DNA from: an uncultured delta proteobacterium
Lineage (GTDB): Bacteria > Myxococcota_A > Polyangia > Polyangiales > Polyangiaceae
DNA length: 64,000 bases
NCBI GenBank assembly: GCA_963716725.1
Contig: CAVQUB010000013.1
Span: forward strand, 320,001 to 384,000
Direction: 5' to 3'
Shown here: piece after piece, positions 1-64,000 of the stretch
Numbering within the stretch: position 1 is the first letter of the stretch
How the letters are laid out: every line of letters starts with the position of its first letter
Made by a program: the position numbers and the translations under genes
Notes under the pieces: model-generated
What the model saw: the letters and a program-made list of their open reading frames with translations, nothing else
Told to the model about the DNA's origin: nothing
The model's database searches: none

Positions 1-2287
1 ACCACTCGACGCGGGCGTCCAGCGCCACTTCCGGCCCCCGAGCTGCGCCATCGAGCGCCACCACGTCGACGTCGCGGCCTCTGACCAGTCGGCGCGCCTC
101 CGCCCGCAATCGATCATCGACGTCGCTCTCGGCGATCAACGAGAGCGCTCGGTCGGCATGCTCGGCGCCGTCCAGATCCCCGGCAGGCAGGACGTCGGCC
201 AACGCCAAATGCAGGTAAGCAGCGCAATGAAGATCGTCAGCGCCCCTCGCCCGGGCGAGGGCGTCGTTGGCGGCGTCGACGGTCTCGGCGACGGCGCCAG
301 CCGCAGCGTAGGCGGCCGCGCGCGCCAAGGCAGCCCGAGCGGCGTCACGGGGACGCCCGAGGTGCTCGAACAAGAGCACGGCCCGCCGCGCTGCCTCGAG
401 CGCCTCGGCAAGGTGACCGAGATTGGTGGCCGCGGCCGCGAGCCCGGTGGAGTACGTCGCTTCTTCCAGCACGGCCCCTGACCGGGTGGCGTGGTCCACC
501 GCGGCCCGAAAACACTCCAAGGCCTTCGCTGCTTCGCCGGACGCATGGAAGACCGCGCCTCGGACCGCCTCGAGACGCGCGCGTTCCTCCGCGCGCACCG
601 CGACTGCCAGCCCGTGCTCGGTGTACTCGAGCGCCCTCTTGCGGTCGCCGTCTCGGAGCGCCGCGAGCGCATGCACTTCGAGCACGGCAGGGCTGTCATC
701 CGCCGCGGCCAAGTGCTCGCGGCAAGCAACCAGATCACCCTGGTCGAAGGCGATCCGAGCCAGAACCGCCCGCGCCCGATCCTTCGTGCCGCCGGCGGCG
801 CCGACACATTCGCTGGCCACAGCCTGAGCCGCGACCGTGTCCCCCGACCGACGCGCGACCTCCGCGAGCTCGATGCGAGCCTCTGAGCTCTCGCAAGCAC
901 GGAGCACGGTCAACGCGCGACCCAGCTCCCCTCTCAGGCACAAAGCATGGCCCAGCGCCACATGCAGCGCCGGGCTGGGATCGCTCACCAGCACGTTCTC
1001 CGCGGCGTCGAGCAAACGTGGCTCGGTACCACCGGCGCCGAGCGCGAGCGCCACCGCGATGGAGTCCGACGGCATGGGGACCGCCACGCTCACTCCCGTG
1101 TCGACCGCGCGGGCGGTCAGGCCCTCGGGCTCGGTCTCATGGCAGAGTTCGAGCAGACGCTGGGCGAGCTCGGCGTCCGTGCGCACGCCCAGCGCAGGCC
1201 AGCGGGACGCCGCTGGGCCGATCAACCGCACGAGCCAGCGCGCCCGGTCGAAGGCGTCCAGGTCGCGGAAGCGAGGAGCTGGCGTTTCGGCCCGGACCCC
1301 GCGAGCTCGGGCCAGTTTTTGCGTGAGATCCGCGACGCGCCCGAGCCATTGCGCTGGCGCGCCCGTGACCTCGATCCGGACTTCTCGGCTGGTGGCGCAA
1401 GCGACTATCTCGCGGCGACGGACGGCGAGGTACGAGCGCTCGACCGCGCGGCGCCGACGCTCGATGCGAGCCGCGACGGGGTCGTCTCGACCGAGGGCCT
1501 CGAGCGCGCGCTTTCGAACCCATGCGGCGCCGGGGCGCGCCCCGGGAGCGGGCGCCAAGAGCGCACCGATCACGGCAGCGACGTCGGCCGGCAAAGCCAC
1601 CTCGCCGGCCGCTCGAGCCGGATCCGAGGCCGCCGCCACCTTCGCGCTCGCGATTTCTGCGAGGGCGATCCCGAGCGCGAACAAGTCGCGTGCACGTGCG
1701 TCGCCATGCGCACCGGGCAGACACGCTTCGGGAGCGAGATATCGTAACGTCGCGCCGCGGGGCACGGCTTCATCACTCCGCGACGACAATCCAAGATCCA
1801 CCAGACGAGCAGATGGACCCGAAGCGCTGGATTCGACCACGATGTTCTCGGGTTTCACGTCGCCGTGCGCCAACCCGGCTCGATGCAGATCGGAGAGCGC
1901 TTCGCCCACGTCACGAGCGACGGCCCACAGCACGCCAGCTCTCTCGCCAGCGCGGAGCAGACTGGGGACAACGGCCGCGCCGGGCGCGCGCTCGAGAGCT
2001 ATCCACGCATGGCCGACTCGATCCGCGAGGGCGGCTACGCCCGCAGGAACGCGACCTGCGTCGAGGAGGTTGGTGAGCGCCCGGGAGCCCGCGAACAGGA
2101 GGCGTTCGGCCTCGGAGCACAGCTCCGCGCCGCGCGGCGACGCGCTCACCTTGATCGCGACCGACCGTCCCGTGGCGTCCCGAGCGGCCCAAACTCGACC
2201 GCCGGCGCCCTCTCCGAGGGCTCCCTCGAGGACAAAGGGGAAGCTCTGGGCCGCCAACTTAGATGACACCTGCTCTGGCCTGCTCAT
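1..2287 (-). CDS. Ser/Thr protein kinase with C-terminal Ala/Leu-rich TPR-like helical region; 3' end runs off the window
   Basis: Manual translation from ATG at 2287: MSRPEQ...LGEGAGGRVW...VAIKV...HGDVKPEN...DLGL...RYLAPE (Hanks kinase motifs), then helical repeats. No stop seen before position 1, which explains its absence from the ORF track. Confidence 0.88.
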   Translation of the reverse strand, partial: MSRPEQVSSKLAAQSFPFVLEGALGEGAGGRVWAARDATGRSVAIKVSASPRGAELCSEAERLLFAGSRALTNLLDAGRVPAGVAALADRVGHAWIALERAPGAAVVPSLLRAGERAGVLWAVARDVGEALSDLHRAGLAHGDVKPENIVVESSASGPSARLVDLGLSSRSDEAVPRGATLRYLAPEACLPGAHGDARARDLFALGIALAEIASAKVAAASDPARAAGEVALPADVAAVIGALLAPAPGARPGAAWVRKRALEALGRDDPVAARIERRRRAVERSYLAVRRREIVACATSREVRIEVTGAPAQWLGRVADLTQKLARARGVRAETPAPRFRDLDAFDRARWLVRLIGPAASRWPALGVRTDAELAQRLLELCHETEPEGLTARAVDTGVSVAVPMPSDSIAVALALGAGGTEPRLLDAAENVLVSDPSPALHVALGHALCLRGELGRALTVLRACESSEARIELAEVARRSGDTVAAQAVASECVGAAGGTKDRARAVLARIAFDQGDLVACREHLAAADDSPAVLEVHALAALRDGDRKRALEYTEHGLAVAVRAEERARLEAVRGAVFHASGEAAKALECFRAAVDHATRSGAVLEEATYSTGLAAAATNLGHLAEALEAARRAVLLFEHLGRPRDAARAALARAAAYAAAGAVAETVDAANDALARARGADDLHCAAYLHLALADVLPAGDLDGAEHADRALSLIAESDVDDRLRAEARRLVRGRDVDVVALDGAARGPEVALDARVEW

Positions 2288-2451
2288 TCCTCGGGAATTC
2301 CGCTTGGATTCAAGATACCGCCAACTTCGTACACGGTCCAGGGGCCTGGGCAATCGGCGCGACGAAGGCGCCTGCGGGAGTGACGGGGCTTTGCCCGAGA
2401 TCGTACCCTAGGGGCACGGTCCAGCATCTGGCGGGGCCGACGCCGAACGCG

Positions 2452-3312
2452 ATGCGAGACGTCACCCGAGCGCTGCTCACCCTTCTGACGAGCGGGAAAC
2501 GCGGCGCGCTCGCGACGGTAGTGCGCGTTTCGGGTTCAGTGCCCCAAGAGCCAGGTGCGCGGCTCTTGCTCGCGCCCGATGGTTCGACCACCGGGACCGT
2601 TGGCGGAGGCGCAGTGGAGCGAGCGGTGCTCGCAGCTCTCGAGGACTGCCGCGCTCACGGTCGGCCCGAGCTCATTGTCTATGATCTGGCCCGTGACCTT
2701 GGGATGTGTTGCGGCGGGCGTATGGAGATCTTCGTGGAGCCAGTCGAAGCCGAGCAACGCCTGATCGTCTTCGGCGCCGGGCACGTCGCGAAGCCCACCG
2801 CAGCGCTAGCGCAACAGGTCGGATTCGCCGTGACCGTCGTCGACGACCGCGAGGACCTCGCGACCGAGGCGCGGTTCCCTGGCTGTACGCTGATCCAGGC
2901 CGAGCCGCGCGAGGCAGCGGCTCGCCTGGCGCCGCGGGCCGAAGACTGGTTGCTGATGGTCACCTACGACCACCGGCTGGACGAGGAGGCGCTCGACACC
3001 TTCGCGCGCCTCCCCCACCGCTACCTCGGCCTGATCGGCAGTCGCCGCAAGATATTCAGGATCTTGCAGCGCATCGCGAGCCGCGGTCCGCTGCCGCCCC
3101 TCGAGCGGGTCTACGCGCCGGTGGGGCTGGACATCGGCGCGGTCTCGCCGGAGGAGATCGCCGTGAGCATCGTCGCGGAGCTGGTGGCACTCCGCCATGG
3201 CAAGGCCGCCGGCCACATGCGCGCCATCGACGATCCCCGCGTCCAGCGCGTCTTGGGCGGCGAGATCTCGGTCGAGGCGGCGGCGCTGCTCGAGCCGGGG
3301 GAGCCCCAATGA
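2452..3312 (+). CDS. xdhC: XdhC/CoxI family xanthine dehydrogenase accessory (Moco insertion) protein
   Basis: GSVPQEPGARL, GTVGGG, LGMCCGG, FGAGHV, GLIGSRRK, PVGLDIG..PEEIAVSIVAE motifs; near xdhAB. ATG 2452 chosen as start. Confidence 0.9.
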   Translation: MRDVTRALLTLLTSGKRGALATVVRVSGSVPQEPGARLLLAPDGSTTGTVGGGAVERAVLAALEDCRAHGRPELIVYDLARDLGMCCGGRMEIFVEPVEAEQRLIVFGAGHVAKPTAALAQQVGFAVTVVDDREDLATEARFPGCTLIQAEPREAAARLAPRAEDWLLMVTYDHRLDEEALDTFARLPHRYLGLIGSRRKIFRILQRIASRGPLPPLERVYAPVGLDIGAVSPEEIAVSIVAELVALRHGKAAGHMRAIDDPRVQRVLGGEISVEAAALLEPGEPQ

Positions 3313-5447
3313 ACGATCGGAGGCGCCGCGATCGATTTCCGCCCGAAGCACTGACGGACGACGACTTGCCCACCGAGGAGCACACAGCGCTCGACTCACC
3401 CGGAGCGCTGCTGACCGATGACGACATCGAAGACAGCATTCAGACCGTGGAGCGCCGCCTGCCGGCGGGTCTCTTCGACCAGAAGCTGCCGAGCTTCGAC
3501 GACACGGGCACACTCACGCTGCCTCGGAACGCCGCTGGTCGGCTGATGCTCGGGCAAGGCCCCCCGGCGGCGCCGCGCGGACTCGGGCCGCCGCCCAAAC
3601 CAGCGCGCCCGTCACTCCGTTCATGGGCGACCCCGCCGCCCAAGCCAGTCCGCCGGCACGATGTTTTGGAAGACTCCGGCGAGCTCGCACCGACGCCCGT
3701 CCGTCGGATATCTTCGCTGCCGGCGGCGCGGCCCCGCATGCCATCGATACCGCCACCGCTCCCGCCGCCGGCGCGACTGCCGCGACCGCCTTCGCTGCCT
3801 CCTCCGCTACCACCACCCGCGCGGCCGTCGTCGCTCCCGCCACCCGCCCTACCGCCGCGGCCACCATCGCTTCCGCCCCCGCCGAGGATGCCTTCGGCGC
3901 CCGAGCTTTCGCCGGCGTTGCCGAGGCCCCCGGCGCCCGCCCGGCGCCCGCAGAAGAAGCGGGCCCGTCCCGCGCCGCCGGAGCCGTCCCTGGGGGACGC
4001 GACGCGCGACTTTCCGCTGCAGGCTCCGGAGCGAGGCCGACCGGAGGCGTCGCCTTCGCACACACCTCCGCCGCTCACGGCCTCGACCCCGCCGCCGGCG
4101 ATCGCGGTGTCACCCACTCCGGTCGTACCCAGGTATTCGGCTCCACCTCCTCGCCCGCGCAGCCCTCCGGCCACCGCCGCGAACCGGCGCGGCGACCGCG
4201 TGCCCTCGGTCATGGAAATCGCCGGGCGCACCCTCGGGCTCTCGAGCCCCAAGGCCCTGTCAGCCGCCATCGGGGTGTTTGCAGCACTCGTGGTGGGAAT
4301 GCTCGTGATCATGATCGCCAGCTCGCTGCGGGACGGCGATCGCGACCCGCCTTCGCCTTCGGGGCCGGTGATCGCCGCTCGCCCGCTGGGCCCGCCGATC
4401 CCGGCGGAGGTGCCGACGGCGGCCACGCCGGCGGTCGCCGCGACTCCAACGCCCGCTCCCACCCCCCTCGGCAGTTGTCGCCTGGTGACGGTTCCTCGCC
4501 GCATCGCCGGCCCCGCCATGCCGAACGTGCCGACAATGGCCACCGCCGCGCCAGGCCAGAGTCGCGTCGCCATCGGCTACGCTTCGGGAACGAACCGCGC
4601 GGAAGGCGTGATCGTCAACCTCGACAGTCTGTCCGTCGAGCCGCGCTACGCCGAGGACATGTCGGGGCCAGTCTTCCGCGTTACGCCGCTGACCGACCGC
4701 GCACCCGTCGCCTTCGCGGTGGATCGCGACGACCCCCGGCTTCAGAGCGTGCGCACCATCCCCTCCAGCCCGCCCCTCAGGGTGGGCACGAGCTACTTCG
4801 GGTTCGTGCGCATCAACGACAACTCGAACCCCACGGTGATCTGGCCGGGGGCGCGCTTCGACGGGATCAGCGAGCCCTCCTTCGCGATCACCGACCGTGA
4901 CGGCTACGGCATCACATTTCGTGCGGGCCGAGGCAGTGGCGATGTGCTCGCGGGCTGGCTCACCAAGTCAGGGACCGCCGATGGCGATCTGGGTCGCGTC
5001 GACGCGGGCGCCCGGGAGGTCGGTGCTCCGAGCATGGCAGCGAGCGACAAGCAGGTCGTCGTCGTATTCGCGGCTCGAGGCCCCGGCGAGCCCTGGCACC
5101 TTCGAGCCGCCAGCGCGCCGCGAGGCAAGGCGCCGACGCTCTCGCGCGAGCTCGCGCCGATCCAGAGCGGTGGGGCGGACGCGCTCGCGCCCGTGGTCCT
5201 CGCCCTGCCGAGCGGTGGCTTCTTGTTGCAGTGGCTCGAGGGGCCCGCGGGGGCGCGGCGGGTGATGGCTCGGACCGTCGACGACGCGCTACGTCCCCAG
5301 GGCGTGCCCATCGAGCTGGCACAGGGTGCCGCGATCGTCGACGCGCCGGGCGCGCTCACGTTCCGCTCTGGCAAGGTCCTCGCGATCCACCTCGCCGCGG
5401 TGGACAAGAGCGTCGAGCTTCGCGCCGCGGTGCTGGTCTGCGGGTGA
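3309..5447 (+). CDS. Proline-rich single-pass membrane protein with C-terminal extracytoplasmic beta-rich domain
   Basis: ATG overlaps xdhC stop (ATGA); acidic N-terminus, long Pro-rich tract, hydrophobic AAIGVFAALVVGMLVIMIA segment. Confidence 0.7.
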   Translation: MNDRRRRDRFPPEALTDDDLPTEEHTALDSPGALLTDDDIEDSIQTVERRLPAGLFDQKLPSFDDTGTLTLPRNAAGRLMLGQGPPAAPRGLGPPPKPARPSLRSWATPPPKPVRRHDVLEDSGELAPTPVRRISSLPAARPRMPSIPPPLPPPARLPRPPSLPPPLPPPARPSSLPPPALPPRPPSLPPPPRMPSAPELSPALPRPPAPARRPQKKRARPAPPEPSLGDATRDFPLQAPERGRPEASPSHTPPPLTASTPPPAIAVSPTPVVPRYSAPPPRPRSPPATAANRRGDRVPSVMEIAGRTLGLSSPKALSAAIGVFAALVVGMLVIMIASSLRDGDRDPPSPSGPVIAARPLGPPIPAEVPTAATPAVAATPTPAPTPLGSCRLVTVPRRIAGPAMPNVPTMATAAPGQSRVAIGYASGTNRAEGVIVNLDSLSVEPRYAEDMSGPVFRVTPLTDRAPVAFAVDRDDPRLQSVRTIPSSPPLRVGTSYFGFVRINDNSNPTVIWPGARFDGISEPSFAITDRDGYGITFRAGRGSGDVLAGWLTKSGTADGDLGRVDAGAREVGAPSMAASDKQVVVVFAARGPGEPWHLRAASAPRGKAPTLSRELAPIQSGGADALAPVVLALPSGGFLLQWLEGPAGARRVMARTVDDALRPQGVPIELAQGAAIVDAPGALTFRSGKVLAIHLAAVDKSVELRAAVLVCG

Positions 5448-5477
5448 CCTCCCCGTGGTAGCCTCGGAGCGGCTGCC

Positions 5478-6872
5478 ATGGCGATCCGCTTCACGTTGAA
5501 CGGCGAGAGCATCGAGCTCGACGACTTCGATCCCAACACGACCCTGCTCGGGTTTCTCAGGGCCCGGGGCCTCACCGGCAGCAAGGAGGGCTGCGCGGAG
5601 GGCGAGTGCGGCGCGTGCGCGGTGGCGCTGGTGCGACGCGACTCCCGAGGCAATGCCCGCTACGAGCCCGTGAACGGCTGCCTGATGCCCCTGGGCTCGT
5701 GTGCCGACCAAGAAATCGTGAGCGTCGAGGGCATCGCGCAGGGCGGCGCCTTGCACCCGGTCCAGGCCGCGATGATCGATGGCGGCGGCTCGCAGTGCGG
5801 GTACTGCACCCCGGGCTTCGTCGTCAGCTTGTTCGCCGAGTACTACCGGCCTGGGCGCGCCGAATACGACCCCGAGGCCATCGCCGGCAATCTCTGCCGC
5901 TGCACCGGCTACCGACCGATCCGGGAGGTCGCCGAGCGCCTGGGAGAACCCGCCGAGGACGATGCCTTCAAGAAGCGACTCGCCCTGGCACCGCCCGCGC
6001 TCTCATCGCTGCGGCACGAGTCGCCCACCGGACGCTTCCTACGACCGTCGACGCTCTCGGAGGCGCTGACGCTGCTCCAAGGCAGCTCCGACGCCGTGAT
6101 CGTGGCGGGCGGCACCGACGTCGTCGTGGAGGTCAACCAGCGGCATCGACGACATGGCAGCTGGTTGTCCCTCGAAGGGGTGAGCGAGCTCCGGAGTTTC
6201 GAGGTGACCTCGAGCGAGATCCGCATCGGCGCGGCGCTGTCGCTGAGCGAAATCGAAGAGCGCACCGAGCACAAGGTTCCGATGCTCGAGCAACTGTTCC
6301 CGCTCTTCTCGTCGCGCCTGATTCGGAATCGCGCCACGCTCGGCGGCAACCTGATGACCGCGTCGCCCATCGGGGACAGCCCACCAGCGCTGTTGGCGCT
6401 GGACGCGCAGGTCGAGCTGGCCAGCCTGTCCGGCGTTCGACGGGTAGCCTTGACCGACTTCTTCACGGGCTATCGCACCACCGTGGCCAAGGCCGGCGAG
6501 CTGTTGAGCGCGGTGCTGATCCCCCTGCCGCTGCCCGACGTGCAGCGCTTCTACAAAGTGAGCAAGCGGGTCGTCGACGACATCAGCACGGTGGCGGCAG
6601 CGTACTCGCTCCGGCTCGACGCCGCGGGCAAGATCACCACGGCGCGCTTGGCCTACGGCGGCGTGGCGGCAACGCCCGCCCGCGCACGCGATGCGGAAGC
6701 GGCGATGCTCGGACACTCGCTGGACCGCGAACTCGTGCAGCGGGTGACACCGCTGCTCGCCAGAGCCTTCTCGCCCATCGGTGATCACCGCGGGAGCGCC
6801 GACTACCGCGCCACCATGGTCGTGCGCCTCCTGGAGAAATTCTGCTTCGACTGCCAAGGGAACACGCCGTGA
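5478..6872 (+). CDS. xdhA: Xanthine dehydrogenase small subunit (2x[2Fe-2S] + FAD)
   Basis: KEGCAEGECGAC, QCGYCTPGF, GNLCRCTGY, AGGTD, IRNRATLGGN, YKVSKR..DDIS motifs. Confidence 0.95.
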   Translation: MAIRFTLNGESIELDDFDPNTTLLGFLRARGLTGSKEGCAEGECGACAVALVRRDSRGNARYEPVNGCLMPLGSCADQEIVSVEGIAQGGALHPVQAAMIDGGGSQCGYCTPGFVVSLFAEYYRPGRAEYDPEAIAGNLCRCTGYRPIREVAERLGEPAEDDAFKKRLALAPPALSSLRHESPTGRFLRPSTLSEALTLLQGSSDAVIVAGGTDVVVEVNQRHRRHGSWLSLEGVSELRSFEVTSSEIRIGAALSLSEIEERTEHKVPMLEQLFPLFSSRLIRNRATLGGNLMTASPIGDSPPALLALDAQVELASLSGVRRVALTDFFTGYRTTVAKAGELLSAVLIPLPLPDVQRFYKVSKRVVDDISTVAAAYSLRLDAAGKITTARLAYGGVAATPARARDAEAAMLGHSLDRELVQRVTPLLARAFSPIGDHRGSADYRATMVVRLLEKFCFDCQGNTP

Positions 6873-9191
6873 CTTTGCTGGGAAAACCGCTGCCCCACGA
6901 GAGCGCCCGGGAGCACGTCACCGGCGCCGCGCTCTACACCGACGATCTCGCCGGCCGCTTTGCCGGGCTGCTGCACGCCTGGCCCGTGACCGCCCCGCAC
7001 GCCCACGCCCGGGTGATCTCCGTCGAAACCGGCGACGCGCTGACGATCCCGGGCGTCGTCCGGGTGCTGACCGCCGAGGACGTGCCGGGAGAAAACCAAC
7101 TCGGCGTGGCCCAGGCCGACGAGCCGCTGTTTCCGTCGGAGGTCATGTTTCACGGCCAAGCCGTGGCGTGGGTGCTCGCCGAGAGCGAAGAGGCCGCGCG
7201 GCTCGGGGCGCTGGCTGTCGAGGTCGACTACGAAGCGCTGCCCGCGGTCCTCGGCTTCGAAGAAGCGCTCGAAGCCGGTGAGTTCCTGACCGAGGAGCTC
7301 CGCTTGGCTCGGGGCGACGCCAAGGCCGCCCTCGAAGCTGCGCCGCGCCGGCTCTCGGGGGAGCTGCTCGTGGGCGGACAGGAGCACTTCTACCTCGAGA
7401 CGCAGGCGGCGCTGGCCCACGTCGACGAGCACGGCCAGGTGTTCGTTCACTCGTCGACGCAGCACCCCACCGAGACCCAGGAGATCGTCGCGCGACGTGC
7501 TCGGCGCTGCACAAACACGCAGGTCACCGTGCAGTGCCTGCGCATGGGCGGCGCCTTCGGCGGCAAGGAGGTCGCAAGCCAACGCCTGGGCGGCCGTCGC
7601 CGCGCTCGGGCGCCGCCTGACCGGACGCCCGGTGCGCGTGCGGCTCAACCGCGCTCAGGACATGACGCATGACCGGCAAGCGGCACCGCTTCCTCGGTCG
7701 CTGTCGAGGTCGGCTTCGACGACGAGGGCGCGCTGCTCGCCCTGCGCATGCGAGCTCTTCGCCGACGGCGGCTGGAGCCTCGACCTCTCCGAGCCGATCC
7801 TCTACCGCGCGCTGTTCCACGTCGACAACGCCTACTGCATCCCCAACGTCGCGCGTCACGGGCCGCGTCGTGCGCACGCAACAAGACCTCGCAGACCGCC
7901 TTCCGCGGCTTCGGCGGCCCGCAGGGCATGCTCGTGATCGAGGAGATCATCGGACCGCATCGCGCGCACGCGCTGGCGCTCGACGCCGCATGACGGTGCG
8001 CGAGCGCAACTTCTACCGCGAAGGCGACACCACCCCCTACGGCACAGGCGGTGCGCGACGCCGAGCGCATTCCGCGCATCTGGCGCGAGCTGGTCGCATC
8101 GAGCAGCTTCAGCGAGCGCGTGGCGGCGAGATCGCCGACGTCCAACGCGACGCCACGCCGCACCGCAAGCGCGGCCTCGCCATCACGCCGGTGAAGTTCG
8201 GCATCTCGTTCACCACTTCGTTCTTCAACCAGGCCGGCGCGCTGGTGCTCGATCTACACGGACGGCACCGTGCAGATGAACCACGGCGGCACCGAGATGG
8301 GCCAGGGGCTGCACACGAAGATGCTGCAGATCGCCGGCGCACGCGCTCGGCGTGCCGCTCTCGAGCCGTGCGCCTGATGCCGACCAGCACCGACAAGGTG
8401 CCCAACACCTCGGCGACGGCGGCGTCGAGCGGCTCCGATCTGAACGGCGCCGCGGTGAAGGACGCCTGCGAAACGCTGCGCGCTCGCTTGGCCGCGGTCG
8501 CTGCCCGCGAGCTCGGCACGAGCGACGACCAGATCGTGTTCGACGACGGCAAGGTCTTCAGCAAGTCCGCCCCCGAGCGCTGCCTGACCTTCTCGGAGCT
8601 CACGCACCGGCATACCTCGAGCGGGTCCCGCTCTTCGCCACCGGCTTCTACCGCACCCCGGACATCCACTTCGACAAGGCTACGGGCAGCGGCAAGCCCT
8701 TCCACTACTTCGCCTACGGCGCCGCCGTGACCGAGGTCGAGGTCGACGGCTTCACCGGCATGTACGAGATCCGCCGCGTCGACATCCTGCACGACGTCGG
8801 CGACTCGCTGTCGCCGCTGGTCGATCGCGGCCAGATCGAGGGCGGCTTCGTTCAGGGCCTGGGCTGGCTGACCCTCGAGGAGCTGGTGTGGGCCCCGGAC
8901 GGCCGCTTCACCACGCCCAACGCTTCCACCTACAAGCTGCCGGGGCTCGGCGAGTGTCCACCGGTGTTCGAGGTCACGCTGCTCGAGCGGGCTGCGGATC
9001 CCGACGTCATCCACGGCAGCAAGGCCGTGGGCGAGCCGCCGCTCATGCTGGCGATCAGCGCGCGGGAGGCGCTGCGGCACGCCGTCGCCGCCTTCGGGGG
9101 GGATCACTCGGGCATCGTCGAGCTCGGATCCCCGGCGACGCCCGAGGCGGTGTTCTGGGCCATCGAGAAGCTCCGCGGGAAGTCCGGCTGA
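6869..9191 (+). pseudogene. xdhB: Xanthine dehydrogenase molybdopterin-binding subunit, broken by many frameshifts between about 7570 and 8620 (pseudogene or consensus error)
   Basis: Conserved XdhB blocks lie in alternating frames: [83 protein letters not shown]. Confidence 0.9.
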
Positions 9192-9284
9192 AGGTCTGTC
9201 GAAGAATGGCGGAGCGCAAGCCGGCGGAGCCGGCCCACCCCGTCGGCCCGTCGGGTGTCACGCAGCGCGTCGCGTGGGGTGGGG

Positions 9285-9330
9285 CCCCAACGAATTCACT
9301 TCGGTGGGGCGGGGAGGCGCGTGCCTCCCC
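9285..9330. repeat. Two adjacent GC-rich hairpins (REP-like palindromic unit or transcript-stabilising structure) after xdhB
   Basis: CCCCAACGAA-TTCAC-TTCGGTGGGG (9285-9309, one mismatch) and GGGGAGGC-GCGT-GCCTCCCC (9311-9330, perfect 8-bp stem); no U-tract. Confidence 0.5.
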
Positions 9331-9433
9331 GATGACAAAGTGAAAGAGCTGTCGAATTTTCGATAGCTCTTGAGCGCTCGCGGCGCCGAGGCGTCGGCTT
9401 GTACGCTCCAGACGCCTCCACTAATCTGTCCCG

Positions 9434-10960
9434 ATGCGGATCCGCCGTTGGGGCCTGGTCGCTGCCCTGCTCGCCCTTGGCTGCAGCAGCGAAGACGCAA
9501 GCTCGACGAGCGCGCCTCCAACCGCGGCCACGCCGCGTGACTCGACCCCCGACGGCCTGTTCCGCGACTTCATGGACGGCAAGTTCGACGGCCTAGGGCA
9601 CCCGCTGGACGCCGAGGTCTGGCAGGCCGAAGGCGACTGCAAGCCGACGACGGGCGTGAACGAAGCCGAGGGCCGCGGTCTGTCCACGACGAACCACGCT
9701 GGCGGCGTGGTCTGCAGCGCAACCTCGAAGACCATCGGACTCGGCCGCTTCACGCTCAACCTGCGGGCGCTCGTCACCGCCGCCTGCAGCGGCACCGACT
9801 GCGACGCGCCAGTGCTCACCGCGAAGATCAAGCGCCCTGACGGCACGACGCTCGAAGAAAAGACCTTCGGCTGGTCGAGCTTCTCGAGCCCGCTCACCTA
9901 CGCCAACGTCCCGTTGCGCTTCACTCACGCGGAGAGCGGTCCGGTCCAGCTCGAGGTGACCTGGAGCGGACAGGTCAGCGCGCGGCTCGACTATGTCGAG
10001 CTGTTCCGTTCTACCCAGAACCTGCTGGTCACGCCGTCTCAGGTGTTCGCGCCCGGCGCGACGATCGAGGTCGAGGCCGTCGATCCGCCTTCGGGTTTTC
10101 AGCTCATTTTTCACTGCAACGACAGCGAGCAGACGGACGCCGTCCAGAGCTTGCTCGAGAGCGGAGCTGCGACCCGCGAGGACACCGAATTCCGCAGCGT
10201 GTTTCGCTTCGTGGCTGACGACCTCGTGCAGAGCTGTCCACTGCCGAGCCGCCTCAGGTTCACCCTCGAGGCCAACGGCTGGAGCCGCGCAATGGCTCGC
10301 CTCAGCTTGTACTCAGAGGAGCCGCCCTGCACCTTCGTGCCCGGCACTCGCCGCGTGCTCTTGACGGGCTTCGAGCCCTTTCCAGCAGACTCGACCCACG
10401 ACAACAGCTCCGAGCGCGCCGTGACCGGCTTCGATCCGAGCAGCGTGCCGGGCGTTTCGGTGACCAAACTCACCTTGCCCGTCGAGTACGACACGGCCCC
10501 GGCCATCGTGGCGAGCGCCATCGCGCGCTGCAATCCGGACATCGTGATCGGATTCGGGCAAGGCCGCTCGGAGGTCGACCTCGAGACCACCGCCTACAAC
10601 ACCAAGAACTCGGCGGAGATCGCCGGCGGCTTCCCGGACAATCGAGGGCTCATCGCCGGTGGTGAGGCCATCGTCGCCGGCGGACCGGCCGAGTTGGGCA
10701 CCGGCCTGCCCAAAGAGAAGATCCACGCCTTGCTCTCCGAGGCCGGCGTCGCGGTGGGCTACTCGGACGATCCCGGGCGCTTCGTCTGCAACAACATCTT
10801 TTACCGAATCATGTCCGAGTCAGCCGGCACGCCCCGGGTCTCGGGCTTCGTGCACTTGCCCTACATGCACACGGTCGACGAGGCGAAGCAATCGACGCTG
10901 AACCAGGTCGTGAAGGCCGCCGTGACGGCCGCCGCCGAGAAGCACCAGTCGACGCAGTGA
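9434..10960 (+). CDS. Lipoprotein with C-terminal pyroglutamyl-peptidase I (peptidase C15) domain
   Basis: Lipobox LALGC; C-terminal LLTGFEPF, LPVEY, VDLE, GRFVCN and GFVHLP motifs (Glu-Cys-His triad). Confidence 0.85.
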   Translation: MRIRRWGLVAALLALGCSSEDASSTSAPPTAATPRDSTPDGLFRDFMDGKFDGLGHPLDAEVWQAEGDCKPTTGVNEAEGRGLSTTNHAGGVVCSATSKTIGLGRFTLNLRALVTAACSGTDCDAPVLTAKIKRPDGTTLEEKTFGWSSFSSPLTYANVPLRFTHAESGPVQLEVTWSGQVSARLDYVELFRSTQNLLVTPSQVFAPGATIEVEAVDPPSGFQLIFHCNDSEQTDAVQSLLESGAATREDTEFRSVFRFVADDLVQSCPLPSRLRFTLEANGWSRAMARLSLYSEEPPCTFVPGTRRVLLTGFEPFPADSTHDNSSERAVTGFDPSSVPGVSVTKLTLPVEYDTAPAIVASAIARCNPDIVIGFGQGRSEVDLETTAYNTKNSAEIAGGFPDNRGLIAGGEAIVAGGPAELGTGLPKEKIHALLSEAGVAVGYSDDPGRFVCNNIFYRIMSESAGTPRVSGFVHLPYMHTVDEAKQSTLNQVVKAAVTAAAEKHQSTQ

Positions 10961-11635
10961 TCAGGCGGCGGCGACGGCTCGCTGAGCGACCAATTCGCTG
11001 AGGCGCCGCTCCAGCTTGTGGCGCTTGGTATAGACCGTGGCGACGCTGATGCCCATTCGCGCGGCGATGGCCTCGGGCGCCAGATCTTGCCCAAAGTAGA
11101 GCGCGAAGAACTCTCGCTCGCGGTCCGAGAGACCGGCGAGCACCTTGGTGACAATCTGGGCCTGCTCTCGCTCCCAGAGCTCTTGGTGCGGGTCCGGGCG
11201 GTCGCACTCCGTCTCGAAGATCTCGATGCGCGTGTCCACCGGACAACGCTTGATCCGGCGCAGGTGGTCGTAGGTCGCCTGCATGGCCATACGAGTGAGC
11301 CAGCTGCCCAAACGCGCTCCGCGAGTCGGATCGAAGGACCGGAGCTTCTGCTTGTCACGTGCGATGAGCGAGAGGCAGAGCTTGGCGTAGACCTCGCGCA
11401 CGTCGTCGGAGCCGGTCACCGCGCCAAAGCGCGAGAGGATGCGCCCGATGGCTCGGTGCAGAGGCGCCGCGTAGATCGAGTTGAACTCGCGCCAAGCGCA
11501 GGGCTCGTCGGCGACGAGGCGCGAGACAAACACGGCTTCTTGCTGAAGCTCGGCCTTCGCGGCGGGCTTCTTGGGGGCTCGAAAGGAAGTGGCTTGGATC
11601 TGCATGACGTTGCCGGCGCCTACAGCAACCGACAT
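10961..11635 (-). CDS. ECF-type RNA polymerase sigma-70 factor
   Basis: Region 2 (DDVREVY...FDPTRGARLGSWL) and region 4 (LSDREREFFALYF...EAIAARMGISVATVYTK); start may be ATG 11606. Confidence 0.88.
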   Translation of the reverse strand: MSVAVGAGNVMQIQATSFRAPKKPAAKAELQQEAVFVSRLVADEPCAWREFNSIYAAPLHRAIGRILSRFGAVTGSDDVREVYAKLCLSLIARDKQKLRSFDPTRGARLGSWLTRMAMQATYDHLRRIKRCPVDTRIEIFETECDRPDPHQELWEREQAQIVTKVLAGLSDREREFFALYFGQDLAPEAIAARMGISVATVYTKRHKLERRLSELVAQRAVAAA

Positions 11636-11719
11636 GCCAGCCCCGAGTGGGCCGTTTCCTCAGCATTTCCCCGATTTCGGCTGTGGCGCGCGCGCCGCAG
11701 GTGCCCCGAGATCCGGGGC

Positions 11720-11749
11720 GCGCAGACCGCATCACGGGGCGGTCTGCGC
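11720..11749. terminator. 11-bp perfect stem hairpin (possible terminator or RNA structure)
   Basis: GCGCAGACCGC-ATCACGGG-GCGGTCTGCGC, spanning the stop of the 11732-11995 ORF; no clear U-tract. Confidence 0.35.
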
Positions 11750-11995
11750 CTCGATGGAGGGCGGCGGGAGACTCGACCCCGGCGGCGGCCACACGCGATA
11801 CGCCTGAACCGGCGCAGTCTTCCCTTTCACGCTGAGCGGGGCCAGCGCCTGCTTCGGAAAATCGGTGGGCAGGTTCGGAACGCTGATCGCGATCGCTCCC
11901 AGCCAGAGCCAGAGCGCGACGCGCGGCAGGGGTCTCGGCACCCGCGCCGCCGGCGTGAGCACCGTGAGCGCGGACGATGGCTTCGCCGCAGGCAT
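11732..11995 (-). pseudogene. Internally deleted remnant of a membrane adenylate/guanylate cyclase gene
   Basis: 87-aa ORF: N-terminal hydrophobic segment (VALWLWLGAIAISV) fused in frame to LPTDFPKQALAPLSVKGKTAPVQAYRV, which resembles the C-terminal vKGk..pv.vY motif of class III cyclases. Confidence 0.55.
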
Positions 11996-12011
11996 CGGCA
12001 GCGAGACTACC

Positions 12012-13028
12012 TCAGTCGCCGCACTCCACCTTCGCAGTCGTGTCACGAATCCAGGCCTGCACACCGCGGAGATCCACTGAGCGATCGTTGTGCGGCATCG
12101 GTAGTCCGCGGACGAACCAACTGGCCAATCGGTCCGACTCCGCCATCGACGGCTGGGGACAGACGCCAAAGGGCAGCGCGACCTGATGCACAGTGCTGCA
12201 GCCCACCCCAGGATTGCCTGTGAAATTGTTGGGGTTTCGCAGGAGCTTGTAGATCAGGTAGCTGTTCTCGGGTCGGCCGCGATCGATGATCGGCATGTTC
12301 ACTCCGAGCCGCGGCGGGTTCTCGAGGGGCTGGCCCGAGTGGGCTCCGCTCTCGGTTTGGTGGGCCACGCGGTCGATGGCGGTCTGCGCGAGTCCTTGGG
12401 CGTTGTCGAGCCGCAGCCCCATGCGCGCGTCAGCTCCGCCATGACAGCTATTGCTCGAGCACCCGGCGCGTTTTTCGACCGGAATGCCAGGCGCGAGGGC
12501 CTCTAGGAGCTGGCAGGTGTCTTCGAAGGGCGGGAGGGTCGGAGAGGGAGGCGCCGTCGGCGCTTCTCGTGTACGGAAGTCGAAGGTGAGGGGGACGCCT
12601 GCCTCCGCGAGCGGCGCGCGGTCGAAGGCCCGGAAACCAAGGTCGTCTTCCTCCTTTGGCGAGAGCAGCTCGACGGTGTAACGCACGCCGGGCTCGAGCC
12701 GGGCTCCGGACGGCAGTCGATACACGAGCACCCGCTCAACCAGGTCGTACTCCGGCTGCGCGAAGACGCCGAGATCTTCGCTCCCGGTGTAGATGGCGAT
12801 GGATTGCCGGACCGCCGTCGACGGCAGTAAGTACCGGTCGAAGCGGAGCTCGAGCGCGGTCTCCATAGGTACGCCGCAGTCGTCCGGCGCCCCAAGCCCG
12901 CACTCCGTGCCTGCGCCCGGAGCGGGGTGCACGGCGACGATGTGGAGCGGGGGCCCCTGAGACGCCTGCAACGTAGGCGTGCCCTGATCGCAACCGATCA
13001 GTGCCAGCGCGATGAAGGCGAGCTTCAG
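12012..13028 (-). CDS. Lipoprotein with Ig-like (Big_5-type) domain and C-terminal cytochrome c-like domain with atypical CX4CH
   Basis: Signal KLAFIALALIGC; ELRFDRYLLP Ig-like strand pattern; CSSNSCHG...GLRLD...GRPENSYLIYKL...PMP. Probable CTG start overlapping the upstream TGA. Confidence 0.7.
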   Translation of the reverse strand: MKLAFIALALIGCDQGTPTLQASQGPPLHIVAVHPAPGAGTECGLGAPDDCGVPMETALELRFDRYLLPSTAVRQSIAIYTGSEDLGVFAQPEYDLVERVLVYRLPSGARLEPGVRYTVELLSPKEEDDLGFRAFDRAPLAEAGVPLTFDFRTREAPTAPPSPTLPPFEDTCQLLEALAPGIPVEKRAGCSSNSCHGGADARMGLRLDNAQGLAQTAIDRVAHQTESGAHSGQPLENPPRLGVNMPIIDRGRPENSYLIYKLLRNPNNFTGNPGVGCSTVHQVALPFGVCPQPSMAESDRLASWFVRGLPMPHNDRSVDLRGVQAWIRDTTAKVECGD

Positions 13029-13279
13029 CTCTCGGCGTACATCCGGAGCTGCTCGCGGACCGTTGCTTCGCTCACGCCGGTGCGGATGTGATCCTTCAGG
13101 CAGTCGGCCAGAGTGATCAGCACGTCGTCGATGCCCTTCTCCTCGATGATCTTCGAAAGAAGGGCGCGCGCCTCGCGGCTGTCGTCCTCGCGCAGGAACT
13201 CCCGCACCTTCTCGACGGAGATGTCCCCCTGAAAGTCCAAGTACATGTTTTCCAAGAGATAGCGGACGAGCTCCTTCAC
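13025..13279 (-). CDS. Small acidic helical hypothetical protein (84 aa)
   Basis: GGAGG RBS before GTG 13279; protein-like composition and GC3-biased codons. Confidence 0.75.
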   Translation of the reverse strand: MKELVRYLLENMYLDFQGDISVEKVREFLREDDSREARALLSKIIEEKGIDDVLITLADCLKDHIRTGVSEATVREQLRMYAES

Positions 13280-13417
13280 GCGGGGCCTCCTGCAAAAGGG
13301 GAACCAGCGCTGAAGGCGCCGGCGAAGCTTCGTAATACCTCCCACGGGATTGCGCGGGCAAGCGGATTGAGCCGGCGCGGTCGAATTTCGACGACCCAGG
13401 CGTTCTGAGCCGAGACG

Positions 13418-14803
13418 TCACCGGCACTCCTGCAGCTGGGGGTCGGCCGGATCGTGACAAACCAAGCACGGGCGCGCGTTCTTGCGGAGCGCCCCGCGGC
13501 AGCGGTCGCGGAAATTCCGGGGGTGCGGGTTGACTCCCTGTCCCCCGAAGCCGGAGTCGCCCACGCCGGGGGTGCTCGGACCAAACCCCCGGCCACCCCG
13601 CGCCGGAGTCGCGTGACAGGTCGCGCAGTCGCGCTCAACGTGACAGCTCGCGCAGGCGTTGATGTTTCGCTGTGCTTCCCAGGCGTGGTGCGCGGAGGAA
13701 CGTGGAGGGTTGGACCACAGGTCGGCAGGGGGGTGAAAGCGACCGCGCCCCGCGAAGTTGGCGTAGGGACCGCTCATGGCGACGCCCGCCCGCTGGTGGC
13801 AGCCGACGCAGAACGATTGCTGGCGGTGACAGCTCGTACAGCTCGGGTTGTTCTGACGGGCCGCCATGGGGTGCATGCTGATCCAGTCGTTGGGATGGAT
13901 CTTGCGCGGCCGAACCCGACCGTCATGACAGTCAGTGCAGAAGCGCGGCTGGTGGCAGGTTGCGCACAGCTGGCTGTCGTTGCCCGCCACCTGCTTGTGC
14001 CGCTCGATCCAGTCGGCTCCATGCCCCGAGTCGTGGAGCCACTGTGGAGGTTTCAGGCTCCCGGACGCGAACTGGGTCTTCATCACCCCGCCCTTCTCGG
14101 TCAAGTGACAGTTCAGGCACTCGCCCTTGGCCTTGCCTCGGGCCGGCCCGGGCATCTGGTGACAAGTGAAGCACCCTTTCATGCGCGGCAGCTGATCACG
14201 GGTGGCGAGCTCGATGTTCTCCACGGCGCCATGACACTGAGCGCAAGCGATGTTCCGACTGGCGTGCACCGCGTGGTTCATTCGCAGGTTCGGCTGCGGC
14301 ATCACCATGCGCGCCACTCGGTTGCCGTCGCCCGCTTTGTAGCCGACGTGGCAGAAGCCGCATTGAGCAATCAAGGCATCGTCGTCGGTGGTCACGGCGG
14401 ACAAGTCGCGGTGGTCGCTGCCATGACACGCGTCGCAGCGGGTGGGCTTGGGCAAGAGCGAGTCCTGGCCGCGCTTGCTGGTCTTCGCCCGGTCGTGGCA
14501 GGTGGTGCAGCTGAGCCCGAGCTCCTTGACGTGTTTCTTGTGATTGAAGCGGATCGTCAGCTGCTGCGGCGGGAAGATCACCGGGCTCGGGCCGCCGTCC
14601 CCATGGACCGCACCGGGCGGGCGGTCGTGGAGCGGGACGCTGGCATTTCCCGGCAGCGGCGCCAGGCCTCGAACGCCAAGAGCCGGGGATGGCGGCGCGA
14701 CGGCGGGTGCGGCCCCCGAAGGCGCGGCGCGCGCTGCGTCGAGGCCCAAGCCGAGGCCGAGGGCCACGGTAGAGCTCAGGCAGAGCAGCCACAGTCCCCT
14801 CAT
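13418..14803 (-). CDS. Exported multiheme c-type cytochrome (cytochrome c3-like), 13 CxxCH motifs
   Basis: Signal peptide; CTTCH, CDACH, CGFCH, CAQCH, CFTCH, CLNCH, CATCH, CTDCH, CTSCH, CVGCH, CASCH, CATCH, CLVCH. ATG overlaps the upstream stop. Confidence 0.92.
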   Translation of the reverse strand: MRGLWLLCLSSTVALGLGLGLDAARAAPSGAAPAVAPPSPALGVRGLAPLPGNASVPLHDRPPGAVHGDGGPSPVIFPPQQLTIRFNHKKHVKELGLSCTTCHDRAKTSKRGQDSLLPKPTRCDACHGSDHRDLSAVTTDDDALIAQCGFCHVGYKAGDGNRVARMVMPQPNLRMNHAVHASRNIACAQCHGAVENIELATRDQLPRMKGCFTCHQMPGPARGKAKGECLNCHLTEKGGVMKTQFASGSLKPPQWLHDSGHGADWIERHKQVAGNDSQLCATCHQPRFCTDCHDGRVRPRKIHPNDWISMHPMAARQNNPSCTSCHRQQSFCVGCHQRAGVAMSGPYANFAGRGRFHPPADLWSNPPRSSAHHAWEAQRNINACASCHVERDCATCHATPARGGRGFGPSTPGVGDSGFGGQGVNPHPRNFRDRCRGALRKNARPCLVCHDPADPQLQECR

Positions 14804-16317
14804 TTGAGCACCGTGAGGTCGAGCGTGGCCAGCAAGCGATAGCGCTGACCGACGAGTCGGTTCGTGCTGTGCTCCCACTCGAGACCGAAGCGGGTTTCGT
14901 CGAAGGGCTTGATGCCGCCTCCGGCAACGTAAGAGAAGCTGGTCGCCGAGCGGTCCGTGCGAAGACCATCCTCCCAGTCGTAGAGCGATACGATGGCGAG
15001 GGTGTCGTAGAGGCCGCGGTCGAAGGCTTGATTCAGCGTCAGGTCACTGCCAACTCGGTGGCCGCGCTTGCCGGTCTCCGTCATGCCGCGCAGACCGAGA
15101 TTGCCATCGGACCAGCGGTACCGGCCCGCGAGGTTCCCGACGAAGTCCGTGAGCCGTCCGGTCTCGCTGCGATCAGGATCGCGTCCGGCTTGTTCGACGA
15201 TGCCGTAGCTGCCGCTGTCTCCTTCGGTTTCGAAGATCTTGGCTCCGCTGCTCAGCGCCACGTCAAATCGGGGCGACGGGCGCCACTCGGCTCGACCGAG
15301 CAGCGTGGTGATCCCGCTGTGCGAAAACCAATTCCAGATCGAGTCCCCGTCGAAGGTCGGGTAGCTGTAGTCGTAGTCGGCGCCGACCGAGATCGCCGAG
15401 GTAGTGTACCAGTCGAGGGCCAACGCGCGATCGCTCACCACCTGGCTGTAGAAGTCGTAGACCAAGTTGCCGCGGACCGCGCCCAGCGACGCTTCGCTGG
15501 CGCGGAGCGAGTATCCGATGCGTTCGCTGGATACGCGATCGCCGCCCACACGCTGATAGCCATCGCCGGCGTCCGGAAAGGGTGAGACGACCACACGATC
15601 ACGATTGACGACCTTGCGATACGAGAGACGGCCGTGGACGAAGTGCACGCCGGTGGTCTCGATCGCGAAGCCGAAGGCCGGCGCCAGCTTCGACTCGCGC
15701 AAAAAATAGGGAACTTGGTTCAGCTCGAGTTCTTGGCGGTTGCCGCGATAGACGCCGTCGGACGCGTAGCGTTCCGTACCAAGCAGCAGCGGCAGACCCC
15801 CGCGCTGCTCGAAGCCCGCGTAGGCTTCGACCTGAACGTAGGCCGGCGTGGTGAGCCGCACGAGCCCGCCGTCGAAGGACCACCAACCGAGAGAGTCGGT
15901 CACGTACTGGCGCCCGGCGCGAAAGCCCACGAAGCCGCCCAGGTAGTTGCGGCCCTCGAGGTACGCGTACATCACGTCCACCGGCGCTTGTTCGAGATCC
16001 GGAACGAAGGTGCTGGGCTGGCGCGGATTGCGCTCTTCTCCCTCCTTGCCGAAATCTGCGTCGAGTCGCAGCCGCGCCTTGAACGAGAGCTGGGGGCCGA
16101 AGGGCACGAATTCGCCCTGCATGTCGTAGACGTGGAGCGCGAGCGCTTGCGTGTAGCGCCTGCGCCGCACGACGGGATCACCCCACGGCGAGCGCAAGGT
16201 GTAGAACTGCGCGTCGCTGGTCGCTGCCACCTCTGCTTCGTACGCGTGCGCAGGTCCGCCGGTGAGCGGTAGCGTCAACGCGCTCAGAATGATCAGGCTC
16301 GCGCGACGACCTCTCAT
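14800..16317 (-). CDS. Predicted outer-membrane beta-barrel (porin-like) protein
   Basis: Signal peptide ending AHA; many amphipathic strands rich in Gly/Tyr/Phe/Trp (FRAGRQY, FDGGLVRL, VEAYAG, FGLEWEH); terminal strand YRLLATLDLTVLK. Confidence 0.75.
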   Translation of the reverse strand: MRGRRASLIILSALTLPLTGGPAHAYEAEVAATSDAQFYTLRSPWGDPVVRRRRYTQALALHVYDMQGEFVPFGPQLSFKARLRLDADFGKEGEERNPRQPSTFVPDLEQAPVDVMYAYLEGRNYLGGFVGFRAGRQYVTDSLGWWSFDGGLVRLTTPAYVQVEAYAGFEQRGGLPLLLGTERYASDGVYRGNRQELELNQVPYFLRESKLAPAFGFAIETTGVHFVHGRLSYRKVVNRDRVVVSPFPDAGDGYQRVGGDRVSSERIGYSLRASEASLGAVRGNLVYDFYSQVVSDRALALDWYTTSAISVGADYDYSYPTFDGDSIWNWFSHSGITTLLGRAEWRPSPRFDVALSSGAKIFETEGDSGSYGIVEQAGRDPDRSETGRLTDFVGNLAGRYRWSDGNLGLRGMTETGKRGHRVGSDLTLNQAFDRGLYDTLAIVSLYDWEDGLRTDRSATSFSYVAGGGIKPFDETRFGLEWEHSTNRLVGQRYRLLATLDLTVLK

Positions 16318-16359
16318 GGGGGAGCGAGACCCCAGCATCGTCGAGCGAATTGACGGCTG

Positions 16360-17325
16360 TCAACTCGCCGCGTGCTGCGCGGACTCGCCGCCGCTCGCCC
16401 ACCGGCCCAACTGCACGAGATCGGCGGGGGGCACGAACTCCGCCAGCTCGTCGAGCGCGCCCACCCGCTTGACGTCGGCGCCGAGCTTGAGGGCACAGGC
16501 CCGCGCGACGACCGCGACCAAGGGGTGGGGCGAGGCGGTCAGCGGCATCAGCTCGCCGAGCAGTGATCTCTCGCCGAGCTCGGCCGCGATCAAGGCGGCC
16601 AGCGGCCTGGCATCTGCCGGACCCGCGCCCTCGCCGGTGATCAGCCGAGCCAGCACACTCCGTGTCTCGGGACAAGCAACGCTCCCCGGGTGGCGGTAAC
16701 TCTTCGGTGAGAGCGCCAGCCGCTCTTCGAGTTCCCCGGAGCACAACAGCCAATGAGCCTGCGCGAGCAACCTCTCGCACACGGGCTCGAAGGCGTCATC
16801 GACACCCGTCGCACCGTCCAGGTCGAGCGCCAGCGGTCGGCCGGCTTCCTCGGCGTAGCGGTGCAGGTTGGCCTCGAGTCCTTCGAGCGCCACGTCCCCC
16901 GGCGCGCGGCCCCCCAGCGTCTCCTGGGCCGTGCGGATCTTCACTACGCTCCAGCGCGTCGAGGGCGTCGCTTGATCCATCTCGTGCACGGCCTCCACCT
17001 GTACCTCGCAGACCGCAGCCCAACGCAAGACGCGCGGCTCGCCTTCCGAATGCACCAACACCCCCCAAGGCACGATGGACATCCGCGCTTCGCGCATGCA
17101 CTCCCTCGACAGCACCGGACCCAGCGCGCGGTTCAGGAGCACGACACCCGCGGCCGCCAGCGCCACGGCCAGGGCCACGCTCACCCAGTCCAGTCGGCCG
17201 GCGATCAGCAGCGTGACGCAGAACGCCGAAGTGCCCACGGCGACCCGGGCGCGGCGCGCGCGCCGCGAGTCCGGACCCGGCTCGACGCCGACGAGGCGAA
17301 AGTCCGGTGGAGGGGGCGACACCAC
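16360..17325 (-). CDS. Hypothetical membrane protein (two N-terminal TM helices, HEAT-like C-terminus)
   Basis: Two hydrophobic segments; co-directional with neighbours with short gaps. Confidence 0.65.
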   Translation of the reverse strand: MVSPPPPDFRLVGVEPGPDSRRARRARVAVGTSAFCVTLLIAGRLDWVSVALAVALAAAGVVLLNRALGPVLSRECMREARMSIVPWGVLVHSEGEPRVLRWAAVCEVQVEAVHEMDQATPSTRWSVVKIRTAQETLGGRAPGDVALEGLEANLHRYAEEAGRPLALDLDGATGVDDAFEPVCERLLAQAHWLLCSGELEERLALSPKSYRHPGSVACPETRSVLARLITGEGAGPADARPLAALIAAELGERSLLGELMPLTASPHPLVAVVARACALKLGADVKRVGALDELAEFVPPADLVQLGRWASGGESAQHAAS

Positions 17326-17373
17326 CCCTCGAGGTTAGCACCTCCACCGAACCTGGCCGCCGCGGGCTGTCCC

Positions 17374-18735
17374 TCAGGGGAAGAGCTCGCGCTCTTCGTA
17401 GACCTGCCGCAGGCGCTCGAGCGCCACGCAGTAGCAGGCCGTGCGGAAATCGGTCTGATACTCGCGTGCGGCGTGGACCATGCGGCTGTACGCGTGCTCC
17501 ATCGTTTCTTTGAGCCGGCGGTCCACCTCTGCAAGGTCCCACGACTCGCTGCGGCGATTCTGCACCCACTCGTAGTAGCTGACAGTCACGCCGCCGGCGT
17601 TGGCCAGCACGTCCGGCAAGATGTCGATGCCTTTCTTGAGCAGCGCAGCCTCGCCTTCCGGATTGCAGGGTCCGTTGGCGCCCTCGGCGACTAGCCGCAC
17701 GGTCAGCGCGTCCGCTTCGGCCGGCCCGATCTGATTCTCGAGAGCCGCGGGCACGAAGATGTCGGCCTGGACGCCGAAGAACTCCTCGCGGGTGATGGCC
17801 TTTCCGTTGGGGTAGCCAGCGATGCTGCCCTTGTCCTCGACGTACTTCTGCAGGCGATGCGAGTTGAAGCCCTCGGGGTTGTACAGGTACCCCGTGTGGT
17901 CACCGACCGCCGACAGCGACACGCCCATGTGGCTCAGCAACACCGCGGTGTGAGAGCCCACGTTGCCGAAGCCCTGGACGATGAGCTTCTTGCCTTCGAG
18001 GTCGAACTGATTTCGCCGCGCCCAATCGACGATGCAGTAGACGACGCCCTGCCCCGTCGCCTTCTCGCGACCTAGGGTTCCGCCGCTGGCGATGGGCTTT
18101 CCGGTCACGACGCCGAGCACGGCCTGCTTCTGCACCATGCCCACGGTGTTCATGTAGGTGTCCATGGCCCACGCCATGGTCTGCGCGTTGGTACCCATGT
18201 CGGGCGCGGCGATGTCGTAGTCCGGGCCGATGTTGCCCCCGAGCGCGTGGAAGAAGCGGCGGGTGACGCGCTGGAGCTCGTTGCGACTGACGGTGCGCGG
18301 GTTGAACTTGATGCCGCCCTTGCCGCCGCCAAAGGGCAGGCCCATCAGCGAGCACTTGTAGGTCATCAGCGAGGCGAGCGCCTTGAAGTCGTCCAGGCTC
18401 GCGCTCTCGTGAAAGCGCATCCCGCCCTTGTACGGGCCGAGGATATTCGAGTGTTGGATGCGATAGCCCTTGAAGAGCCTCACCTGCCCGTCGTCCATGC
18501 GAACGGGGAAGTGACAGATGATCTCGTTCTTGGGCTGGCTCAGGATCTGGTGCACGTAGTCCGGCACCTTCGTCAGCTTGGCCGCCTTGTCGAGGTATCG
18601 CTGGACGACGTTGAAGAATTCGTAGCGCGGCGCGCCGGGCGGCAGGTTCGTCGGCGAGGAGATGTTCTCCTCTTCGAAGCGGCGGGACGATGGTGCGGGT
18701 TCTTTGATTGCCGGTTGGGATGGGGTGACGCTCAT
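17374..18735 (-). CDS. gdhA: Glu/Leu/Phe/Val dehydrogenase (glutamate dehydrogenase)
   Basis: GPYKGGMRF, LPFGGGKGG, APDMGT, GREKATGQG, QGFGNVG, EGANGP, PDVLANAGGVTVSYYEWVQN. Confidence 0.95.
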   Translation of the reverse strand: MSVTPSQPAIKEPAPSSRRFEEENISSPTNLPPGAPRYEFFNVVQRYLDKAAKLTKVPDYVHQILSQPKNEIICHFPVRMDDGQVRLFKGYRIQHSNILGPYKGGMRFHESASLDDFKALASLMTYKCSLMGLPFGGGKGGIKFNPRTVSRNELQRVTRRFFHALGGNIGPDYDIAAPDMGTNAQTMAWAMDTYMNTVGMVQKQAVLGVVTGKPIASGGTLGREKATGQGVVYCIVDWARRNQFDLEGKKLIVQGFGNVGSHTAVLLSHMGVSLSAVGDHTGYLYNPEGFNSHRLQKYVEDKGSIAGYPNGKAITREEFFGVQADIFVPAALENQIGPAEADALTVRLVAEGANGPCNPEGEAALLKKGIDILPDVLANAGGVTVSYYEWVQNRRSESWDLAEVDRRLKETMEHAYSRMVHAAREYQTDFRTACYCVALERLRQVYEERELFP

Positions 18736-18861
18736 TGGGGAGGGCTCCTCGTAGCGCTCGGGATCTTGCGCACGGGCTCAAAACGCGGTCAGCCCCAATT
18801 TTGACAACGCGCCGCGTCAGCGCGGTCACCCGTCAACCTGCCGCGCAACGGATGCGGGGAG

Positions 18862-19677
18862 TCAGCGGAAGACGGTGTAGAGGTACACGATCGGGGCGAC
18901 GATCAAGAGTGCGTCGACTCGGTCGAGCAGGCCGCCGTGTCCCGGGACTATCCAGCCGCTGTCTTTGATACCCGTCGAGCGCTTGAGCAACGACTCGACC
19001 AGGTCGCCCATCTGCCCAAGCGCTCCGCCGAAGAGGGCGAGCGGCAAGGCGTGAACGAGCGGAATGTCCGGCAGGTACCACAGGCTCGCGACCACGGCGC
19101 CCAGACACGCACCCGCCAGCGAACCGTAGAAGCCCTCGCGGGTCTTCTTGGGGCTGATCGTCTCGTACAGCTTGGTCTTGCCCAAGAAGCGCCCGGCGAA
19201 GTAGCCGCCGGTGTCGGCCATCCAGGCGAAGGTCAGAGTCATCACCACCCAGCGTGGTCCATCGTCGCCCATGTCCCGGCGGAGCAGGGCGATGGTGCAG
19301 AACAGCGCCCCGACGTAGATGGGCGCAGCGACGTTCGCCATGATTCGCAGCGCCGCGGTGTCGATCTGACCGAGGCGCCAGAGCGGCAACAGCACGCCGA
19401 TGATGGGCACCGCCAGGAACACCGCGAGCAAAACGCGCTGATCCTTCGTTGCAAAGTACACGGCGGCACTCACCGCGAGGGTGAGCAGAACCCCGATGCC
19501 TTGGGCGACTCGATCTCCCGGATGCGTCATGGCGAAGAGCTCGCTGGCACCGACTGCCGTGGCGCACGCCACCAAGACGTAGAACCCCCAGGCCGGGCCC
19601 ACGAAGAGCAACGCCAACAGGAGCGGCACGAACACGACGGCCGTCAGGAGGCGTAGGGTGAGGTTGCTCTTGGCCAA
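18862..19677 (-). CDS. cdsA: Phosphatidate cytidylyltransferase
   Basis: DTGGYFAG...ISPKKTREG...GDLVESLLKRSTGIKDSG.IVPGHGGLLDRVD signature; multi-TM. Confidence 0.95.
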   Translation of the reverse strand: MAKSNLTLRLLTAVVFVPLLLALLFVGPAWGFYVLVACATAVGASELFAMTHPGDRVAQGIGVLLTLAVSAAVYFATKDQRVLLAVFLAVPIIGVLLPLWRLGQIDTAALRIMANVAAPIYVGALFCTIALLRRDMGDDGPRWVVMTLTFAWMADTGGYFAGRFLGKTKLYETISPKKTREGFYGSLAGACLGAVVASLWYLPDIPLVHALPLALFGGALGQMGDLVESLLKRSTGIKDSGWIVPGHGGLLDRVDALLIVAPIVYLYTVFR

Positions 19678-19772
19678 GCGGGCCTTGGTTAGAGCATTTT
19701 GCTCCGGGAGGGAACCACGAGCGGCCTGGTGCCCCCAGCTGACGCTTCGGTGGCCGTGCTACGACCTGAACC

Positions 19773-20441
19773 TTGGCCGCCAGCCGAAACGCAAGCCGGC
19801 GACGGGGTGCCCGAATCGCTCTCGTGCTGCTGGTGCTCGCGCTGCTCCTCACCGCGCACCGCACGGGCATCCTGGCCGAGTTCGCCGATCCCCCACGGGT
19901 CAAGCGGACGCTGATCGCGCTGGGCCCGTGGGGCTACCTGGCCTTCATCGCGGCCTACACCTTCCTGCAGCCCTTCGGAGTCCCCGGAACGGTGTTTGTC
20001 GTCGCGGCTCCGCTGATTTGGCCTTGGCCGGTGGCTTTTGCGCTGTCGATGATCGGAACGATGGCGGCCAGCGTCGTCGGTTTCTCATTCGCGCGCTTCG
20101 TGGCGCGGGACACCGTCGCCTCCCTGATCCCCGAGCGCTTCCGGCGCTACGACGAGGCGCTCGCACGCCGCGCTTTCGCTACGGTCTTCGTCCTCAGGTT
20201 GGTATTTTGGATGCCCCAACTCCTGCACGCGTTCTTCGGGATCTCGAAGGTGCGTTTCGCGACACACTTCTGGGCGTCGCTGCTCGGCTACGCGCTACCG
20301 CTCTTCCTGGTGAGCTACTTCGGCGAGCGGCTGTTCGACTGGGCAAAGGCCGCCCCCGCTTCAGTCTGGCTCGGCATGGGCCTGGGCGCCGCGCTGATCG
20401 CGCTCGTCACCTGGCTGGTACGCCGCCGCCCAGCCGGCTAG
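19773..20441 (+). CDS. TVP38/TMEM64 (DedA/VTT) family membrane protein
   Basis: Multi-TM; PFGVPG, FARFVARD, VFVLRLVFWMP and GISKVRF pattern. Confidence 0.85.
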   Translation: MAASRNASRRRGARIALVLLVLALLLTAHRTGILAEFADPPRVKRTLIALGPWGYLAFIAAYTFLQPFGVPGTVFVVAAPLIWPWPVAFALSMIGTMAASVVGFSFARFVARDTVASLIPERFRRYDEALARRAFATVFVLRLVFWMPQLLHAFFGISKVRFATHFWASLLGYALPLFLVSYFGERLFDWAKAAPASVWLGMGLGAALIALVTWLVRRRPAG

Positions 20442-20487
20442 GGCCGCGCGGCCGAAGTTCGAGTGGATTCGCCCCTGAGACCTGCGC

Positions 20488-20931
20488 TCATTTGGGTTGC
20501 ACAGGAAGGGCGGAAGAGCGGAAGGATTTGGGGTGGTCAGGCGTTAGCCTCCGCAGGCCATTTCTGAGCGCGGTCACGTTGAAGTTGACGAGCAGGCCGA
20601 CGGGCAACCGCGAAAGACGCAGATAGGTGATGACCTGCGCTTCGTAAATCGGGAGCAGCCGCTCGACCGCCTTGAGCTCCAGGAGGATACGATCTTCGAC
20701 GACCAGGTCGAGGCGATAGGCGCAGTCAAGGTGTACGCCTTTGTAGCGGATTGGTAGCGGTCGCTGCCGCTCGAACTTGAGCCGTCGTTCGGACAGCTCG
20801 GCAGATAGACAGGCCTCATATGCGGATTCCATCAGCCCTGGACCGAGATGCCGATGCACCTCGATCAGCGCACCGATCACCTCGTCCGTCCCATCCCCAA
20901 ATCTTCCGAGCTTTCGCCCTTCCTGTGCCAT
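20488..20931 (-). CDS. GxxExxY protein (PD-(D/E)XK-like family)
   Basis: VHRHLGPGLMESAYEACL, YRLDLVVE, ELKAVE, QVITYLRL...GLLVNFN motifs. Confidence 0.92.
   Translation of the reverse strand: MAQEGRKLGRFGDGTDEVIGALIEVHRHLGPGLMESAYEACLSAELSERRLKFERQRPLPIRYKGVHLDCAYRLDLVVEDRILLELKAVERLLPIYEAQVITYLRLSRLPVGLLVNFNVTALRNGLRRLTPDHPKSFRSSALPVQPK
20499..20928. repeat. Imperfect ~35-bp inverted repeats at the two ends of the GxxExxY ORF
   Basis: 20499-20533 GCACAGGAAGGGCGGAAGAGCGGAAGGATTTGGGG pairs with 20895-20928 CCCCAAATCTTCCGAGCTTTCGCCCTTCCTGTGC (31/35 matches, 3 mismatches, 1 gap). Confidence 0.85.
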
Positions 20932-20948
20932 CCCCGTGTGGTCGGGCC

Positions 20949-21504
20949 TCACTCCGAAACCGTTGCGGCTTTCTTCGCAGAAAGTGAGGGGATTTTTCTG
21001 GATTCGGCCCACGACTTGGGGCGGTACGACCAGCGAAAGGGTCGGTCGGTCTGCAGATACCACGCGACGTACGCGTCGATCCTCGCCGCGAGGTCGTCGG
21101 TGCTTCTACTCGAGCCGCTACGGTGTCCGAGAGAGAGAGGGCGGCCGTCCCGAGCGCGGGGCGTCCGCCAGTCTCTCGCTAGGTGCCGCGCAGTCGAAGC
21201 GCTTGCGCCAGTCGTCCACCGTGCGCACGTGCACCCCGAGGAGCCGGGCGATGTCCGTCGCAGGCACTCCGTCCGCCATCATCAACACGGCCTGCGCCCG
21301 ACGAACCAGCCGCTGCTCCGCCCTGGCGGGTCGCAACGCCTCCTCGATCCGCGCGCGCTCTTCAGCCCTCAGCGCGAGCGGAACCGTCGGACGACCACCG
21401 TGCGCTCGACCCGCGAACGCGCTGTAGTCGATCATGTCACCCCACTACACCGACGACACGCACACCGAAAAGAAACCAGCGAAACTTCTGCCGCTCGGCA
21501 CTAG
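20949..21504 (-). mobile_element. Internally deleted IS630-family element (HTH ORF and C-terminal transposase tail retained, DDE core missing)
   Basis: 21118-21435 encodes an IS630-type HTH (RRAQAVL...IARLLGV...WRKRF...LADAPRSGRP). 20949-21104 encodes STDDLAARIDAYVAWY...RPFRWSY, typical of the IS630 C-terminus. A CTAGTGC end lies at 21498-21504. Confidence 0.75.
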
Positions 21505-21668
21505 GGCATCCTTCCATCCGTCGTGACCTGTCGCGCCTCGCGTCTTTCGCGACCGGTTGAAACAGCCGGCGCCGGCCTCGCCGGTTTGTCTCCGTGGGGT
21601 TACGCCCCGCACCCCGCGCGGCCACTGTTCCATCGGAATGCAAGCCGCTCTAACCTCGAGCCCGCAAC

Positions 21669-22415
21669 GTGAGCCAAAAATCGATTCTGTGTCCGCTGCC
21701 CGATCGCGACTTCGACCTCACCGAGGTCGCGGTACCCTGGAAGCTCTTGACGGAAGCCGGGCACCGGGTGGTGTTCGCGACCGAGCTCGGCGCGGAGCCG
21801 CGCTGCGACCCCCTGCTCATCGACGGGGTCGTGTTTGGACAGCTCGGCGCGGCCGAGGAGCCCATCCGTTTCTACCGCGAGCTCGAGACCGCCGGCTCGT
21901 TTCGTGTGCCCGAGCGCTGGGCAGATCTGGACCTCGCGCGCTTCGACGCCTTACTCCTGCCCGGGGGCCACGCCCCAGGCATGCGTCAGTACCTCGGGTC
22001 GGAGCCGCTCGCCCGCCAGGTCGCCGCGCTGTGGACCAGCAACCTCCCCGTAGCAGCCATCTGCCACGGCGTGCTGGTGCTGGCTCGCGCCAAGGACCCG
22101 AAGAGCGGCGCCAGCGTGCTCCGCGACAGCCGCACCACTTGCCTGCCCACGTACATGGAGCGCTTGGCCCACGCCCTCACCTTCTGGAAACTCGGACGCT
22201 ACTACCGAACCTATCCGGCCACCGTCGAGCAAGAAGTCCGCGCCGCCCTCGCGGATCCGCGAGCGCAGTTCGATCGAGGTCCGATCAACCTGGGAAGACG
22301 CGGCACGCGCGACGACGACGACGGGACCTTCTTCGTCGAGGACGGGCCATACGTCTCGGCGCGCTGGCCCGGAGATGCCTACACCTTCGCGCGAGCGCTG
22401 ATCGCCCGACTGTGA
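21669..22415 (+). CDS. DJ-1/PfpI family (class I glutamine amidotransferase-like) protein
   Basis: FDLTEV, LLLPGGH, AAICHG nucleophile elbow, SARWPGD. Confidence 0.88.
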   Translation: MSQKSILCPLPDRDFDLTEVAVPWKLLTEAGHRVVFATELGAEPRCDPLLIDGVVFGQLGAAEEPIRFYRELETAGSFRVPERWADLDLARFDALLLPGGHAPGMRQYLGSEPLARQVAALWTSNLPVAAICHGVLVLARAKDPKSGASVLRDSRTTCLPTYMERLAHALTFWKLGRYYRTYPATVEQEVRAALADPRAQFDRGPINLGRRGTRDDDDGTFFVEDGPYVSARWPGDAYTFARALIARL

Positions 22416-22433
22416 TCTCGGAAGCTCGCTAAG

Positions 22434-22886
22434 ATGGGTCGCACCGTGCCCCAGCGTCTGCATCGCCCCGTTCCATATCAAGAGCTGGATCACACCGCCG
22501 ACGCGGGAGTGATCGTGCGCGGCTCGAGCAAGGAAGAGACCCTCGCGCGCTTGGTGTTGGCCTACGCGGATCTGGTGTCGGGGGGCGGCAAGGTGCTCGG
22601 GGCCACCGAGCTCACCGTCGATGTCGAGCCCGCTGATCTCGCCGCGATGGCGGTGGACGTATTGCGGGAGCTGCTCTTCCAATTCGAGACCGAGAAGTGG
22701 ATCCCCGAGAGCTGCGAAGTCTTGATTTTCGCCCCAGAGCTCGGAGCTCGGGTCGTGGTCGGCGCCGGCCCCTACGACGAAGCTGCACACTCCGAGGGGC
22801 TGAGGCTGAAGGCGGTGACGCTGCACGAGGCGCGCTTCGAATCCGACGCTTCGGGTTTCGTCGCGCAGGTGGTGTTCGACGTATGA
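22434..22886 (+). CDS. Archease
   Basis: N-terminal DHTADAG, C-terminal LKAVTLHE...VVFDV; overlaps the rtcB start. Confidence 0.93.
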   Translation: MGRTVPQRLHRPVPYQELDHTADAGVIVRGSSKEETLARLVLAYADLVSGGGKVLGATELTVDVEPADLAAMAVDVLRELLFQFETEKWIPESCEVLIFAPELGARVVVGAGPYDEAAHSEGLRLKAVTLHEARFESDASGFVAQVVFDV

Positions 22887-24337
22887 CGATCTCGCTTCGC
22901 CAATTGGGCCCGTTTCTCTGGGAGATCCCCCGCCAGGGCGGCATGAAGGTGCCGGGGCGGGTCTACGTTGCGCCGAGACAGATCGAAGGGCTACGCGCCG
23001 ACAAATCCCTCGAGCAGGTCGTCAATGTCGCGCATCTGCCAGGCATCGTCGGCGCCAGCCTGGCCATGCCGGACATCCACTGGGGCTACGGGTTTCCCAT
23101 TGGCGGGGTGGCCGCTGTCGACGCCGAGCACGGAGCGGTCAGCCCCGGCGGCGTCGGCTACGACATCAACTGCGGATGCCGTGTGGTCACCACCGCCCTC
23201 CACGTCGACGACGTCGTCCCGCGCATTCGCGACGTCGTATCGAAGCTCTTCGCGGCCATCCCGACCGGGGTCGGCTCGAACGACGCCATTCCGAAGCTGT
23301 CACGCCGCGAGCTCCGCGAGCTGATGGCCCAAGGCGCCGGGTGGGCGGTCGCCCGGGGCTATCGGGCCGGGGCAAACGACGAGGAACACACCGAAGAAGG
23401 CGGGAGGCTCGACGGCGCCGAGCCCGATTGGGTCAGCGACCGCGCCCTCGCCCGCGGAGCCTCTCAAGTGGGGACCCTCGGCAGCGGCAACCACTTCCTG
23501 GAGGTGCAGCGGGTCGCCGAGATTTACGACGCCGAGGCCGCCGCAGCCTACGGGCTGCGAGTCGGCGAAGTGACGCTCATGATCCACTCCGGCTCTCGGG
23601 GCCTCGGGCACCAGATCTGCGACGAGACGCTGCACGACCTGTCGCGGACCTACGCCAGATTCGGCGCAGACTACGCGGCGCTGCCCGATCGTCAGCTTGC
23701 TTGCGCCCCCATCGCGTCGGATGCGGGACAGCGCTATTTGGGGGTCATGCGAGCGGCGGCCAACTTCGCCTGGGCCAATCGCCAGGTGATGACGGGGCTC
23801 GCGGTTCGCGCTGTCGCGGATGCTCTGCAGATCGGCGAGGCAGAGGTCGGCGCGCGGCTGCTCTACGACGTGTGTCACAACATCGCCAAGCTCGAGGACC
23901 ACTTGGTCGAGGGCGAGTCGCGGCGCGTGTTGGTGCACCGCAAGGGAGCGACCCGGGCCTTCGGCCCCAACGACCCCCGCGTTCCCGAGGCCTACCGCGC
24001 CGTAGGCCAGCCCGTGCTGATCCCCGGTGACATGGGGCGCTATTCGTTCGTGCTGGCGGGGAACGCTGGAGCCATGACCTCGACCTTCGGCTCGAGCTGC
24101 CACGGCGCAGGTCGCCTGCTCTCGCGCACCGCCGCCCTGAAGCAGGCCCGCGGTCGGCGCATCGAGGAAGAGCTCGCGGCAAGAGGCATCGAGGTCATGG
24201 CCAAGGGGTACCGCACGCTCGGCGAAGAAATGAGCGAGGCCTACAAAGACGTCGAGGATGTCGTGGACGTGATCGAGGGCGCGGGAGTGTCACGCAAGGT
24301 CGCCAAGCTGGTCCCCCTGGGTGTGATCAAGGGATGA
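22883..24337 (+). CDS. rtcB: RNA-splicing/repair ligase RtcB
   Basis: MPDIHWGYGFPIGG, GYDINCG, GTLGSGNHF, IHSGSRG, HNIAK, HRKGAT, PGDMG, SCHGAGR, AYKD, LGVIKG. Confidence 0.97.
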   Translation: MTISLRQLGPFLWEIPRQGGMKVPGRVYVAPRQIEGLRADKSLEQVVNVAHLPGIVGASLAMPDIHWGYGFPIGGVAAVDAEHGAVSPGGVGYDINCGCRVVTTALHVDDVVPRIRDVVSKLFAAIPTGVGSNDAIPKLSRRELRELMAQGAGWAVARGYRAGANDEEHTEEGGRLDGAEPDWVSDRALARGASQVGTLGSGNHFLEVQRVAEIYDAEAAAAYGLRVGEVTLMIHSGSRGLGHQICDETLHDLSRTYARFGADYAALPDRQLACAPIASDAGQRYLGVMRAAANFAWANRQVMTGLAVRAVADALQIGEAEVGARLLYDVCHNIAKLEDHLVEGESRRVLVHRKGATRAFGPNDPRVPEAYRAVGQPVLIPGDMGRYSFVLAGNAGAMTSTFGSSCHGAGRLLSRTAALKQARGRRIEEELAARGIEVMAKGYRTLGEEMSEAYKDVEDVVDVIEGAGVSRKVAKLVPLGVIKG

Positions 24338-24342
24338 GCGAC

Positions 24343-24359
24343 CTGGCACGGTTCTGGCT
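24343..24359 (+). promoter_or_regulatory. Possible sigma-54 (-24/-12) promoter for the CBS-domain gene
   Basis: CTGGCACGGTTCTGGCT: GG-N10-GC spacing, one mismatch to YTGGCACGNNNNTTGCW. Confidence 0.4.
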
Positions 24360-24370
24360 AATCACCGGTC

Positions 24371-25147
24371 ATGCTCACGCGACCCGTGACCTACTACATG
24401 GTGCAGCCGGTGTTCACCGTCTCGGCGGACACGGATCTCGAAACCGCGCGCCACCGCCTAGATGCGCACAATGTCTCGTGCCTCGGCGTCTCGGACGGAG
24501 CCGAGCCCCTCGCCGCGGTGCTCTCGCGCACCGACCTGCTCCGGGCGGGTCGCTTCGAGCGGAGCGCAGAAGGCGCGTCGAAGTTGGTGCTGCCCGCGCA
24601 AAACGTTCGCGCCCTGATGCATGCGCCCGTCTTCACCGTCCCGCCGACGGCGGACATGTCGGAGGTCGCACGGGAGCTCAGCCAGCGTTCGGTGCATCGC
24701 GTCTTCGTACGCCTGCTGCACACCGTCTTCGGTGTCGTGAGCACCTTCGAGGTGATGCGTGCGCTGGTCGCGGCGCGTGACGCCACGCCGGTCGAAGCGC
24801 TGATGACCTCTCCGGTGGGCACGGTGGAGGCGACCGTTCCGGTCGCGGAAGCCATCAGGCGACTGCGAACGGCCGGTGTGAGGGGACTGGTGGTGGTCAT
24901 CGGCCCGAACTCGCGCCCCGTCGGGATGTTCACGCAGCGCGAGGCGCTGGAGGCGAGCGCCCATCTCGACGACGTGCCCGTGGATGTGCTGATGAGCTCC
25001 CGCTTCATCTCGGTGCACCCGACCACGGCTCTGCACCACGCCGCGGCCCAGGCCGCCGCCACCCGCGCACGCCACGTCCTGGTCATGGACGGCGAGCACC
25101 TCGTCGGCATCGTCTCGGGGCTGGACTTCGCGCGCGCCGCCGTATGA
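24371..25147 (+). CDS. Tandem CBS-domain protein (four CBS repeats)
   Basis: Repeated V..LM..PV.TV / GVVS..D motifs. Confidence 0.85.
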   Translation: MLTRPVTYYMVQPVFTVSADTDLETARHRLDAHNVSCLGVSDGAEPLAAVLSRTDLLRAGRFERSAEGASKLVLPAQNVRALMHAPVFTVPPTADMSEVARELSQRSVHRVFVRLLHTVFGVVSTFEVMRALVAARDATPVEALMTSPVGTVEATVPVAEAIRRLRTAGVRGLVVVIGPNSRPVGMFTQREALEASAHLDDVPVDVLMSSRFISVHPTTALHHAAAQAAATRARHVLVMDGEHLVGIVSGLDFARAAV

Positions 25148-25229
25148 CGGGGCAGTCCCTCCGAAGTCCGCGCCGCAGGAGCCCGGAACTTGCGCCGTCG
25201 GTCCCCCGTCGCTATGCCCGCATCCGGGC

Positions 25230-27902
25230 ATGACCTGGTCTTCGTTCCTCACCTACCGCCTCCGCCCGCTGGCGGTCGCTTCCGGTCTGGGCTTGGCCGT
25301 CCATTGCGGGTCCGCGCGCCCGCCGCCTCGCTCGCTCGAAGGGCTGGCGGCAATGTTGGGGCAGGCTTCCGGCACCTCCGTCGCGCCCGCGGACATCGCG
25401 TGGGAACCGAGTCCCGGCCTCCTGGCGGAGACCTTCCTCGGGCGACGGCTGCTGTTCTTGGGCTCCGAGCGGCCCGGTGCGCCGCGCGACGTGCTGCGTG
25501 CGCGGGTTCGGGTGACGCTCGATGGAAAACCGATCGACGTGACCCAACTGCGCAACCTCACGGAGACACCGCTGGGGGACGACACGGGTCTGGAAATGCG
25601 CGGTCACCACGCCGTGTTCGCCACGGTGGCGTACGGGAGCATCCAAGGCATCAGCCTGCTCGACATCAGCGGCGCTCGCCGCGAGGACAAACCCGCCGGT
25701 TGGTTCCAGCGTGTTCTCCAGACCATCACTGCCTACCAAGAGCTGGGCACGCTCGCGGGGATCGGGCGCACGGACATCGTGCTCGAAATGCCCGCCAGCC
25801 AGGCCCGGCTCAGCCTCGATCGGACCCGGCTGAAGGTCGATCTCGGGGAGCCGGGTCGCGCACTCGACTACGACCTCGCGTCGCGCGCGCTCACCGGAGC
25901 CGACGGCGGACAACCCTACGCCGCGCGCGCGGACGTGCATCGCCAGGCCGATAAACCTCTGATTCTGTGGGGCGTGGACACCGTGCGCGCAGAGGTTGGA
26001 CCCGCGCCCATCGCCTGGCTGGAGGAGAAGGTCTTTGGTGCGAAGGATCGCTTCAAGCGCACGACCTACCAGATGTTCGCGTCCTCCGGCGCCTCCAACA
26101 CCCTGAAAGAAGGGCCCGAGTCGGCCCAAGTTCGAGCAGCCGTGCTCGACGCCAGCAAGCTGCAAGAGGGCGAGAGCTGGCCACCGCCGAGCATCCCCAG
26201 CCTCTGGAAGGAGAACAAGCCCGGCGAAGGTGAGTGGCAGCCGGTCACCTTGCCGTTCTTGAAGCCGACGCCGGGCACCAACCCAAAAGCTGGCAAGCCG
26301 CCCGCGTATTTCTACAAGACCTTCTTTCGCCCGGACTCCGCGCGTCCCTACTCGGAGGTGATGCTGATCGCGATGGACATGCGCCAGCTCGAGTTGGGCA
26401 TGCAGGCGGGGTTCGAAGATCCGAAACCCCTGACGGGTCCGCCGGGAGATGGGCGCCTGCCCCGCGACAAGGCCGTGCTCGATCGCGTGGTCGGGACCTT
26501 CAACGGCGCCTTCAAGACGACGCACGGACGCTACGGCATGAAGGTCGACGATCGCGTGCTGATCCCACCGGTGGCCGGCGGCGCGACCGTGATGATCCAG
26601 CGCGACGGCACCGTGGGGCTGGGCAGCTGGCCGCAGACCGAAGTGATCCCGGAAGAAATTCGCTCGTTCCGCCAGAATCTCGACCCCCTGGTCGAAGACG
26701 GCGTCGCCAACCCGACGGGCCGCTACATCTGGGGTTGGCAGCTCTCGGGGACGAGCGTGATGACGCAGCGGTCCGCGCTCTGCGTCACTGCGGCCGGCCA
26801 CCTCTATTACGCCTTTGCGCCGGAAATCGACGGGCCGACGCTGGGGAAAGCGCTGAGCCAGGCCGGGTGTTCGTACGGCGTGCACCTCGACATGAACCCC
26901 GGGCACTGCGGCTTCGTCTACACCGACATCGTCGACTACCGCGCCAAGGAGTTCAACCTCAAGAAGGCGCACGACGAGATGAAGCTCGACCCCGGCAAGT
27001 TCGTGCGCTGGAGCGCCAAGGACTTCTTCTACGTCATGGTTCGAGACCCAATCCCGAGCGATCCCTCGGGTGTGCGCTGGACGCCCGACGAGGGCTTGCA
27101 GCCGGCGCCGCAGTGGCTGCCGGGCATCCACGGCGGCGTGCTCAAGGTAGGAAACCTCGAGGTCGAGCTGGTGAGCTTCGAACCCGGACGGGTCGACTTC
27201 CGCCTGCGCGCCGGCTCGAAGGAACCGCACCGCGCGAGCGCGGATGGCAACGGGGAGCTGGCCGGCGAGGACAGTCAGCGGGCAGTGGCTTCCATCGGGC
27301 TCGGACACACCACTGATGCGACTCGCCTGGGCATCGCCTTCTCGGGTGCTGCGGTGCTCGATCCGAAACCAGCCTACGCCACCGTCGTCGTTTCTCCTGG
27401 CGAGCCGCTCAAGGTCTGGGCTCCGGGGGAGGTGCCCACGCTCGGGAAGGGGGACGAGTCGGCGCAGCTACCGCTCTTGGCAGAAGGCGGAAAGCTGACC
27501 GAGGCGGCGCGGGCTCACGGTCCGCTGCGGCCGCGGGGCGCGCTCTGCTCCCTCGCGAGTGGGCGCGTGCTCGTGGCTACCGCTCGGCACGATTCCAGTG
27601 ATTCCATCGCTGCAGCGCTGCTCAAGGTGGGCTGCACCCGAGTCGTGGAGCTGGACCGCGGCTCACAGCATCCAGCCTTCGTGCATCGGGCTGGCACCGC
27701 GACGCCGCCGCTCGCGAGCTACGAGTCGAGCGTTCTGTACGCCATCGGCCGGCCCATGCTTCCCTACGCCTTCCGATGGAAAGCCCAGGGTTCGGTGGCG
27801 TCGACCAAACCGACTTTGTTCGACGTCTCCCCGGACGCGGGGCGGAAGAAGAAGCAGCCGAAGCCCGCGGCGCCCAATCCGGCGCCGAGCGCGTCTCCCT
27901 GA
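25230..27902 (+). CDS. Large exported protein with phosphodiester glycosidase (NAGPA)-like central domain
   Basis: N-terminal signal or anchor; FNGAFKTTHGRYGM, RQNLDPLV, RSALCV and HLDMN pattern, plus a degenerate C-terminal copy (RGALC...ELDRG). Confidence 0.6.
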   Translation: MTWSSFLTYRLRPLAVASGLGLAVHCGSARPPPRSLEGLAAMLGQASGTSVAPADIAWEPSPGLLAETFLGRRLLFLGSERPGAPRDVLRARVRVTLDGKPIDVTQLRNLTETPLGDDTGLEMRGHHAVFATVAYGSIQGISLLDISGARREDKPAGWFQRVLQTITAYQELGTLAGIGRTDIVLEMPASQARLSLDRTRLKVDLGEPGRALDYDLASRALTGADGGQPYAARADVHRQADKPLILWGVDTVRAEVGPAPIAWLEEKVFGAKDRFKRTTYQMFASSGASNTLKEGPESAQVRAAVLDASKLQEGESWPPPSIPSLWKENKPGEGEWQPVTLPFLKPTPGTNPKAGKPPAYFYKTFFRPDSARPYSEVMLIAMDMRQLELGMQAGFEDPKPLTGPPGDGRLPRDKAVLDRVVGTFNGAFKTTHGRYGMKVDDRVLIPPVAGGATVMIQRDGTVGLGSWPQTEVIPEEIRSFRQNLDPLVEDGVANPTGRYIWGWQLSGTSVMTQRSALCVTAAGHLYYAFAPEIDGPTLGKALSQAGCSYGVHLDMNPGHCGFVYTDIVDYRAKEFNLKKAHDEMKLDPGKFVRWSAKDFFYVMVRDPIPSDPSGVRWTPDEGLQPAPQWLPGIHGGVLKVGNLEVELVSFEPGRVDFRLRAGSKEPHRASADGNGELAGEDSQRAVASIGLGHTTDATRLGIAFSGAAVLDPKPAYATVVVSPGEPLKVWAPGEVPTLGKGDESAQLPLLAEGGKLTEAARAHGPLRPRGALCSLASGRVLVATARHDSSDSIAAALLKVGCTRVVELDRGSQHPAFVHRAGTATPPLASYESSVLYAIGRPMLPYAFRWKAQGSVASTKPTLFDVSPDAGRKKKQPKPAAPNPAPSASP

Positions 27903-27956
27903 GCTCACCCGAACCGTCCCGAAGCACTCAGCAGCGGGCACCCGAGCGAGTCGCGG

Positions 27957-29468
27957 TCAGCGCACGCCCTTGGCGCAGCAGCCGGCCTTGCAGTAGTTGC
28001 CGGCCGAGCACTGGGGCAGGCCGGCGCCGCAAGCCTGCTTGCCGTTCGGGCAGGGGTCGAGATCCTTCTGGATATCGCCGCCGCCGAGCTCGTACAGGTA
28101 CGGACCACCGGTCCCCCAAAAGTGGTTCAGGGTGCCGAAGCCAAAGCCTTCAATCATGGACTTCGTAGAGTCGTTGTACTCGTAGAGCTTCTCTTGCACC
28201 CAACCGCCGTTGTCGTCGCGCCGATACTGCCCGATGAAGTCCGACGTCATGTCGGAGACGTAGACGTACTGCTCTTTGGTCTTGGGCGAGACGACGACCT
28301 CCAGGCCGTCCATGTGGCTGCCGGCCATGTCGGGATAGCCGAACTCGACCACCCAGGACTTGGTGGGCACATGGTAGGAATAGACCCGTCGCGCGCCTTC
28401 GTTCCCGGCGTACCAGGTGGAGTCCGCAAAGCCCCAGCCGAGGAACGACATGCCGGTAGTCGCCACGGGTTGAACCGCCACGGACACGGCCCCGGTGGCG
28501 AACACGTACTCCGAGATCGCGCCGTTGTGGGTGGGACCGAGGCTGAAGATCTTGTCGTTGGACTGCGCATGCAGCGACGACTGACTCGCCGACCCCAGCG
28601 GCGCAAAGTCCGCCGCCTTGGCGTAGGTCTTCACTAGCTCGATGGTGCGCTCTTCGATCGGCCCGGTGGCGTCGGGGTTGTCGGGGTGCTGGTTGGGCTC
28701 GAGCTCTCCGTCCCCGTCCGAGTCGAGCAAGGTGATCTTGTAGACGTCGAGGTACTGCGCGCTTCGATTGACGTAGACGTACTCCCCCCAGGAGGTGACG
28801 TCGTAGCCGCCCAGGAACCCGGGCGTGCCCGCCGCGACCTGTTTGAAGGTCGCAAACTGGTAGTACTTGCCCGTCGGGGTCGAGGTGCCGACGACCGGCA
28901 CGGTCTTGCAGGTCCCGGTCGCCTGGTCGCACTTCTGACCTGACGTTGCCGCGCACACGGTCGCCGGCGACTTCGGCACCCACTTCGACGGCGGGCCCGG
29001 ATCACACTGCCGGATCTCGTTGCCGTAGCAGTTGAACTCCCCCGCGACGCAAGAGGTCTTGCAGGCGCCGGCGTTGCAGCCGAATTCGCAGTCGCTCAGC
29101 CCCTCCCACTCGCCGCTCGTCCCGCAGGTCTGCACCTTGTTGTACTTGCACTGGGTGGTGCCCGGCTTGCAGGTGCCGGCACACTCGCCGTTGACGCAGG
29201 TGAAGGGACAAGGCGCGGAGCTCACCCACTGGCCGTTGATCTGGCACGACTGAGGGATGTCGCCGCTGCACTGCACCGCCCCGGCGGTGCATTTGATCTC
29301 GATGCTGCCACCGGTGCCGCCGGTCGCCGAAGCGCCGCCGCCACCATCGGTCGCCCCGACTCCGCCCGTCGCGTTGCCGACCGTCCCGCCGCCGTCAGAG
29401 CCGCACGCCGCCATCGACGCCAAGACAGCGACGCCAGAAATCGAGGCCAATCCAAGCAAAGCTCTCAT
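27957..29468 (-). CDS. Cys-rich lipoprotein with Gly linker and C-terminal beta-propeller-like domain
   Basis: Lipobox MAAC; Gly-rich linker; three C-x-x-G...C...W...C repeats. Confidence 0.75.
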   Translation of the reverse strand: MRALLGLASISGVAVLASMAACGSDGGGTVGNATGGVGATDGGGGASATGGTGGSIEIKCTAGAVQCSGDIPQSCQINGQWVSSAPCPFTCVNGECAGTCKPGTTQCKYNKVQTCGTSGEWEGLSDCEFGCNAGACKTSCVAGEFNCYGNEIRQCDPGPPSKWVPKSPATVCAATSGQKCDQATGTCKTVPVVGTSTPTGKYYQFATFKQVAAGTPGFLGGYDVTSWGEYVYVNRSAQYLDVYKITLLDSDGDGELEPNQHPDNPDATGPIEERTIELVKTYAKAADFAPLGSASQSSLHAQSNDKIFSLGPTHNGAISEYVFATGAVSVAVQPVATTGMSFLGWGFADSTWYAGNEGARRVYSYHVPTKSWVVEFGYPDMAGSHMDGLEVVVSPKTKEQYVYVSDMTSDFIGQYRRDDNGGWVQEKLYEYNDSTKSMIEGFGFGTLNHFWGTGGPYLYELGGGDIQKDLDPCPNGKQACGAGLPQCSAGNYCKAGCCAKGVR

Positions 29469-29534
29469 CCGCCTACCCTAGCAGATGGCCCAGGCTTCGC
29501 CGATGTAGGCGGCCTCGGCACACGGGAACCCTGA

Positions 29535-31847
29535 TCAGCGGCCCAGTGACTCGGCGCGATTCACGATGCGCGGCGTCAAGAAGATCACGAGCTCGCTGCG
29601 TGAATCACTGGCTCGTCGCCGTTGGAAGAGCAGGCCGAGCAGCGGGATGTCGCCGAAAAACGGGACCTGATCGAGGTTACGACCCGTGTTGCGAGTGAAG
29701 ATGCCACCGATCACCGCGGTGTGGCCGTCCATCACCAGCAGGTTGGTCTCGGCCTCGCGCTTGAGGATCGTCGGATCGCCTCGGGCCGAGGTCTGGTTGA
29801 AGTCGGGCTCGTCGCGGTTGATCTTGACCTTCATGCCGACGCTGCCGTCGGCCGTCACGTGGGGCTTCACCAGGAGTTGCAGCTTGGCCTCTTGGAAGGT
29901 CGTCTGCACGCCCTGTGCGCTGACCTGGCAGAAGGGGATCAACGTGCCCTGGGAGATGCGCGCCTCCTGGTTGTCGAGCGTCAGGATGCGCGGGCTCGAC
30001 AGGATGCGCAGCATGCCGCTGGCCTCGGCGGCCGAGAGACGCACGGCCAGGTTGATGTTGTTGTCGATGGAACCGAAGGACAGGCCGATGGCGCCACCTT
30101 GCCCGGTGCCCACCGCGGCGGGCAGGTTCACCGCGAAGTTCGGGTTCGCCACGGTGTTGCTGAAGGGCGAGAGACCGGCGGTCGGTGTATTCGCGTCGCT
30201 GGCGCCGCCGACTACGCCCACGGAGTTCGGGAAAGCGAGCCCCGTCGGGTTGCCCGTCGCGCCGCTGAATGAGGCGTCGCCGCCCCACTGGATGCCCACG
30301 TCGCGCAGATAGCGGCTGGTCGCCTCGACGATTCGGGCCTCGACCAGCACCTGCGGCGTCTGGGTGTCGAGGGATCGTGTGAGCTCTTCGATTTGGTTCA
30401 GATTGCCGGCAACGTCTCGGACGATCATCACGTTGGTGCGCTCGTCGACGGCGATCGATCCGCGCTCGCTGAGCAGATCCTTGGCGCGGGACTGGATCTC
30501 CGCCGCCTCGGCGTAGCTGACGGGGATGAGTCGCGTCTCGATGGGCGCGAGCTGCATCTCTTGCTTTCGCCGCGCGATGGCCATCTCGCGCTCTTTCTCC
30601 AGATCCGCGAGTGGCGCGACGCGGATCATGTTGCCCTGCCGCACCATGCCGAGGCTCTTTGCCTGCAGCACCACGTCCAGCGCCTGATCCCAGGGCACGT
30701 TGCGCATCCGGATGGTGACACTACCGCTGACGTTGTCGGCGGTGACGATGTTCACGCGCCCGACGTCCGCGAGCAGGCGGAGCACGTTGTGGATGTCGGC
30801 GTCCTTCAGATCGAGGTCGATGCGCCGACCGGTGTAGCCCGCCCGTCGGGTTTGCCCCAGCAGACTGGGTGTGACGGCGCTGGCCTGGTCGGCCTCGGTG
30901 GACTTCTCCACGGCTCCGGGGACGTAGCCGGCGTGGACCTGCGGGATGTCGGAGTACGAGTCCTCGACGTGCACGGTCTTGGTCTTGCGAGCGGCGCCGC
31001 CATCCTTCGCCACGCCAGTTCGGGTGGACGGCAGCGTGCCCGGCGCGAAGAACGACCACACCAGCGTGGTGCCGCTCTTGGCGATCTGCGCGGTGCTTGC
31101 AGAGTCGCTCTCGACCTCGAGGATCACGTCTTTGCTCTTCGGGTCGACGAAGCTCGAGACGGCGCTGACTCGTCCGCCGAAGGCCGACACGTCCAGCTTG
31201 CGGACCAGCGCTTCGGGCAGGGTCGCGCCTTCGACGACCAGGACGAAGCGCCCTCGACCGCTGCTGCTCTGGCGGAACTTCGCCGAGTGAGACAGATCGA
31301 TCAAGACCTTGTCTTCGAGCGTGCCATGCTCGAATCGAACGTCCGAGATCCGCGCTGCCACGTCTGCCACCGGCTCGGCCGCCGGGCGCCCGACGCGCTT
31401 CGTGCCAGACTCCTCCATGACGCCGGCCTTGCCCGGCACCAGGCTGATCACCAGCTTGTCGTTCTCTGCCCTGATGGCGTACTGCGCCTCTTCCATCAAC
31501 GTCACGAGCACGCGGGTGGTCTTCGTGTCGCCGATCTTGAAGGCCTGAGCCATCACGCCACCCACGACGCCGGTACGGCGGGTGATGGCTGCCGGCGCCC
31601 CCTTGATGTCGGCGCCGGGCACATCGACGATCAAGCGTCGGCCGTTCTGGTCGAGGCGCGCCGTGTACGTCGGGCGAGACGTGAAGCTCACCACCACGGC
31701 CGCGCCGCCGGAATCCGCGGCGTTCACGCGGATGTCGGTAGCGTGGCGCTGCCCTTCCGCAGCTTCTGCGACATTGGGTGCCACGAGCAATGAAAGCTCG
31801 AAAGCTGCTGCGATCACCATCGCAAGACGGAACGAAGTCGACCTCAT
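29535..31847 (-). CDS. pilQ: Type IV pilus secretin PilQ with N-terminal AMIN domains
   Basis: YTGRRIDLDLKDADI, VPWDQALD, VDERTN, PQVLVEARIVE, SSPRILTLDN, VPFFGDIPLLGLLF, ELVIFLTPRI. Confidence 0.97.
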   Translation of the reverse strand: MRSTSFRLAMVIAAAFELSLLVAPNVAEAAEGQRHATDIRVNAADSGGAAVVVSFTSRPTYTARLDQNGRRLIVDVPGADIKGAPAAITRRTGVVGGVMAQAFKIGDTKTTRVLVTLMEEAQYAIRAENDKLVISLVPGKAGVMEESGTKRVGRPAAEPVADVAARISDVRFEHGTLEDKVLIDLSHSAKFRQSSSGRGRFVLVVEGATLPEALVRKLDVSAFGGRVSAVSSFVDPKSKDVILEVESDSASTAQIAKSGTTLVWSFFAPGTLPSTRTGVAKDGGAARKTKTVHVEDSYSDIPQVHAGYVPGAVEKSTEADQASAVTPSLLGQTRRAGYTGRRIDLDLKDADIHNVLRLLADVGRVNIVTADNVSGSVTIRMRNVPWDQALDVVLQAKSLGMVRQGNMIRVAPLADLEKEREMAIARRKQEMQLAPIETRLIPVSYAEAAEIQSRAKDLLSERGSIAVDERTNVMIVRDVAGNLNQIEELTRSLDTQTPQVLVEARIVEATSRYLRDVGIQWGGDASFSGATGNPTGLAFPNSVGVVGGASDANTPTAGLSPFSNTVANPNFAVNLPAAVGTGQGGAIGLSFGSIDNNINLAVRLSAAEASGMLRILSSPRILTLDNQEARISQGTLIPFCQVSAQGVQTTFQEAKLQLLVKPHVTADGSVGMKVKINRDEPDFNQTSARGDPTILKREAETNLLVMDGHTAVIGGIFTRNTGRNLDQVPFFGDIPLLGLLFQRRRASDSRSELVIFLTPRIVNRAESLGR

Positions 31848-32001
31848 CCTCAGGCTCCGATCGTCGGTGCGAGCGAGCTGGCTCTATCCTGCTCGATCAC
31901 CCGTTTCACCATCGTAGCGACGCGGCCGCGAGACGAACAAATTCCAGGCCAACTCGGCTGCGCTTCATGAAGCGCGCCCGACCTGCCCTTCCACCGAAAC
32001 G

Positions 32002-32532
32002 TCAGGGCCGGGCGTCGAGATCGAGGTCCAAATTTCGCTCGTCGGCGACCGCGGAGAGCTCCCGACGCAGGGTCGCGAGAGCCACGTCGCGCGGCACGTG
32101 CAGCAGCGCTTCCAGCAGAAATGCCGGGGTTCCGGTCAGCGGTTGGTGGACCACGCCGGTCTCGAGGGAGGCCACGTTCACCCCGAGCCGCGCTACCACC
32201 GCCGTCACGGCCTGCACGATGCCCGGCTGGTCCAGACCCACGACGCGGAGCTCGTAGGCCAGCATCCCGGCCTTCGTGCCCGGTGGCTCGGTGTCGCGGA
32301 AATGGCACTCGACGCCCAGCGGGGCCAAGGCGGAGCGGCCGCGCTCCTCGGCGGCTCCGAGCTCGGCTACCGTGCCCGACAGAAGCACGAGCATGGCAAA
32401 CTCGCCGCCCAAGACCGCCATGCGACTGTCTTCGAGGTTCGCGCCGGCCTGGTGGACCGCTGACGAGATCGCTTGGACCAGTCCCGCTCGATCGGGACCG
32501 ATGGCGGTGAGCACCTTGAACCGCTTGGACAT
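32002..32532 (-). CDS. GcvR-like tandem ACT-domain protein
   Basis: TAIGPDRAGLV...NLEDSRMAVLGGEFA and VVGLDQPGIV ACT motifs. Confidence 0.88.
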   Translation of the reverse strand: MSKRFKVLTAIGPDRAGLVQAISSAVHQAGANLEDSRMAVLGGEFAMLVLLSGTVAELGAAEERGRSALAPLGVECHFRDTEPPGTKAGMLAYELRVVGLDQPGIVQAVTAVVARLGVNVASLETGVVHQPLTGTPAFLLEALLHVPRDVALATLRRELSAVADERNLDLDLDARP

Positions 32533-32585
32533 GCCCCGACCATGGCGCGCCGGGGCGCCGGGCGCCAGGGTCTAGCGAAGCGGGC

Positions 32586-33170
32586 TCAGTGCTCGGAGAC
32601 GAGCGTCCCCTCGGGGCGCAGCGGGATGACCTTGGTCGCGCTGGGGACGTCCGGGTTCTGGGGATCTTCGCGGATCAGCACGACATCGCCGTCGCGGATT
32701 CGGTCCACCCGCCAGTTGATCTCGTAGGCCCGGGCCGTGGTGGTGCTGGCCTGGACGACCTCCGCGCGGCCGACGAACTGGCCACGCTGGACCACGTGAC
32801 CCTTCCCGGTGGGGTCGACGAGCATCGCCTTGGCCGGATCGATCCCGGTCACGATGCCGACGAGCTTGAGTTCGTCGACCGAGTACTGGTCGAGCAGAAC
32901 CTCGCGCTGCGACTTCACCTTGCCGCGTGCCTCTTCCACGAACATGCTCGCAAAGGAGCGGAAGGGGTCGCGGCTCTTCTCGCTCTCCGCGAACTCGGCC
33001 TCCTGAAAGTCGATCTTTGGAGGACCGACGGCCGCGTCGCCGGCCCCCGCGTCGCCGGCCTGAGAAGTCGCGGGGACGCGCACGCTCGGCGCGCTCGTGG
33101 TTGGAGCATCGCTGCCGCAGCCAGAGACGAGCACGACCAGGAGGAGCGGCATTGCCGAGACGCGGATCAT
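32586..33170 (-). CDS. pilP: Type IV pilus lipoprotein PilP
   Basis: Lipobox VSGC; RDPF, ELKLVGIV, AMLVDPTG.G..V..G..VG; operon position. Confidence 0.92.
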   Translation of the reverse strand: MIRVSAMPLLLVVLVSGCGSDAPTTSAPSVRVPATSQAGDAGAGDAAVGPPKIDFQEAEFAESEKSRDPFRSFASMFVEEARGKVKSQREVLLDQYSVDELKLVGIVTGIDPAKAMLVDPTGKGHVVQRGQFVGRAEVVQASTTTARAYEINWRVDRIRDGDVVLIREDPQNPDVPSATKVIPLRPEGTLVSEH

Positions 33171-33790
33171 TTCTGGCCCCCCGGCGTGGCAGCGCCGGCA
33201 CGTTTGTCCTTGCCGGCCTGGGCGTCGTCCAGCATGCGGAACGCAGTCGCGAGCACGTCCACCTTGATCATGATGTCGGTGCCCTCTTTGGTCTTCGGGT
33301 CCGTGGCGGAGATGTTCTCCATGTTGATGATTCGGTCCAGCTGCCCGACGCCATAGAAGAACTTCGCCACCTGGTGGAACTTCCCGGACAGCTCCAGCTT
33401 CATGGGCACCCGGGCGTAGAACTTGTCGGGGCTCTCTTCGGCCGGAGTCCACGCCGTGAGCGCGACCCCGGAGACGTTGGCGACCGACTGAATCGCGCTC
33501 AAGAACGAGGGGTATTCGGTGGTCTTGGGCAGGATCTTCTCGAGTTCCCGCGCGCGCTGCTCGCGCTCGGTGAGCTCTGCCAGATCCTTCTGGTAAGCGA
33601 ACTCGTTCTTGCGCGCGTCGGCCAGCTCTTCCCGCAGCTGGCGCTCCTTGCCCTGGGCGGCTTTGATCGAGCTGGCGAGGTCGCCATAGAAGACGACGAA
33701 GTAGGCGATTGCCACCAGGACCAACAAGCCCGCGCCGATGCCCGCCTTGGCGACCAACGGGAGCTTGGCAAGGCTGCTTTCTTTGGCCAT
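33167..33790 (-). CDS. pilO: Type IV pilus protein PilO
   Basis: TM and coiled coil, LP...E, FYARVP...GKFHQVAKFF..V..LDRIIN. Confidence 0.93.
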   Translation of the reverse strand: MAKESSLAKLPLVAKAGIGAGLLVLVAIAYFVVFYGDLASSIKAAQGKERQLREELADARKNEFAYQKDLAELTEREQRARELEKILPKTTEYPSFLSAIQSVANVSGVALTAWTPAEESPDKFYARVPMKLELSGKFHQVAKFFYGVGQLDRIINMENISATDPKTKEGTDIMIKVDVLATAFRMLDDAQAGKDKRAGAATPGGQK

Positions 33791-34428
33791 CAGTACCTCA
33801 CCTTCGCCTCGAGCTCGAAGCGAACCACTTCCATCTTCGTCACTGCATCCCGCTCCGTGCGCGCAGGCAGCAGCCGCACTTCGTAGAAGAAGCTCGACAG
33901 ACCCATCCGGCGAGCAAGCTCGCTGACGTCTTCACCGTCTCGCGCGATGCCCTCGAGGCGCACCTTGCGTTGCTGCTCGACGAACTTGGTCAGCCACAGT
34001 CGTCGGGCATCCCACGCGGGGTTGTAGACCGCGAGCGGATTGTCCTTGCGCAACTGCTGCAAGCGATCCGGATCGACACTGGGGCCTCGCCCCGGCGTGA
34101 GCAGGCGGGCAAGTTCGAGCATGACCGACGTCGGACCAGTGCGGGCGCTCTGGAGCTTCGAGATCGCGTCCTCTCGCGCGCGCAGTTGCTCGAGCTTTTC
34201 CTTGACCTGCGCGTGGTTCGCGACCGCCTGCTTCGCGCCGTCAATCTGCGTCTGGAGCTCGGCGTTCTTTCGGGTTTGGTCCTTGAGCTCTTCGTTCTTG
34301 ATGCTGTGAAAGACGAAGAGCACCACGACCTCCATCAAGAAGGCCACCAAGAGCGCGATCAGCCAGAGCTGGCTCCCTTCGCTCCGCTCGGCGCGGCGCT
34401 TCTGCGGCAGTAGGTTGATCTTGATCAC
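33790..34428 (-). CDS. pilN: Type IV pilus protein PilN
   Basis: N-terminal INLLP motif after GTG 34428, TM, coiled coil, LWLT. Confidence 0.93.
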   Translation of the reverse strand: MIKINLLPQKRRAERSEGSQLWLIALLVAFLMEVVVLFVFHSIKNEELKDQTRKNAELQTQIDGAKQAVANHAQVKEKLEQLRAREDAISKLQSARTGPTSVMLELARLLTPGRGPSVDPDRLQQLRKDNPLAVYNPAWDARRLWLTKFVEQQRKVRLEGIARDGEDVSELARRMGLSSFFYEVRLLPARTERDAVTKMEVVRFELEAKVRY

Positions 34429-35501
34429 GCCCGCGTCTCCTTTTCGTGCCGGAGCGCGAGACCGGCTGCCACGGACAGCTGCGCCGCTCGGAGCTGCAGG
34501 AGGTTTCCGTCCACTTCGCGGGCTTCGACCTGCAAGCGCTCGGCGGCGGACCACACCTCGGTGGGGACTCGGGCGCGGCGCTCGATGGCCTGCGCCAGGT
34601 TCACCAGACTCGCCGTGCCGCCGGTCACGTAGATGCGGGAGATCTCGCCTTCGCCGCTGGTCGCCAGATAGAAGTCCAGGCTCCGTTGAATCTCGGCAGC
34701 AATGGAATCCGTCACCGTCTCCACCACCTGCACCACCTGCTGGGGCACCATGCCGGCGCGAAAGGGCTCACCGGGGTCCGCCGCGCCGCCGCATTTGTAG
34801 GCCTCCGCCTGTTCGTAGGGGACACCCAGAGCCTTCTGGATTTCGTCCGTCACCACGTTGCCCCCGTTGGCAATTTCCCGGGTGAAGGCGCTCACGCCAT
34901 TGGCGATGATGTTGAGCGAGCACAGACTTGCTCCCACGTTGATCAGGCCGACGGTCTGGTCCGGCGGAAGCCCCCGCGAACGCTCGAACATGTTTTGCAC
35001 GGTGAACGCGTCGATGTCGCAGACCACGGGGCGGAGCTTGGCGTCGCGCGCGAGCTGTGCGTAATCGTTGATCTGATCGCGTTTCGCCGCGACGAGCAGC
35101 AGCTCCATTTGGCTGGTTTCCGGCTTTTTCCGCAGCACCTGGTAGTCGACCTGTACGTCCTTGATGTCGAAGGGGATGTGCTGTTCCGCCTCCCAGTGGA
35201 TCTGCTCGTTGAGCTCCTCGCGCGTCATCATGGGGACCGTGATCTTGCGAATGATCACGCTCTGCCCGGAGACGCTGATGGCGATCTCCTTTTGTTTGAT
35301 TTTTGCGTCGTGGAACACCCGCATCAGCCCCTCCACGACCGCGGAGGCATCCATGACCTGCCCGTCCACGATGGTCTGCGGAGCCAGCGGTGTGTAGCCC
35401 AGGCGCTGTAGCCCCAGGCCGCGGCGGCTCTCCTTGATCTGAACCACCTTGATCGAGCTCGTCCCGATGTCGACCCCGACCAGATTCTTGCCTTCGCCCA
35501 T
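34425..35501 (-). CDS. pilM: Type IV pilus actin-like protein PilM
   Basis: VGVDIGTSSIK, EAEQHIPF, YVTGGTA, VAAGLALR. Confidence 0.96.
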   Translation of the reverse strand: MGEGKNLVGVDIGTSSIKVVQIKESRRGLGLQRLGYTPLAPQTIVDGQVMDASAVVEGLMRVFHDAKIKQKEIAISVSGQSVIIRKITVPMMTREELNEQIHWEAEQHIPFDIKDVQVDYQVLRKKPETSQMELLLVAAKRDQINDYAQLARDAKLRPVVCDIDAFTVQNMFERSRGLPPDQTVGLINVGASLCSLNIIANGVSAFTREIANGGNVVTDEIQKALGVPYEQAEAYKCGGAADPGEPFRAGMVPQQVVQVVETVTDSIAAEIQRSLDFYLATSGEGEISRIYVTGGTASLVNLAQAIERRARVPTEVWSAAERLQVEAREVDGNLLQLRAAQLSVAAGLALRHEKETRA

Positions 35502-35864
35502 GCAGCCTCGCAGACAGAGGGATTTCTTTTCGAGAAACCCGGCGCAAATGGTTGCACCTCTGGGTCGCTAGCGCCAAGAAACGGGAAGCGACATTCGCCA
35601 AGTACCGATTACCGCGGGGCTAGGGCGCCGACGCAAGCCGCTCTTCATCCGCGCTTTTGCCCGCTCTTCGCTCCGAAGCCCATCGGCTACCTCCGACGCG
35701 GCGCATGCGCGGCCAGCGATTCGCTCTCGTGGGGGGTCCGCCGACCGCGGCGGGCGCGGGGGAATTATGTAAGCAAATCGCCGGCTGCTCAGGTGGTCAG
35801 ATCTCCTCCACTTTTTTTCGCCTTCCGCCAAAGAGCGGTAAAGGCTATCGGGGTGGAGACCCGC

Positions 35865-36818
35865 ATGTCCCGGATTGTTCCTGCCTTCGCCTGCGCTCTC
35901 GTCGTAGCGCTGAGCTCGGCCAGCGGCAGCGCCGCGCCCACGCCCCGAGCGACGCTCGCGGCTGCGAAGGTGCACGTGGTGTACCCGGGCCAGACCTTGG
36001 CGATGATCGCGAAGCGCTACAACGTCTCCGTCGACGCCCTGTGCAAAGCCAACCGCATCACGCGCCGGAGCCCAATTCGACCGAAGCAGCGACTGCTATT
36101 GCCCGGCCGCGACGGCGAGGTGATCCCGGCGTCGCTGCACGCGGACGTCGAGGTCGCTGAAGAAGCGAAACCGGACAAGGCCGACAAGGCCGGCAAGAAG
36201 CCCAAGCAGACCCGGGAAGCCGCCGTCCGGAAGTCGGCCAAGAACGCCAAGAAGGGCGCGGTGCTCTCGCTGCAGAGCTACACCGGCTCGTGGAGTGGTC
36301 CGGTCTTCAAGCACGGAAAGATCTCGGAGTCGGCCCGGACCAGCATCGAAAAGGTCTTGGCCGCATGGCGCACCGGACAGCACCAGCCGATCAACGATCG
36401 GCTGATCCGGATCCTGGTCAAGGTCAGCGCGCATTTCGGGGGCAAACCCATCCGAGTAGTGAGCGGCTATCGCCCCTATTCGTCCAAGCAGTACACGCCC
36501 CACTCTCGGCACAACACCGGGCATGCGGTCGACTTCAGCATTCCCGGCGTCAGTAACCGCCAGCTGCGCGACTACTGTCGGACGCTGGCCAACGTGGGCT
36601 GTGGCTACTACCCGAACTCGAGCTTCGTCCATCTGGACGTGCGGGAGAGCAGCGCCCACTGGGTCGACTTCTCGGGCCCGGGGCAGGCGCCGCGCTACGC
36701 GGGCACGAACGGGCGGGACCCGGGCGCCGACACCGAATCCGAGCGCGAAGAGCCTGCCAACGGCACCGGAGACGGCTCCGGGGACGACGAGCAGCCGTCC
36801 GAGCCTGACCAGATCTGA
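35865..36818 (+). CDS. LysM + DUF882/peptidase M15-type (YcbK-like) peptidoglycan endopeptidase
   Basis: LysM HVVYPGQTLAMIAKRYNVS; VVSGYRP, SRHNTGHAVD and FVHLDVR Zn-ligand motifs. Confidence 0.9.
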   Translation: MSRIVPAFACALVVALSSASGSAAPTPRATLAAAKVHVVYPGQTLAMIAKRYNVSVDALCKANRITRRSPIRPKQRLLLPGRDGEVIPASLHADVEVAEEAKPDKADKAGKKPKQTREAAVRKSAKNAKKGAVLSLQSYTGSWSGPVFKHGKISESARTSIEKVLAAWRTGQHQPINDRLIRILVKVSAHFGGKPIRVVSGYRPYSSKQYTPHSRHNTGHAVDFSIPGVSNRQLRDYCRTLANVGCGYYPNSSFVHLDVRESSAHWVDFSGPGQAPRYAGTNGRDPGADTESEREEPANGTGDGSGDDEQPSEPDQI

Positions 36819-36884
36819 GCGGCGTGCCGGCAGCGCCGATCCGAGGGCGAGAGCCCCGGGCGAGCCCAGTCCGCAAGAGTCGGT

Positions 36885-37154
36885 TCAGAACTCCTCGTCT
36901 TCGCCGACCTCGAGCTGCCGAGTGGCATGAATGGCGACGACGAAGAGGATGGTGATCGCGAAGAACACCAGCGCGACCTCCAGCCCCAAGGTCCCGGGCG
37001 GCAAGACGAGGCGTTCGGCGACCAGCTCGATCACGAAGAAGATCGAGAAGTAGGCGACCAGCCTCCGTGGCGCCTTCCAAGCACGGAACCGGAAGGCAAA
37101 GACGGCCGTGAGCGCGGTGGCTATCGAGCCGGCGACGACGATGGTGGTCAGCAT
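36885..37154 (-). CDS. Small membrane protein (3 TM)
   Basis: Hydrophobic 89-aa ORF overlapping the upstream gene end. Confidence 0.6.
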   Translation of the reverse strand: MLTTIVVAGSIATALTAVFAFRFRAWKAPRRLVAYFSIFFVIELVAERLVLPPGTLGLEVALVFFAITILFVVAIHATRQLEVGEDEEF

Positions 37155-38380
37155 GGGCGCTCGAAATCGTCGCCTCGAAGCAGCGCGTGCTCGACCAGCC
37201 GGGGTACCCGCTCCGGCTCGAATCCGCGCCAGAACACGTGCCAGCGTGGCAGCCTCATCATTCCGTCACAGACTGAAGTGTACCAAGCCGAGATGCCGTT
37301 GTCGGCCCGGGTGCGCCAGAACAAGCTCGGGAAGTCCCGGCTGGTGACCTGCCAGAGATCGCGGCCCATGCCTTCGCCTCGAGCCACGGGGTCGACGGCA
37401 AATTTCGTCAGATAGGGCCCCGCCTCGGTGTCGTGCACGATGGCTGCACCTCGGTAGTTCTCTTCGACGTAGATTGCCAGAGGCGGCGTGGCGAAGAACG
37501 CCTCGCGCAGGCGATGACCAAAGCTCGACTCGATGCACTGCTGCAGGCGGTCGACTTGGATCTCCGAGAACGAATCGAATCGAGTGATGGCAGTGCCACG
37601 CTTGACCAGGGTTCCAGCCCCCTGGGTGGTGAACAGCTCGCGAAGCAGGTCGAGCGGCGAGGTGATGCTGACCAGCAGCTTTTCGTCCTTGCACGATTCG
37701 AGCAAATGCTTCACGTGGTCGAAGAGCGTCGCGTCTTCTTTGCGCAAAAGCCGTTGCCCCGTGAGCAGCGGCGGATCGGTGCGCAGGTTGATCAAAGACA
37801 GCCCGCCCGCCTCGACCGAGAGCTGATTCTTCTCGGCGATGGTCAGGCTTCGCTCGCTGGTGAGCCGAAGAGGCCCCCGTCGTCGGAGCAGGACCAGCTT
37901 GCGCGAGTCCAGGCCTTCGGCCAGGCGCGCTAACCACGACAGCCGGGCGTCGGCGGTCCGAGTCGAGTCCTCCGCGAGCTGCACGATGGGCCAGCGCCCG
38001 GCGCGCAGCTCGCTGCGCAGCGTCTCGGTCAGGTCGGCCTCACCCGGAAAATGCACGGCGAAGTCGAGCTGCGCCGCCTCGAGGCGACGGAGCAAGCGAT
38101 CGCGCGAGCTGTCGGCCTGCGCCGGATCGAAGAGCCCGAGCACGATGGGCGCAGCCAGGCCGAGATCCGACAAGAACCGCAGTTGCTCGGTGAAAGCGCC
38201 CTGCCCCTGGCGAATCACCGGCGCCCCCGGGGCGATGATCGCGAAGCTCTCCTTGGGCAGCCGGCGGAACAACCCGAGATAGAGTTCGACCTCCGAACGG
38301 CGGCTCACGCTCTCGAGAAACCTGAGCACCGCCTCGGCGGTCGCCGGCAACGGCGCGGTGGATGGTGACTCAGCGGGCAT
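37148..38380 (-). CDS. Acetylglutamate kinase-like (degenerate) plus C-terminal NAT/DUF619 domain, N-acetylglutamate synthase-like
   Basis: SITSPLDLLRELFTTQGAGTLV, IESSFG, YLTKFAV..ARGEGMGRDLW, LFWRTR..N....WY, WHVFWRG. Confidence 0.8.
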   Translation of the reverse strand: MPAESPSTAPLPATAEAVLRFLESVSRRSEVELYLGLFRRLPKESFAIIAPGAPVIRQGQGAFTEQLRFLSDLGLAAPIVLGLFDPAQADSSRDRLLRRLEAAQLDFAVHFPGEADLTETLRSELRAGRWPIVQLAEDSTRTADARLSWLARLAEGLDSRKLVLLRRRGPLRLTSERSLTIAEKNQLSVEAGGLSLINLRTDPPLLTGQRLLRKEDATLFDHVKHLLESCKDEKLLVSITSPLDLLRELFTTQGAGTLVKRGTAITRFDSFSEIQVDRLQQCIESSFGHRLREAFFATPPLAIYVEENYRGAAIVHDTEAGPYLTKFAVDPVARGEGMGRDLWQVTSRDFPSLFWRTRADNGISAWYTSVCDGMMRLPRWHVFWRGFEPERVPRLVEHALLRGDDFERPC

Positions 38381-38471
38381 CTCGAGGGCCCTCCCTAGCA
38401 CGCGCCTCCCCTCATCGGGAGTTGGTCGAGGGCGCATGGCCAGGAGCGAAGGGGCGAGTATATTGCCGGCC

Positions 38472-40229
38472 ATGCACGTGGGCCTCGTGACACCGCCAGG
38501 CGTTCTCGGCCAGTTCGTGGCTCGAGCCGTCGAGCCCGCGGGACACTCCCTGACCGTGGCGCCGGACCTCGAGGCGCTGTCGGAGCAGGCAGAAAACAAG
38601 CTTGATGTGGTGCTCTTCGCTCCCGTCGTGGCCGGGATCCCAGCCAGCTGCGCGCTCTCGGCGGCGACAGCCGCGGGCATCGCTCCCGAGCGCGCGGTCT
38701 ACCTCGGGCTCGACGTCACCGCCTGTGAAGAGGCTCAGCGCGCCGGGTTCTTCCGCGCACTGTCCATCCCCTTTCAGACCCAAGAACTGCTGGCGACCAT
38801 CGAAGACAGCGCACGAGGCAAGCTGATCGTGCTCTTGGCCGACGACAGCGATCTGATCCACAAACACACGGTGCCGCTGCTGACCGCCGCGGGCTACGAC
38901 GTGCGCGAAGCCTGGGATGGGGAGGAAGCGCTGTCGATGATTCGCGCGAGGAAGCCGGACCTGCTCTTGACCGACGTCGAGATGCCAAAGATGGACGGCT
39001 ACTCGCTGTGTCGGACCGTGAAATCCGACGACGCTCTCGCCGACTTGCCGGTGGTGATCTGCTCGAGCCTGGGCGAGACCGCGGATCTCGAGCGCGGCTT
39101 CGACGCTGGAGCCGACGAGTATTTGGTCAAACCCGTGGTTCCGGAGGAGCTCGTGAGCCGCCTGCACTCGCTGCTAGCGACACGCATGGTGAGCGCCCGC
39201 GAGCAGGTGCTGGTGGTGGACGACTCCGCCGCAATTCGACACTTGGTCGCCGATTGCCTGCGACGCCAGGGCTTTCGCGTGGAGACCGCCGTGGACGGGC
39301 AGAACGGTTTGGACAAGGCCACGGCGACGACGCCAGACCTGGTGCTCACCGACTACGACATGCCGCGCATGACTGGCTTTCAGCTGGTGCACGCGCTTCG
39401 GCGCGACACCAAGACGCGCGACGTGCCCATTGTCATGCTGACAGCGAGAGACACCAAGCGCGACCAAGCGCAGATGCGCGCGGCGGGCCTCACCAGCTAC
39501 CTGGTGAAGCCCTTTGGCACGGACAAGTGCATCGCGATCGTGGAACGGGTCTTGGCGGAGGCGCGCCTCTCCCGCTACAAAGAAGCCTCGCGGCTCTACA
39601 TCAGCGAGGGGGCGATGAAGGCCGCCGAAGAGATGAGCCGCGCGACGGGGGGGTTCGGCGAGGCCCGAGCCAAGGAGGTCGACGCGACGCTGCTCTTCAG
39701 CGACATCTCCGGCTTCACCAACATGAGCTCGAAGATGTCCCCCGCCGAGGTCGTGTCGATCTTGAACGCTTCCTTCGACGCCTTGTGCGTCGTGATCAAG
39801 GAGCAAGGTGGAGACATCGACAAGTTCATCGGCGACGCGATCATGGCGGTCTTCGAAGATCGCCCCGAACTCGACGAACAACACGCGCTGCGGGCCGCCC
39901 GCGCGGCCTGGGGAATGCAGCAAGCACTGGGGCGTTTCAACCAAGGCACGGATCATCGCTTGACCATGCGGATCGGCCTGAACTGCGGGAAGATCGTGCG
40001 CGGCGACATCGGGTCGCGCCACGTCCGCCGCGACTACACCTGCATCGGCGACGTCGTGAACCGCGCCCAGCGGCACGAAGGCAAGGCTCCGCTCGGTGGC
40101 GTGCTCCTGAGCGTCTCGGTATACGAGCGCATTCAGCAGCACGTCCGCGTCAGCGAGGTGACCGGGCTCACGTTCAAGGGCATCGACGAGCCGCAGAGCG
40201 CGTACGTGCTCGAGGGATTCCTAGAATGA
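38472..40229 (+). CDS. Multi-receiver class III adenylate cyclase (pseudo-REC, REC, REC, cyclase)
   Basis: LADD..TDVEMPKMDG..YLVKP; VVDD..TDYDMPRMTG..YLVKP; FSDISGFT, DKFIGD, GDVVNRAQR. Confidence 0.92.
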   Translation: MHVGLVTPPGVLGQFVARAVEPAGHSLTVAPDLEALSEQAENKLDVVLFAPVVAGIPASCALSAATAAGIAPERAVYLGLDVTACEEAQRAGFFRALSIPFQTQELLATIEDSARGKLIVLLADDSDLIHKHTVPLLTAAGYDVREAWDGEEALSMIRARKPDLLLTDVEMPKMDGYSLCRTVKSDDALADLPVVICSSLGETADLERGFDAGADEYLVKPVVPEELVSRLHSLLATRMVSAREQVLVVDDSAAIRHLVADCLRRQGFRVETAVDGQNGLDKATATTPDLVLTDYDMPRMTGFQLVHALRRDTKTRDVPIVMLTARDTKRDQAQMRAAGLTSYLVKPFGTDKCIAIVERVLAEARLSRYKEASRLYISEGAMKAAEEMSRATGGFGEARAKEVDATLLFSDISGFTNMSSKMSPAEVVSILNASFDALCVVIKEQGGDIDKFIGDAIMAVFEDRPELDEQHALRAARAAWGMQQALGRFNQGTDHRLTMRIGLNCGKIVRGDIGSRHVRRDYTCIGDVVNRAQRHEGKAPLGGVLLSVSVYERIQQHVRVSEVTGLTFKGIDEPQSAYVLEGFLE

Positions 40230-40849
40230 ACAAATCCATCCCCATCGTCTCGGTGTTTCTGACCGCCGCCGTCGGCCTCTTGGTCGGAGCGCGCCCCAGC
40301 GTCGCACAGGAAGCCAGTCGCTATCCCTACGACCCCGTCTGCGCCTGGGGCCGAGTCTCCAACGGTAGGGGCATGCTGGTGCGGTGCCTCAGCGAGGGCG
40401 AAGCCCGCGCGTTGCCCGCGAAGCTCGCAGGACCCAGCCTTCCTCCGGCGCCTTCCGCCAGCGCCCCGCCAGCGCCGTCAGGCAGCGCAGCGCCTGCCGT
40501 CCCCGTGGTCGATCCGCAGAAGGCCTTCTCCCTGGTGAGCATCGCGGTCGCCGCTGACACGGGCAACTTGCCCGCCGCCGCCAAGAAGCTGGCGCTCGGC
40601 AAGGAGAAGTTCCTCGAGTGCCTGGGCAAGCACGGTGGACTCGACAAACCCGAAGGCGAAGTCCATGTGCGTTTCTTGGTGAGCGCCCGGGGGCGCGCCG
40701 AGGGCGTCTCGGTGCACAAGCGCGTCGGAATGAGCGACGGCGCGGCGACCTGCATCGCGCACGTCGTCGATCGGCGCGCGGTCGGCAATCCGGCCGCGAC
40801 CATGGTCGGCGCCACCGCGCTGATCCGCGTCTCGAAGCAAAAGAGCTGA
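40226..40849 (+). CDS. Secreted hypothetical protein with Pro linker and TonB-C/AgmX-like C-terminal domain
   Basis: Signal peptide ending SVA-Q; C..KHG...GEVHVRFLV..RG....V...C pattern. ATG overlaps the cyclase stop. Confidence 0.65.
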   Translation: MNKSIPIVSVFLTAAVGLLVGARPSVAQEASRYPYDPVCAWGRVSNGRGMLVRCLSEGEARALPAKLAGPSLPPAPSASAPPAPSGSAAPAVPVVDPQKAFSLVSIAVAADTGNLPAAAKKLALGKEKFLECLGKHGGLDKPEGEVHVRFLVSARGRAEGVSVHKRVGMSDGAATCIAHVVDRRAVGNPAATMVGATALIRVSKQKS

Positions 40850-40889
40850 TCGCGGGCCACCCGCTGGGGAAATGCACTAGGGTGCCCGG

Positions 40890-41951
40890 GTGAGCCAACG
40901 CTTACGCGTGCTGGTCGTCGATGACTCCGCCTTCATGCGCGGCGCCATCAGCCGAGTGCTCTCGAGCGACTCCCGCTTCGAGGTTGCCGGGCAGGCGAAA
41001 GACGGCGAAGAGGCCGTGAAGCTGGCGGTCGAGCTCCGACCGGACGTCATCAGCATGGACTTCAACATGCCAGGGCTCAACGGCGCCGAGGCGACGCGCG
41101 CCATTCTGGCCCGGCAGCCGACCCCGATCGTGATGCTCAGCGCACACACGAGCGCCGGAGCGGCGGCCACCGTGCAAGCCCTGGCCGCCGGGGCCGTAGA
41201 TTTCGTCGAGAAGCCGGACGGAGAAGTCAGCGCCAACCTGAGCGCCATCCGGGAGTCGCTGGTCGAAAAGCTGCTCTCCGCCGCCGGGGCCAACGTGCGA
41301 GGGCCGATGACGGTGGTCGACGTCGCGTCGAGCGAACCGCCGATGTCTCGCCGAGCACCCCGCTCGTCTTCCAAACCGATGCCGGCAGGTCTGCGCGTGA
41401 TCGTGATCGCGAGCTCCACCGGCGGTCCGGCGGCGCTGGTGCGGGTACTCCCCGAGATCACGGCGCTGACGAAGGCCGCCGTAATCGTGGTCCAGCACAT
41501 GTCCGCGGGCTTCACCTTGGCGCTCGCCAATCAGCTCGCCGAGCAGTCGGGCTATCCAGTGCACGAGGCCAAGGCCGGCGACGAGCTCGCGGCCGGGAGC
41601 GCCTGGGTCGCACCCGGAGGCTTCCACCTCGTGCTCGAGCGCAACGGCACCGTTTCACTGAGCGAAGCGCCGCCGCTCCATGGTGTGCGGCCGGCGGCCG
41701 ACGTGACCTTCAAAAGCGCAGCTCAGGTCTACGGCGCACGCGCGGTGGGCGTGGTGCTCACGGGAATGGGCCGCGACGGCGCGCTGGGTCTCGCCGCGAT
41801 CAAGGCCGGTGGCGGTCGAACGGTGGCCCAAGACAAAGCCACCTGCACGGTGTATGGCATGCCGAAAGCCGCCGTGGAGATGGGTGTCGTCGATGAGGTC
41901 TTGCCATTGGACCAAATCGGACGAAGCGTGACCCGACTCGTGAGCTCGTGA
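40890..41951 (+). CDS. cheB: Chemotaxis response regulator protein-glutamate methylesterase CheB
   Basis: REC (VVDDSAFMR, MDFNMP) plus SSTGGP, VQHM, LTGMGRDG, VYGMPKAA. Confidence 0.95.
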   Translation: MSQRLRVLVVDDSAFMRGAISRVLSSDSRFEVAGQAKDGEEAVKLAVELRPDVISMDFNMPGLNGAEATRAILARQPTPIVMLSAHTSAGAAATVQALAAGAVDFVEKPDGEVSANLSAIRESLVEKLLSAAGANVRGPMTVVDVASSEPPMSRRAPRSSSKPMPAGLRVIVIASSTGGPAALVRVLPEITALTKAAVIVVQHMSAGFTLALANQLAEQSGYPVHEAKAGDELAAGSAWVAPGGFHLVLERNGTVSLSEAPPLHGVRPAADVTFKSAAQVYGARAVGVVLTGMGRDGALGLAAIKAGGGRTVAQDKATCTVYGMPKAAVEMGVVDEVLPLDQIGRSVTRLVSS

Positions 41952-43789
41952 CGACGACCGACAGAAGCGAAGAGTACCGAACGCGTGCCGCACGCTTCGG
42001 GACCGAGGCCGACCGCCTGGCGGGTCGGTCAAGGCTCGTATCCAACCTGCGCGGCCTGTCCTTTGGGTTGGCGGTCGTCTCCGGGATCGTGGCGGCGACG
42101 GGGCGAGCCGTGACCCTGAGCGGCGCGCTGGCGGCTATCGGGCTCGGCGCTTTCCTGGTGCTGCTCGTGATCCACTCCCGGGTCATCGCCGCAGAAGACA
42201 CGGCCAAGCGCTGGGCGCGCGTGAACTTCGACGGAGTCCGGCGGGTCACCGGGAAGTGGCGCGAGCTCGTGGAGAACGGCTCGAGGTTCCAGGACCCCGC
42301 CCACGCCTATTCGGGGGACATCGATCTGTTCGGCCCGGGCTCTCTCTTCCATCGCCTGTCCGTCGCGCACACCCGCTACGGTCAAGAAGCGCTCGCACGC
42401 TTTCTCACGAACCCGGAGACGCGAGACTCCATCCTCGAGCGGCAGAACGCAGTACGCGCCCTCGGCCCCGAGCTCGAGACTCGCCAAGAGCTGGAAGCGT
42501 TGGGGCTGGGAGCCACCGAGCCGGACGGCAAGGCCCGCGCCGCCCGGCCGGCACCCGATCCCGAACCGCTCCTGGCGTGGGCGGAGAGCACGCCCACGCT
42601 GGGCAAGAAGACCGCGATCGTCTGGGCCGCCCGCGTGCTGCCGCTGCTCTCGGTCGCGGGCATGGTCGGCAGCGCCTGGTTCGGGCTGCCTGCATTGGCT
42701 TGGGGGGTTCCCATCGCGCTGTCCGTGCTGCTGAACCTCACGACCCGCACTGAGACAACGCGGGTATTCGCCGCGGTGTCGAGCACGGAAGGAGCGTTCT
42801 TGCGCTATGGCGCCATGCTCGCGCTGCTCGAGAAGCTCGATCTGCCGAGCCCGCTGCTCCGGTCGATGAAGCAGCAAATCGCCGAGAGTGGGCAGTTGCC
42901 GTCGGTGGCCATGGCCGATTTTCGGCGCGCCGTCAGCTGGTACGATCTGCGTCACAACGGACTGATCCATCCCTTTGCAAACACCATCTTGCTCTGGGAC
43001 ATCCACTGCACCTTGCTGCTCGAGCGCTGGCAGGGCCGGGCCGGCAAGGCCGCTCGCGGCTGGTTTCGGGCGTTGGGTGAGATCGAGGCGCTCTCGTCCT
43101 TTGCAGGCTTTCTGTACGACGACCCCGGCGCCACGTTCCCCGAGCTCTGTGAAGAACCCGCGGTCTTCGAGGCGGAGGCTTTGGCGCACCCGCTGCTCGG
43201 TCCGGGCACACGCGTCGCCAACGACCTCTCGCTGCCCGGTCCCGGGCGCGCGCTCCTGGTGACCGGATCGAATATGAGCGGAAAGAGCACGATGCTGCGC
43301 TCCATGGGGCTCGCCGCCGTGATGACCATGGCGGGTGCTCCGGTGGTGGCGAAGCGCCTCCGCTCGAGCTTGCTCGCGGTGCGCACCAGCATGCGGATCA
43401 GCGATTCGCTCGAGCAAGGCGTCAGCCACTTCTACGCCGAAGTGCGCAAGATGAAGGTCGTGCTCGACGCGACTCAGGGAGAGCTCCCGGTGTTCTTCCT
43501 TCTCGACGAGGTGTTGCACGGCACCAACTCGCGCGAACGACAGATCGGCGCGCGCTGGCTGCTCGGAGAGCTGATCGCGCGCGGCGCGGTCGGAGCGGTG
43601 TCGACGCACGACATGGAGCTTTGTCGCCTGCCCGAAGATCTGATGAAACACGTGGAGCAGGTGCACTTCCAGGAGAACGTCGCGGGCGGAGAGATGAACT
43701 TCGACTACAAGCTTCGCCCGGGCCCCGTGACCGCGGGCAACGCCCTCAGATTGATGAAGATCGTGGGGCTCGACGTGCCCCTGGAGTAG
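41948..43789 (+). CDS. Membrane-anchored MutS domain V (ATPase) family protein
   Basis: TM segments; TGSNMSGKST Walker A, SHFYAE, LLDEVLHGTNS, STHD; no mismatch-binding domain. Confidence 0.9.
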   Translation: MTTTDRSEEYRTRAARFGTEADRLAGRSRLVSNLRGLSFGLAVVSGIVAATGRAVTLSGALAAIGLGAFLVLLVIHSRVIAAEDTAKRWARVNFDGVRRVTGKWRELVENGSRFQDPAHAYSGDIDLFGPGSLFHRLSVAHTRYGQEALARFLTNPETRDSILERQNAVRALGPELETRQELEALGLGATEPDGKARAARPAPDPEPLLAWAESTPTLGKKTAIVWAARVLPLLSVAGMVGSAWFGLPALAWGVPIALSVLLNLTTRTETTRVFAAVSSTEGAFLRYGAMLALLEKLDLPSPLLRSMKQQIAESGQLPSVAMADFRRAVSWYDLRHNGLIHPFANTILLWDIHCTLLLERWQGRAGKAARGWFRALGEIEALSSFAGFLYDDPGATFPELCEEPAVFEAEALAHPLLGPGTRVANDLSLPGPGRALLVTGSNMSGKSTMLRSMGLAAVMTMAGAPVVAKRLRSSLLAVRTSMRISDSLEQGVSHFYAEVRKMKVVLDATQGELPVFFLLDEVLHGTNSRERQIGARWLLGELIARGAVGAVSTHDMELCRLPEDLMKHVEQVHFQENVAGGEMNFDYKLRPGPVTAGNALRLMKIVGLDVPLE

Positions 43790-43814
43790 GCTCGTGGGTG
43801 GTGCGGTCCTTGAT

Positions 43815-44327
43815 TCAAATCTGGACCACCGGAAAGTCGAAGCGCACGATCACTCGGTCTTGCAGCCGGATGGCGCCGAACAGCGCCTTGTAGGGCTGAA
43901 TGCCCCAGCGGGTCGGAACCAGCTCGGCCTCGCCGCGCCAGTGTCCGTCGGTCTCCCGTGCGGTCGCCGTGATGTCTTGGGTCTTCCCTACCAGCGTCAG
44001 CTTGCCCACGACGCTGTATCCGCCAGCGCCGCGGGTCGCTTCGCCGGCGAATTTGGCGTCCGGAAAGTCGCCCGTGCGGAGGATCTTCTTCTGGACGTTC
44101 GCGTTGATGTCGAGCCGATCGCTCTCGGAAATCCCGTGGGCGTCGAGCACGCCGCCCTTCATCGCGCCCTCCACGGACAGCGACGTCAGCGCGAAGCTGC
44201 CCTCGATGCGCGCGCCGTCGGTCTCGAGATGAAACTGACGCAGCTCGAGCAACAGGTCGTGGGCGACCTTCGACAGCAGGCCGTCTTTGAAGGTCAGGAC
44301 CTCGATGCGACCGGAAACGGGCTTCAT
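43815..44327 (-). CDS. YceI family lipid/polyisoprenoid-binding protein
   Basis: GLLSKVAHDL, FPDAKF, GKLTLVG, WGIQPY..LFGA pattern. Confidence 0.8.
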   Translation of the reverse strand: MKPVSGRIEVLTFKDGLLSKVAHDLLLELRQFHLETDGARIEGSFALTSLSVEGAMKGGVLDAHGISESDRLDINANVQKKILRTGDFPDAKFAGEATRGAGGYSVVGKLTLVGKTQDITATARETDGHWRGEAELVPTRWGIQPYKALFGAIRLQDRVIVRFDFPVVQI

Positions 44328-44451
44328 CGCGCCGGTTTAGCCGCGGATGGCGCAGAGCGTAAGGGCTGTCGGCGCGCGGAATCTCGAATCACCCTTGCCC
44401 CTGGCCCAGAAGCGGCTAGCGTATGTGTGATTTTCAGCAGTTAGCTCCGCC

Positions 44452-45348
44452 GTGAGCGAGTTCGACGAAAAAACCCGGGTAACTCAGGTGGTCCAGCGGC
44501 CGTCGCCGGAGGAGAGCTCCGGCAACGACTGCGTGGTCGTGATCTACACGAAGGAACCGGGGCTGCTCGGGAAGCGGTTCGTGCTCGACCGCAACGAGAT
44601 CGGCATCGGGCGCGGCGCCGACAACATGATCGTGCTCGACGGTGACTCGGTCTCGCGCCGGCACGCCCAAATCGAACGCCGCAACAGCCGCTGGTTCATC
44701 GTGGACCACGGCTCGACCAACGGGACCTACCTCAACGAGGAGCAAATCGTCCGCGAAGCTCCCCTGAACAACAGCGATCGCCTCAAGGTCGGACCGACCA
44801 TTCTCAAATTTCTGTCGGGCGCCGACGCCGAGGCCAAATACCACGAAGAGATCTACCGCATGACCATCGTCGATGGTCTGACGCAGATCCACAACAAGCG
44901 GTACCTCTACGAGGCCCTCGAACGAGAAGTACTGCGCGCCCGCCGCCATGGCCGACCGCTCAGCATCCTGATGTTCGACATCGATTTCTTCAAACGCGTC
45001 AACGATCAGTACGGACACCTCGCTGGGGACTACGTGCTGCGCGAGTTGGCGAGGGTGGTACAATCTCGGATCCGACGCGACGAGGTCTTCGCTCGCTACG
45101 GCGGGGAAGAATTCGTGATCGCGCTGCCCGAGACGCCGCTGGAGGGAGCGGCTTCGCTGGCCCAGAATCTTCGCGCGCGCGTGGCGGAGCACACCTTCAT
45201 CTTCCAAGGTGAAAGCATCCCCGTCACCGTGAGCATCGGCGCCGCGGTCCTGAGCCCGGAGGACAAGACCGCGACGGATCTGGTCCAGCGCGCCGACGAA
45301 AAGTTGTACGAAGCGAAGCGCGGCGGCCGCAATCGGGTCTGCCACTGA
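44452..45348 (+). CDS. FHA-domain diguanylate cyclase
   Basis: FHA (IGRG, SRRHA, STNGT) plus DGLT, DIDFFKRVNDQYGHLAGD, RYGGEEF. Confidence 0.95.
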   Translation: MSEFDEKTRVTQVVQRPSPEESSGNDCVVVIYTKEPGLLGKRFVLDRNEIGIGRGADNMIVLDGDSVSRRHAQIERRNSRWFIVDHGSTNGTYLNEEQIVREAPLNNSDRLKVGPTILKFLSGADAEAKYHEEIYRMTIVDGLTQIHNKRYLYEALEREVLRARRHGRPLSILMFDIDFFKRVNDQYGHLAGDYVLRELARVVQSRIRRDEVFARYGGEEFVIALPETPLEGAASLAQNLRARVAEHTFIFQGESIPVTVSIGAAVLSPEDKTATDLVQRADEKLYEAKRGGRNRVCH

Positions 45349-45375
45349 CGCGAGGCTCGCCGCGAGCCGCCGACC

Positions 45376-46704
45376 ATGAGCTTCAGCGAGTTCCCTCCGC
45401 CCCCCGAGCTCGATCCGGGGCAGGATCTGCCGCACCTGCGCGTGCCCCCGCCGGGCCCGGCGTCGCGATCGTGGCTGGTGCGCTACGCGCACTCGGCGGC
45501 GCCCATGGGCCCGAAGCGCATGCCGGGGCAGCGCGCTTCGACGGTGGTGTTCGCTCGAGGCCTTGGCTGCAACATGATCGATGTCGACGGCAACCGCTAC
45601 GTGGACCTGGCGGCCGGGTTCGGCGCGCTCTTGTTGGGCCACTCGCCTCCGGCTATCCGCCGCGTGCTCGAGCTGCAGGCCAATCGCCTGTGGCAAGCCC
45701 TGGGCGACGTGCACCCCGCCGATGCCCGCGTCGCGCTCACTGAGCGCCTCGCGCGGCTGCATCCGAGCGGCGACGCCCAGGTCGTGCTCGGACAGTCGGG
45801 CGCCGACGCCATCACTGCCGCGCTCAAGACCGCCGCGCTCTTCACCGGCAAGGCGGGGGTGCTCGCTTTCAGCGGCGCGTATCACGGTCTGTCCTACGGA
45901 CCGCTCGCTGCGCTGGGGCTGCGTGATAGCTATCGTGCCCCCTTCTCGGCACAGCTCAATCCGTCCGTCCGTTTCGTGCCCTACCCTCACGACGAAGCCT
46001 CGCTCGACGCATCGATCGAACGCGCTCGCTTCGAGCTGGCTCGAGGTGACGTGGGAGCGGTGATCGTCGAGCCGATCTTGGGGCGCGGCGGCTGTGTCGT
46101 GCCTCCACCTGCGTTCATGGAACAGCTCGCCACGCTGGCGCGGGGGGCGTCGGCGCTGCTGATCGCGGATGAGATTTGGACCGGACTGGGGCGATGCGGG
46201 GCGTGGCTTCGTTCGTCCCGCGATGGTGTCATCGCCGACGTGATTTGCCTGGGCAAGGGCCTGGGCGGGGGCTTGCCCATCAGCGCGTGCATCGGCCGGC
46301 GGGAGGTGATGGCGGCCTGGTCTCGCGACGATGAAGTCGTCCACACCTCCACCTTTGCGGGCGCGCCCTTGGCTTGCGCCACGGCGCTCGCCACTCTGGA
46401 CGCGCTGTCGCGTGATCACCTGCCAGAGCGCGCCGCCGCCGTCGGGGAGCGCTTCGCCCATCGCCTGGCCGAGGTCGGAGTGAAAGTGCGGGGCGCGGGG
46501 CTGATGTTGGGCATCGAACTCGGAGGTCAGCCCGGCGCCGCCGTGAAGCTCGGGAAACGCCTGCTCGCCGCGGGCTACCTCACGAGCACCGGCGGCGGCG
46601 CGCGAGAGACGCTGGTTCTGACTCCTCCGCTCGTCATCGCCGAGACGTTGCTCGACGCCTTCGCCTCGGAGCTCGCGCTCTGCGCACCGGGGCTGCTTTC
46701 GTGA
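45376..46704 (+). CDS. Class III PLP-dependent aminotransferase
   Basis: DVDGNRYVD, SGADA, AYHG, IVEPILGRGG, ADEIWTGLGR, GKGLGGG (PLP Lys), STFAG. Confidence 0.93.
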   Translation: MSFSEFPPPPELDPGQDLPHLRVPPPGPASRSWLVRYAHSAAPMGPKRMPGQRASTVVFARGLGCNMIDVDGNRYVDLAAGFGALLLGHSPPAIRRVLELQANRLWQALGDVHPADARVALTERLARLHPSGDAQVVLGQSGADAITAALKTAALFTGKAGVLAFSGAYHGLSYGPLAALGLRDSYRAPFSAQLNPSVRFVPYPHDEASLDASIERARFELARGDVGAVIVEPILGRGGCVVPPPAFMEQLATLARGASALLIADEIWTGLGRCGAWLRSSRDGVIADVICLGKGLGGGLPISACIGRREVMAAWSRDDEVVHTSTFAGAPLACATALATLDALSRDHLPERAAAVGERFAHRLAEVGVKVRGAGLMLGIELGGQPGAAVKLGKRLLAAGYLTSTGGGARETLVLTPPLVIAETLLDAFASELALCAPGLLS

Positions 46705-47798
46705 GCCTAACGGACGAGTCCGACGCGCTGCACGCGCGTGTGCGCGCCTTCGCTCGGGGTCAGAGCCACGAAGGCTTCGACGCCCTCGCCCTCGAGATCG
46801 CGCAGTTTCAACGGCGGTGGTCGGCGGGCTTTCGGCGTCTGTGCGCGGCGCACGGCGGCTTCTCGAACGTCGACGAGATCCCTGCCGTTCCCAGCGATGC
46901 CTTTCGACTGGCTCGCGTCGCCGTGCACCCGCCCCAGCTCGACGTCGCGCGCTTCATGACCAGCGGCACGAGTGGCAGCAATCGCGGCGTCCACGCGCTG
47001 CGCACTCTCGAGACCTACTCGGAGGTCGCCCGCGCCTGGGGTTCGCGAGGGCTGTGCTCGCCGAAACAGCCGACACGCGTCGTGCTCGCGTTGGCTGAAG
47101 ACCCCGGTGATCCCGGCGAGTCGTCCCTCGGCCACATGATGCGCCTGTTCATGGGCTCCTTCGATGGGCGCGCGCGCGACGCTTGGCTGATAGGAGACGG
47201 CCGGGTGCGCCTGGAGGCCTGCGACCGCGCCCTGGGCGAGGCCCGCGCTCTCGGCGAGCCGCTCTTGGTCTTGGCCCCGGCCTTCGCCCTGGTTGCGCTG
47301 CTCGAAGCCCTGAACGGCCGGGTGATCGAGGCCCCGGCAGGCACGGTGGTGATGCAGACGGGCGGCTTCAAGGGACGCACGCGTGAGCTCGATCCGAATA
47401 CGCTGCGCGCCGAGGTCGCGCGAACGTTCTGCATTCCACCCGAGCAAGTCGTGGGCGAGTACGGCATGACCGAACTCTCGAGCCAGCTCTACGAGGGCAC
47501 GCTGCCGGGAGGTGAGCTCGCGGCGGAGCCGGGCGTGTACTTGCCGCCGCCGTGGCTCCGCGTCAGCGCCGTCGATCCGCTCACCTTGACCGAGGTCCCC
47601 GCAGGCGAGACGGGCCTCGCACGCTTCGTGGATCTCGCCAACGTCGACGGCGCGGTCGCCGTGCTCACCCAAGACCTCGTGCGCCGACGTGGCGAGGGCA
47701 TCGAGCTCGTCGGTCGCAAGCCGGGCGCGCCGCCACGCGGTTGCTCACTCGCCATCGAGGCGATGCTGAGTCAGCCCGTGAGCTGCTCGGACAAGTAG
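46701..47798 (+). CDS. LuxE-like acyl-protein synthetase
   Basis: FMTSGTSG, QTGGFKG, EYGMTELSSQ, TQDL, C-terminal RGCS; GTG overlaps the aminotransferase stop. Confidence 0.88.
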   Translation: MSLTDESDALHARVRAFARGQSHEGFDALALEIAQFQRRWSAGFRRLCAAHGGFSNVDEIPAVPSDAFRLARVAVHPPQLDVARFMTSGTSGSNRGVHALRTLETYSEVARAWGSRGLCSPKQPTRVVLALAEDPGDPGESSLGHMMRLFMGSFDGRARDAWLIGDGRVRLEACDRALGEARALGEPLLVLAPAFALVALLEALNGRVIEAPAGTVVMQTGGFKGRTRELDPNTLRAEVARTFCIPPEQVVGEYGMTELSSQLYEGTLPGGELAAEPGVYLPPPWLRVSAVDPLTLTEVPAGETGLARFVDLANVDGAVAVLTQDLVRRRGEGIELVGRKPGAPPRGCSLAIEAMLSQPVSCSDK

Positions 47799-48241
47799 AG
47801 CTCTTTTCCGATCTGGCGAGCAGCGTGCAGCTGCGCTTCGAGCCAGTCGATAGACTCTTCTTCTTCTTTCAAGATGGCCGCCAGAAGCTCACGTGTTCCG
47901 TGGTCGCCTTTGGCCACGCAGAGCGCGATGCCTTTGTTCAGGCGGGCCCGCGCCTCGACCTCGACGGCGAGATCGAGCTCGTGCTGCTCGATGGGATCTT
48001 CGCCGACGCGCACCGGGTACAAGCGCTGCATATTCGGGGTGCCGTCCAAGAACAGGATGCGTTCGATCACGGTGTCGGCATGCCGCATCTCTTCGATCGA
48101 CTCCTCGCGCTTCTTCTTGGCCAGCCGCGGATAGCCCCAGTTGCCGCACATCTTGGCGTGCACGAAGTACTGGTTGATGGCGGTCAGCTCTGCGCTGAGC
48201 AGGTCGTTCAAGAGCTCGATGACTTCGGGGTCGCCTTTCAC
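47771..48241 (-). CDS. bfr: Bacterioferritin
   Basis: KGDPEVI..LN..L..ELTAINQYFVH, ESIEEMRHA..IERILFLDG.PN, IDWLE; GGAGG RBS before GTG 48241. Confidence 0.95.
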   Translation of the reverse strand: MKGDPEVIELLNDLLSAELTAINQYFVHAKMCGNWGYPRLAKKKREESIEEMRHADTVIERILFLDGTPNMQRLYPVRVGEDPIEQHELDLAVEVEARARLNKGIALCVAKGDHGTRELLAAILKEEEESIDWLEAQLHAARQIGKELYLSEQLTG

Positions 48242-48338
48242 GCATTCCTCCAGGGGCGGAGCGTAGTGTCCCCGACCTCCAATGCGTACCGCCAATCCGA
48301 CGGGGCAAAATCACCTGGAAAATGGGGCCTGTCATTTT

Positions 48339-48357
48339 GATATTGAAAGTCATTTTC
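48339..48357. promoter_or_regulatory. Fur-box-like operator between divergent bfr and bfd
   Basis: GATATTGAAAGTCATTTTC matches 15/19 of GATAATGATAATCATTATC, in an AT-rich patch 30 bp before bfd. Confidence 0.75.
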
Positions 48358-48386
48358 ATCTGGCTAGACTGAGCCTCGGAGGTCAC

Positions 48387-48596
48387 GTGCTGGTCTGTCA
48401 CTGCCACAAGGTCTGCCACCGAAGAGTCCTGGAAGCCTGCGACGCCGGCGCGGAGAGCGTGGAAGAGGTCGGCCGCGCCTGCGGGGCCGGCACCAGTTGC
48501 GGCGGCTGTCGCCCTCTGGTCGAGGATCTAATCCGCGTGCATCGCCGCGCGGCCGCCAGCTCCGGCGAACCCCAGAGCCACGCTCCGGCCGCCTGA
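48387..48596 (+). CDS. bfd: Bacterioferritin-associated [2Fe-2S] ferredoxin
   Basis: VCHC...GAGTSCGGC; GGAGG RBS; next to bfr. Confidence 0.9.
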   Translation: MLVCHCHKVCHRRVLEACDAGAESVEEVGRACGAGTSCGGCRPLVEDLIRVHRRAAASSGEPQSHAPAA

Positions 48597-48733
48597 TCAC
48601 GCGCCTGGGAGCTGCAAGCGCGGACAGCCCGCTCTCGGCGCTGCGCTCCCGGCTCGAAGGCGCGAGGTTGATCACGCAAGCTGGCACTGATGGTCGGCGC
48701 CACGTCATACTGCCCCGGCTCCCCGCCCGGCTC

Positions 48734-49789
48734 ATGTCCTCGCAAGCCCGCCTCAGCGCACTGATCAACGCCGCGAGGCGGCTCAGCGATCCCCGGGACC
48801 CGTTGGGTCACGCGGCCCGCGCCCAGCTGCCCTCGAGCACTGGGCTGTCGCCGGAGAACGTCGAACTCGCCCTGCGCGAGGTGCTGGAGACCGAGCCCAC
48901 CGAGAGCGAGATCCGCGCGCTGATCGCCTCGGCTCCACCGGCGCCCCGCGTGCACGTCCAGCTCGCGCCGAACGTGTTCACCGCTCCGCTCCGGGCCATC
49001 GCGCTGGCGCTGGCCCAATCGCCCAGCGTGTTCGTCCGTGCGTCGCGACGTGAGCCCGTGTTCGCTCGATTGCTCCAGCAAGCCTCCGCGGCCTTCGAGC
49101 TCGTCGAGTCGCTGGCGCCGGCGCCCGGCGATCACCTCTGGGCCTACGGCTCAGACGACACGCTGTCGAGCCTCCTTCGGCAGCTGCCGGCCGGCGTCGT
49201 TCTGCACGCTCACGGCCCGGGGTTCGGCATCGCGTTGATCGCCGCAGGCGCTTCCGGCGCGGCGAGTGCCTTGGCGAGCGACCTGGTTCCCTTCGACCAG
49301 CGCGGCTGCTTGAGCCCTCGCGTGGCGGTGGTCGTGGGTACGGCGGACGACGCGCGCAGCTTCGCACGAGAGGTCGCGCTGGAGCTGGATCGCGCCGCGT
49401 CGCGGGTGCCGCTCGGCCGCATCGATGACGATGAACGCGCGGCGTGTGCCCTGCTGCGCGAGACCATGAGCTACGCCGGTGAGGTCTTCGGTTGCGGCTC
49501 GGGCTGGGTCGCCGTGGACGAGGTCCCCCAGCGCTTGGTGCCCACGCCGGGCGCGCGGTCCTTGGTGGTGACACGCTCGGAATCGTCGCTCGACTGGCTT
49601 CAAGCCTTCGACGCCGTCATCACTTGCGTGGGGATCGCGGGGCCCGAGTCCCTCGTGCACGCGGCGGCGCAGGCGCTGCCCGGCGCACGACTGTGTCCGC
49701 TCGGCGGCATGCAGCGCCCGGCCTTCGACGGTCCGGTGGATCGGCGGCCCGGGTCGCGACCGCGACGCACCGGGGGGGATTCGAGCTAG
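48734..49789 (+). CDS. LuxC-like acyl-CoA reductase
   Basis: STGLSPENV, AYGSDDTL, HGPGFG, FDQRGCLSP (catalytic Cys), GGMQRP..DG. Confidence 0.82.
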   Translation: MSSQARLSALINAARRLSDPRDPLGHAARAQLPSSTGLSPENVELALREVLETEPTESEIRALIASAPPAPRVHVQLAPNVFTAPLRAIALALAQSPSVFVRASRREPVFARLLQQASAAFELVESLAPAPGDHLWAYGSDDTLSSLLRQLPAGVVLHAHGPGFGIALIAAGASGAASALASDLVPFDQRGCLSPRVAVVVGTADDARSFAREVALELDRAASRVPLGRIDDDERAACALLRETMSYAGEVFGCGSGWVAVDEVPQRLVPTPGARSLVVTRSESSLDWLQAFDAVITCVGIAGPESLVHAAAQALPGARLCPLGGMQRPAFDGPVDRRPGSRPRRTGGDSS

Positions 49790-49805
49790 ACTCCGCCCGG
49801 TGTCG

Positions 49806-51074
49806 ATGACGAAGCGGGGCGGATTGCTCCTGGGGCTCCTCGGCCTCGGCGCGTGCGGCAACCCGCTGATGGGCGGCAGCGGCGGCGCGCTCCGGGCCAA
49901 AGCACCCGAAACAGAGACGGGGCAGTCGAAGTGCAAGGTCGCCGCCAGCGCGGAGAACCCGCTGGTGACCGAGTGGCCGGCGTCCGAGAAGGCCAACCTC
50001 GAGGCGCGATTGCGCGAGGGAGGCGTGGTCGTCAGCTATTCGGGCTGCGAGATGAAACTGTTGCCGCAGTGCCGCGTGCGCGGCGCCTACGGCTGGCGCC
50101 GCACCACGACGACCACCGATGTGGTGGAGATCCACGACGCCGATGAGCTCTACGCGAAGCTGCCCCTCGGTGCAGTCTCCCTCGAGGGCCAGCTCGAGCG
50201 GAGCGGTCGCCTCGCGGTGCAAACCACGATCGCCGGGCAGCTGGAGCTGCAGGGCTGGGACAAACAGGTCTCCGAGGACGCGACCTGCGCGGGCGCCAGC
50301 CACCTGGTCGGCGCGCTGTCCATCGGCGCCTTCAAGCTGCGGGCTGGTGGCAGCCTGAAGGCCAAGGGCGGAGTGGGCGTGGTCGGCGTAGGCTCGACGG
50401 GCGCCGCGACTCAGAGTTCGGAGTCCGTACTGCGGGAGGCCGGGTCGCCGGACGCCTGCAAAGAGTCGACGGACGCGGCTGCGCACAATGAGTGCCGATC
50501 GCCGATTCAGGTCTTCCTCTGGCCGCTGCCCAAGGAGCTGGCCGACCGCGGCCCCGCAGGCGCCGTCAAGGTCAACTTCCTCTCGGCAAACTCCGAGCAC
50601 CAGTACGACGTCGCAGTGAGCGACCGGAAGCTGTGCACCACCCCCTGCTCGCGTTGGGTGGATCCGGCCGTTCCATTCAGCTTCGTGCACGAAGCGGCCT
50701 GGTACGAGCGCAACGAGCGCATTGAAGTGCCAGATCTGCGCGAGCACCAGGCGAAGGGCAACAAGGTCGACGCTCGCGCCTACCCCACCAAGACCGGCAA
50801 GCTGGCCGGCGGCATCGTCATGACGACCTTCGGCGGCATCGGTGTGCTCACCGGCGCAGCGCTGACGGCTGTCGGCGCCGCCAAAGACCAGAGCTCCACG
50901 CTCACCGCGGGCCTGATCACGCTGCCGGTGGGCATCGGGCTCACGGTGCCTGGGATTTTGCTGATCGTGAACAGCGGGTCTCGAGTCGAGATTGATCCGG
51001 CCAACCCGAATGCACCCGCGCCGATGCCCACCGCGGCGCGACGCCTCGAGCTCGGAGTGGGCGGACGGTTCTGA
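49806..51074 (+). CDS. Hypothetical lipoprotein with C-terminal hydrophobic hairpin
   Basis: Lipobox LGAC; several Cys; two C-terminal Gly-rich hydrophobic segments. Confidence 0.7.
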   Translation: MTKRGGLLLGLLGLGACGNPLMGGSGGALRAKAPETETGQSKCKVAASAENPLVTEWPASEKANLEARLREGGVVVSYSGCEMKLLPQCRVRGAYGWRRTTTTTDVVEIHDADELYAKLPLGAVSLEGQLERSGRLAVQTTIAGQLELQGWDKQVSEDATCAGASHLVGALSIGAFKLRAGGSLKAKGGVGVVGVGSTGAATQSSESVLREAGSPDACKESTDAAAHNECRSPIQVFLWPLPKELADRGPAGAVKVNFLSANSEHQYDVAVSDRKLCTTPCSRWVDPAVPFSFVHEAAWYERNERIEVPDLREHQAKGNKVDARAYPTKTGKLAGGIVMTTFGGIGVLTGAALTAVGAAKDQSSTLTAGLITLPVGIGLTVPGILLIVNSGSRVEIDPANPNAPAPMPTAARRLELGVGGRF

Positions 51075-51078
51075 GGGC

Positions 51079-52653
51079 TCACACGCCGTCGGCGGCGAGG
51101 GAGTCGAGCACGTTCTCCCGCGGACGCACGTGGAAGAGCAGACTGCGGAGCGGAGCCTCCGCCATGATTCCCTCCCAGGTTCGACGCCGCGGCCGCTTCA
51201 TCTGATCGGCGAGCGCGTCGGGAAAGCCCGTCAAGGGATCGATGTCCTCGATCAGGATCGCGTGCTGATGGATCAAGCCATCGGCCTTCTTGCCCTGAAT
51301 GGCCACCACGTCACCGGGAAGGAAGAGATCGGCGGCGGCGACGAGCGAGCGAAAGAAACGCGATCGTTCCCCAAAGGCGACGCGCTCCTCGGGCTCGAGG
51401 CGCCGATGCTCGAAGAGCTCGGGATGCTCCGAGGCGAACTTCTCGAAGGCGAGCACGGATCGTCGGTTCACGATCCCCAGCTGGTCGAAGTCCAAGCCTC
51501 CCACCTTGCGCCCGAGCTCTGCGCCCCGAGCCGAGAACCAGGTCCCGGAGGCGCGCTCGAAGCTGTCGAGCACGAAGTCCACGCACATCTGTGGCGGCAG
51601 GGGTCGCCCGCGGCTGTCGAAGACCGGATAGCTCTGTTCCTCGTGGCTGAAATAGGGCTGTCCGCGCTGATACGCCCAGCGCCACGCCGGCCGCAGCTGC
51701 CCGTCGCGCTCGGCGGTCTTTTCGTCTTTGGGTCGGTCGAAGGGCACGGCTTCCGCCACTTGTTCGTCGATGGCCGTCCGCAAACGAGCCAGGGCGGCCC
51801 GCCGTCGCGTGCCCGCGCTTCGAATGCGAGCGATCTGCTCGCGCTCGCTCTTTGGAGCGTCGTGACAGGCGATCGACAGCGCCGCTCCCTTGGACTCGAG
51901 CAGGGTCTTCACCCACACCTCTCCGAAGCGGAGCTCGGCCAAGAGGGCCTTCGAGGTGCGCCGGGAGATGCGCGCTCGCAAAAAACCCGCCTCGCGCCCC
52001 AACGCCCGGAGGTCCCGGTGAAGCGGCTCACCCAACTCGGTCTTCCGTACCGCCACGCGATCCCCGAGCAGCAGTTCGCCCGGGCGTCCGTCGGCGGACC
52101 GATAGCTGGCGAAGCGCCCCGCGCTGCGCCGCAGCTCGAAGGTAGTAGCGCCGCGCTGAACTACGATCTCGGGTTCGTCGAAGAGGGCCGTCAGCTCGAT
52201 CATCGTCACCAGGGCGAGGGCCTCGTGCGGATGCCTCGAGTAGAGGTAGCCCTCGCGCAGCAAGAGCGCCCGCAAGGTGGCTCGGTCACCGCGGTGGCGC
52301 GTGAGCGCGTTCTTCACGCTGGACGGCCCCGGCTTCTTCGCCAGCGCCTCAGCCGTGCTTCGCGCGCCGGCCGGGAGCGCGCGCGCGTCGCTGCGCTCGG
52401 GCTCACGGAGCCAGATCAACGGCTCGCCGCGAGCGCGACCCAGGATCTCGATGCGAGCCTCGTCGATCGCCGGAGCTCCCGGGAGCTCCGCTTCGGTCGC
52501 GAGAGAAGCGAGCCGGCTGCGACAGGCGTCGAGTTCGACGTCCCGCGGCGCTTCGGCCGGCGCCGGCGCCGCGCTGGGAATCGGCGAGGGAGCTGCGGAG
52601 GTCCGCCCGCAACCAGCGAGCATGAACCAGACTAGGACGACGCCGGCGCGCAT
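51079..52653 (-). CDS. Lipoprotein with putative C-terminal NlpC/P60-like (Cys-His) domain
   Basis: Lipobox LAGC; QMCVDFV...PGDVVAI...HQHAILI. Confidence 0.6.
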   Translation of the reverse strand: MRAGVVLVWFMLAGCGRTSAAPSPIPSAAPAPAEAPRDVELDACRSRLASLATEAELPGAPAIDEARIEILGRARGEPLIWLREPERSDARALPAGARSTAEALAKKPGPSSVKNALTRHRGDRATLRALLLREGYLYSRHPHEALALVTMIELTALFDEPEIVVQRGATTFELRRSAGRFASYRSADGRPGELLLGDRVAVRKTELGEPLHRDLRALGREAGFLRARISRRTSKALLAELRFGEVWVKTLLESKGAALSIACHDAPKSEREQIARIRSAGTRRRAALARLRTAIDEQVAEAVPFDRPKDEKTAERDGQLRPAWRWAYQRGQPYFSHEEQSYPVFDSRGRPLPPQMCVDFVLDSFERASGTWFSARGAELGRKVGGLDFDQLGIVNRRSVLAFEKFASEHPELFEHRRLEPEERVAFGERSRFFRSLVAAADLFLPGDVVAIQGKKADGLIHQHAILIEDIDPLTGFPDALADQMKRPRRRTWEGIMAEAPLRSLLFHVRPRENVLDSLAADGV

Positions 52654-52732
52654 CTTCGCCCATGCTAACGCCAGAACGGACCCGCGCATTCACTTTGCCG
52701 CAGGATCCGAGTAGGTTTCGGCGCTGGCGCTC

Positions 52733-54562
52733 ATGAGAACTCTGACTCGGGGATGGTTGGCGGGCGCCGGGGCGCTCGCGTTGGTGGCCGCAGGCGCGCT
52801 TTCGTGCAGCGATGGCGAAGAGGGAGGCGAGGCTGCGACCAGCTCATCGGGAGGCGGCGCGGGCGGGAGCGGCGGCGCGGCGGGAGCGGCCGGGCTCGCG
52901 GGGGCCGGCGCGTCGACCGGTCAAGTCTGCGGCAACGGGAAGCTCGAGGGCGAGGAGGAGTGCGACGACGGCAATTTCGTCGGGGCCGACGGCTGCGAAA
53001 ACAACTGCGACGTCACCTGCAAGTCGGCAGGCGACTGCGATGACGCGGATCCCTGCACGGGAACCGAGGCCTGCGGCGCCAACCACGCCTGCAGCGCCGG
53101 CACTCCGCTGTCGGACGGTACGGCCTGCGGGGAGGGGCTGGTCTGCGTGAACGGCAACTGCGCCACGCCTCAATGCGGCGACGGCCAGAAGCAGATCGGC
53201 GAGGAGTGCGACGACGGCAACGCCCTGAGTGGAGACGGCTGCGACTTCTGCAAATTCTCGTGCGTGTCGACGGACGCCCTTCGAGATTGCACGAAGAGCG
53301 GTGACTCCTGCGCCGGAACGAACGCCTGTGACGACGTCAAGCACACCTGCACCGCCGGCGCGAAGCTCAGCGAGGGCGCGGCCTGTGGCGCCGGCACCGG
53401 CAAGTGCCTGGGCGGCATCTGCACGCTCCTCAGCTGCGGCAACGCGCAACTCGACTCCGGCGAAGAGTGCGACCCACCGGCAGCCGGCACTTGCAGCGCG
53501 CAATGCCAGAAGGTCGTCACGCCCGTCTGCGGCAATGGGACCATCGAGCCACCGGAGCACTGCGACGATCAGGCCACGGCAAACTTGGACGGCTGCGGCG
53601 CAAAGTGCGCCTACGAGATGGTGCTCCGCATGATCGATCTCGACATTCGCGGCGGCCCGGCCCCGAGCTTCTGCAGCGTCACCAAGAACCAGCTGGGGAA
53701 TGTGGCGCTGACACCGACCGCGCTCAGCACCCTGAACAACGATTTGCAGAAGGGCATCGACAGCGGCGGCACGAACATCATGCTGCAGCTGCTCGGCCTC
53801 GACGAACTCACCGGCACTGCAGATGCCTCCATCGAGATCGGCGTGCTCTCGGGCGAACTCGACAAGGCCAAGGGCACGTGGCCAATCGACGGCACGAACC
53901 CCATCGACTGGTGGTTCTCCATCGACCAAAAGGGGGTCGACGCCAGCGGGCTTCCGACGGGCAAGATCGGCGCAGGATCGATCCTCGCGAAGGTGCTCAC
54001 CGCGGGGCCCAGCACCATCGACCTCGCGCTGACGCTCGGTGGCAGCGCCGCGGTGCTCGGAATGCGTGACGCAAAATTGCGCGCTGCCGCCAGCGGCGCA
54101 CCGGACGTCCCCGCACCTCCGCCGGCCTCCCTCGCCGCAGGGCTCGCCGTATTCGGCGAGCTGCTGTCGAACCAAAGTAGCCAGGGCTTGTGCGGCAACG
54201 TGACCGTGAGCTCGCTCGCCAAGATCCCGATCCCCGAGACGCTCACGGTCGGCTTCGCCGCCTGCCAGGAGTGCCCCGGATCCAAGAAGTACAAGTTCTG
54301 CGGCAAGGACCAGCCCGTCAGCGACAGCTGCAATTCGTTGCTCGATGCGCTGGTCGGCGGTTGCAAGGGCTTCAACTGCGCCCTGACCACCGTCAACCCC
54401 ACGCAACCCGACGTGGCCAAGCCCGCGGGAAAGCTCACGCTGCTCGAGAATCAAGGGGCGCTGAACAAGATCCCGAGCGCCGACGCGACCGACAACCTCG
54501 ACGCGTACTCGGCGTTCCTGTCGTTCCGCGCGCGCCGCGCGCACATCACCGCGAAGCACTGA
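52733..54562 (+). CDS. Myxobacterial cysteine-rich repeat (DUF4215-like) lipoprotein
   Basis: Lipobox ALSC; repeated CGNG..E..EECDDGN...DGC motifs. Confidence 0.88.
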   Translation: MRTLTRGWLAGAGALALVAAGALSCSDGEEGGEAATSSSGGGAGGSGGAAGAAGLAGAGASTGQVCGNGKLEGEEECDDGNFVGADGCENNCDVTCKSAGDCDDADPCTGTEACGANHACSAGTPLSDGTACGEGLVCVNGNCATPQCGDGQKQIGEECDDGNALSGDGCDFCKFSCVSTDALRDCTKSGDSCAGTNACDDVKHTCTAGAKLSEGAACGAGTGKCLGGICTLLSCGNAQLDSGEECDPPAAGTCSAQCQKVVTPVCGNGTIEPPEHCDDQATANLDGCGAKCAYEMVLRMIDLDIRGGPAPSFCSVTKNQLGNVALTPTALSTLNNDLQKGIDSGGTNIMLQLLGLDELTGTADASIEIGVLSGELDKAKGTWPIDGTNPIDWWFSIDQKGVDASGLPTGKIGAGSILAKVLTAGPSTIDLALTLGGSAAVLGMRDAKLRAAASGAPDVPAPPPASLAAGLAVFGELLSNQSSQGLCGNVTVSSLAKIPIPETLTVGFAACQECPGSKKYKFCGKDQPVSDSCNSLLDALVGGCKGFNCALTTVNPTQPDVAKPAGKLTLLENQGALNKIPSADATDNLDAYSAFLSFRARRAHITAKH

Positions 54563-54577
54563 GCGACTGCGGGGCGT

Positions 54578-54952
54578 CTAACCGTGCTCGAGACGCGCAC
54601 GCAGCTCCGCGGCCTCGCTCACGAGTTCGTGGGGTCGGGCGTGATCGAGCAGGGCGCAGGCCCGCTTCTTGTGCTGCTTGGCTCCGCGGCTGTCGCCCTT
54701 TGCTTCGAGCACGATGGCTCGATGCTCGAGCATTAGCGCAGCGAGCACGACCTTGTCACCGCTGCCGATCACCAGCGCGGCGGACCGAGCGTCGAACAGC
54801 TCGATGCCCCGCGGCAGAGCGAGGGCCTGCTCGGCCAAAGTGAGCTCCGCCTCGGCCTCGCCCGGCTGCCCCTCGCGTGCGAGCTTGGCCGCGCGCGCCA
54901 GGGCCTGAGTGAGCTGCTCGATCAGCCGACCGATGTAGTCCTGGCGAAGCAC
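54578..54952 (-). CDS. Small helical hypothetical protein
   Basis: N-terminal RQDYIGRLIEQL; GTG start; codon bias. Confidence 0.65.
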   Translation of the reverse strand: MLRQDYIGRLIEQLTQALARAAKLAREGQPGEAEAELTLAEQALALPRGIELFDARSAALVIGSGDKVVLAALMLEHRAIVLEAKGDSRGAKQHKKRACALLDHARPHELVSEAAELRARLEHG

Positions 54953-55024
54953 GCCCCCAGCGTAGCTCAGTCTCGGCGGCCCGGTCGGGCCCTCGACCCG
55001 ACGGCCGGTCTCGGCCTAAGCTCG

Positions 55025-55747
55025 GTGGGCGTGGGGCATTTTGTCGTGAATTCGCCCTGGCTCGGCCGCTTCGCGGGCGCGCTGCTGCTGCTCGGCGTCA
55101 CCTCGTCCGCGGGGGCGGATCTGGCGCCACCGCCTGGCGCCAAAATCACGCTCGAGCTCAGCGTGGACGGACAGTCGTCGCTCTCTCACCTGCGCTTCTT
55201 CGTGACCAACTGCAAAGAGCCCGTCGAAGAGTCGGTGCTGGAGGCGGACAAGCCACTGATCTGCAACCCGGAGCGCGGACCCGTGCGCGTCATCGGCCTC
55301 AAGGAGGGCGATCTGATCGATCTCTTCGCGCTCATCCGTCGGGACGCCGGGCGCGCAGAGTCGGCGATCTTCCTCTCGCAGAAGGTCAAGACCTGCGGGG
55401 AGATCGAAGAGCGGGATCGCAACTTCTCCCAGGTGTCGCAGGTCACCTTGGTGCAGGCTCGATACGCCATCGCGCCTCATGGCAAGGACGGCTGCAAGCT
55501 GACGCGCATCTCGGCCACCACCAAGACCAAGGCCGATCTCCAAGCAGCGAGCAAACCGACGCCACCCACGCCCACTCCGCCGGCCTCCTCCGTGGCGCCC
55601 CCCGCGCCGACGGCGGCCCAGAAGTCCGACTGCGACTGCCGCGCAGCGCCCGGGGGTCGCGGCGATCTCGGGCTCGGCTGGCTGACCTCGATGTTGGTGC
55701 TCGCGATCACTCGAAGTCGTGCCGCGCGCCCGCGTCAGACGCGCTGA
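55025..55747 (+). CDS. Secreted protein with MYXO-CTERM-like sorting tail
   Basis: Signal peptide ending AGA-DLAPPP; Pro linker; DCDCRAAPG, hydrophobic helix and Arg-rich end. Start uncertain. Confidence 0.7.
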   Translation: MGVGHFVVNSPWLGRFAGALLLLGVTSSAGADLAPPPGAKITLELSVDGQSSLSHLRFFVTNCKEPVEESVLEADKPLICNPERGPVRVIGLKEGDLIDLFALIRRDAGRAESAIFLSQKVKTCGEIEERDRNFSQVSQVTLVQARYAIAPHGKDGCKLTRISATTKTKADLQAASKPTPPTPTPPASSVAPPAPTAAQKSDCDCRAAPGGRGDLGLGWLTSMLVLAITRSRAARPRQTR

Positions 55748-55894
55748 ATCGTCGCCGAGATCAGCATCCACGCCGCCAACGCGAGCAGCACCCAACCGAC
55801 GATGCGCACCCCTCTCGTGATGTGCTGTCGGCCGAAGCGCTCGCGGTGGCGTTCAGCCAGCGCTGCCACGCCCACGAACCAGATCACGGCCATC

Positions 55895-56653
55895 CTACCC
55901 GGCGCTGATCCGCACGACGCCGTCGTCGATGCGTTGCTGGAGCGCAACCTGAGTCGCTCGGCGCGCCGCACCGAGCGCGCGAACCCCGTCTTGGAGACGG
56001 AAGGGTCCCGAACGAGGCAAGCCGTCGAGCACCAACGCCACGAGACCCGGGCGCTTCGGCGGCACCAGGCTCTTGTCGCCCTTGCCGCGCCAGGGCGAGC
56101 GCGACGCGAGGTGATGGTGGAGCACGCGCCGACCGCTGGGCACACCCTCGAGACCGGGGCGGTCCAGGATGCCGCCATCGAGCAAGGGGCGCCCGCCGTG
56201 CCAGGTGGGCTGAAACAACAAAGGCACGGTGCAGCTCGCTTGGATCGCGGGTGCGATCTTTCCGTGGTTGAGCACCCGCGTCGATCGTGAGTACAGATCG
56301 AAGACCGACACGGCCAGCGGCACGCGGCACCCCGAGAAGTGTTCGACCCGCAGCAGGGAGTCGATGCGCGCGCGAAAGCGTCGACCGCGAAGCAACCCCA
56401 GCCCCGGCCAGGGGTCCCAGAAGTCCTCCCGCCGGAGACGCGTGAGCTCGACTTCGAGGGCCGGCGCGTCGATGCCCGAAGCCCAGAGTCCGGCCACCAG
56501 CGCACCGGCGCTCGAGCCCGCGACCTCTGCGGGAAGGACGCCAGCCTCCTCGAGAGCCGCGAGCATGCCGGTGTGCGCAAAGAATCCGAAGAATCCGCTG
56601 GACATCGCCAGCGAAAACGGACCTTCGGCGAGCCAGTCGCGGAGCGTGATCAT
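55895..56653 (-). CDS. Patatin-like phospholipase
   Basis: SSGFFGFFAH, GSSAG nucleophile, ASCTVP, LDGG. Confidence 0.9.
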   Translation of the reverse strand: MITLRDWLAEGPFSLAMSSGFFGFFAHTGMLAALEEAGVLPAEVAGSSAGALVAGLWASGIDAPALEVELTRLRREDFWDPWPGLGLLRGRRFRARIDSLLRVEHFSGCRVPLAVSVFDLYSRSTRVLNHGKIAPAIQASCTVPLLFQPTWHGGRPLLDGGILDRPGLEGVPSGRRVLHHHLASRSPWRGKGDKSLVPPKRPGLVALVLDGLPRSGPFRLQDGVRALGAARRATQVALQQRIDDGVVRISAG

Positions 56654-56744
56654 GCGCGGGAGTGGACTACACTAGCCACTCAATCGCGCTGAGGCCACGT
56701 CGTCGGCTCGACCCTGCGCGGCTCGCAGCAGAACCGAGCTTTCG

Positions 56745-57200
56745 ATGCTGAAGAAACTGCTGTTCACCACCTCGCCGCGCAACCTCAATCTCGCGCTGCT
56801 CTTGCTCCGCCTCGGCTTCGGCGCCTCGATGGCGCTTGCACATGGTCTCGGCAAGGTGAAAGACCTCGCTGGTTTCACGGCGGGCGTGGCCGCTCGCGGG
56901 GTTCCGATTCCGGAGCTCCTGGGTCCGGCGGCCGCGCTCAGCGAGCTGGTTGGTGGCCTCTTGCTCGCGCTCGGCTTGCTCACACGCCCCGCAGCCGGGT
57001 TCGTGCTGGCAACCATGGCGGTGGCAGCCTTCCACGTGCATGGCAACGACCCCTTCGCGCGCAAGGAGCTCGCGCTCGCCCACGGCCTGGTCGCTCTGGC
57101 CATCGCCATCGGAGGGCCAGGACGCTTCAGCTTGGACGCACGGCTATTCGGTCAACCCGGCTTGCCGTCGACCCGCGGCGCCAGCAGCATCGGCACGTAG
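56745..57200 (+). CDS. DoxX family membrane protein
   Basis: LLLRL...HGLGK, ELVGGLLLALGLLTR.AA, GPGRFSLD. Confidence 0.9.
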   Translation: MLKKLLFTTSPRNLNLALLLLRLGFGASMALAHGLGKVKDLAGFTAGVAARGVPIPELLGPAAALSELVGGLLLALGLLTRPAAGFVLATMAVAAFHVHGNDPFARKELALAHGLVALAIAIGGPGRFSLDARLFGQPGLPSTRGASSIGT

Positions 57201-58366
57201 ACGACCAGATAGGCGAGGAACGCCAGAGCGAAGAGCACACCCGCGGTCGTCATCGAGTGCCGGTACGCGACGTTGCCCCCGAGCGGACCGAACACCCGCA
57301 GCAGCGCCGCCACGACCACTGCACCGAAGGCGACGCTGATCACGGGCTTCACCGCCAGCATGCGCCCGGTGTGCCCCAGGGACACTCTCGCCATCATGCC
57401 GAGGGTCAGCGAGCCGATGGCGCCGGCGGTGAACGCATGGAGGGCTGCGCTCGCGGTGAACGCAGGAGTGACCGCCATGCTGGCGCGCAGCAGAAAGCCC
57501 AGGGCGATGAACCCGTGCCCCAGGTGCAAGATCCACAGCAGCGGACTGCGGAAGGTGTGCAGCGTGCCCCAGGTCAGACTCCGGGCCAGCACCAAAATGC
57601 CGGCCAGCGCGGCCAGCGCGCCCACGATTCGTTCGTCGAACGAGGCGAGATCCGCCAGCGCCGCCGCGACGACCCCGGCGATCGCCGCGGTATCGAGCCG
57701 AGGCTGATTGCGAATGGTCTGCTGATCCGTCGCGTTCCTGGTGAACATCGGCACGACGCGGGCCGTCATCACCACGATCATGGCGATGATCACATAGGTC
57801 GCGAGCCACGCCCCTTTGCGCGACCCCTCAGCCCAGATGCCGAGCGATCCGAGATGCATGGCTAGGTTGCCCAAGAAGAGCAGCGAAAGCATGACGACGA
57901 ACTGATAGTTTCGTTGATTCCGCGCGGTGACGATCGGCCTCGCGCACGCCCATGCCAAGAGTGGGAGAAAGGCGAGGTCGACCGCGGCGGGCACGAAGCG
58001 CGGCAAGCGATCCGCCACCAGCGGTGCGACGCGGCCGGCGAGCCACACCGCTGCCAGAACCGCCAAGAGCCTTCCAGTGGCGGTCTCCCGCGAGGTCCAG
58101 TTGCCGATCGCGGTGAGCAGAAACCCAGCGATCACCGCCAGGGCGAAGCCAAAGAGCATCTCGTGCGCGTGCCAGAAGGTAGCGCCGAAATACGCTCCCG
58201 GATTCATCCCGCCCCGCAGCGCGAGCACCCAGATCGGCATCACGACCGCGGCCTGAGCCGCTGCGAGCAAGAAGAATGGGCGAAAGCCCTTGGCAAGGAT
58301 TGCGGGCTTGACCAGCGGAGTTGCCGGCCCCGACTGGAGGAGGGAACGTTGCACCACGGGCCGCAT
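57152..58366 (-). CDS. nnrS: NnrS family protein
   Basis: GFRPFFL, WHAHEMLFGF, GFLLTA..NW, RVVPMFT, LHA, GMMARVSLGHTGR. Confidence 0.95.
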   Translation of the reverse strand: MRPVVQRSLLQSGPATPLVKPAILAKGFRPFFLLAAAQAAVVMPIWVLALRGGMNPGAYFGATFWHAHEMLFGFALAVIAGFLLTAIGNWTSRETATGRLLAVLAAVWLAGRVAPLVADRLPRFVPAAVDLAFLPLLAWACARPIVTARNQRNYQFVVMLSLLFLGNLAMHLGSLGIWAEGSRKGAWLATYVIIAMIVVMTARVVPMFTRNATDQQTIRNQPRLDTAAIAGVVAAALADLASFDERIVGALAALAGILVLARSLTWGTLHTFRSPLLWILHLGHGFIALGFLLRASMAVTPAFTASAALHAFTAGAIGSLTLGMMARVSLGHTGRMLAVKPVISVAFGAVVVAALLRVFGPLGGNVAYRHSMTTAGVLFALAFLAYLVVYVPMLLAPRVDGKPG

Positions 58367-58411
58367 GTAGCGCCAGAGCCTGGCCGAGCCAAGCCCCCTG
58401 CGGGAAGACGC

Positions 58412-60280
58412 TCAGTCCATCACCCGGAGCCGCAGCTTGCCATCGACCGACGACTCCTTGGGGGTGACCACGGAGAGCGGGTCATCGGACAGCGGAAGTC
58501 GTTGGTTTTTGGCGTACACCGGGTGCTTGCCGTGCTTGCGGGACCACTCGGCGACGCTGGCGGTGCGGTACATCTTCTCGACGACCTGGCGCCAGCCGAC
58601 CCCGGTGTTGTAGGCGCAAAACGGAATCTCCCCCAGCTGGGTGCCGTAGGGGATGATGCACATCTCGGTGCGGCGGAAGTCGTAGTTGAAGAGATCTTGG
58701 AAGTGCATGCCGGCGACGAACAAGAAGCGCCAATCGAACGCGCTCGCGTCGCCCTCGGTGGCGCCGACGCGGCCACCCCGCGCGCCCATTTGGCTCAGCA
58801 CCTGACGCACGAGGGTCGACAACTCGAAACCCTCCGGTGCGCGCTCGGGACGGAAGTTGCGCAGCAGCGCCAGTCCCACCTCCGCCAACGTGCGCTTGGG
58901 TCCGAGCCCGGCGTCGGCCACCAAGACCAAGTCGCGGAGCAGGCGCGGGAGATCCATGATCTCTGCTACGGGCACCATCTGCTTGGTGCGCTTGTTGACC
59001 AACAGCACGGTGCCGATGCCGCAGTCGGGGTGGCAGCCGCATTTGAGTGAGCCAAACTCGGCGTCGGCGCCCAGCGTCAGGTCGACCACGTCGCTGAAGG
59101 GATTCATGGCCGAGAGGGGGAACCAATCGCGGAGCGGCTCGGTCGCGCCGAGTTGCTCTTGGAGATCTCGGGCGAGATGACTCAGGGTGTAGCGCTGTGC
59201 GCGTCGTGTCGCGTCGTCGACGTCTTCGTCGCGTCCGGTGAAGCTGATGGGCTGGAACGACACGACCGTCACTTTGTCGGCATTTTCGATGGCAAAGCGC
59301 ACGATGCGCCCGACCTCTGCGTGGTTGACCCCGCGCACGACGGTCACCACCAACACCACGTCGATGCCGGCGGCCGCGAGGTTCTCGATGGCGCGCAGCT
59401 TCACGTCGTAGAGGTTGTCGATCTTGCGATGCGAGTTTGCTTCGTTGCCGACACCGTCGAACTGGAGGTAGGCGAGCCGGAGACCTGCGGCCTTGGCCTG
59501 CCGGCAGAACTCCGGATCTTGCGCGAAGCGGATGCCGTTGGTAGCGCACTGCACGCAAAAATATCCGAGGTCTCGCGCGTAGCGGACGCTGTCGATGAAC
59601 GCTGGGTGCAGCGTGGGCTCGCCGCCTGAAAACTGCACGCTGAGCTGACGCTTTGGCTTCACCGTGAGCGCGTCGTCCAATATGCGGCGCACTTCGTCGA
59701 AGGAGAGCTCGTGCACGTAGCCAACCTGGTTGGCGTCCATGAAGCACGGCTCGCACATCATGTTGCAGCGGTTGGTGAGGTCGACAGTGAGCACCGCGCC
59801 GCGACCGTACTTCACACTCGAGGTGCCGTGGTCACGCAGGCTGGTCTTGGGCGCCAGGTAGTCGCGCCCGGGAAACAAGCTCTCGATGCGCCTCAGGAAC
59901 TCGGCGTCTACGCTCAGCACCTCTTCGAAGCGCCCGTGCGCGGGGCACGTCTTGACCATCCAGACCTCACCGTCGCGCTCGACGATGTCGGCGGGGATCT
60001 CGCCGGGATGGTTGTGCAGGACGTCCAGGGGCCTCTGGCCCGAGACAACCGCCTTGCGCACCTCTCGGACGCAGGTCGGGCAGAGCGAGTCGGTGCGGCG
60101 GGGGAAACCGAGCGCAGGGAACGAGCGCTCGCCGGCGCGGATCAACGGCGCGGGGGCCCAGTTCGGCGTGAGCGAGTCGCCGCGCGCGCGGGCGTTGTAA
60201 GCGAGGACCAAGGGCCAGAGTCGGTTCGCGGCGGCGGCGGCCAGGGTCGCGGCGCGACGACTGAAAGTTGGAGCGGGCAT
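58412..60280 (-). CDS. Radical SAM protein, tetraether lipid synthase (Tes/GDGT-MAS)-like
   Basis: N-terminal SLCPTC...KTCPAHG; RS motif TNRCNMMCEPCF; QFSGGEPT, TNGIR, YLQFDG; C-terminal CGCHPDCG, GMHFQD..NYD..R..MCII.Y, IPFCAYN. Confidence 0.85.
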   Translation of the reverse strand: MPAPTFSRRAATLAAAAANRLWPLVLAYNARARGDSLTPNWAPAPLIRAGERSFPALGFPRRTDSLCPTCVREVRKAVVSGQRPLDVLHNHPGEIPADIVERDGEVWMVKTCPAHGRFEEVLSVDAEFLRRIESLFPGRDYLAPKTSLRDHGTSSVKYGRGAVLTVDLTNRCNMMCEPCFMDANQVGYVHELSFDEVRRILDDALTVKPKRQLSVQFSGGEPTLHPAFIDSVRYARDLGYFCVQCATNGIRFAQDPEFCRQAKAAGLRLAYLQFDGVGNEANSHRKIDNLYDVKLRAIENLAAAGIDVVLVVTVVRGVNHAEVGRIVRFAIENADKVTVVSFQPISFTGRDEDVDDATRRAQRYTLSHLARDLQEQLGATEPLRDWFPLSAMNPFSDVVDLTLGADAEFGSLKCGCHPDCGIGTVLLVNKRTKQMVPVAEIMDLPRLLRDLVLVADAGLGPKRTLAEVGLALLRNFRPERAPEGFELSTLVRQVLSQMGARGGRVGATEGDASAFDWRFLFVAGMHFQDLFNYDFRRTEMCIIPYGTQLGEIPFCAYNTGVGWRQVVEKMYRTASVAEWSRKHGKHPVYAKNQRLPLSDDPLSVVTPKESSVDGKLRLRVMD

Positions 60281-60431
60281 CGAGCGGCGAACAATAGCAG
60301 ACGGGGCAGCGGCGGCGGGAGGACCGCGCCGGGTCGGAGCGCGCGGCTGGATCCCGCGGCTGATCCGCGCGGCCGGTTCCACATCGCCGGTGATTCCGAT
60401 AGCCTGCACGTGCCCAGTTCAAGGAGGGACC

Positions 60432-60857
60432 ATGTTCGACCAGGTCGAGCGGCAGGAGCTCAGCGCGGCGATCGCGGTGGCCGAAGAGGGACACCGCGGT
60501 GAGGTGCGCGTCCACCTCGAGCGCCGCTGTCCCGGACGCAACTCCCCCAGCGAGCGCGCCGAAGAGCTATTCACCGCATTCCGGATGGACCGCACGCGAG
60601 AGGACACCGCGGTGTTGCTCTACGTATCGTTCGACGATGGGCGTTCCGCCGTGCACGCGGGGTCCGGTGTGCGGCAGTCGGCAACACCCGACTACTGGCG
60701 GACCGTCGCCGAGGAGATCGAGCGCGGCTTTGCCATCGACGAACCGCTCGCCGGCCTGTGCGCGGCCATCGAACAGATCGGTGAGATGCTGCGCGTGTAC
60801 GCCCCAGGGGAAGACCTGGCGGGCAACGAGTTGCCGGACGCGATCACGATGTCGTGA
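60432..60857 (+). CDS. TPM-domain (DUF477/DUF5130-like) protein
   Basis: AI..AE....GEVRVHLE, AVLLYV, C-terminal NELPD; AGGAGG RBS. Confidence 0.85.
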   Translation: MFDQVERQELSAAIAVAEEGHRGEVRVHLERRCPGRNSPSERAEELFTAFRMDRTREDTAVLLYVSFDDGRSAVHAGSGVRQSATPDYWRTVAEEIERGFAIDEPLAGLCAAIEQIGEMLRVYAPGEDLAGNELPDAITMS

Positions 60858-60929
60858 GGCGCGGATCCGCCGCTCGACCATTCACCTCCAGCACCCCCGC
60901 GGAGCGATTGCGGGTAGAGTCGCGCCCGC

Positions 60930-62075
60930 ATGTCGGCCGGACTCGCTCACCCGCTCCTGATCGTGGGCGACGTGCACCTGCGCCGCACGCCGCGGCCCGC
61001 GGTGGACGAAGCCCTGGCGAAACTGGTGGAGAGTCATCCCGACCACGAGATCGTCCTGAACGGCGACAGCTTCGATCTTTCGACCGATCCGCCGGAGCAC
61101 CCACCGTGCGAGAGCGTTGCGAGAATCCTTGCGACCAACTCGCTCTCGCGGAACGCGCTTTCCGCTCACCTCAGCCGTGGCGGCCAGCTGACCCTGGTCG
61201 CTGGAAACCACGACGCTGCGCTGAGCTCGCCGGAGGTTACCGATGTACTTCGCTCCAAGCTCGGCGCTGGGCTCTCGGTAGCGCCCTGGTTCATTCGCCG
61301 AGGCGCGGTGCACATCGAGCACGGTCACCTCTACGATCCCGACAACGCGCCTTCTCATCCCCTGGCGCGCTGGAGCCTCGCGACGGAGCCCCTGGGCGTG
61401 GCCCTCACTCGACGCTTCGTCGCGGCGAGCGGGGTGTGGGAGTTCGCGCACGGAAACGAGACGACTCCCCTGGCTGGGCTCCTCGGCACGATCCGTCGCC
61501 ACGGCGCTCGGGCTCCGCTCAAGATTTGGCGCTACTACTCGGTTGCCACGGAGCTGACCTTCGAGGCTGGGCGTCAGCCAGGCATCGATGAGGAGCGTGC
61601 CCGCGGCGCGCGGGCGGTAGCAGAATTGGCCCGCGAGGTCGGCGTCGATGCCGACGCTCTGCACGCGCTCGCCCTGGCGTCGTGGGGCGCCACGCACCAT
61701 CGGCGCGGCGCGACCTTCCAGCGATTGTACCTGGATCGCTCCCTCGCCACGGCCACTCTGCTCGCCGCGGCCGGAGTGGCGCTCGCCGGCTCACCGGTGG
61801 GCGCCGGCGCCGCCCTGCTTTCCGCCAGCTATCTGGGGTGGTCCATCTCGCGCGGGACGAATCGATACCGCGGGCTCGTGACTCGCCGCATGGACGACGC
61901 CGCCGCGCAGATCGCCGAACTCACCCATGCCTCGGTGGTCGTGCTCGGGCACACACACCAAGTCGCTGACCGAGACGGCTACCTGAACCCCGGCTCCTTC
62001 GCCTACCCAACCGGCTCCGAGCGCCGCTTCGTGCGCGTCGTGCAGGACGGGAGTCCCGAACTCGGCGCAATCTGA
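60930..62075 (+). CDS. Calcineurin-like metallophosphoesterase with C-terminal hydrophobic segments
   Basis: GDVHL, NGDSFD, GNHD, EHGH, GHTH, YLNPGSF. Confidence 0.88.
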   Translation: MSAGLAHPLLIVGDVHLRRTPRPAVDEALAKLVESHPDHEIVLNGDSFDLSTDPPEHPPCESVARILATNSLSRNALSAHLSRGGQLTLVAGNHDAALSSPEVTDVLRSKLGAGLSVAPWFIRRGAVHIEHGHLYDPDNAPSHPLARWSLATEPLGVALTRRFVAASGVWEFAHGNETTPLAGLLGTIRRHGARAPLKIWRYYSVATELTFEAGRQPGIDEERARGARAVAELAREVGVDADALHALALASWGATHHRRGATFQRLYLDRSLATATLLAAAGVALAGSPVGAGAALLSASYLGWSISRGTNRYRGLVTRRMDDAAAQIAELTHASVVVLGHTHQVADRDGYLNPGSFAYPTGSERRFVRVVQDGSPELGAI

Positions 62076-62129
62076 GCGGCGAAGGTCGTGAGCCACGAGA
62101 TCGAGCCCGACGACCAGCCCTGGCCGAGC

Positions 62130-62594
62130 TCAGACTCCGATGCCCTCCGCCCCGAGCTCGATGAACAAGCCTTGGGCTTCGGCGTAGGGCGCGCCGTCCG
62201 CGGCGAGCAAGTGCCCGCGGGTGTGCACCTTGCGGCCTTCGACCCGGTCGATGAACGCTTCGATCAAGACGTCGCTCCCGAGGGGCAGCATGCGGCGAAA
62301 ACTGACCTCTATCTTTGCGGCGAGCACCCGGTGGCCGTTCAGCCACCCGACCTTGCCGATGGCGTCGTCGAGCACCGACGCCATGCTGCCGCCGTGCGCG
62401 TGACCGGGCGGACCTTCACACCACGGCCCGAACCACACGCGCCCGACCAGCGCGTCGTCGTTGTCGCGGCGGAAGTAAGCGACGCGCATGCGCAGGTCGC
62501 CTTCTTGCCCATGAACCCAGGACCGACCGGATTTGGCGGTGATCGGCGAGAGCGGAGACCAGCCGGTTTCGGCGACGACGGGCGGCGGCTGCAT
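62130..62594 (-). CDS. PaaI/hotdog-fold thioesterase
   Basis: EGPPGHAHGG.MASVLDD motif. Confidence 0.88.
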   Translation of the reverse strand: MQPPPVVAETGWSPLSPITAKSGRSWVHGQEGDLRMRVAYFRRDNDDALVGRVWFGPWCEGPPGHAHGGSMASVLDDAIGKVGWLNGHRVLAAKIEVSFRRMLPLGSDVLIEAFIDRVEGRKVHTRGHLLAADGAPYAEAQGLFIELGAEGIGV

Positions 62595-62601
62595 TCGAAA
62601 C

Positions 62602-63144
62602 CTAGCGTGCTCCCGCGCTGTTCCAACCGCCGTCGAGCTCGGCAACACCTTCGTGGACGTGCAGGCGCCGCTTCACGTCGAGGCCTCCGGAGAAGCCGCC
62701 GAGGGATCCGTCGGAGGCCACCACCCGGTGGCAGGGCACCAAGATGGGCAGCGGGTTTTTGGCCATTGCGGCGCCGACCGCCCGCGCAGCGCCCGGCTTG
62801 CCCACCCGCTTGGCGAGGTCGCCGTAGGTCGTGAGCTGACCGAAGCTCACGCGCATGAGCTGCCGGAGCACTCGGCCCTGGAACTCGCCGGTCAAGCGGA
62901 AGTCCGTGGCCACGCCGAAGGTGCGACGGCGACCGCGGAAGTACTCCCCGATCTCGGTCGTGGCGCGCAGGCGCGCGCGCCTTTCGAGCACGACGTCATC
63001 ACCGCCAGCCGCTCGCAAGCGTTCGAGCAGGGCAGCCGCATCGGGCTCTCCGAACTCGATGGCAACGACGCCGCGATCACTCTCGACAACGGTGAGCGGG
63101 CCCACGGGTGAGCGCAAGGTGGCGTAGCGGAATTTGACAGCCAT
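62602..63144 (-). CDS. ogt: Methylated-DNA-protein-cysteine methyltransferase
   Basis: SPVG, YF.G, TYGDLA, ARAVG.A...NP.PILVPCHRV. Confidence 0.95.
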   Translation of the reverse strand: MAVKFRYATLRSPVGPLTVVESDRGVVAIEFGEPDAAALLERLRAAGGDDVVLERRARLRATTEIGEYFRGRRRTFGVATDFRLTGEFQGRVLRQLMRVSFGQLTTYGDLAKRVGKPGAARAVGAAMAKNPLPILVPCHRVVASDGSLGGFSGGLDVKRRLHVHEGVAELDGGWNSAGAR

Positions 63145-63195
63145 TGCGCCGAGGATTGTCCGGGCAGAGCGCGCTGCCGTCAATGCGGCGCCCGC

Positions 63196-63882
63196 TCAGG
63201 GTTTGATCACCTGAGTGCCCTTGGGCGGCTTGAAATCGAACTCGCCGGCCGGAACCTTCTCGTTCACGGTGGGCGTCACGAAGTCGAATCGATTGCGGTT
63301 GCCCTGAGCGTCGAGCAGGAGCACGCGGCGAACCTGATAGGTCCCCGAATCGACGTAGAGCAGGATCTTCTGGTACGCGGGCGTCGCCTCTTTGGGCACA
63401 CCCTCGAGCACGTAGCCGCCTTCGAATTGCAAGTCCTTCGCGTTCAGCTTGCGCAGCTTGAAGCTCTTCTTGAGGTTGCCGCCACCCACCAAGAACGCGA
63501 GCGCGGCCGGGTACTGGCTCTTGCCCATGGGCTGCTCGTACATTTGCTTGTTCTCGGCCTCGTAGATCTTGATGATCTTGCCGTCCGACACCACGCGGTT
63601 GCCATTGTTGGTGTAGCGCCAGCTCATCCGACCTGGCTTCTCGAAGATCACCGACCCGGCGCTGTCTTTGCGCTTGTTGTAGGCCTTCACCTGGTAGCGC
63701 TGCTTGAAACCCGCCTTGAAGTTCTTGGTCTTGTCGTAGAACTTCTGGACGCTCTCGGCGACCTCATTGGCGCTCGGTTCGCTCTTCGCGACCGGTTTGG
63801 CCTGGGCGCTGGCGGTGGTGCTCAGCCAGAGCGGCGCCACCAAGGTGATCGAGAGGGAGAGGAGAGCGTGCCGGAGTTTCAT
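63196..63882 (-). CDS. lolA: Outer-membrane lipoprotein carrier protein LolA
   Basis: Signal peptide; F.Q....GSV.FEKPGRMSWRY, VVSDG, F.FKPPKG. Confidence 0.9.
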   Translation of the reverse strand: MKLRHALLSLSITLVAPLWLSTTASAQAKPVAKSEPSANEVAESVQKFYDKTKNFKAGFKQRYQVKAYNKRKDSAGSVIFEKPGRMSWRYTNNGNRVVSDGKIIKIYEAENKQMYEQPMGKSQYPAALAFLVGGGNLKKSFKLRKLNAKDLQFEGGYVLEGVPKEATPAYQKILLYVDSGTYQVRRVLLLDAQGNRNRFDFVTPTVNEKVPAGEFDFKPPKGTQVIKP

Positions 63883-64000
63883 GGTCGACGGGTCCTGGCG
63901 GATCTAACAAACAACGCGGGGCGGTATTCGCAGCTTGCGGCTGCTGGTGCAGGATCAGACGAGGGAGGCGCCTCGAAGATTCGCCGGAGCCGGCCTTTTA

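Follow-up and report, generated by a model that had tools for sequence, protein, structure and literature searches.

Known porin-cytochrome and related systems

In the MtrCAB system (Shewanella) and the MtoAB (with MtoD) and PioABC systems of iron oxidisers, genes for a barrel, a periplasmic multihaem wire and further redox partners are clustered. Some of these partners are small and carry a single redox centre: MtoD, the single-haem partner of the Mto system, is a monohaem cytochrome, and PioC is a HiPIP. A multihaem protein is also combined with a monohaem one in Alternative Complex III (ACIII), where the pentahaem ActA works with ActE, which is monohaem and lipid-anchored. The Pcc clusters, such as OmbB-OmaB-OmcB of Geobacter, are described as encoding a porin-like protein and a periplasmic cytochrome with 5-14 haems, and two-gene clusters of a porin and a 12- or 14-haem cytochrome are described from Anaeromyxobacter (Myxococcota) and Ca. 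Kuenenia (Shi et al. 2014, PMC4245776).

Layout and conservation of a four-gene module

The window, which is the whole 64-kb stretch of DNA that was analysed, contains four consecutive genes with the following features.

14800..16317, minus strand: barrel gene, predicted 505-aa outer-membrane beta-barrel with signal peptide and no plug domain, from a Polyangia-restricted uncharacterised family
14800..14803, minus strand: ATGA stop/start overlap that couples the barrel and cytochrome genes
13418..14803, minus strand: cytochrome gene, exported (Sec) cytochrome c of 461 aa with 13 CxxCH motifs
13335..13362, minus strand: intergenic motif CTTGC-N19-GTAT, 5' of the small ORF, promoter-like by position
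13287-13291, minus strand: invariant AGGAG, 5' of the small ORF
13025..13279, minus strand: small ORF, 84-aa acidic protein without signal peptide
13025..13028, minus strand: CTGA overlap of the small-ORF TGA stop and an in-frame CTG of the lipoprotein gene
12012..13028, minus strand: lipoprotein gene, 338 aa, with lipobox Cys13, an Ig-like domain of Big_5 type, a linker rich in Pro and a monohaem cytochrome c domain of divergent sequence

When the ORFs and translations were re-read, all genes that an earlier note had described were found at these positions, on the minus strand, including the ATGA at 14800-14803, in which the TGA stop of the barrel gene and the ATG start of the cytochrome gene share letters. 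The note had also paired these two genes as translationally coupled, and they proved to be co-conserved: the cytochrome gene comes next after the barrel gene in 76 of 80 related loci, the other four being contigs that end at most 269 bp from the barrel, and 67 of 74 loci retain an in-frame 4-nt overlap (ATGA, GTGA or TTGA). The small gene is present in 72 and the lipoprotein gene in 67 of the 80 loci, with all misses at contig ends; where the flank is long enough, the lipoprotein gene is found in 67/67. The four genes co-occur strictly, and in the same order, wherever the contig continues. Across the sampled family the module lies among housekeeping genes, and its individual neighbours are not kept with it (GDH in 30/80, CdsA in 26/80 and a sigma factor in 4/80 loci; an upstream 321-aa gene in 15/70). 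Named relatives of the module proteins are all hypothetical proteins of Polyangia or Myxococcales (Polyangiaceae, Polyangia), in agreement with the myxobacterium-like genome proposed in the note.

Comparison with described conduits

By analogy of layout, the best reading is that the module comes nearest to the Pcc clusters with two genes described from Anaeromyxobacter, a member of the same phylum as the module's hosts. As in the Pcc clusters described by Shi et al., a porin-like outer-membrane gene adjoins a periplasmic multihaem gene, the 13 haems lie inside the 5-14 range and near the counts for the two-gene clusters (12 or 14), and the associated lipoprotein cytochrome has an atypical haem motif (CX3-15CH). 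Relative to the same description, the module differs in its barrel (about 22-24 strands in the model, vs 18-22 predicted for Pcc), in its lipoprotein (1 haem, vs about 12 in OmcB), in the 84-aa cytoplasmic protein within it and in the ActA-like N-terminal part of its cytochrome. The comparison with OmaB/OmbB is one of layout and description. None of the module's named relatives, all from Polyangia, belongs to Anaeromyxobacter.

Searches of Pfam, NCBIfam and PDB profiles gave zero matches of the module proteins to the MtrB/PioB, MtrA/DmsE and MtrC/OmcA families, so that the module is non-Mtr by sequence, as had been proposed. It shares with the Mtr, Mto and Pio systems the clustering of barrel, wire and partner, and its monohaem lipoprotein parallels the single-centre MtoD and PioC; in contrast, its cytochrome has 13 haems rather than 10, and an Ig-like spacer domain is built into its lipoprotein partner. 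Its barrel has 505 aa, whereas MtrB, MtoB and PioB are described as much larger than Pcc porins (PMC4245776). The claim of a new conduit stands in part: the sequence family, or variant, is new, but the kind is already on record, since two-gene clusters of a porin and a 12- or 14-haem cytochrome have been described in Anaeromyxobacter and Kuenenia (PMC4245776). The module is thus a new family of a known kind.

The barrel protein

The full barrel ORF (14800-16338) encodes 512 aa, and its second Met is the database start, giving the 505-aa protein at 14800-16317 (P0001, 100% identical). The signal peptide and cleavage site of this Sec-exported protein read MRGRRASLIILSALTLPLTGGPAHA/YEAEV. An AF2 model (pLDDT 74.6, pTM 0.67) is all-beta, with 24 DSSP strand elements, the first of them right behind the signal peptide, and without a plug domain; the strand number of the modelled barrel is put at about 22-24. 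All 44 matches listed (ranks 1 to 50) in a Foldseek search against the PDB were outer-membrane barrels with probability 1.00, including Occ/OprD porins, FimD/PapC ushers and PfeA (E about 1e-7, TMq 0.35-0.50). The model and its structural neighbours support the beta-barrel assignment made in the earlier note. No family was matched in Pfam, NCBIfam or PDB sequences: the only Pfam hit, OMP_b-brl, was sub-threshold (18.1 bits vs a cut-off of 28.7), NCBIfam gave zero matches, and the nearest named Atlas clusters, polysaccharide-export-type barrels, scored at chance level (0.91-0.92). The barrel family comprises 383 representative clusters (E<=1e-3).

The 13-haem cytochrome

The 461-aa product contains exactly 13 CxxCH motifs, matching the count given earlier for an exported cytochrome, and no CX3CH or CX4CH. 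A scan of all six reading frames across the window (128,000 residues) found 15 CxxCH in total, 13 in this frame and 2 elsewhere, a clustering far beyond chance, and 69 of 71 complete homologues have 13 haem motifs. Outside the motifs, twelve His are invariant (H88, H91, H131, H177, H180, H261, H269, H303, H311, H357, H373 and H427) and H372 is near-invariant (at least 90%). These 13 His could supply distal ligands to the 13 CxxCH haems, which would leave no obvious open catalytic haem.

This bears on a reading of the module as a periplasmic redox enzyme or sensor (e.g., for oxidant detoxification or reductive iron acquisition) with the barrel as substrate channel. Retention of the four genes in housekeeping surroundings fits a core physiological role, the lipoprotein has a weak match to the Fe(II) oxidase FoxE (5mab_A, E 0.0021) that is confined to the haem site, and the window contains a ferritin gene (47771-48295), though far off. 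We nonetheless consider this reading very improbable: all 13 sites are CxxCH with invariant His enough for bis-His ligation, the cytochrome lacks CxxCK and shows no catalytic haem that is obviously without a ligand, and domain searches, including Pfam and NCBIfam, found no catalytic domain in any of the four proteins.

Pfam matched the cytochrome to Cytochrome_C7 (1.1e-15) and also to CIII and c3_2, while its best NCBIfam match, QrcA, was below the cut-off (3.3e-7). A profile search of the PDB found ActA of ACIII (8k9e_A, 3.2e-14; 6lod_A, 6f0k_A, 6btm_A), and Foldseek returned only the same four entries. Judged from these matches, in profiles for ActA and QrcA and also in structures for ActA, residues about 75-233, with haem motifs 1-6, resemble ActA, QrcA and c7 cytochromes. 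For the seven-haem C-terminal part, neither the PDB profile search nor Foldseek detected a relative of known structure; the model of the cytochrome is poor (pLDDT 60.6, <50 across residues 280-367). A predicted hydrophobic helix (residues 2-25) precedes a Pro/Ala-rich linker of variable length, and by analogy with ActA this helix could be an uncleaved inner-membrane anchor.

The lipoprotein and its location

The lipoprotein has a lipobox, LIGC (Cys13), and a CX4CH haem site, CSSNSCH, at 12441-12461; C13, C195, H196, M311 and P312 are invariant (alignment A3). Haem-motif spacing varies among the 35 family members (CX4CH in 20, CX2CH in 13, CX3CH in 2), and the canonical CX2CH in 13 of them identifies CX4CH as a true haem site. 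The PSCyt1 match of the window's copy is sub-threshold (E 0.01, 16.9 bits vs a cut-off of 22), as are all of those found in 7/35 members. Big_5 Ig-like matches occur in 17/35 at E<=0.01 and in 27/35 at E<=1, with no match to the window's own copy. The Ig-like domain named in the earlier note is thus found in family members, and the lipobox and CX4CH site are read directly.

Asp occupies +2 in 30/35 homologues, and the protein lacks both +2 Lys and +7 Ala. A +2 Asp is described as an inner-membrane retention signal in E. coli, the M. xanthus signal being +2 Lys (PMC3222651). These sorting residues are ambiguous, pointing both ways for the membrane.

The 13-haem protein could instead be a periplasmic or inner-membrane-anchored carrier or store of the aerobic chain, an extended ActA-like module with the monohaem lipoprotein, and the barrel a co-expressed channel or outer-membrane anchor point that it does not enter. 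ActA as the only solved relative, QrcA as the top NCBIfam match, the tether-like helix and linker, the pairing of a multihaem protein with a lipid-anchored monohaem cytochrome as in ActA/ActE, the +2 Asp by the E. coli rule and the aerobic hosts all fit this reading. We regard it as unlikely, however, because most homologues have a cleavage site of AxA type behind their hydrophobic segment, and the 64-kb window contains no ActB-F-like genes near the module. It also leaves unexplained why a large barrel without a plug, from a private family, always lies 5' of the cytochrome, with the overlap so widely kept. Compared with ActA and QrcA, the cytochrome has seven extra haems in its C-terminal part, its gene is coupled to that of an outer-membrane barrel, and Qrc partner genes are likewise absent nearby.

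Alternatively, the lumen partner of the barrel could be the lipoprotein, which the barrel would export, hold at the surface or be plugged by, with the 13-haem protein feeding electrons from the periplasm. The LptD barrel is plugged by LptE, and in the barrel family one member out of 46 shows a weak Pfam match to LptD (E 0.0023). A plug-less barrel of this size needs a lumen occupant, the lipoprotein gene is present in every locus with enough flank, and without +2 Lys and +7 Ala the lipoprotein would go to the outer membrane by default under the M. xanthus rules as described (PMC3222651). We find this arrangement improbable: the barrel gene is translationally coupled to the 13-haem gene and not to the lipoprotein gene, which is coupled to the small cytoplasmic protein behind a conserved upstream motif of its own, and one haem cannot span the membrane.

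A proposed outer-membrane electron conduit

We favour, as somewhat better than an even proposition, the view that the four genes, a module conserved in the Polyangia, a class of soil myxobacteria, encode an electron conduit of the porin-cytochrome type that spans the outer membrane. The cytochrome, as a pure electron wire, would be produced in concert with the barrel and thread into it like MtrA into MtrB, and its haem chain would bridge periplasm and cell exterior. The lipoprotein would be a monohaem cytochrome, probably with His and the Met of the invariant Met-Pro as haem ligands; held by its lipid on a membrane and spaced by the Ig-like domain, it would serve as entry or exit partner of the wire. 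The surface position that the note gave the lipoprotein, and metal or humic respiration or redox exchange with prey as uses, are candidate assignments. Electrons could leave the cell for Fe(III), Mn(IV) or humics, or could enter it from Fe(II) or reduced humics and pass to the aerobic chain; by analogy with MtoD in Mto, a single, probably high-potential haem partner would suit inward flow at least as well. Cultured Polyangia are aerobes, so anaerobic metal respiration is not expected.

Several points weigh against the conduit. The sole detectable relatives of known structure for the cytochrome are ActA proteins, which are subunits of an inner-membrane complex, and the possible N-terminal anchor, the +2 Asp, the aerobic hosts and a motif suggestive of two transcription units count in the same direction. 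So do the poor quality of the cytochrome model and, in the Atlas, the chance-level similarity of the barrel to clusters of polysaccharide-export type. The 64-kb window contains no inner-membrane quinol dehydrogenase and no cytochrome gene besides those of the module.

The small acidic protein and the lipoprotein start

Co-directional behind the cytochrome, as noted earlier, is an 84-aa acidic protein (GTG start, pI 4.75, 19 D+E vs 13 K+R) without a signal peptide. Mismatches per site of 0.19, 0.10 and 0.45 at the three codon positions in 58 copies establish the small ORF as a real coding gene; its GTG start is kept in 54/58. With 55-95% identity in 72 loci, it is the best-conserved gene of the module, and it has no Pfam or NCBIfam family and only Myxococcota hypothetical clusters as Atlas relatives. 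The intergenic motif CTTGC-N19-GTAT, with invariant columns in 12 loci (alignment A5), fell outside the sigma-70 criteria of a consensus scan; its conservation suggests that the module is transcribed as two units and not as a single operon. Through the CTGA coupling the small cytoplasmic protein would be made in fixed proportion to the lipoprotein, for which it may be a chaperone or regulator.

The small ORF ends in CTGA in 53/58 copies, this CTGA shares the reading frame of the lipoprotein in 59/66 loci, and 47/66 loci have no ATG, GTG or TTG at 12-45 codons 5' of the lipobox Cys. The CTG of this overlap seems to be the only plausible lipoprotein start.

A four-gene module conserved across related genomes

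The window has a G+C content of 64-72% and carries, on its minus strand, four genes that run in the same direction from 16317 to 12012. An earlier note on this DNA had proposed a barrel gene coupled by an ATGA overlap to a cytochrome with 13 CxxCH motifs, followed by a small acidic ORF and a lipoprotein with a CX4CH motif. All of these elements were confirmed at the coordinates given there, on the minus strand, as follows:

14800-16317, minus strand, barrel gene, 505 aa with a signal peptide
14800-14803, minus strand, ATGA stop/start overlap of the barrel TGA and the cytochrome ATG
13418-14803, minus strand, cytochrome gene, 461 aa with 13 CxxCH motifs
13025-13279, minus strand, small acidic ORF, 84 aa with a GTG start
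13025-13028, minus strand, CTGA overlap of the small-ORF TGA and the CTG opening the lipoprotein frame
12012-13028, minus strand, lipoprotein gene, 338 aa with lipobox LIGC and haem motif CSSNSCH at 12441-12461

The barrel ORF extends over 14800-16338, and a 100% identical database protein of 505 aa begins at the second Met; the gene was therefore taken as 14800-16317. Both the barrel and the cytochrome carry signal peptides, that of the barrel terminating at AHA/YEAEV, and 138 nt separate the cytochrome gene from the small ORF. The remainder of the window is housekeeping, including a secretin with pilM-/pilO-family genes, xanthine-dehydrogenase-type genes, RtcB, LolA and NnrS. Neither a quinol dehydrogenase nor an additional cytochrome gene was found elsewhere in the 64-kb window, and no Rfam family matched anywhere in it.

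A scan of 185,579 species genomes detected a barrel relative in 451, of which the best 80 loci were kept and searched for neighbouring genes by tblastn with the window's proteins. Among these best 80 of 451 loci, the cytochrome gene was directly downstream of the barrel in 76, that is, in 76/76 with enough flank; in the other four, the contig ends no more than 269 bp from the barrel. For the small gene the count was 72/80 and for the lipoprotein gene 67/80, with every miss at a contig end, and all four genes occurred in order in the 67 of 80 loci whose contigs extend far enough. An in-frame 4-nt overlap joins the barrel stop to the cytochrome start in 67/74 loci. Where the records name a taxon, it is mostly Polyangia or Myxococcales; the exceptions are four record titles, of which one is a Gemmatimonadaceae MAG and several bear proteobacterial labels.

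The unit does not extend to the flanking genes: GDH was found in 30 of the same 80 loci, CdsA in 26 and the sigma factor in only 4. An upstream 321-aa gene (16360-17325, minus strand) was considered as a fifth component and rejected, being detected by profile in 15/70 loci and absent from the two closest relatives. Its product, which falls in no known family, is predicted to have two membrane helices near its N terminus, and the gene lies between the GDH and barrel genes with short gaps. The downstream sigma-70-family gene (10961-11635, regions 2 and 4), located 376 bp beyond the lipoprotein gene and in the same orientation, was likewise rejected as a regulator of the module given its presence in so few loci.

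The barrel belongs to an uncharacterised family

An AlphaFold2 model of the barrel was built on an alignment of 30 close homologues (pLDDT 74.6, pTM 0.67). It contains 24 DSSP β-strand elements from residue 27 on, two of them short, implying about 22-24 strands, with no N-terminal plug and with three long low-confidence loops (88-112, 174-211 and 367-385). Comparison with the PDB using Foldseek gave 44 listed matches (ranks 1 to 50), all to outer-membrane barrels (Occ/OprD porins, FimD/PapC ushers and PfeA), with E ~1e-7 and TMq of 0.35-0.50, in agreement with the β-barrel fold predicted earlier. Profiles of the close homologues and of 46 distant relatives detected nothing below E 0.17 among PDB sequences. 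The only Pfam match of the window barrel at E≤1 was a sub-threshold OMP_b-brl (18.1 bits vs a cut-off of 28.7), and NCBIfam gave no match; the 46 distant relatives matched OMP_b-brl in two cases and LptD in one, all weakly.

Searched exhaustively with HMMER, a set of 1.84 billion representative proteins yielded 383 clusters at E≤1e-3, falling to 233 at 1e-10 and 80 at 1e-30. All named relatives, down to the deepest clade sampled, are annotated 'hypothetical protein' and come from Polyangiaceae, Myxococcales or Polyangia. A third homologue search used a query (P0209) picked from a quick tree of representatives, with the taxon range read from record names; 6/6 taxon-naming records were Polyangia. 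Searches of the Atlas with the barrel and the small protein returned only Myxococcota clusters without Pfam families, and the nearest named clusters for the barrel (BBP2_2, EpsX and OMP_b-brl) had scores expected by chance (0.91-0.92, 159-165 shared features). Judging by its named relatives, the barrel represents a compact, uncharacterised family that appears to be confined to Polyangia.

The 13-haem cytochrome has an ActA-like N-terminal part

Six-frame translation of the whole window contains 15 CxxCH motifs, 13 of which fall in the cytochrome frame. With five incomplete copies set aside, 13 motifs were counted in 69/71 complete copies of the cytochrome, the exceptions being L002, a locus with a truncated ORF (7 motifs), and L054 (12 motifs). 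Database annotation of the homologues reads 'cytochrome c3 family protein'. Pfam families Cytochrome_C7, CIII and c3_2 all matched in the N-terminal half, and the best NCBIfam match was QrcA, below its cut-off. A profile of 32 cytochrome sequences detected ActA, the multihaem subunit of Alternative Complex III (ACIII), in the PDB (8k9e_A, 3.2e-14; 6lod_A, 3.7e-14; 6f0k_A, 5.4e-11; 6btm_A, 1.4e-10), together with a weak match to c7/PpcA. The ActA matches all lie within profile positions 60-216, the N-terminal part only. The AlphaFold2 model of the cytochrome is good only in this ActA-like part (pLDDT 75-89) and poor at residues 280-367, its confidence over the C-terminal half being too low to inform on shape; Foldseek with this model found 6btm_A (E 3.5e-3) and the other three ActA entries, and nothing else credible. 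From sequence and predicted fold, the N-terminal part resembles, and is probably derived from, a c7-like ActA module. The other seven haem sites, among them three doubled CxxCH-x4/5-CxxCH units, are in the C-terminal part, for which neither the profile search of the PDB nor Foldseek revealed a relative of known structure.

These matches would suit a different reading, in which the 13-haem protein is an ActA-like periplasmic or inner-membrane carrier and the barrel is unrelated to it. The likeness to ACIII covers the N-terminal module, and a Pfam survey covering 48 of the window's ORFs placed none of the other ACIII subunit genes (actB-F) next to the module; the cytochrome and barrel genes, for their part, are adjacent wherever the flank suffices. 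We regard such a carrier as unlikely.

In the 32-sequence alignment all 13/13 motifs are invariant, and there are 12 invariant and one near-invariant additional His residues. These would suffice for bis-His ligation of every haem, which argues for an electron wire and not an enzyme. That the module instead forms an enzyme or a sensor appears highly improbable to us.

Nearly all homologues of the cytochrome have a Cys halfway along the hydrophobic core of the signal peptide (alignment columns 10-16), for example as LALA-C-ALAV or LAFG-C-LMAL; in the window protein it is Cys8 (~14780-14782). This is not a canonical lipobox, and further hydrophobic residues follow the Cys; the segment may be cleaved, lipidated or retained as an anchor.

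The lipoprotein is a putative monohaem cytochrome

In an alignment of 35 lipoprotein homologues, the lipobox Cys13 is invariant (35/35) and is followed by N- and C-terminal domains joined by a Pro-rich linker. A lipobox after a short hydrophobic signal peptide is the mark of a bacterial lipoprotein, and the protein is so predicted. Big_5 (PF13205) was detected in the N-terminal domain of 17/35 homologues at E≤0.01 and of 27/35 at E≤1 (best E 8.6e-7). The window's own copy gave no Big_5 match at E≤1, and the Ig-like domain described for it in the earlier note was assigned by homology through the alignment.

The lipoprotein has a single haem motif, with the spacing CX4CH in 20, CX2CH in 13 and CX3CH in 2 of the 35 homologues; the unusual spacing in the window is therefore taken as a variant of a real haem site. 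The C-terminal domain contains an invariant C-H and an invariant Met-Pro, which fit a predicted His/Met monohaem domain. PSCyt1 matched the window copy at E 0.01 (16.9 bits vs a cut-off of 22), and below-threshold matches at E≤1 in members of the alignment were to PSCyt1 (7/35), Cytochrome_CBB3 (3/35) and Cytochrom_C (1/35). Searching the PDB with the lipoprotein profile returned only FoxE (5mab_A, E 0.0021), in a short match at profile positions 188-224 (about the same residue numbers in the window protein) covering the haem-binding site only; FoxE is a dihaem cytochrome that oxidises Fe(II) in Rhodobacter ferrooxidans.

The residue at +2 is Asp in 30/35 homologues, and Asp at this position causes inner-membrane retention in E. 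coli. The window lipoprotein has neither Lys at +2 nor Ala at +7; for M. xanthus, published work gives +2 Lys as the inner-membrane signal and +7 Ala as directing lipoproteins to the matrix (PMC3222651). The lipoprotein, and not the cytochrome, could be the partner in the barrel's lumen. Its gene accompanies the barrel in every locus that reaches it; the cytochrome gene does so too, and is the one directly coupled to the barrel by overlap. We consider a lumenal lipoprotein a rather improbable arrangement.

The small protein and a probable CTG start

The small ORF encodes an acidic protein of pI 4.75 without a signal peptide. Across 58 copies, mismatch rates at the three codon positions were 0.19 / 0.10 / 0.45, and we judge the ORF on this basis to be a true gene. 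Its product is the most conserved of the module (55-95% identity), has no Pfam or NCBIfam family, and has look-alikes in the Atlas in Myxococcota clusters only.

The lipoprotein gene lacks an ATG, GTG or TTG near the lipobox, and its frame opens at the CTG that overlaps the small-ORF TGA. CTGA ends the small ORF in 53/58 copies and is in frame with the lipoprotein in 59/66 loci, and a canonical start is absent 12-45 codons before the lipobox Cys in 47/66 loci. The lack of a canonical start, together with the in-frame CTGA, points to conserved CTG initiation or termination-reinitiation at the putative start of the lipoprotein gene. Automatic annotation would probably mis-start this gene, and the CTGA-coupled CTG start is of separate, small interest for gene annotation in high-GC genomes.

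Upstream of the small-ORF GTG on the minus strand are two invariant elements, CTTGC-N19-GTAT at 13335-13362 (~55 nt upstream) and AGGAG at 13287-13291 (8 nt upstream). Both are kept in the spacer DNA of 12 loci whose proteins are just 45-85% identical. The former may serve the small-ORF/lipoprotein pair as an internal promoter or operator. A consensus promoter/terminator scan of 11500-18900 found no promoter-like site, CTTGC-N19-GTAT failing the sigma-70 consensus, and a single terminator-like site, inside the sigma gene.

Comparison with known porin-cytochrome systems

Assignment of the barrel to the MtrB/PioB family was rejected, the window copy having no Pfam or NCBIfam match beyond the sub-threshold OMP_b-brl. 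Mtr-type families matched 0/46 of the diverse barrel relatives at E≤0.01, no MtrB chain was found among PDB sequences with the close or distant barrel profiles at E≤10, and MtrB was absent from the 44 Foldseek matches listed (ranks 1 to 50). The searched libraries presumably contain an MtrB/PioB model. The cytochrome was rejected as an MtrA/DmsE decahaem protein, given its conserved 13 motifs and the lack of such an NCBIfam match at E≤1; its PDB profile and Foldseek searches gave ActA and c7 only, not MtrA. The lipoprotein, with its single haem motif, was rejected as a decahaem MtrC/OmcA surface protein, and the sole OmcA/MtrC match was on the 13-haem protein (E 0.089, 11.2 bits vs a cut-off of 209). 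By Pfam, NCBIfam, PDB profile and Foldseek comparison there is no match to MtrAB and none above threshold to MtrC, so the earlier description of the module as non-Mtr is upheld; on these comparisons it is not an Mtr, Mto or Pio system.

The interpretation in the earlier note is partly supported. Its proposal of a new conduit needs dividing: the sequence family is probably new, but the kind is already known from porin-cytochrome (Pcc) clusters (Shi et al. 2014, PMC4245776). That study describes porin-like proteins of 18-22 membrane strands beside periplasmic cytochromes that carry between 5 and 14 haems. Anaeromyxobacter and Kuenenia have two-gene clusters in which the haem number is 12 or 14, and the outer cytochromes associated with Pcc clusters show atypical haem motifs; membership was defined by BLAST E<0.01 to OmaB/OmaC, OmbB/OmbC or OmcB/OmcC (PMC4245776). 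The module resembles Pcc clusters in layout: a porin-like gene adjoins a periplasmic multihaem gene, and its 13 haems fall within the 5-14 range. Its AlphaFold2 model implies a barrel of ~22-24 strands, vs 18-22 from the paper's HMM predictor. We conclude that the module is a variant, and probably a new sequence family, of the known porin-cytochrome kind. It is marked out by a barrel family of its own, an N-terminal cytochrome module probably derived from ActA, an Ig-domain lipoprotein with one haem, a cytoplasmic protein encoded within the cluster and an apparent restriction to Polyangia. A search of openly accessible literature found no description of this Polyangia module.

Proposed role in outer-membrane electron transfer

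On balance, we lean towards the four-gene module being a porin-cytochrome electron conduit across the outer membrane. The cytochrome would thread the barrel to form a trans-outer-membrane wire, the lipoprotein would act as redox partner of the wire, and the small protein would serve the lipoprotein. With a single, probably His/Met haem as partner in aerobic hosts, inward flow, or exchange with the aerobic cytochrome c pool, would fit at least as well as metal respiration.

Soil myxobacteria of the Polyangia are regarded as aerobes, and the group includes cellulose degraders and predators of oxic soil. More speculatively, and with rather less confidence than an even chance, aerobic soil Polyangia may carry a conserved outer-membrane conduit of their own design, in which a private barrel sheathes a 13-haem wire with an ActA-derived periplasmic end, electrons pass between the wire and a lipid-anchored monohaem cytochrome with an Ig-like spacer, and a small cytoplasmic protein is produced together with that cytochrome through a conserved CTG start or re-initiation. 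If true, the aerobic respiratory chain would be connected directly to redox partners outside the cell, for example minerals, humics, prey or the chemistry of lignocellulose oxidation. Extracellular electron transfer has been studied mostly in anaerobic metal reducers and iron oxidisers, and a conduit in Polyangia would widen where and why outer-membrane wiring is used. It would also offer structural biology a new family of barrels and a new wire of 13 haems, and would link the ActA module of a respiratory complex with outer-membrane conduits. Cultured hosts among the loci include Polyangium fumosum DSM 14668 (L080) and P. jinanense SDU13 (L074).

Other features of the window

Type IV pilus assembly genes occupy 29535-35501 on the minus strand, with an AMIN-domain secretin (29535-31847), PilO (33167-33790) and PilM (34425-35501). 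The xanthine-dehydrogenase-type genes (5478-9191, plus strand) appear fragmented: an FAD/2Fe-2S subunit (5478-6872) is followed by ORFs at 6869-7672 and 7669-8730, each matching MoCoBD_1/MoCoBD_2 only in part, and by a further high-GC3 ORF at 8352-9191. This fragmentation may reflect frameshifts or an ORF-calling artefact.

Follow-up and report, generated by a model that had tools for sequence, protein, structure and literature searches.

The aminotransferase, LuxE-like and LuxC-like proteins described here (the trio) probably convert 7-carboxy-7-deazaguanine (CDG) to preQ1 (7-aminomethyl-7-deazaguanine), thereby replacing QueC and QueF. In canonical queuosine synthesis, CDG, the product of QueE, is converted by QueC to preQ0, which QueF converts to preQ1, the substrate of Tgt and precursor of queuosine, a tRNA base. 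To our knowledge, the synthesis of queuosine is considered completely understood, with no way from CDG to preQ1 other than QueC and QueF. A genome with QueD, QueE, Tgt and QueA in which QueC and QueF are missing would normally be taken for that of a salvager or for an incomplete assembly. Judging from sequence comparisons, a nitrile-free synthesis of preQ1 is likely to operate in most Myxococcota and in lineages of Gemmatimonadota, Verrucomicrobiota, Acidobacteriota, Eremiobacterota, Sumerlaeota, Omnitrophota and Chloroflexota, where a LuxE/LuxC-type carboxylate reductase and a rewired class III aminotransferase would form an undescribed non-orthologous replacement of QueC/QueF. A literature search found no paper on a LuxE/LuxC/aminotransferase route to preQ1. 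If the prediction is true, queuosine pathway reconstruction changes for whole phyla, and a large family annotated 'acyl-protein synthetase / acyl-CoA reductase' receives a defined function. It would also add a carrier-free, ATP- and NADPH-dependent cascade from heteroaryl acid to amine, of interest to biocatalysis beside the QueF nitrile reductases. The proposal builds on what we observe: the families to which the three proteins belong, their conserved catalytic residues, how widely the trio is conserved and linked, its complementarity with QueC/QueF, and the remaining queuosine genes.

Organization of the locus

The trio lies on the plus strand of a 64-kb stretch of DNA (the window, i.e. the whole stretch that was analysed). 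The gene for the class III (omega-type) aminotransferase (AT; 45376..46704) is followed by that for the LuxE-like adenylating acyl-protein synthetase (46701..47798; 365 aa). As the first-pass annotation of this DNA had reported, the AT stop overlaps the LuxE-like start: the TGA (46702–46704) and the GTG (46701–46703) lie within the 4 nt (46701–46704) that the two genes share. The gene for the LuxC-like thioester reductase (48734..49789; 351 aa) likely starts at the ATG at 48734; a start at 48497 would give a longer frame that reads through the neighboring bfd gene. In the source genome, it is split from the LuxE-like gene by a bacterioferritin gene (bfr; 47771..48241; TIGR00754, 188.6 bits), convergent with the LuxE-like gene and overlapping its 3′ end by 28 nt, and by a gene for a Bfd-like [2Fe-2S] protein (bfd; 48387..48596; Pfam Fer2_BFD, 45.9 bits). 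The earlier description of a LuxC-like gene following bfr/bfd on the same strand holds for the LuxC-like gene and bfd, which are both on the plus strand, but bfr is on the minus strand. The AT-rich spacer between bfr and bfd contains a promoter-like site (48343–48370, by sequence match). No bfr separates the LuxE-like and LuxC-like genes in 34 of 41 relatives; bfr and bfd are an insertion found in part of the genus and are not pathway members. Upstream, a gene for an FHA-GGDEF diguanylate cyclase (44452..45348, plus strand; Pfam GGDEF 163.8 bits, FHA 72.5 bits) ends 27 nt 5′ of the AT gene. It occupies this position in most Polyangiaceae loci and is absent there in other families; the cyclase is probably outside the pathway, a neighbor kept within the family only. 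A Pfam profile search of the window's 52 candidate ORFs (at least 110 aa, GC3 of at least 0.8) gave no match to the Bac_luciferase or LuxD families, in agreement with the earlier observation that luxA, luxB and luxD are missing from the window and that the pair is independent of luciferase.

Relation of the pair to LuxE and LuxC

The LuxE-like protein belongs to the Pfam family LuxE (PF04443; 37.3 bits against a gathering score of 24.9), and its residues 31–353 align with LuxE of Photobacterium phosphoreum (7xc6_E; E 3e-9). At its C terminus, RGCSL lines up with KGCSL of 7xc6_E, including the column of Cys364, and the protein retains this acyl-accepting cysteine. R346, G347, C348 and S349, which make up the RGCS motif, are invariant in 18 orthologues, and the invariant motifs across orthologues comprise TSGT, TGGxKG, YGMTE, GR and RGCS. 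The TSGT loop and terminal RGCS singled out in the first-pass annotation are, like YGMTE, invariant or nearly so across 18 to 39 orthologues.

The LuxC-like protein scores 59.5 bits with Pfam LuxC (PF05893; ALDH superfamily; cut-off 21). In an alignment with 7xc6_A, its FDQRGCLS falls opposite YDQQACFS, matching the column of the catalytic cysteine, and G191, C192, S194 and P195 are invariant in 20 orthologues. The best PDB match of the predicted structure (pLDDT 94.5) is again 7xc6_A (E 2.2e-15, TMq 0.76). Sequence and predicted structure both indicate an ALDH fold with the catalytic cysteine in DQRGCLSP.

In the luminous LuxC–LuxE system, according to the review PMC12041015, the acid is converted to acyl-AMP and passed to the LuxE cysteine and then to the LuxC cysteine, from which the aldehyde is released. 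The pair in the window shares with the P. phosphoreum complex (PDB 7XC6) its two families, its fold, the LuxE acceptor cysteine and the LuxC catalytic cysteine. In contrast, identity is ~17 to 20%, and both proteins fall far under the cut-offs of the NCBIfam equivalogs for lux-operon LuxE (NF052244; 32.7 bits versus 550) and LuxC (NF052251; 22.7 bits versus 750). The LuxC-like protein is also shorter (351 versus 477 aa), and the genes are always coupled to a special aminotransferase, with no luxA, luxB or luxD. We predict a deazapurine carboxylate as the substrate, whereas that of P. phosphoreum LuxC–LuxE is myristate.

The aminotransferase

AT is a member of the Pfam class III aminotransferases (PF00202, Aminotran_3; 274.5 bits) and forms a distinct orthogroup in which the PLP lysine, K294, is present in 33/33 sequences. 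It scores under the cut-off of every NCBIfam equivalog model. Within the orthogroup, HGR has become HGL (L in 31/33) and GEGG has become GRGG (R in 33/33), while the column that holds an arginine in the PDB structures of GabT and PatA contains V, I, T, S or G in all 33 and arginine in none. L172 and V414 of AT stand where GabT-type enzymes have two carboxylate-binding arginines; we take the residues that bind the carboxylates of substrate and 2-oxoglutarate in E. coli GabT to be R141, E211 and R398. The first-pass annotation had named behavior as an ordinary GabT or ArgD as a point that would count against its pathway. We reject an ordinary GabT, ArgD or PatA, given the sub-cut-off scores and the loss of both arginines and the GEGG glutamate. 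The loss of the arginines is compatible with, and supports, the chemistry proposed below. Each of the five genomes without an adjacent AT encodes one unlinked AT with the HG[L/Q], GR[G/A]G, no-Arg signature; the paralogues in these genomes have HGR, GEGG and Arg.

Conservation and linkage of the trio

All 41 genomes of the order encode both the LuxE-like and the LuxC-like protein, which excludes a chance origin of the gene pair. The two genes are adjacent in 34 of these genomes, and in one genome (L016) they are fused into a single 743-aa frame. The AT gene lies directly 5′ of the LuxE-like gene in 18/19 close loci and 15/20 phylum-wide loci, so that the expected co-conservation of AT with LuxE/LuxC is borne out. 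In other phyla both gene orders are seen, with AT 3′ of the LuxC-like gene in six loci. Across the phylum, 242 of 301 genomes, some as small as 1.8 to 3 Mb, carry the LuxE-like gene, mostly as a single copy. The trio is an ancient, conserved set that behaves as housekeeping genes.

Complementary distribution with QueC and QueF

Within the 301 genomes of the phylum, 238 have LuxE without QueC, 48 have QueC without LuxE, 11 have neither, and four have both. True QueF (106 bits or more) occurs in 43 genomes without LuxE and in none with it. The coexistence of LuxE and QueC in four genomes counts against a replacement, and Fisher values overstate the association of LuxE with QueC/QueF, because related genomes are not independent. 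Switches between the LuxE-like protein and QueC/QueF occur inside families: of the ten f41 genomes, nine have LuxE, while QueC and QueF lie side by side in the remaining one (G172), and in f17 one genome (G040) has LuxE and another (G317) adjacent QueC and QueF. In a second phylum (101 genomes), where QueC is found in 79 and QueF in 82, the four LuxE-containing genomes have neither. Among 20 LuxE-containing genomes of other phyla, none has QueC or QueF-II over the cut-off and 19 have Tgt. A divergent QueF-family protein occurs in 13 LuxE-containing genomes; the two examined score 72.8 and 82.1 bits with TIGR03139, against a cut-off of 86.9.

The remainder of the queuosine pathway

Genomes with the trio, including the source genome, retain QueD, QueE, Tgt and QueA; Tgt, QueA and PTPS are found in five of five. 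In G000, the QueA and Tgt genes are adjacent on C2, QueD scores 104.7 bits (cut-off 89.25), and the five best NCBIfam matches of a radical-SAM protein are all QueE models. The QueE of the source genome scores under the subtype cut-offs, and homologues of the G000 radical-SAM protein adjoin QueC in at least 11 QueC-containing genomes. The sole step left unexplained in trio genomes is CDG to preQ1, the conversion of a carboxylate to an aminomethyl group.

A physical link to this pathway is seen in a Gemmatimonadota lineage (L065), where queE (299.2 bits), luxE and luxC form an operon with a spacing of 1 nt followed by a 4-nt overlap; the same order is found in all five metagenome relatives with upstream DNA. 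Overall, a queuosine gene lies within the flanks of three of 119 trio loci (QueE in L065, QueD at 3.6 kb in L047 and FolE at 4.4 kb in L026), which, L065 aside, is about chance level. No riboswitch was found in 37 loci scanned. This thin linkage, the riboswitch result and the sub-cut-off QueE score weigh against the proposal, as do the divergent QueF-family proteins, the incompleteness of G000 and the separation of the LuxC-like from the LuxE-like gene in the source genome. A role in queuosine synthesis agrees with the absence of QueC/QueF where the trio is present, with the other pathway genes being in place, and with a linkage to que genes that is rare outside the L065 lineage.

A proposed route from CDG to preQ1

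The trio is predicted to perform the conversion of CDG to preQ1 because the missing step is the carboxylate-to-aminomethyl chemistry expected of it, and because it is single-copy, near-universal and complementary to QueC/QueF. The LuxE-like protein would react CDG with ATP to give CDG-AMP and load the acyl group as a thioester (CDG-S-Cys) on its C-terminal cysteine. Transfer to the cysteine of the LuxC-like protein and reduction with NAD(P)H, for which we propose NADPH, would give 7-formyl-7-deazaguanine. AT would then use an amino donor to convert this aldehyde to preQ1. For this route, we infer which substrate, amino donor and cofactor are used and that an aldehyde is the intermediate.

The route would have the same start and end compounds as QueC plus QueF and the same position in the pathway, and the two sets are near-mutually exclusive (LuxE and QueC together in four of 301 genomes). 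They differ in that the proteins are unrelated, and also in their chemistry: the canonical enzymes proceed by an amide, the nitrile preQ0 and a four-electron reduction, whereas the proposed ones would use a thioester, an aldehyde and transamination. To date, 7-formyl-7-deazaguanine has been reported only from QueF mutants, as a by-product of hydrolysis (PMC13740343).

The acid-to-aldehyde-to-amine logic of the first-pass annotation is supported by these results. Of the products it had suggested, an aryl primary amine came closest, preQ1 being a heteroaryl aminomethyl compound, although the product predicted here is preQ1 itself. A long-chain or aminolipid substrate does not fit a single-copy, near-universal set complementary to QueC/QueF, and neither does running in reverse as amine catabolism.

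Alternative substrates and products

We consider it unlikely that the module instead supplies a lipid or secondary metabolite with a fatty or aryl amine, made by reducing a long-chain fatty acid or an aryl acid to the aldehyde and aminating it. The proteins are homologous to the LuxC–LuxE fatty acid reductase, hydrophobic L172 and V414 take the place of the two arginines of AT, and there is precedent: in one report (bioRxiv 10.1101/2025.08.11.669332), the LuxC-like TabE, which falls in a LuxC-containing cluster, and the omega-transaminase TabA produce dodecylamine. TabE/TabA of Streptomyces, TamH and the PigE fusions share with the trio the conversion of an activated acid via an aldehyde to a primary amine. 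These systems, however, use acyl carrier proteins and fatty chains and belong to secondary-metabolite clusters, unlike the housekeeping-like trio, for which the neighbor families of its loci included no conserved acyl carrier protein, thioesterase or lipid gene; the PigE model gives AT 239.6 bits, under its cut-off of 850. A single copy in so many genomes, small ones included, is likewise unlike a secondary-metabolite cluster. Furthermore, the LuxE-like subfamily has many invariant polar residues without counterpart in P. phosphoreum LuxE, and a fatty or aryl amine would leave both the QueC/QueF complementarity and the queE-luxE-luxC operon unexplained.

We regard it as very improbable that the substrate is some other small, polar carboxylate from central metabolism (a Glu, Asp, GABA, β-alanine or malonate-type semialdehyde route), with the anticorrelation to QueC/QueF a by-product of shared ancestry. 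The nearest sequence relatives of AT, the GabT-, PatA- and ArgD-type enzymes, do handle semialdehydes, and the activate–reduce–transaminate logic is that of ArgB/ArgC/ArgD. Yet these pathways have no gap to fill: ArgC and HemA are present in five of five genomes, ProA in four of five (not found in G000, whose assembly is 84% complete), and PanD in four of five genomes with and four of five without the trio. AT, moreover, is without the arginines by which such substrates are bound, and the complementary pattern is seen again within families and in the second phylum.

Least probable of the three is that the module acts on the 7-deazaguanine carboxylate to make a deazapurine metabolite or DNA modification, with queuosine obtained by salvage: QueC and LuxE together in four genomes show that genes for deazapurines can have other roles, but none of the genes conserved next to the trio is DpdA-like or otherwise a modification gene. 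Salvage of queuosine precursors does contribute in some trio genomes, because a YhhQ-type transporter is encoded in two of five. Synthesis of preQ1 by the trio is favored over salvage by G031 and G053 (100% and 99% complete), which lack YhhQ, QueC and QueF, yet encode QueD, a QueE-like protein, Tgt and QueA.

Gene organization and conservation of the module

We consider it likely that the class III aminotransferase (AT), the LuxE-like synthetase and the LuxC-like reductase form a module that converts 7-carboxy-7-deazaguanine (CDG) into the queuosine precursor preQ1, in place of QueC and QueF. In the window, in a region of ~68% GC, the AT gene (45376–46704) and the LuxE-like gene (46701–47798) lie on the plus strand, with the GTG start of the latter overlapping the AT stop as GTGA, and the LuxC-like gene (48734–49789) follows downstream on the same strand. 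A close homolog of the LuxE-like protein is labeled as belonging to a Polyangiaceae bacterium. This arrangement, proposed in the first-pass annotation, stands with two amendments: the bacterioferritin gene (bfr) located between the LuxE-like and LuxC-like genes is on the minus strand, and the likely start of the LuxC-like gene is now the ATG at 48734. The reported absence of luciferase and LuxD genes was borne out, as none of the 52 candidate ORFs in the window belongs to either family.

Within the order, all 41 genomes (17 families) encode LuxE-like and LuxC-like proteins, with adjacent matches in 34 of them. Among loci from relatives, 18 of 19 have the AT gene directly upstream; in 20 phylum-wide loci it is directly upstream in 15, a divergent neighbor in one and missing within 7 kb in four. 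Minicystis rosea DSM 24000 (CP016211.1, locus L047) shares the gene order of the window. Five genomes without an adjacent AT each encode a single unlinked AT (39–42% identity) with the same active-site signature, which is lacking in the paralogs. The best 80 species-genome loci extend to Gemmatimonadota, Verrucomicrobiota, Acidobacteriota, Eremiobacterota, Sumerlaeota, Omnitrophota and Dehalococcoidia, and 40 of these loci contain an AT (34 upstream, six downstream of LuxC). No phylum-wide conserved neighbor was found beyond the trio; in other phyla, the neighboring genes (ABC-2 transporter, flavin oxidoreductase, GCV_T, amidohydrolase, a Cys/Met PLP enzyme with a CoA-binding protein, and HPPK) look lineage-specific. 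The three genes belong together.

One genome (G015) encodes a natural LuxE–LuxC fusion, in which both partners share one 743-aa open frame (L016:1495–3723). This is the only real case among the candidate fusions; the long open frames that hinted at AT–LuxE fusions are out-of-frame open stretches in high-GC DNA.

Predicted enzyme activities

The LuxE-like protein can be aligned over almost its entire length with LuxE of Photobacterium phosphoreum (7xc6_E, E 3e-9), and its C-terminal RGCSL, which contains Cys348, falls on the KGCSL of 7xc6_E. The latter motif is the loop of the acyl-accepting Cys364 of LuxE, an enzyme whose mechanism is reviewed in PMC12041015. For the LuxC-like protein, sequence alignment with the LuxC chain of the same structure (7xc6_A) is confined to the surroundings of the catalytic cysteine, Cys192. 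Its structure model (pLDDT 94.5) has 7xc6_A as its best solved match (E 2.2e-15, TMq 0.76); other aldehyde dehydrogenases rank lower. Both proteins score far under the NCBI equivalog cut-offs for lux enzymes. They are real, distant family members, predicted to act in a LuxE- and LuxC-like manner without being lux enzymes.

Compared with solved GabT and PatA structures, the AT carries Leu at the HGR/HGK residue, Arg at the Glu of GEGG and Val at the C-terminal Arg. Across 33 AT orthologs, Leu is found in 31 at the HGR column and Arg in all 33 at the GEGG column, and the C-terminal Arg is found in none. We take these three columns to be R141, E211 and R398 of E. coli GabT, the holders of substrate carboxylates. 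Because these carboxylate-holding residues are replaced, the substrate aldehyde of the AT probably has no carboxylate. The first-pass annotation had proposed long-chain or aryl primary amines as the products of such an acid-to-aldehyde-to-amine route. A fatty or aryl amine pathway would draw on the same LuxE and LuxC kinship, but set against the genomic distribution described below, it is unlikely.

The queuosine pathway in genomes with the module

Gap-filling in other routes of the same logic fails, because the enzymes to be replaced are present. ArgC is encoded in all five genomes searched and ProA in four of five (replacement of ArgB/ArgC/ArgD or ProB/ProA), PanD is found in four of five genomes both with and without the trio (a new beta-alanine route), and HemA is present in five of five (a tRNA-independent 5-aminolevulinate route). 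That the module acts on another small polar acid is improbable beside these results.

For the proposed conversion of CDG into preQ1, the remainder of the queuosine pathway is in place. The genome containing the window (G000) has adjacent queA and tgt genes, a QueD that scores over its cut-off, and a radical-SAM protein for which QueE models make up the top five family matches, though under the subtype cut-offs. At least 11 QueC-positive genomes of the phylum have a homolog of this protein next to QueC, in support of its being QueE. When the G000 protein served as the single query, QueE-like genes were found in 206 of 242 genomes with a LuxE-like gene (LuxE+) and in 41 of 59 without (LuxE-). 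Neither QueC nor QueF was found in G000 by family search and tblastn, and a YhhQ-type transporter is encoded in only two of five trio genomes. Judging from gene content, genomes with the trio would make CDG and use preQ1 without the two known intermediate enzymes, QueC and QueF.

A direct link to a que gene is found in Gemmatimonadota, where locus L065 contains a queE-luxE-luxC operon (L065:4576–7665) whose genes are 1 nt apart at the first junction and overlap by 4 nt at the second. This queE scores 299.2 bits on TIGR04349, and no AT is present within the flanks of the operon. Among metagenome relatives of L065 with 63–91% LuxE identity, queE is directly upstream in all five loci with upstream DNA (L147, L148, L150, L151 and L152). 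Outside this lineage, linkage of the trio to que genes is rare: across 119 trio loci, only three matches came from tblastn searches in which QueA, Tgt, QueD, two subtypes of QueE, and FolE served as queries. When 37 of the loci L061–L120 (60 in all) were scanned with Rfam, one tRNA and no riboswitch came up.

Distribution relative to QueC and QueF

The same 301 genomes of the phylum were searched for LuxE-like proteins (242 positive), QueC (52 over cut-off) and the QueF domain. LuxE-like and QueC co-occur in four genomes, while 238 have LuxE-like alone, 48 have QueC alone and 11 have neither. Strong QueF is absent from all LuxE+ genomes, including the four with QueC, and present in 43 LuxE- genomes, leaving 16 with neither. 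Entire families are of one type (f1: LuxE 22/23, QueC 0/23; f19: LuxE 0/5, QueC 5/5), and switches occur within families, as in G172 (family f41) and G317 (family f17), each with adjacent QueC and QueF. The trio thus appears in strict alternation with QueC/QueF, and its predicted chemistry would be exactly that of converting a carboxylate into an aminomethyl group.

The weakest QueF-domain (PF14489) matches, at 28–32 bits, are probably FolE cross-matches; the one inspected, in G262, is FolE. An intermediate QueF-family class in 13 LuxE+ genomes is a caveat for the CDG-to-preQ1 reading. It includes 219-aa proteins in G305 (L132:3516–4175, 82.1 bits) and G186 (L133:3115–3774, 72.8 bits), against a cut-off of 86.9 for TIGR03139 (QueF-II). 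The genomes of this class have the trio and lack QueC, and the genes next to the QueF-family gene, proC and glnS among them, are uninformative. Separately, the trio genome G226, without strong QueF, carries two QueC copies 2 kb apart (G226:C41:84778–87906), which may reflect another deazapurine use.

The pattern extends to other phyla. Among 20 LuxE+ genomes reached via their loci, none has QueC or QueF-II over cut-off, and 19 encode Tgt. A deazapurine product other than the tRNA precursor is the least probable of the alternatives. In a second sample of 101 genomes, drawn from the phylum to which the Rubritalea tangerina record belongs, LuxE-like is found in four, QueC in 79 and QueF in 82. 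None of the four LuxE+ genomes has QueC or QueF (Fisher p 0.0018 and 0.00095, respectively, as a guide only, since related genomes are not independent).

A literature search covering few subscription journals found no paper that connects preQ1 with LuxE/LuxC-type enzymes or with a transaminase. In the literature found, 7-formyl-7-deazaguanine appears only as a QueF-mutant by-product (PMC13740343). The kinds of enzyme and the acid–aldehyde–amine logic are already known from TabE/TabA (10.1101/2025.08.11.669332). What is new are the proposed CDG-to-preQ1 role of the module and its rewired AT.

The bfr/bfd interruption and neighboring genes

In part of the genus (G000, G005 and G002), a bfr (minus)/bfd (plus) pair (47771–48596 in the window) lies between the LuxE-like and LuxC-like genes. 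Here, bfr (47771–48241) is convergent with the LuxE-like gene, with a 28-nt overlap, and is followed by the bfd-like gene (48387–48596). Only in this genus are the LuxE-like and LuxC-like genes apart on one contig, which marks the bfr/bfd pair as a recent arrival within an old operon; in four more genomes they are on separate contigs. The AT-rich bfr–bfd spacer (48296–48386) holds the sole sigma-70-like match of the region (48343–48370), and so the reductase gene may be co-transcribed with bfd. The split operon is a local peculiarity of G000, with the LuxC-like gene now behind a promoter-like site.

Upstream, an FHA-GGDEF diguanylate cyclase gene (44452–45348, plus strand) ends 27 nt before the AT. 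Its position is kept across Polyangiaceae loci and not in other families, and no functional tie to the module is evident. Directly 3′ of the LuxC-like gene is a lipoprotein-like ORF of 424 aa (49800–51074), followed by a convergent 536-aa ORF (51079–52689); neither has a Pfam or NCBIfam match, and among related loci the latter recurs only as a fragment in L007, from the same genus. Further upstream, a 613-aa MutS-like protein (41948–43789) matches MutS domains V and III only and scores far under the MutS1 and MutS2 cut-offs; its gene overlaps the stop of a CheB gene (40890–41951).

Follow-up and report, generated by a model that had tools for sequence, protein, structure and literature searches.

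A divergent homologue of tetraether synthase (Tes/GDGT-MAS) encoded in a myxobacterial genome, a candidate enzyme for coupling of bacterial lipid tails

A gene for a radical SAM protein of 622 aa is found on the minus strand of the window, i.e., the entire stretch of 64,000 nucleotides that was analysed. Its open reading frame extends over 58412..60409; the ATG at 60280 yields the 622 aa sequence, and the starts of homologues lie within a few residues of this position. The nearest relatives are from Polyangiaceae, a named NCBI record among them being 84% identical, in agreement with the myxobacterial host proposed in an earlier note on this DNA. The gene, the segments of its product and the surrounding features are listed in Table 1.

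Table 1. Positions of the Tes-like gene, its protein segments and adjacent features in the window
Feature	Position (nt)	Strand	Remarks
Patatin gene	55895-56653	-	neighbour
Tes-like radical SAM gene	58412..60280	-	stop codon 58412-58414, ATG 60280
C-terminal auxiliary-cluster and lipid-pocket domain, residues 410-560	58601..59053	-	alignment to GDGT-MAS, model
Radical SAM core, residues 168-330	59291..59779	-	Radical_SAM (PF04055), E 4.8e-21
Cysteine-free linker, residues 116-171	59768..59935	-	in place of the GDGT-MAS [4Fe-4S]N domain
Rubredoxin-like zinc-ribbon domain, residues 60-122	59915..60103	-	Zn_ribbon_HMPTM (PF23545), E 9.1e-17
Clade-specific N-terminal extension, residues 1-59	60104..60280	-	predicted helix at residues 6-31
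Divergent intergenic region, 109 nt	60281..60389		between Tes-like gene and TPM-domain gene
TPM-domain gene	60390-60857	+	neighbour
Metallophosphoesterase gene	60930-62075	+	neighbour
4HBT thioesterase gene	62130-62648	-	neighbour

The N-terminal extension shows no transmembrane-like hydrophobicity (mean 0.05), and its helix is predicted with pLDDT blocks of 84-97. It is followed by a rubredoxin-like C,C,C,H site formed by CPTC (residues 67-70) and CPAH (residues 112-115), with Cys67, Cys70, Cys112 and His115 as predicted iron ligands and about 22 extra residues between the knuckles. The CX3CX2C motif of the SAM cluster is CNMMCEPC (residues 172-179; nt 59744-59767), with Cys172, Cys176 and Cys179. 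No Cys occurs between His115 and Cys172 of the window protein; the linker holds a conserved DHG-[ST]-S-[ST] ... YGRG stretch instead of the [4Fe-4S]N motif, whose ligands in GDGT-MAS are C73, C77 and C80 plus a His, as given in PMC9433317. The C-terminal domain carries the motifs CGCHPDCG (414-421), MHFQD (525-529), CIIPY (541-545) and IPFCAYN (552-558). GDGT-MAS has a C-terminal cluster with three Cys and the labile Met439, together with the conserved Tyr459 (described in PMC9433317). By alignment, Cys420, Cys541, Cys555 and Met525 of the window protein are the putative [4Fe-4S]C ligands, and Tyr545 the probable equivalent of Tyr459. The helices at residues 444-457 and 487-498 are amphipathic, although the check is a weak one, with 2 of 5 helices exceeding 95% of shuffles. 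All the motifs listed in the earlier note are thus present at the residue positions checked, and the absence it reported of an N-terminal auxiliary-cluster motif is borne out.

Among NCBIfam families, Tes (NF045702) is the best match by far, with E 1.1e-104 and 350.7 bits over profile positions 2-484 of 486. However, the score falls below the equivalog cut-off of 450 bits. The closest structure by sequence is PDB 7TOL, the GDGT-MAS/Tes of M. jannaschii (E 2.2e-74, residues 94-583). An AlphaFold2 model of the window protein (pLDDT 91.6, pTM 0.92) was compared by Foldseek with 7TOM, giving E 1.4e-40; the alignment spans 546 columns, with a TM of 0.88 for the target and 0.71 for the query. The predicted model contains the multi-domain Tes fold, i.e., the rubredoxin-like domain, the partial TIM barrel of the radical SAM core and the C-terminal cluster/lipid-pocket domain, the last of which superposes entirely on 7TOM; model confidence is high in the helical lipid-pocket region. 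The runner-up in the fold search is MoaA, with a TM of 0.51 and a match to the SAM core only, and the MoaA profiles give 56.4-58.6 bits against cut-offs of 231-325. The identification in the earlier note of a Tes/GDGT-MAS homologue and not a MoaA therefore stands. The window protein is a Tes/GDGT-MAS homologue but not a canonical Tes, and its architecture is that of the four-part GDGT-MAS/Tes minus one cluster.

From 150 sequences, 42 apparently full-length representatives were chosen by eye, and 30 of these were used for the tree and the table of ligands. P0128, P0136 and P0142 were left out since they look broken or frameshifted, and P0225, P0226, P0264, P0245, P0248, P0265, P0214, P0184 and P0205 as intein-bearing, partial or unmatched. 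The tree, proposed earlier as a check, places the window protein in a distinct clade beside canonical Tes, on a long branch and with a split support of 100. All three Cys of [4Fe-4S]N are gone in 81 of 81 clade members, and the linker region has no Cys in 74 and a single Cys in the other 7. The rubredoxin-like ligands and the SAM-cluster Cys are kept in every one of the 81 sequences. Cys420 (78/81), Cys541 (76/81), Cys555 (77/81) and Met525 (77/81) of the C-terminal cluster and Tyr545 (76/81) are kept in nearly all. The clade has in addition two extra Cys (414 and 416, both inside CGCHPDCG), an N-terminus extended by about 70 aa (median of 69 residues before the first rubredoxin Cys, vs 16 in canonical sequences) and a larger insert in the rubredoxin-like domain (C2-to-C3 spacing of 43, vs 21). 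[4Fe-4S]N is missing and two extra Cys lie beside a cluster ligand; the electron path, and perhaps the chemistry, would differ from that of GDGT-MAS.

Median identity between the clade and canonical Tes is 29.6%, with 510 of 912 pairs below 30%. When the 42 representatives were scanned with the NCBIfam Tes profile, all 8 that are at least 40% identical to the window protein fell short of 450 bits (141-414 bits). The remaining 34, at most 39% identical, comprise 24 that pass (462.8-730 bits), 8 below the cut-off and 2 without a match at E 1e-40. Thus the divergent bacterial type lacking the N-terminal cluster, as suggested in the earlier note, is seen in profile score, tree and ligands alike.

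The best 80 genome loci include 59 from Acidobacteriota, where the earlier note had placed relatives, and 12 from Myxococcota; the clade is also present in Gemmatimonadota. Five of the 80 lack an open reading frame of at least 520 aa. The acidobacterial loci are from Acidobacteriaceae, Bryobacteraceae/Solibacteraceae, Pyrinomonadaceae/Chloracidobacterium and Vicinamibacterales, families that belong to the iso-diabolic-acid-producing subdivisions 1, 3, 4 and 6. Sequences of the Acidobacteriaceae type are highly conserved, the best 120 matches of the Acidipila rosea protein being 83-93% identical. In the tree the sequences from myxobacteria group in a single branch, which lies among those from Acidobacteriota, and the orthologue of Polyangium fumosum DSM 14668 (L023) is 64% identical to the window protein. 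A clade member is also found in a Thermoanaerobaculia MAG (L013); the sole cultured Thermoanaerobaculia species in Table S21 of PMC13159169 is scored there as without iso-diabolic acid, which speaks against a role of the clade in making this lipid.

The acidobacterial homologues with which the earlier note compared the protein do exist, but they are probably not one group. According to the values given in Zeng 2022, the Tes homologues of Ca. Koribacter versatilis and Ca. Solibacter usitatus are 40-42% identical to MA_1486, and that of E. aggregans 32% (4e-61). From these reported identities and E-value, the first two look like members of the canonical side and the E. aggregans homologue looks like a member of the window protein's clade. 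The window protein thus looks like the more divergent of two acidobacterial kinds of Tes homologue.

With GDGT-MAS as the analogy, the encoded enzyme may carry out tail-to-tail C-C coupling of bacterial lipid chains, leading to lipids of the iso-diabolic-acid type; we give this reading an even chance. The enzyme would be cytoplasmic and probably membrane-associated. Judged from the conserved ligands, its expected cofactors are a mononuclear rubredoxin-like iron, a SAM-cleaving [4Fe-4S] cluster and one C-terminal [4Fe-4S] cluster, whereas GDGT-MAS has three [4Fe-4S] clusters besides the single iron. Two glycerolipids would each place one tail in the hydrophobic tunnel. [quoted passage not shown] A second SAM would then activate the other tail, and a bond would form between the two sp3 carbons. 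In a bacterial host with abundant iso-branched acyl or alkyl chains, this would give a membrane-spanning chain of the iso-diabolic-acid type (C30). We infer the substrate, the product and the use of ester or ether lipids alike. As reported in PMC9433317, GDGT-MAS produced in E. coli carried two bacterial phosphatidic acids, with head groups held non-specifically, and PMC8941075 describes the end of an iso-branched fatty acid as structurally identical to that of a phytanyl chain. Iso-branched ether lipids, which the earlier note ascribed to myxobacteria, have been described in Myxococcus (M. xanthus ElbD and Agps; PMC11868695); the literature searched gave nothing useful on the fatty acids of Polyangiaceae. 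No experiment on any clade member was found in the literature searched, and bacterial Tes homologues are described there as unconfirmed.

Against the tail-coupling reading, straight-chain fatty acids are more abundant than iso-branched ones in the Sorangiineae, and we know of no report of membrane-spanning lipids for Polyangiaceae. To our knowledge, no iso-C15 tail-coupling enzyme of aerobic Acidobacteria has been identified. According to PMC13159169 and PMC13274423, iso-diabolic acid is produced by Acidobacteria of subdivisions 1, 3, 4 and 6, in which no Mss homologue is present. The match between gene and lipid across taxa is not complete, however: in Table S21 of PMC13159169, just 3 of the Acidobacteria that produce iso-diabolic acid have a Tes homologue entered (3/14 in the main text). 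It can be argued, indirectly, that so few are listed because of a 30% identity filter, the clade median to canonical Tes being 29.6%. A wider proposal is that the clade without the N-terminal cluster, and not canonical Tes or Mss, is the missing enzyme with which aerobic Acidobacteria couple tails to make iso-diabolic acid, the backbone of brGDGTs, and that the Polyangia copy was acquired from an acidobacterial lineage. This proposal is offered tentatively, and we consider it rather unlikely as a whole.

An alternative is that the same fold and radical machinery serve another lipid chemistry, with a product that is not an iso-diabolic or brGDGT-type chain. Examples would be intramolecular macrocyclisation of a single lipid, a mid-chain cross-link, or the joining of other hydrophobic substrates (e.g., hopanoids, carotenoids, quinone tails or alkyl ethers). 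The long, fully supported branch from canonical Tes, the score under the Tes cut-off, the loss of one cluster and the gain of Cys414, Cys416, the N-terminal extension and the rubredoxin insert are consistent with this. So is the presence of the clade in Polyangia and Gemmatimonadota; we know of no report of membrane-spanning lipids for either group. Also, the Tes paralogue MA_1114 gave only traces of macrocyclic archaeol, according to PMC8941075, and relatives such as Gms form different C-C links (PMC13459092). However, the Met, the Tyr and the three C-terminal-cluster Cys around the reaction centre are retained, the model is of high confidence in the helical lipid-pocket region, and the host range fits iso-diabolic-acid-producing subdivisions that otherwise have no candidate enzyme. 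We regard another lipid chemistry as unlikely, though it deserves serious consideration.

A non-lipid substrate, as in a TrsS-like modification of a cofactor or peptide or in pterin methylation, should also be considered. TrsS (NF045646) is the second-best NCBIfam family with 228.8 bits, and many JGI records are named '7,8-dihydro-6-hydroxymethylpterin dimethyltransferase'. However, the TrsS score is far under its cut-off of 490 and covers residues 94-379 only, and the C-terminal lipid-pocket domain superposes in its entirety on 7TOM in the predicted model. The pterin annotation of MJ0619 is described in PMC9433317 as uncorroborated, and its structure, in which the pocket is a long hydrophobic tunnel, argues against it. 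No conserved precursor-peptide or cofactor genes were detected near the Tes-like gene in the 80 loci. A non-lipid substrate is thus improbable.

An NnrS membrane protein gene (PF05940, E 3.6e-106) lies on the same strand, 45 nt downstream of the Tes-like gene, and no terminator-like site was found between the two. It could be supposed from this that the enzyme acts together with NnrS, either in its maturation or in a function related to nitric-oxide or metal stress. However, a tblastn search with 12 window neighbours found NnrS in none of the 80 related loci, including those of the closest Polyangiaceae at 69-73% identity. NnrS, like patatin and DoxX, falls in a block of about 49.7-58.4 kb that is absent from the syntenic locus L004. 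Synteny thus disfavours the partnership, which appears very improbable.

The patatin, thioesterase and metallophosphoesterase genes named in the earlier note are present, but as a lipid context they are not conserved. DoxX, patatin, TPM, 4HBT and Ogt were likewise found in none of the 80 loci, LolA in one and the metallophosphoesterase in five. When 771 open reading frames from the 80 loci were clustered, no family of neighbours reached more than 15 loci, and the largest (15/80) combines ABC ATPases with response regulators through single linkage. The trio SurE-PCMT-DedA is limited to 8-9 loci, mostly of Pyrinomonadaceae, and QueG to 7 loci. No conserved lipid-gene neighbour was found in the 80 loci. 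The ether-lipid genes ElbD, Agps and PlsA/Ger were not detected among the 44 window open reading frames scanned, nor were Rfam families in 54000-64000 or a sigma-70-like site in 56600-60900, which includes the intergenic region upstream of the gene. The neighbourhood is therefore uninformative and was rejected as an indicator of function.

That the protein is just a generic or MoaA-like member of the radical SAM enzymes, or an inactive, decayed copy, is hardly credible: the weak matches to MoaA, NirJ and PqqE are those any SPASM-type or MoaA-type core gives (at most 79 bits vs cut-offs of 231-650, core only), a MoaA identity is refuted by the profile scores, the 7TOL match and the fold search, and the intact frame, the kept metal ligands and orthologues 52-84% identical across phyla argue for purifying selection.

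Branched GDGTs are widely used as temperature and pH proxies, and their producers and biosynthesis are partly known. Bacterial Tes homologues were put forward as brGDGT candidates in print as early as 2022; the separate clade and its occurrence in Polyangia are the new parts. If the clade does couple the iso-C15 tails of aerobic Acidobacteria, it would provide a specific gene marker for iso-diabolic-acid and brGDGT potential, and Polyangia and Gemmatimonadota would become candidate producers. Under the wider proposal, abundant soil myxobacteria would be an unrecognised source of the brGDGT-type lipids used in palaeoclimate proxies, and much of the clade would have escaped earlier surveys that applied a 30% identity filter. 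The enzyme of the clade, if it does couple tails in this way, would also represent a natural two-cluster version of Csp3-Csp3 coupling, and would help explain the N-terminal cluster of GDGT-MAS. Should the function be another one, the clade is still a very abundant and highly conserved radical SAM enzyme of soil bacteria.

Among known systems, TrsS shares the zinc ribbon and SAM core with the window protein, but leaves its C-terminal half without a match. Mss of Thermotoga and Thermoanaerobacter (Sahonero-Canavesi 2022) is a radical SAM enzyme with the same proposed tail-coupling chemistry, likened here by description, and is reported to couple two fatty-acid tails when expressed in E. coli (PMC13159169, PMC13459092). 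Its authors, in the text of PMC13159169 consulted, regard Mss as only remotely related to Tes, found in anaerobes and absent from the Acidobacteria examined; homologues were defined there with Tmari_0825 / WP_129545148.1 as reference, at E <=1e-50 and identity of at least 30%. The archaeal GDGT-MAS/Tes (MJ0619, PDB 7TOL/7TOM; MA_1486, Maeo_0574) is similar to the window protein in fold, in the 3Cys+His rubredoxin-like site (C9, C12, C33 and H36 in MJ0619) and SAM cluster, in the C-terminal cluster with three Cys, labile Met and conserved Tyr, and in amphipathic helices at the place of the second lipid pocket of GDGT-MAS. The window protein differs in its identity of about 30%, in a score below the equivalog cut-off, in the lack of the [4Fe-4S]N cysteines, and in the extra Cys, N-terminal extension and rubredoxin spacing. 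Since the host is a bacterium without archaeol, the lipid substrate is also expected to differ. Chen 2025 (doi 10.1016/j.gca.2025.05.019), as cited in PMC13023045, connected the iso-diabolic tetraesters of Koribacter with a Tes homologue. The canonical-type acidobacterial Tes homologues and the clade of the window protein are both candidate bacterial tail-coupling enzymes.

The gene in which an earlier note had seen a Tes/GDGT-MAS-like radical SAM enzyme is real and lies on the minus strand. Its longest open reading frame spans 58412..60409, and the ATG at 60280, within a few residues of which the homologues also begin, gives a protein of 622 aa. All motifs named from the sequence were found and located, and no Cys is present between His115 and Cys172. 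Pfam assigns the protein a Radical_SAM domain (E 4.8e-21) as well as an HMPTM zinc ribbon (E 9.1e-17), and the top NCBIfam model, that of the tetraether lipid synthase Tes, is matched with an E of 1.1e-104 from profile position 2 to 484 of 486. Among solved structures searched by sequence, the archaeal tetraether synthase GDGT-MAS of M. jannaschii (7TOL, E 2.2e-74) is the sole strong relative, the runner-up having an E of 1.5e-05. These matches are not due to chance. It should be noted that the Tes HMM score is 350.7 bits, under the curated cut-off of 450, and judged by sequence the protein is not a canonical Tes.

Positions of motifs, genes and gene blocks in the window and in the window protein
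Feature	Window position	Strand	Residues	Remark
Tes-like gene	58412-60280	-		
CPTC			67-70	
CPAH			112-115	
CNMMCEPC			172-179	
CGCHPDCG			414-421	
MHFQD	58694-58708		525-529	
CIIPY			541-545	
IPFCAYN			552-558	
NnrS-family membrane protein	57152-58366	-		PF05940, E 3.6e-106
DoxX-family gene	56745-57200	+		convergent with NnrS
Block missing from locus L004	~49.7-58.4 kb			
Four-gene run common to L004	44.4-49.7 kb			
4HBT ORF	62130-62648	-		
Ogt/MGMT ORF	62602-63183	-		47-nt overlap with 4HBT, 62602-62648
Xanthine-dehydrogenase-type genes	5448-9191	+		
Molybdopterin-binding subunit, first piece	6785-7672	+		Ald_Xan_dh_C + MoCoBD_1
Molybdopterin-binding subunit, second piece	8280-9191	+		MoCoBD_2
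VTT-domain gene beside cdsA	18862-20441			distant from Tes-like gene

A structure model from a 56-sequence alignment (pLDDT 91.6, pTM 0.92) superposes over the whole chain on 7TOM/7TOL (TM 0.88 on target, E 1.4e-40), whereas MoaA, SkfB, viperin and others match in the SAM core only, with a TM of ~0.5. Thus the window protein has the Tes fold and does not group with MoaA, an outcome that the earlier note had named as refuting its reading. In the model, its N-terminal extension forms a helix at residues 6-31, which does not resemble a transmembrane segment.

An exhaustive protein search with the window protein gave 9560 matches at E <=0.001, 534 of them at <=1e-30, and 42 apparently full-length cluster representatives were scanned with the Tes HMM. 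All eight that are at least 40% identical to the window protein fall under the cut-off (141-414 bits), and 24 of the 34 at <=39% identity pass it (462.8-730 bits). From the window protein, 75 genome-locus proteins, 5 near representatives and 25 far representatives, 19 of which reach the Tes cut-off, a tree of 106 sequences was built (quick IQ-TREE, LG+G4). The tree separates a clade of 81 sequences, including the window protein, from the 25 on the canonical-Tes side with an SH-aLRT of 100. IQ-TREE warned of long terminal branches among the far representatives. The same division is seen in the HMM scores and in the indel and cysteine characters.

In GDGT-MAS the rubredoxin-like site is formed by C9, C12, C33 and H36, the N-terminal cluster [4Fe-4S]N is ligated by C73, C77, C80 and a His, and the SAM cluster is CX3CX2C; the C-terminal cluster [4Fe-4S]C has three Cys and a labile Met439, and Tyr459 is strictly conserved (Lloyd et al. 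2022, PMC9433317).

Conservation of predicted ligands and spacings on the two sides of the tree (numbering of the window protein)
Character	Clade	Far side
Rubredoxin-like ligands kept	81/81	24-25/25
SAM-cluster Cys kept	81/81	25/25
C-terminal Cys420 / Cys541 / Cys555	78 / 76 / 77 of 81	25 / 25 / 25 of 25
Met525	77/81	24/25
Tyr545	76/81	21/25
At least 3 Cys, rubredoxin His to first SAM Cys	0/81	24/25
Extra Cys414	78/81	0/25
Extra Cys416	78/81	10/25
Median residues ahead of first rubredoxin Cys	69	16
Spacing between rubredoxin knuckles	43	21

Thus the clade has lost the N-terminal cluster but not the reaction centre. In the window protein, the fold is preserved together with the rubredoxin-like site, the SAM cluster and the ligands of the C-terminal cluster. 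In the stretch from the rubredoxin His to the first SAM Cys, 74 clade members have no Cys and 7 have one; the earlier description of a divergent bacterial type devoid of the extra N-terminal cluster is correct, and it extends to the clade as a whole. The far-side representative P0188 also has no Cys at the N-terminal ligand positions, yet scores 584 bits on Tes, above the cut-off. Loss of this cluster therefore occurred more than once, is not unique to the clade, and does not by itself exclude a protein from the family. We infer that the extra Cys pair (414, 416) may change how the C-terminal cluster is ligated. Like canonical Tes, the window protein reads MHFQD, and 77/81 clade members have MWFQD, with Trp replacing His beside the cluster-ligating Met.

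A scan of GTDB with one genome per species gave 596 relatives, and the best 80 loci (51-73% identity) were taken. These are from Acidobacteriota (59), Myxococcota (12), Pseudomonadota-labelled genomes (4), Gemmatimonadota (2), and Actinomycetota, Vulcanimicrobiota and an unlabelled genome (1 each). Among these best 80 of 596, the acidobacterial carriers are found in Acidobacteriaceae (including Acidipila rosea DSM 103428), Bryobacteraceae, Solibacteraceae, Pyrinomonadaceae, Chloracidobacterium and Vicinamibacterales, and the Myxococcota carriers are nearly all Polyangiaceae, including Polyangium fumosum DSM 14668 and a Labilithrix MAG. Clade members from L063, L028, L048, L012 and L066, loci labelled Bifidobacteriaceae, Betaproteobacteria, "proteobacterium", Dongiaceae and Vulcanimicrobiota, lie within or beside acidobacterial branches; such labels may reflect either recent transfer or mis-binned contigs. 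The window protein joins the 11 Myxococcota-labelled rows and one unlabelled MAG in a single group (support 95), which is flanked on both sides by acidobacterial sequences when the tree is rooted on the far side. This position would fit a transfer of the gene between Acidobacteriota and Polyangia, in either direction. With the A. rosea protein as query, the 120 best matches have 83-93% identity, and some 90%-identity clusters in that search have >2000 member sequences; at the sequence level the protein is very conserved among Acidobacteriaceae-type sequences. ESM Atlas look-alikes are also mostly acidobacterial.

That a bacterial Tes homologue might produce brGDGT-like lipids was already published in 2022; the central idea of the earlier note is therefore not new. 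Zeng et al. 2022 (PMC8941075) proposed 456 bacterial homologues as brGDGT synthases and give values for those of Koribacter and Solibacter (40-42% identity, E 1e-139 to 1e-149) and Edaphobacter aggregans (32%, E 4e-61). For S. usitatus, the coupling was ascribed tentatively to one or both of its Tes homologues (Halamka et al. 2023), and a 2026 paper (PMC13023045) cites Chen 2025 as linking a Tes homologue to iso-diabolic tetraesters in Koribacter. The bacterial membrane-spanning lipid synthase, Mss, is a different enzyme that is proven in anaerobes; in the same study none was found in Acidobacteria, and only 3/14 iso-diabolic-acid producers have a Tes homologue at identity >=30% and E <=1e-50 (Sahonero-Canavesi et al. 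2022, PMC13159169). In its Table S21, A. capsulatum, Koribacter and Luteitalea are Tes-positive and E. aggregans is blank. In BLASTP comparisons of 76 clade proteins with 12 strong canonical representatives, the median identity is 29.6% and 510/912 pairs are <30%. Therefore the commonly used 30% identity filter cuts through the clade, which can explain why one paper counts E. aggregans as positive and another as negative. A 2025 Black Sea study (PMC11868695) gives Chloroflexota, Planctomycetota, Acidobacteriota, Desulfobacterota and Poribacteria as main Tes phyla and calls bacterial Tes function unconfirmed; Myxococcota are named there via Mss, Ger, ElbD and Agps, not Tes. No paper setting apart the clade that lacks the N-terminal cluster, or reporting an assay of a member, was found in the accessible literature text.

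Three points seem to be new: the window protein falls in a sister clade that has sharp limits and differs in its cofactors in a defined way; this clade, not canonical Tes, pervades families from those acidobacterial subdivisions in which iso-diabolic acid is known; and Polyangia carry the gene as a single group amid acidobacterial sequences. That the clade might be the missing acidobacterial iso-diabolic-acid synthase, with Polyangia as hidden producers, is suggested tentatively and is somewhat doubtful.

GDGT-MAS consumes two SAM per C-C bond, takes H from the terminal carbon and holds the first radical as a cluster-sulfur adduct (PMC13459092, PMC9433317); its head-group binding is non-specific, with bacterial phosphatidic acid in the pocket (PMC9433317). 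By analogy, we give an even chance to the window protein carrying out the same type of coupling on bacterial chains with an iso terminus, whose product would be iso-diabolic-type membrane-spanning chains. Electron delivery to the active site would then not involve the N-terminal cluster. The main rival, a different radical modification of lipids on the same scaffold, appears less likely, and a non-lipid substrate is unlikely.

A role linked to NnrS was also considered. The NnrS gene starts 45 nt past the end of its Tes-like neighbour in the same orientation, the stretch between them has no terminator-like site, and co-transcription in the window is possible. However, NnrS is beside the gene in 0/80 best loci, and its block, which also has two unassigned ORFs (500 and 536 aa), a DUF4215 protein of 609 aa, patatin and DoxX, is missing from the syntenic Polyangiaceae locus L004. 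Thus the pairing is local and an NnrS-linked role is unlikely. The block may be an insertion or rearrangement. L004 shares with the window the upstream metallophosphoesterase and the four-gene run (GGDEF, aminotransferase and two more). The patatin, thioesterase and metallophosphoesterase neighbours pointed out earlier are present, but do not form a conserved context: by tblastn in the 80 best loci, patatin, 4HBT thioesterase, DoxX, TPM and NnrS are each found in 0/80, and the metallophosphoesterase in 5/80. De novo clustering of neighbouring ORFs in these loci gave nothing beyond lineage-specific housekeeping neighbours. SurE and a protein-isoaspartate methyltransferase, part of a conserved trio, lie 3′ of the gene in nine loci (L025, L026, L029, L030, L034, L042, L043, L047, L061), most labelled Pyrinomonadaceae or Chloracidobacterium, and a DedA/VTT membrane protein completes the trio in eight of them. 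The remaining ORFs scanned in the window are commonplace for a myxobacterial chromosome (pilQ/pilM, xanthine-dehydrogenase-type genes, cdsA, others), with no ether-lipid genes among them. The DoxX-family protein weakly matches the HvfX copper-binding RiPP maturation family (45 bits, under the cut-off of 80). The 4HBT/Ogt overlap probably reflects one start codon chosen too far upstream, and the gap in the molybdopterin-binding subunit may be due to a frameshift, to a sequencing error or to the ORF filter.

A generic or MoaA-like role is unlikely, MoaA sharing the SAM core only. Compared with GDGT-MAS, the predicted reaction-centre ligands are common to both, whereas the Cys ligands of [4Fe-4S]N, present in GDGT-MAS, are missing in the clade.
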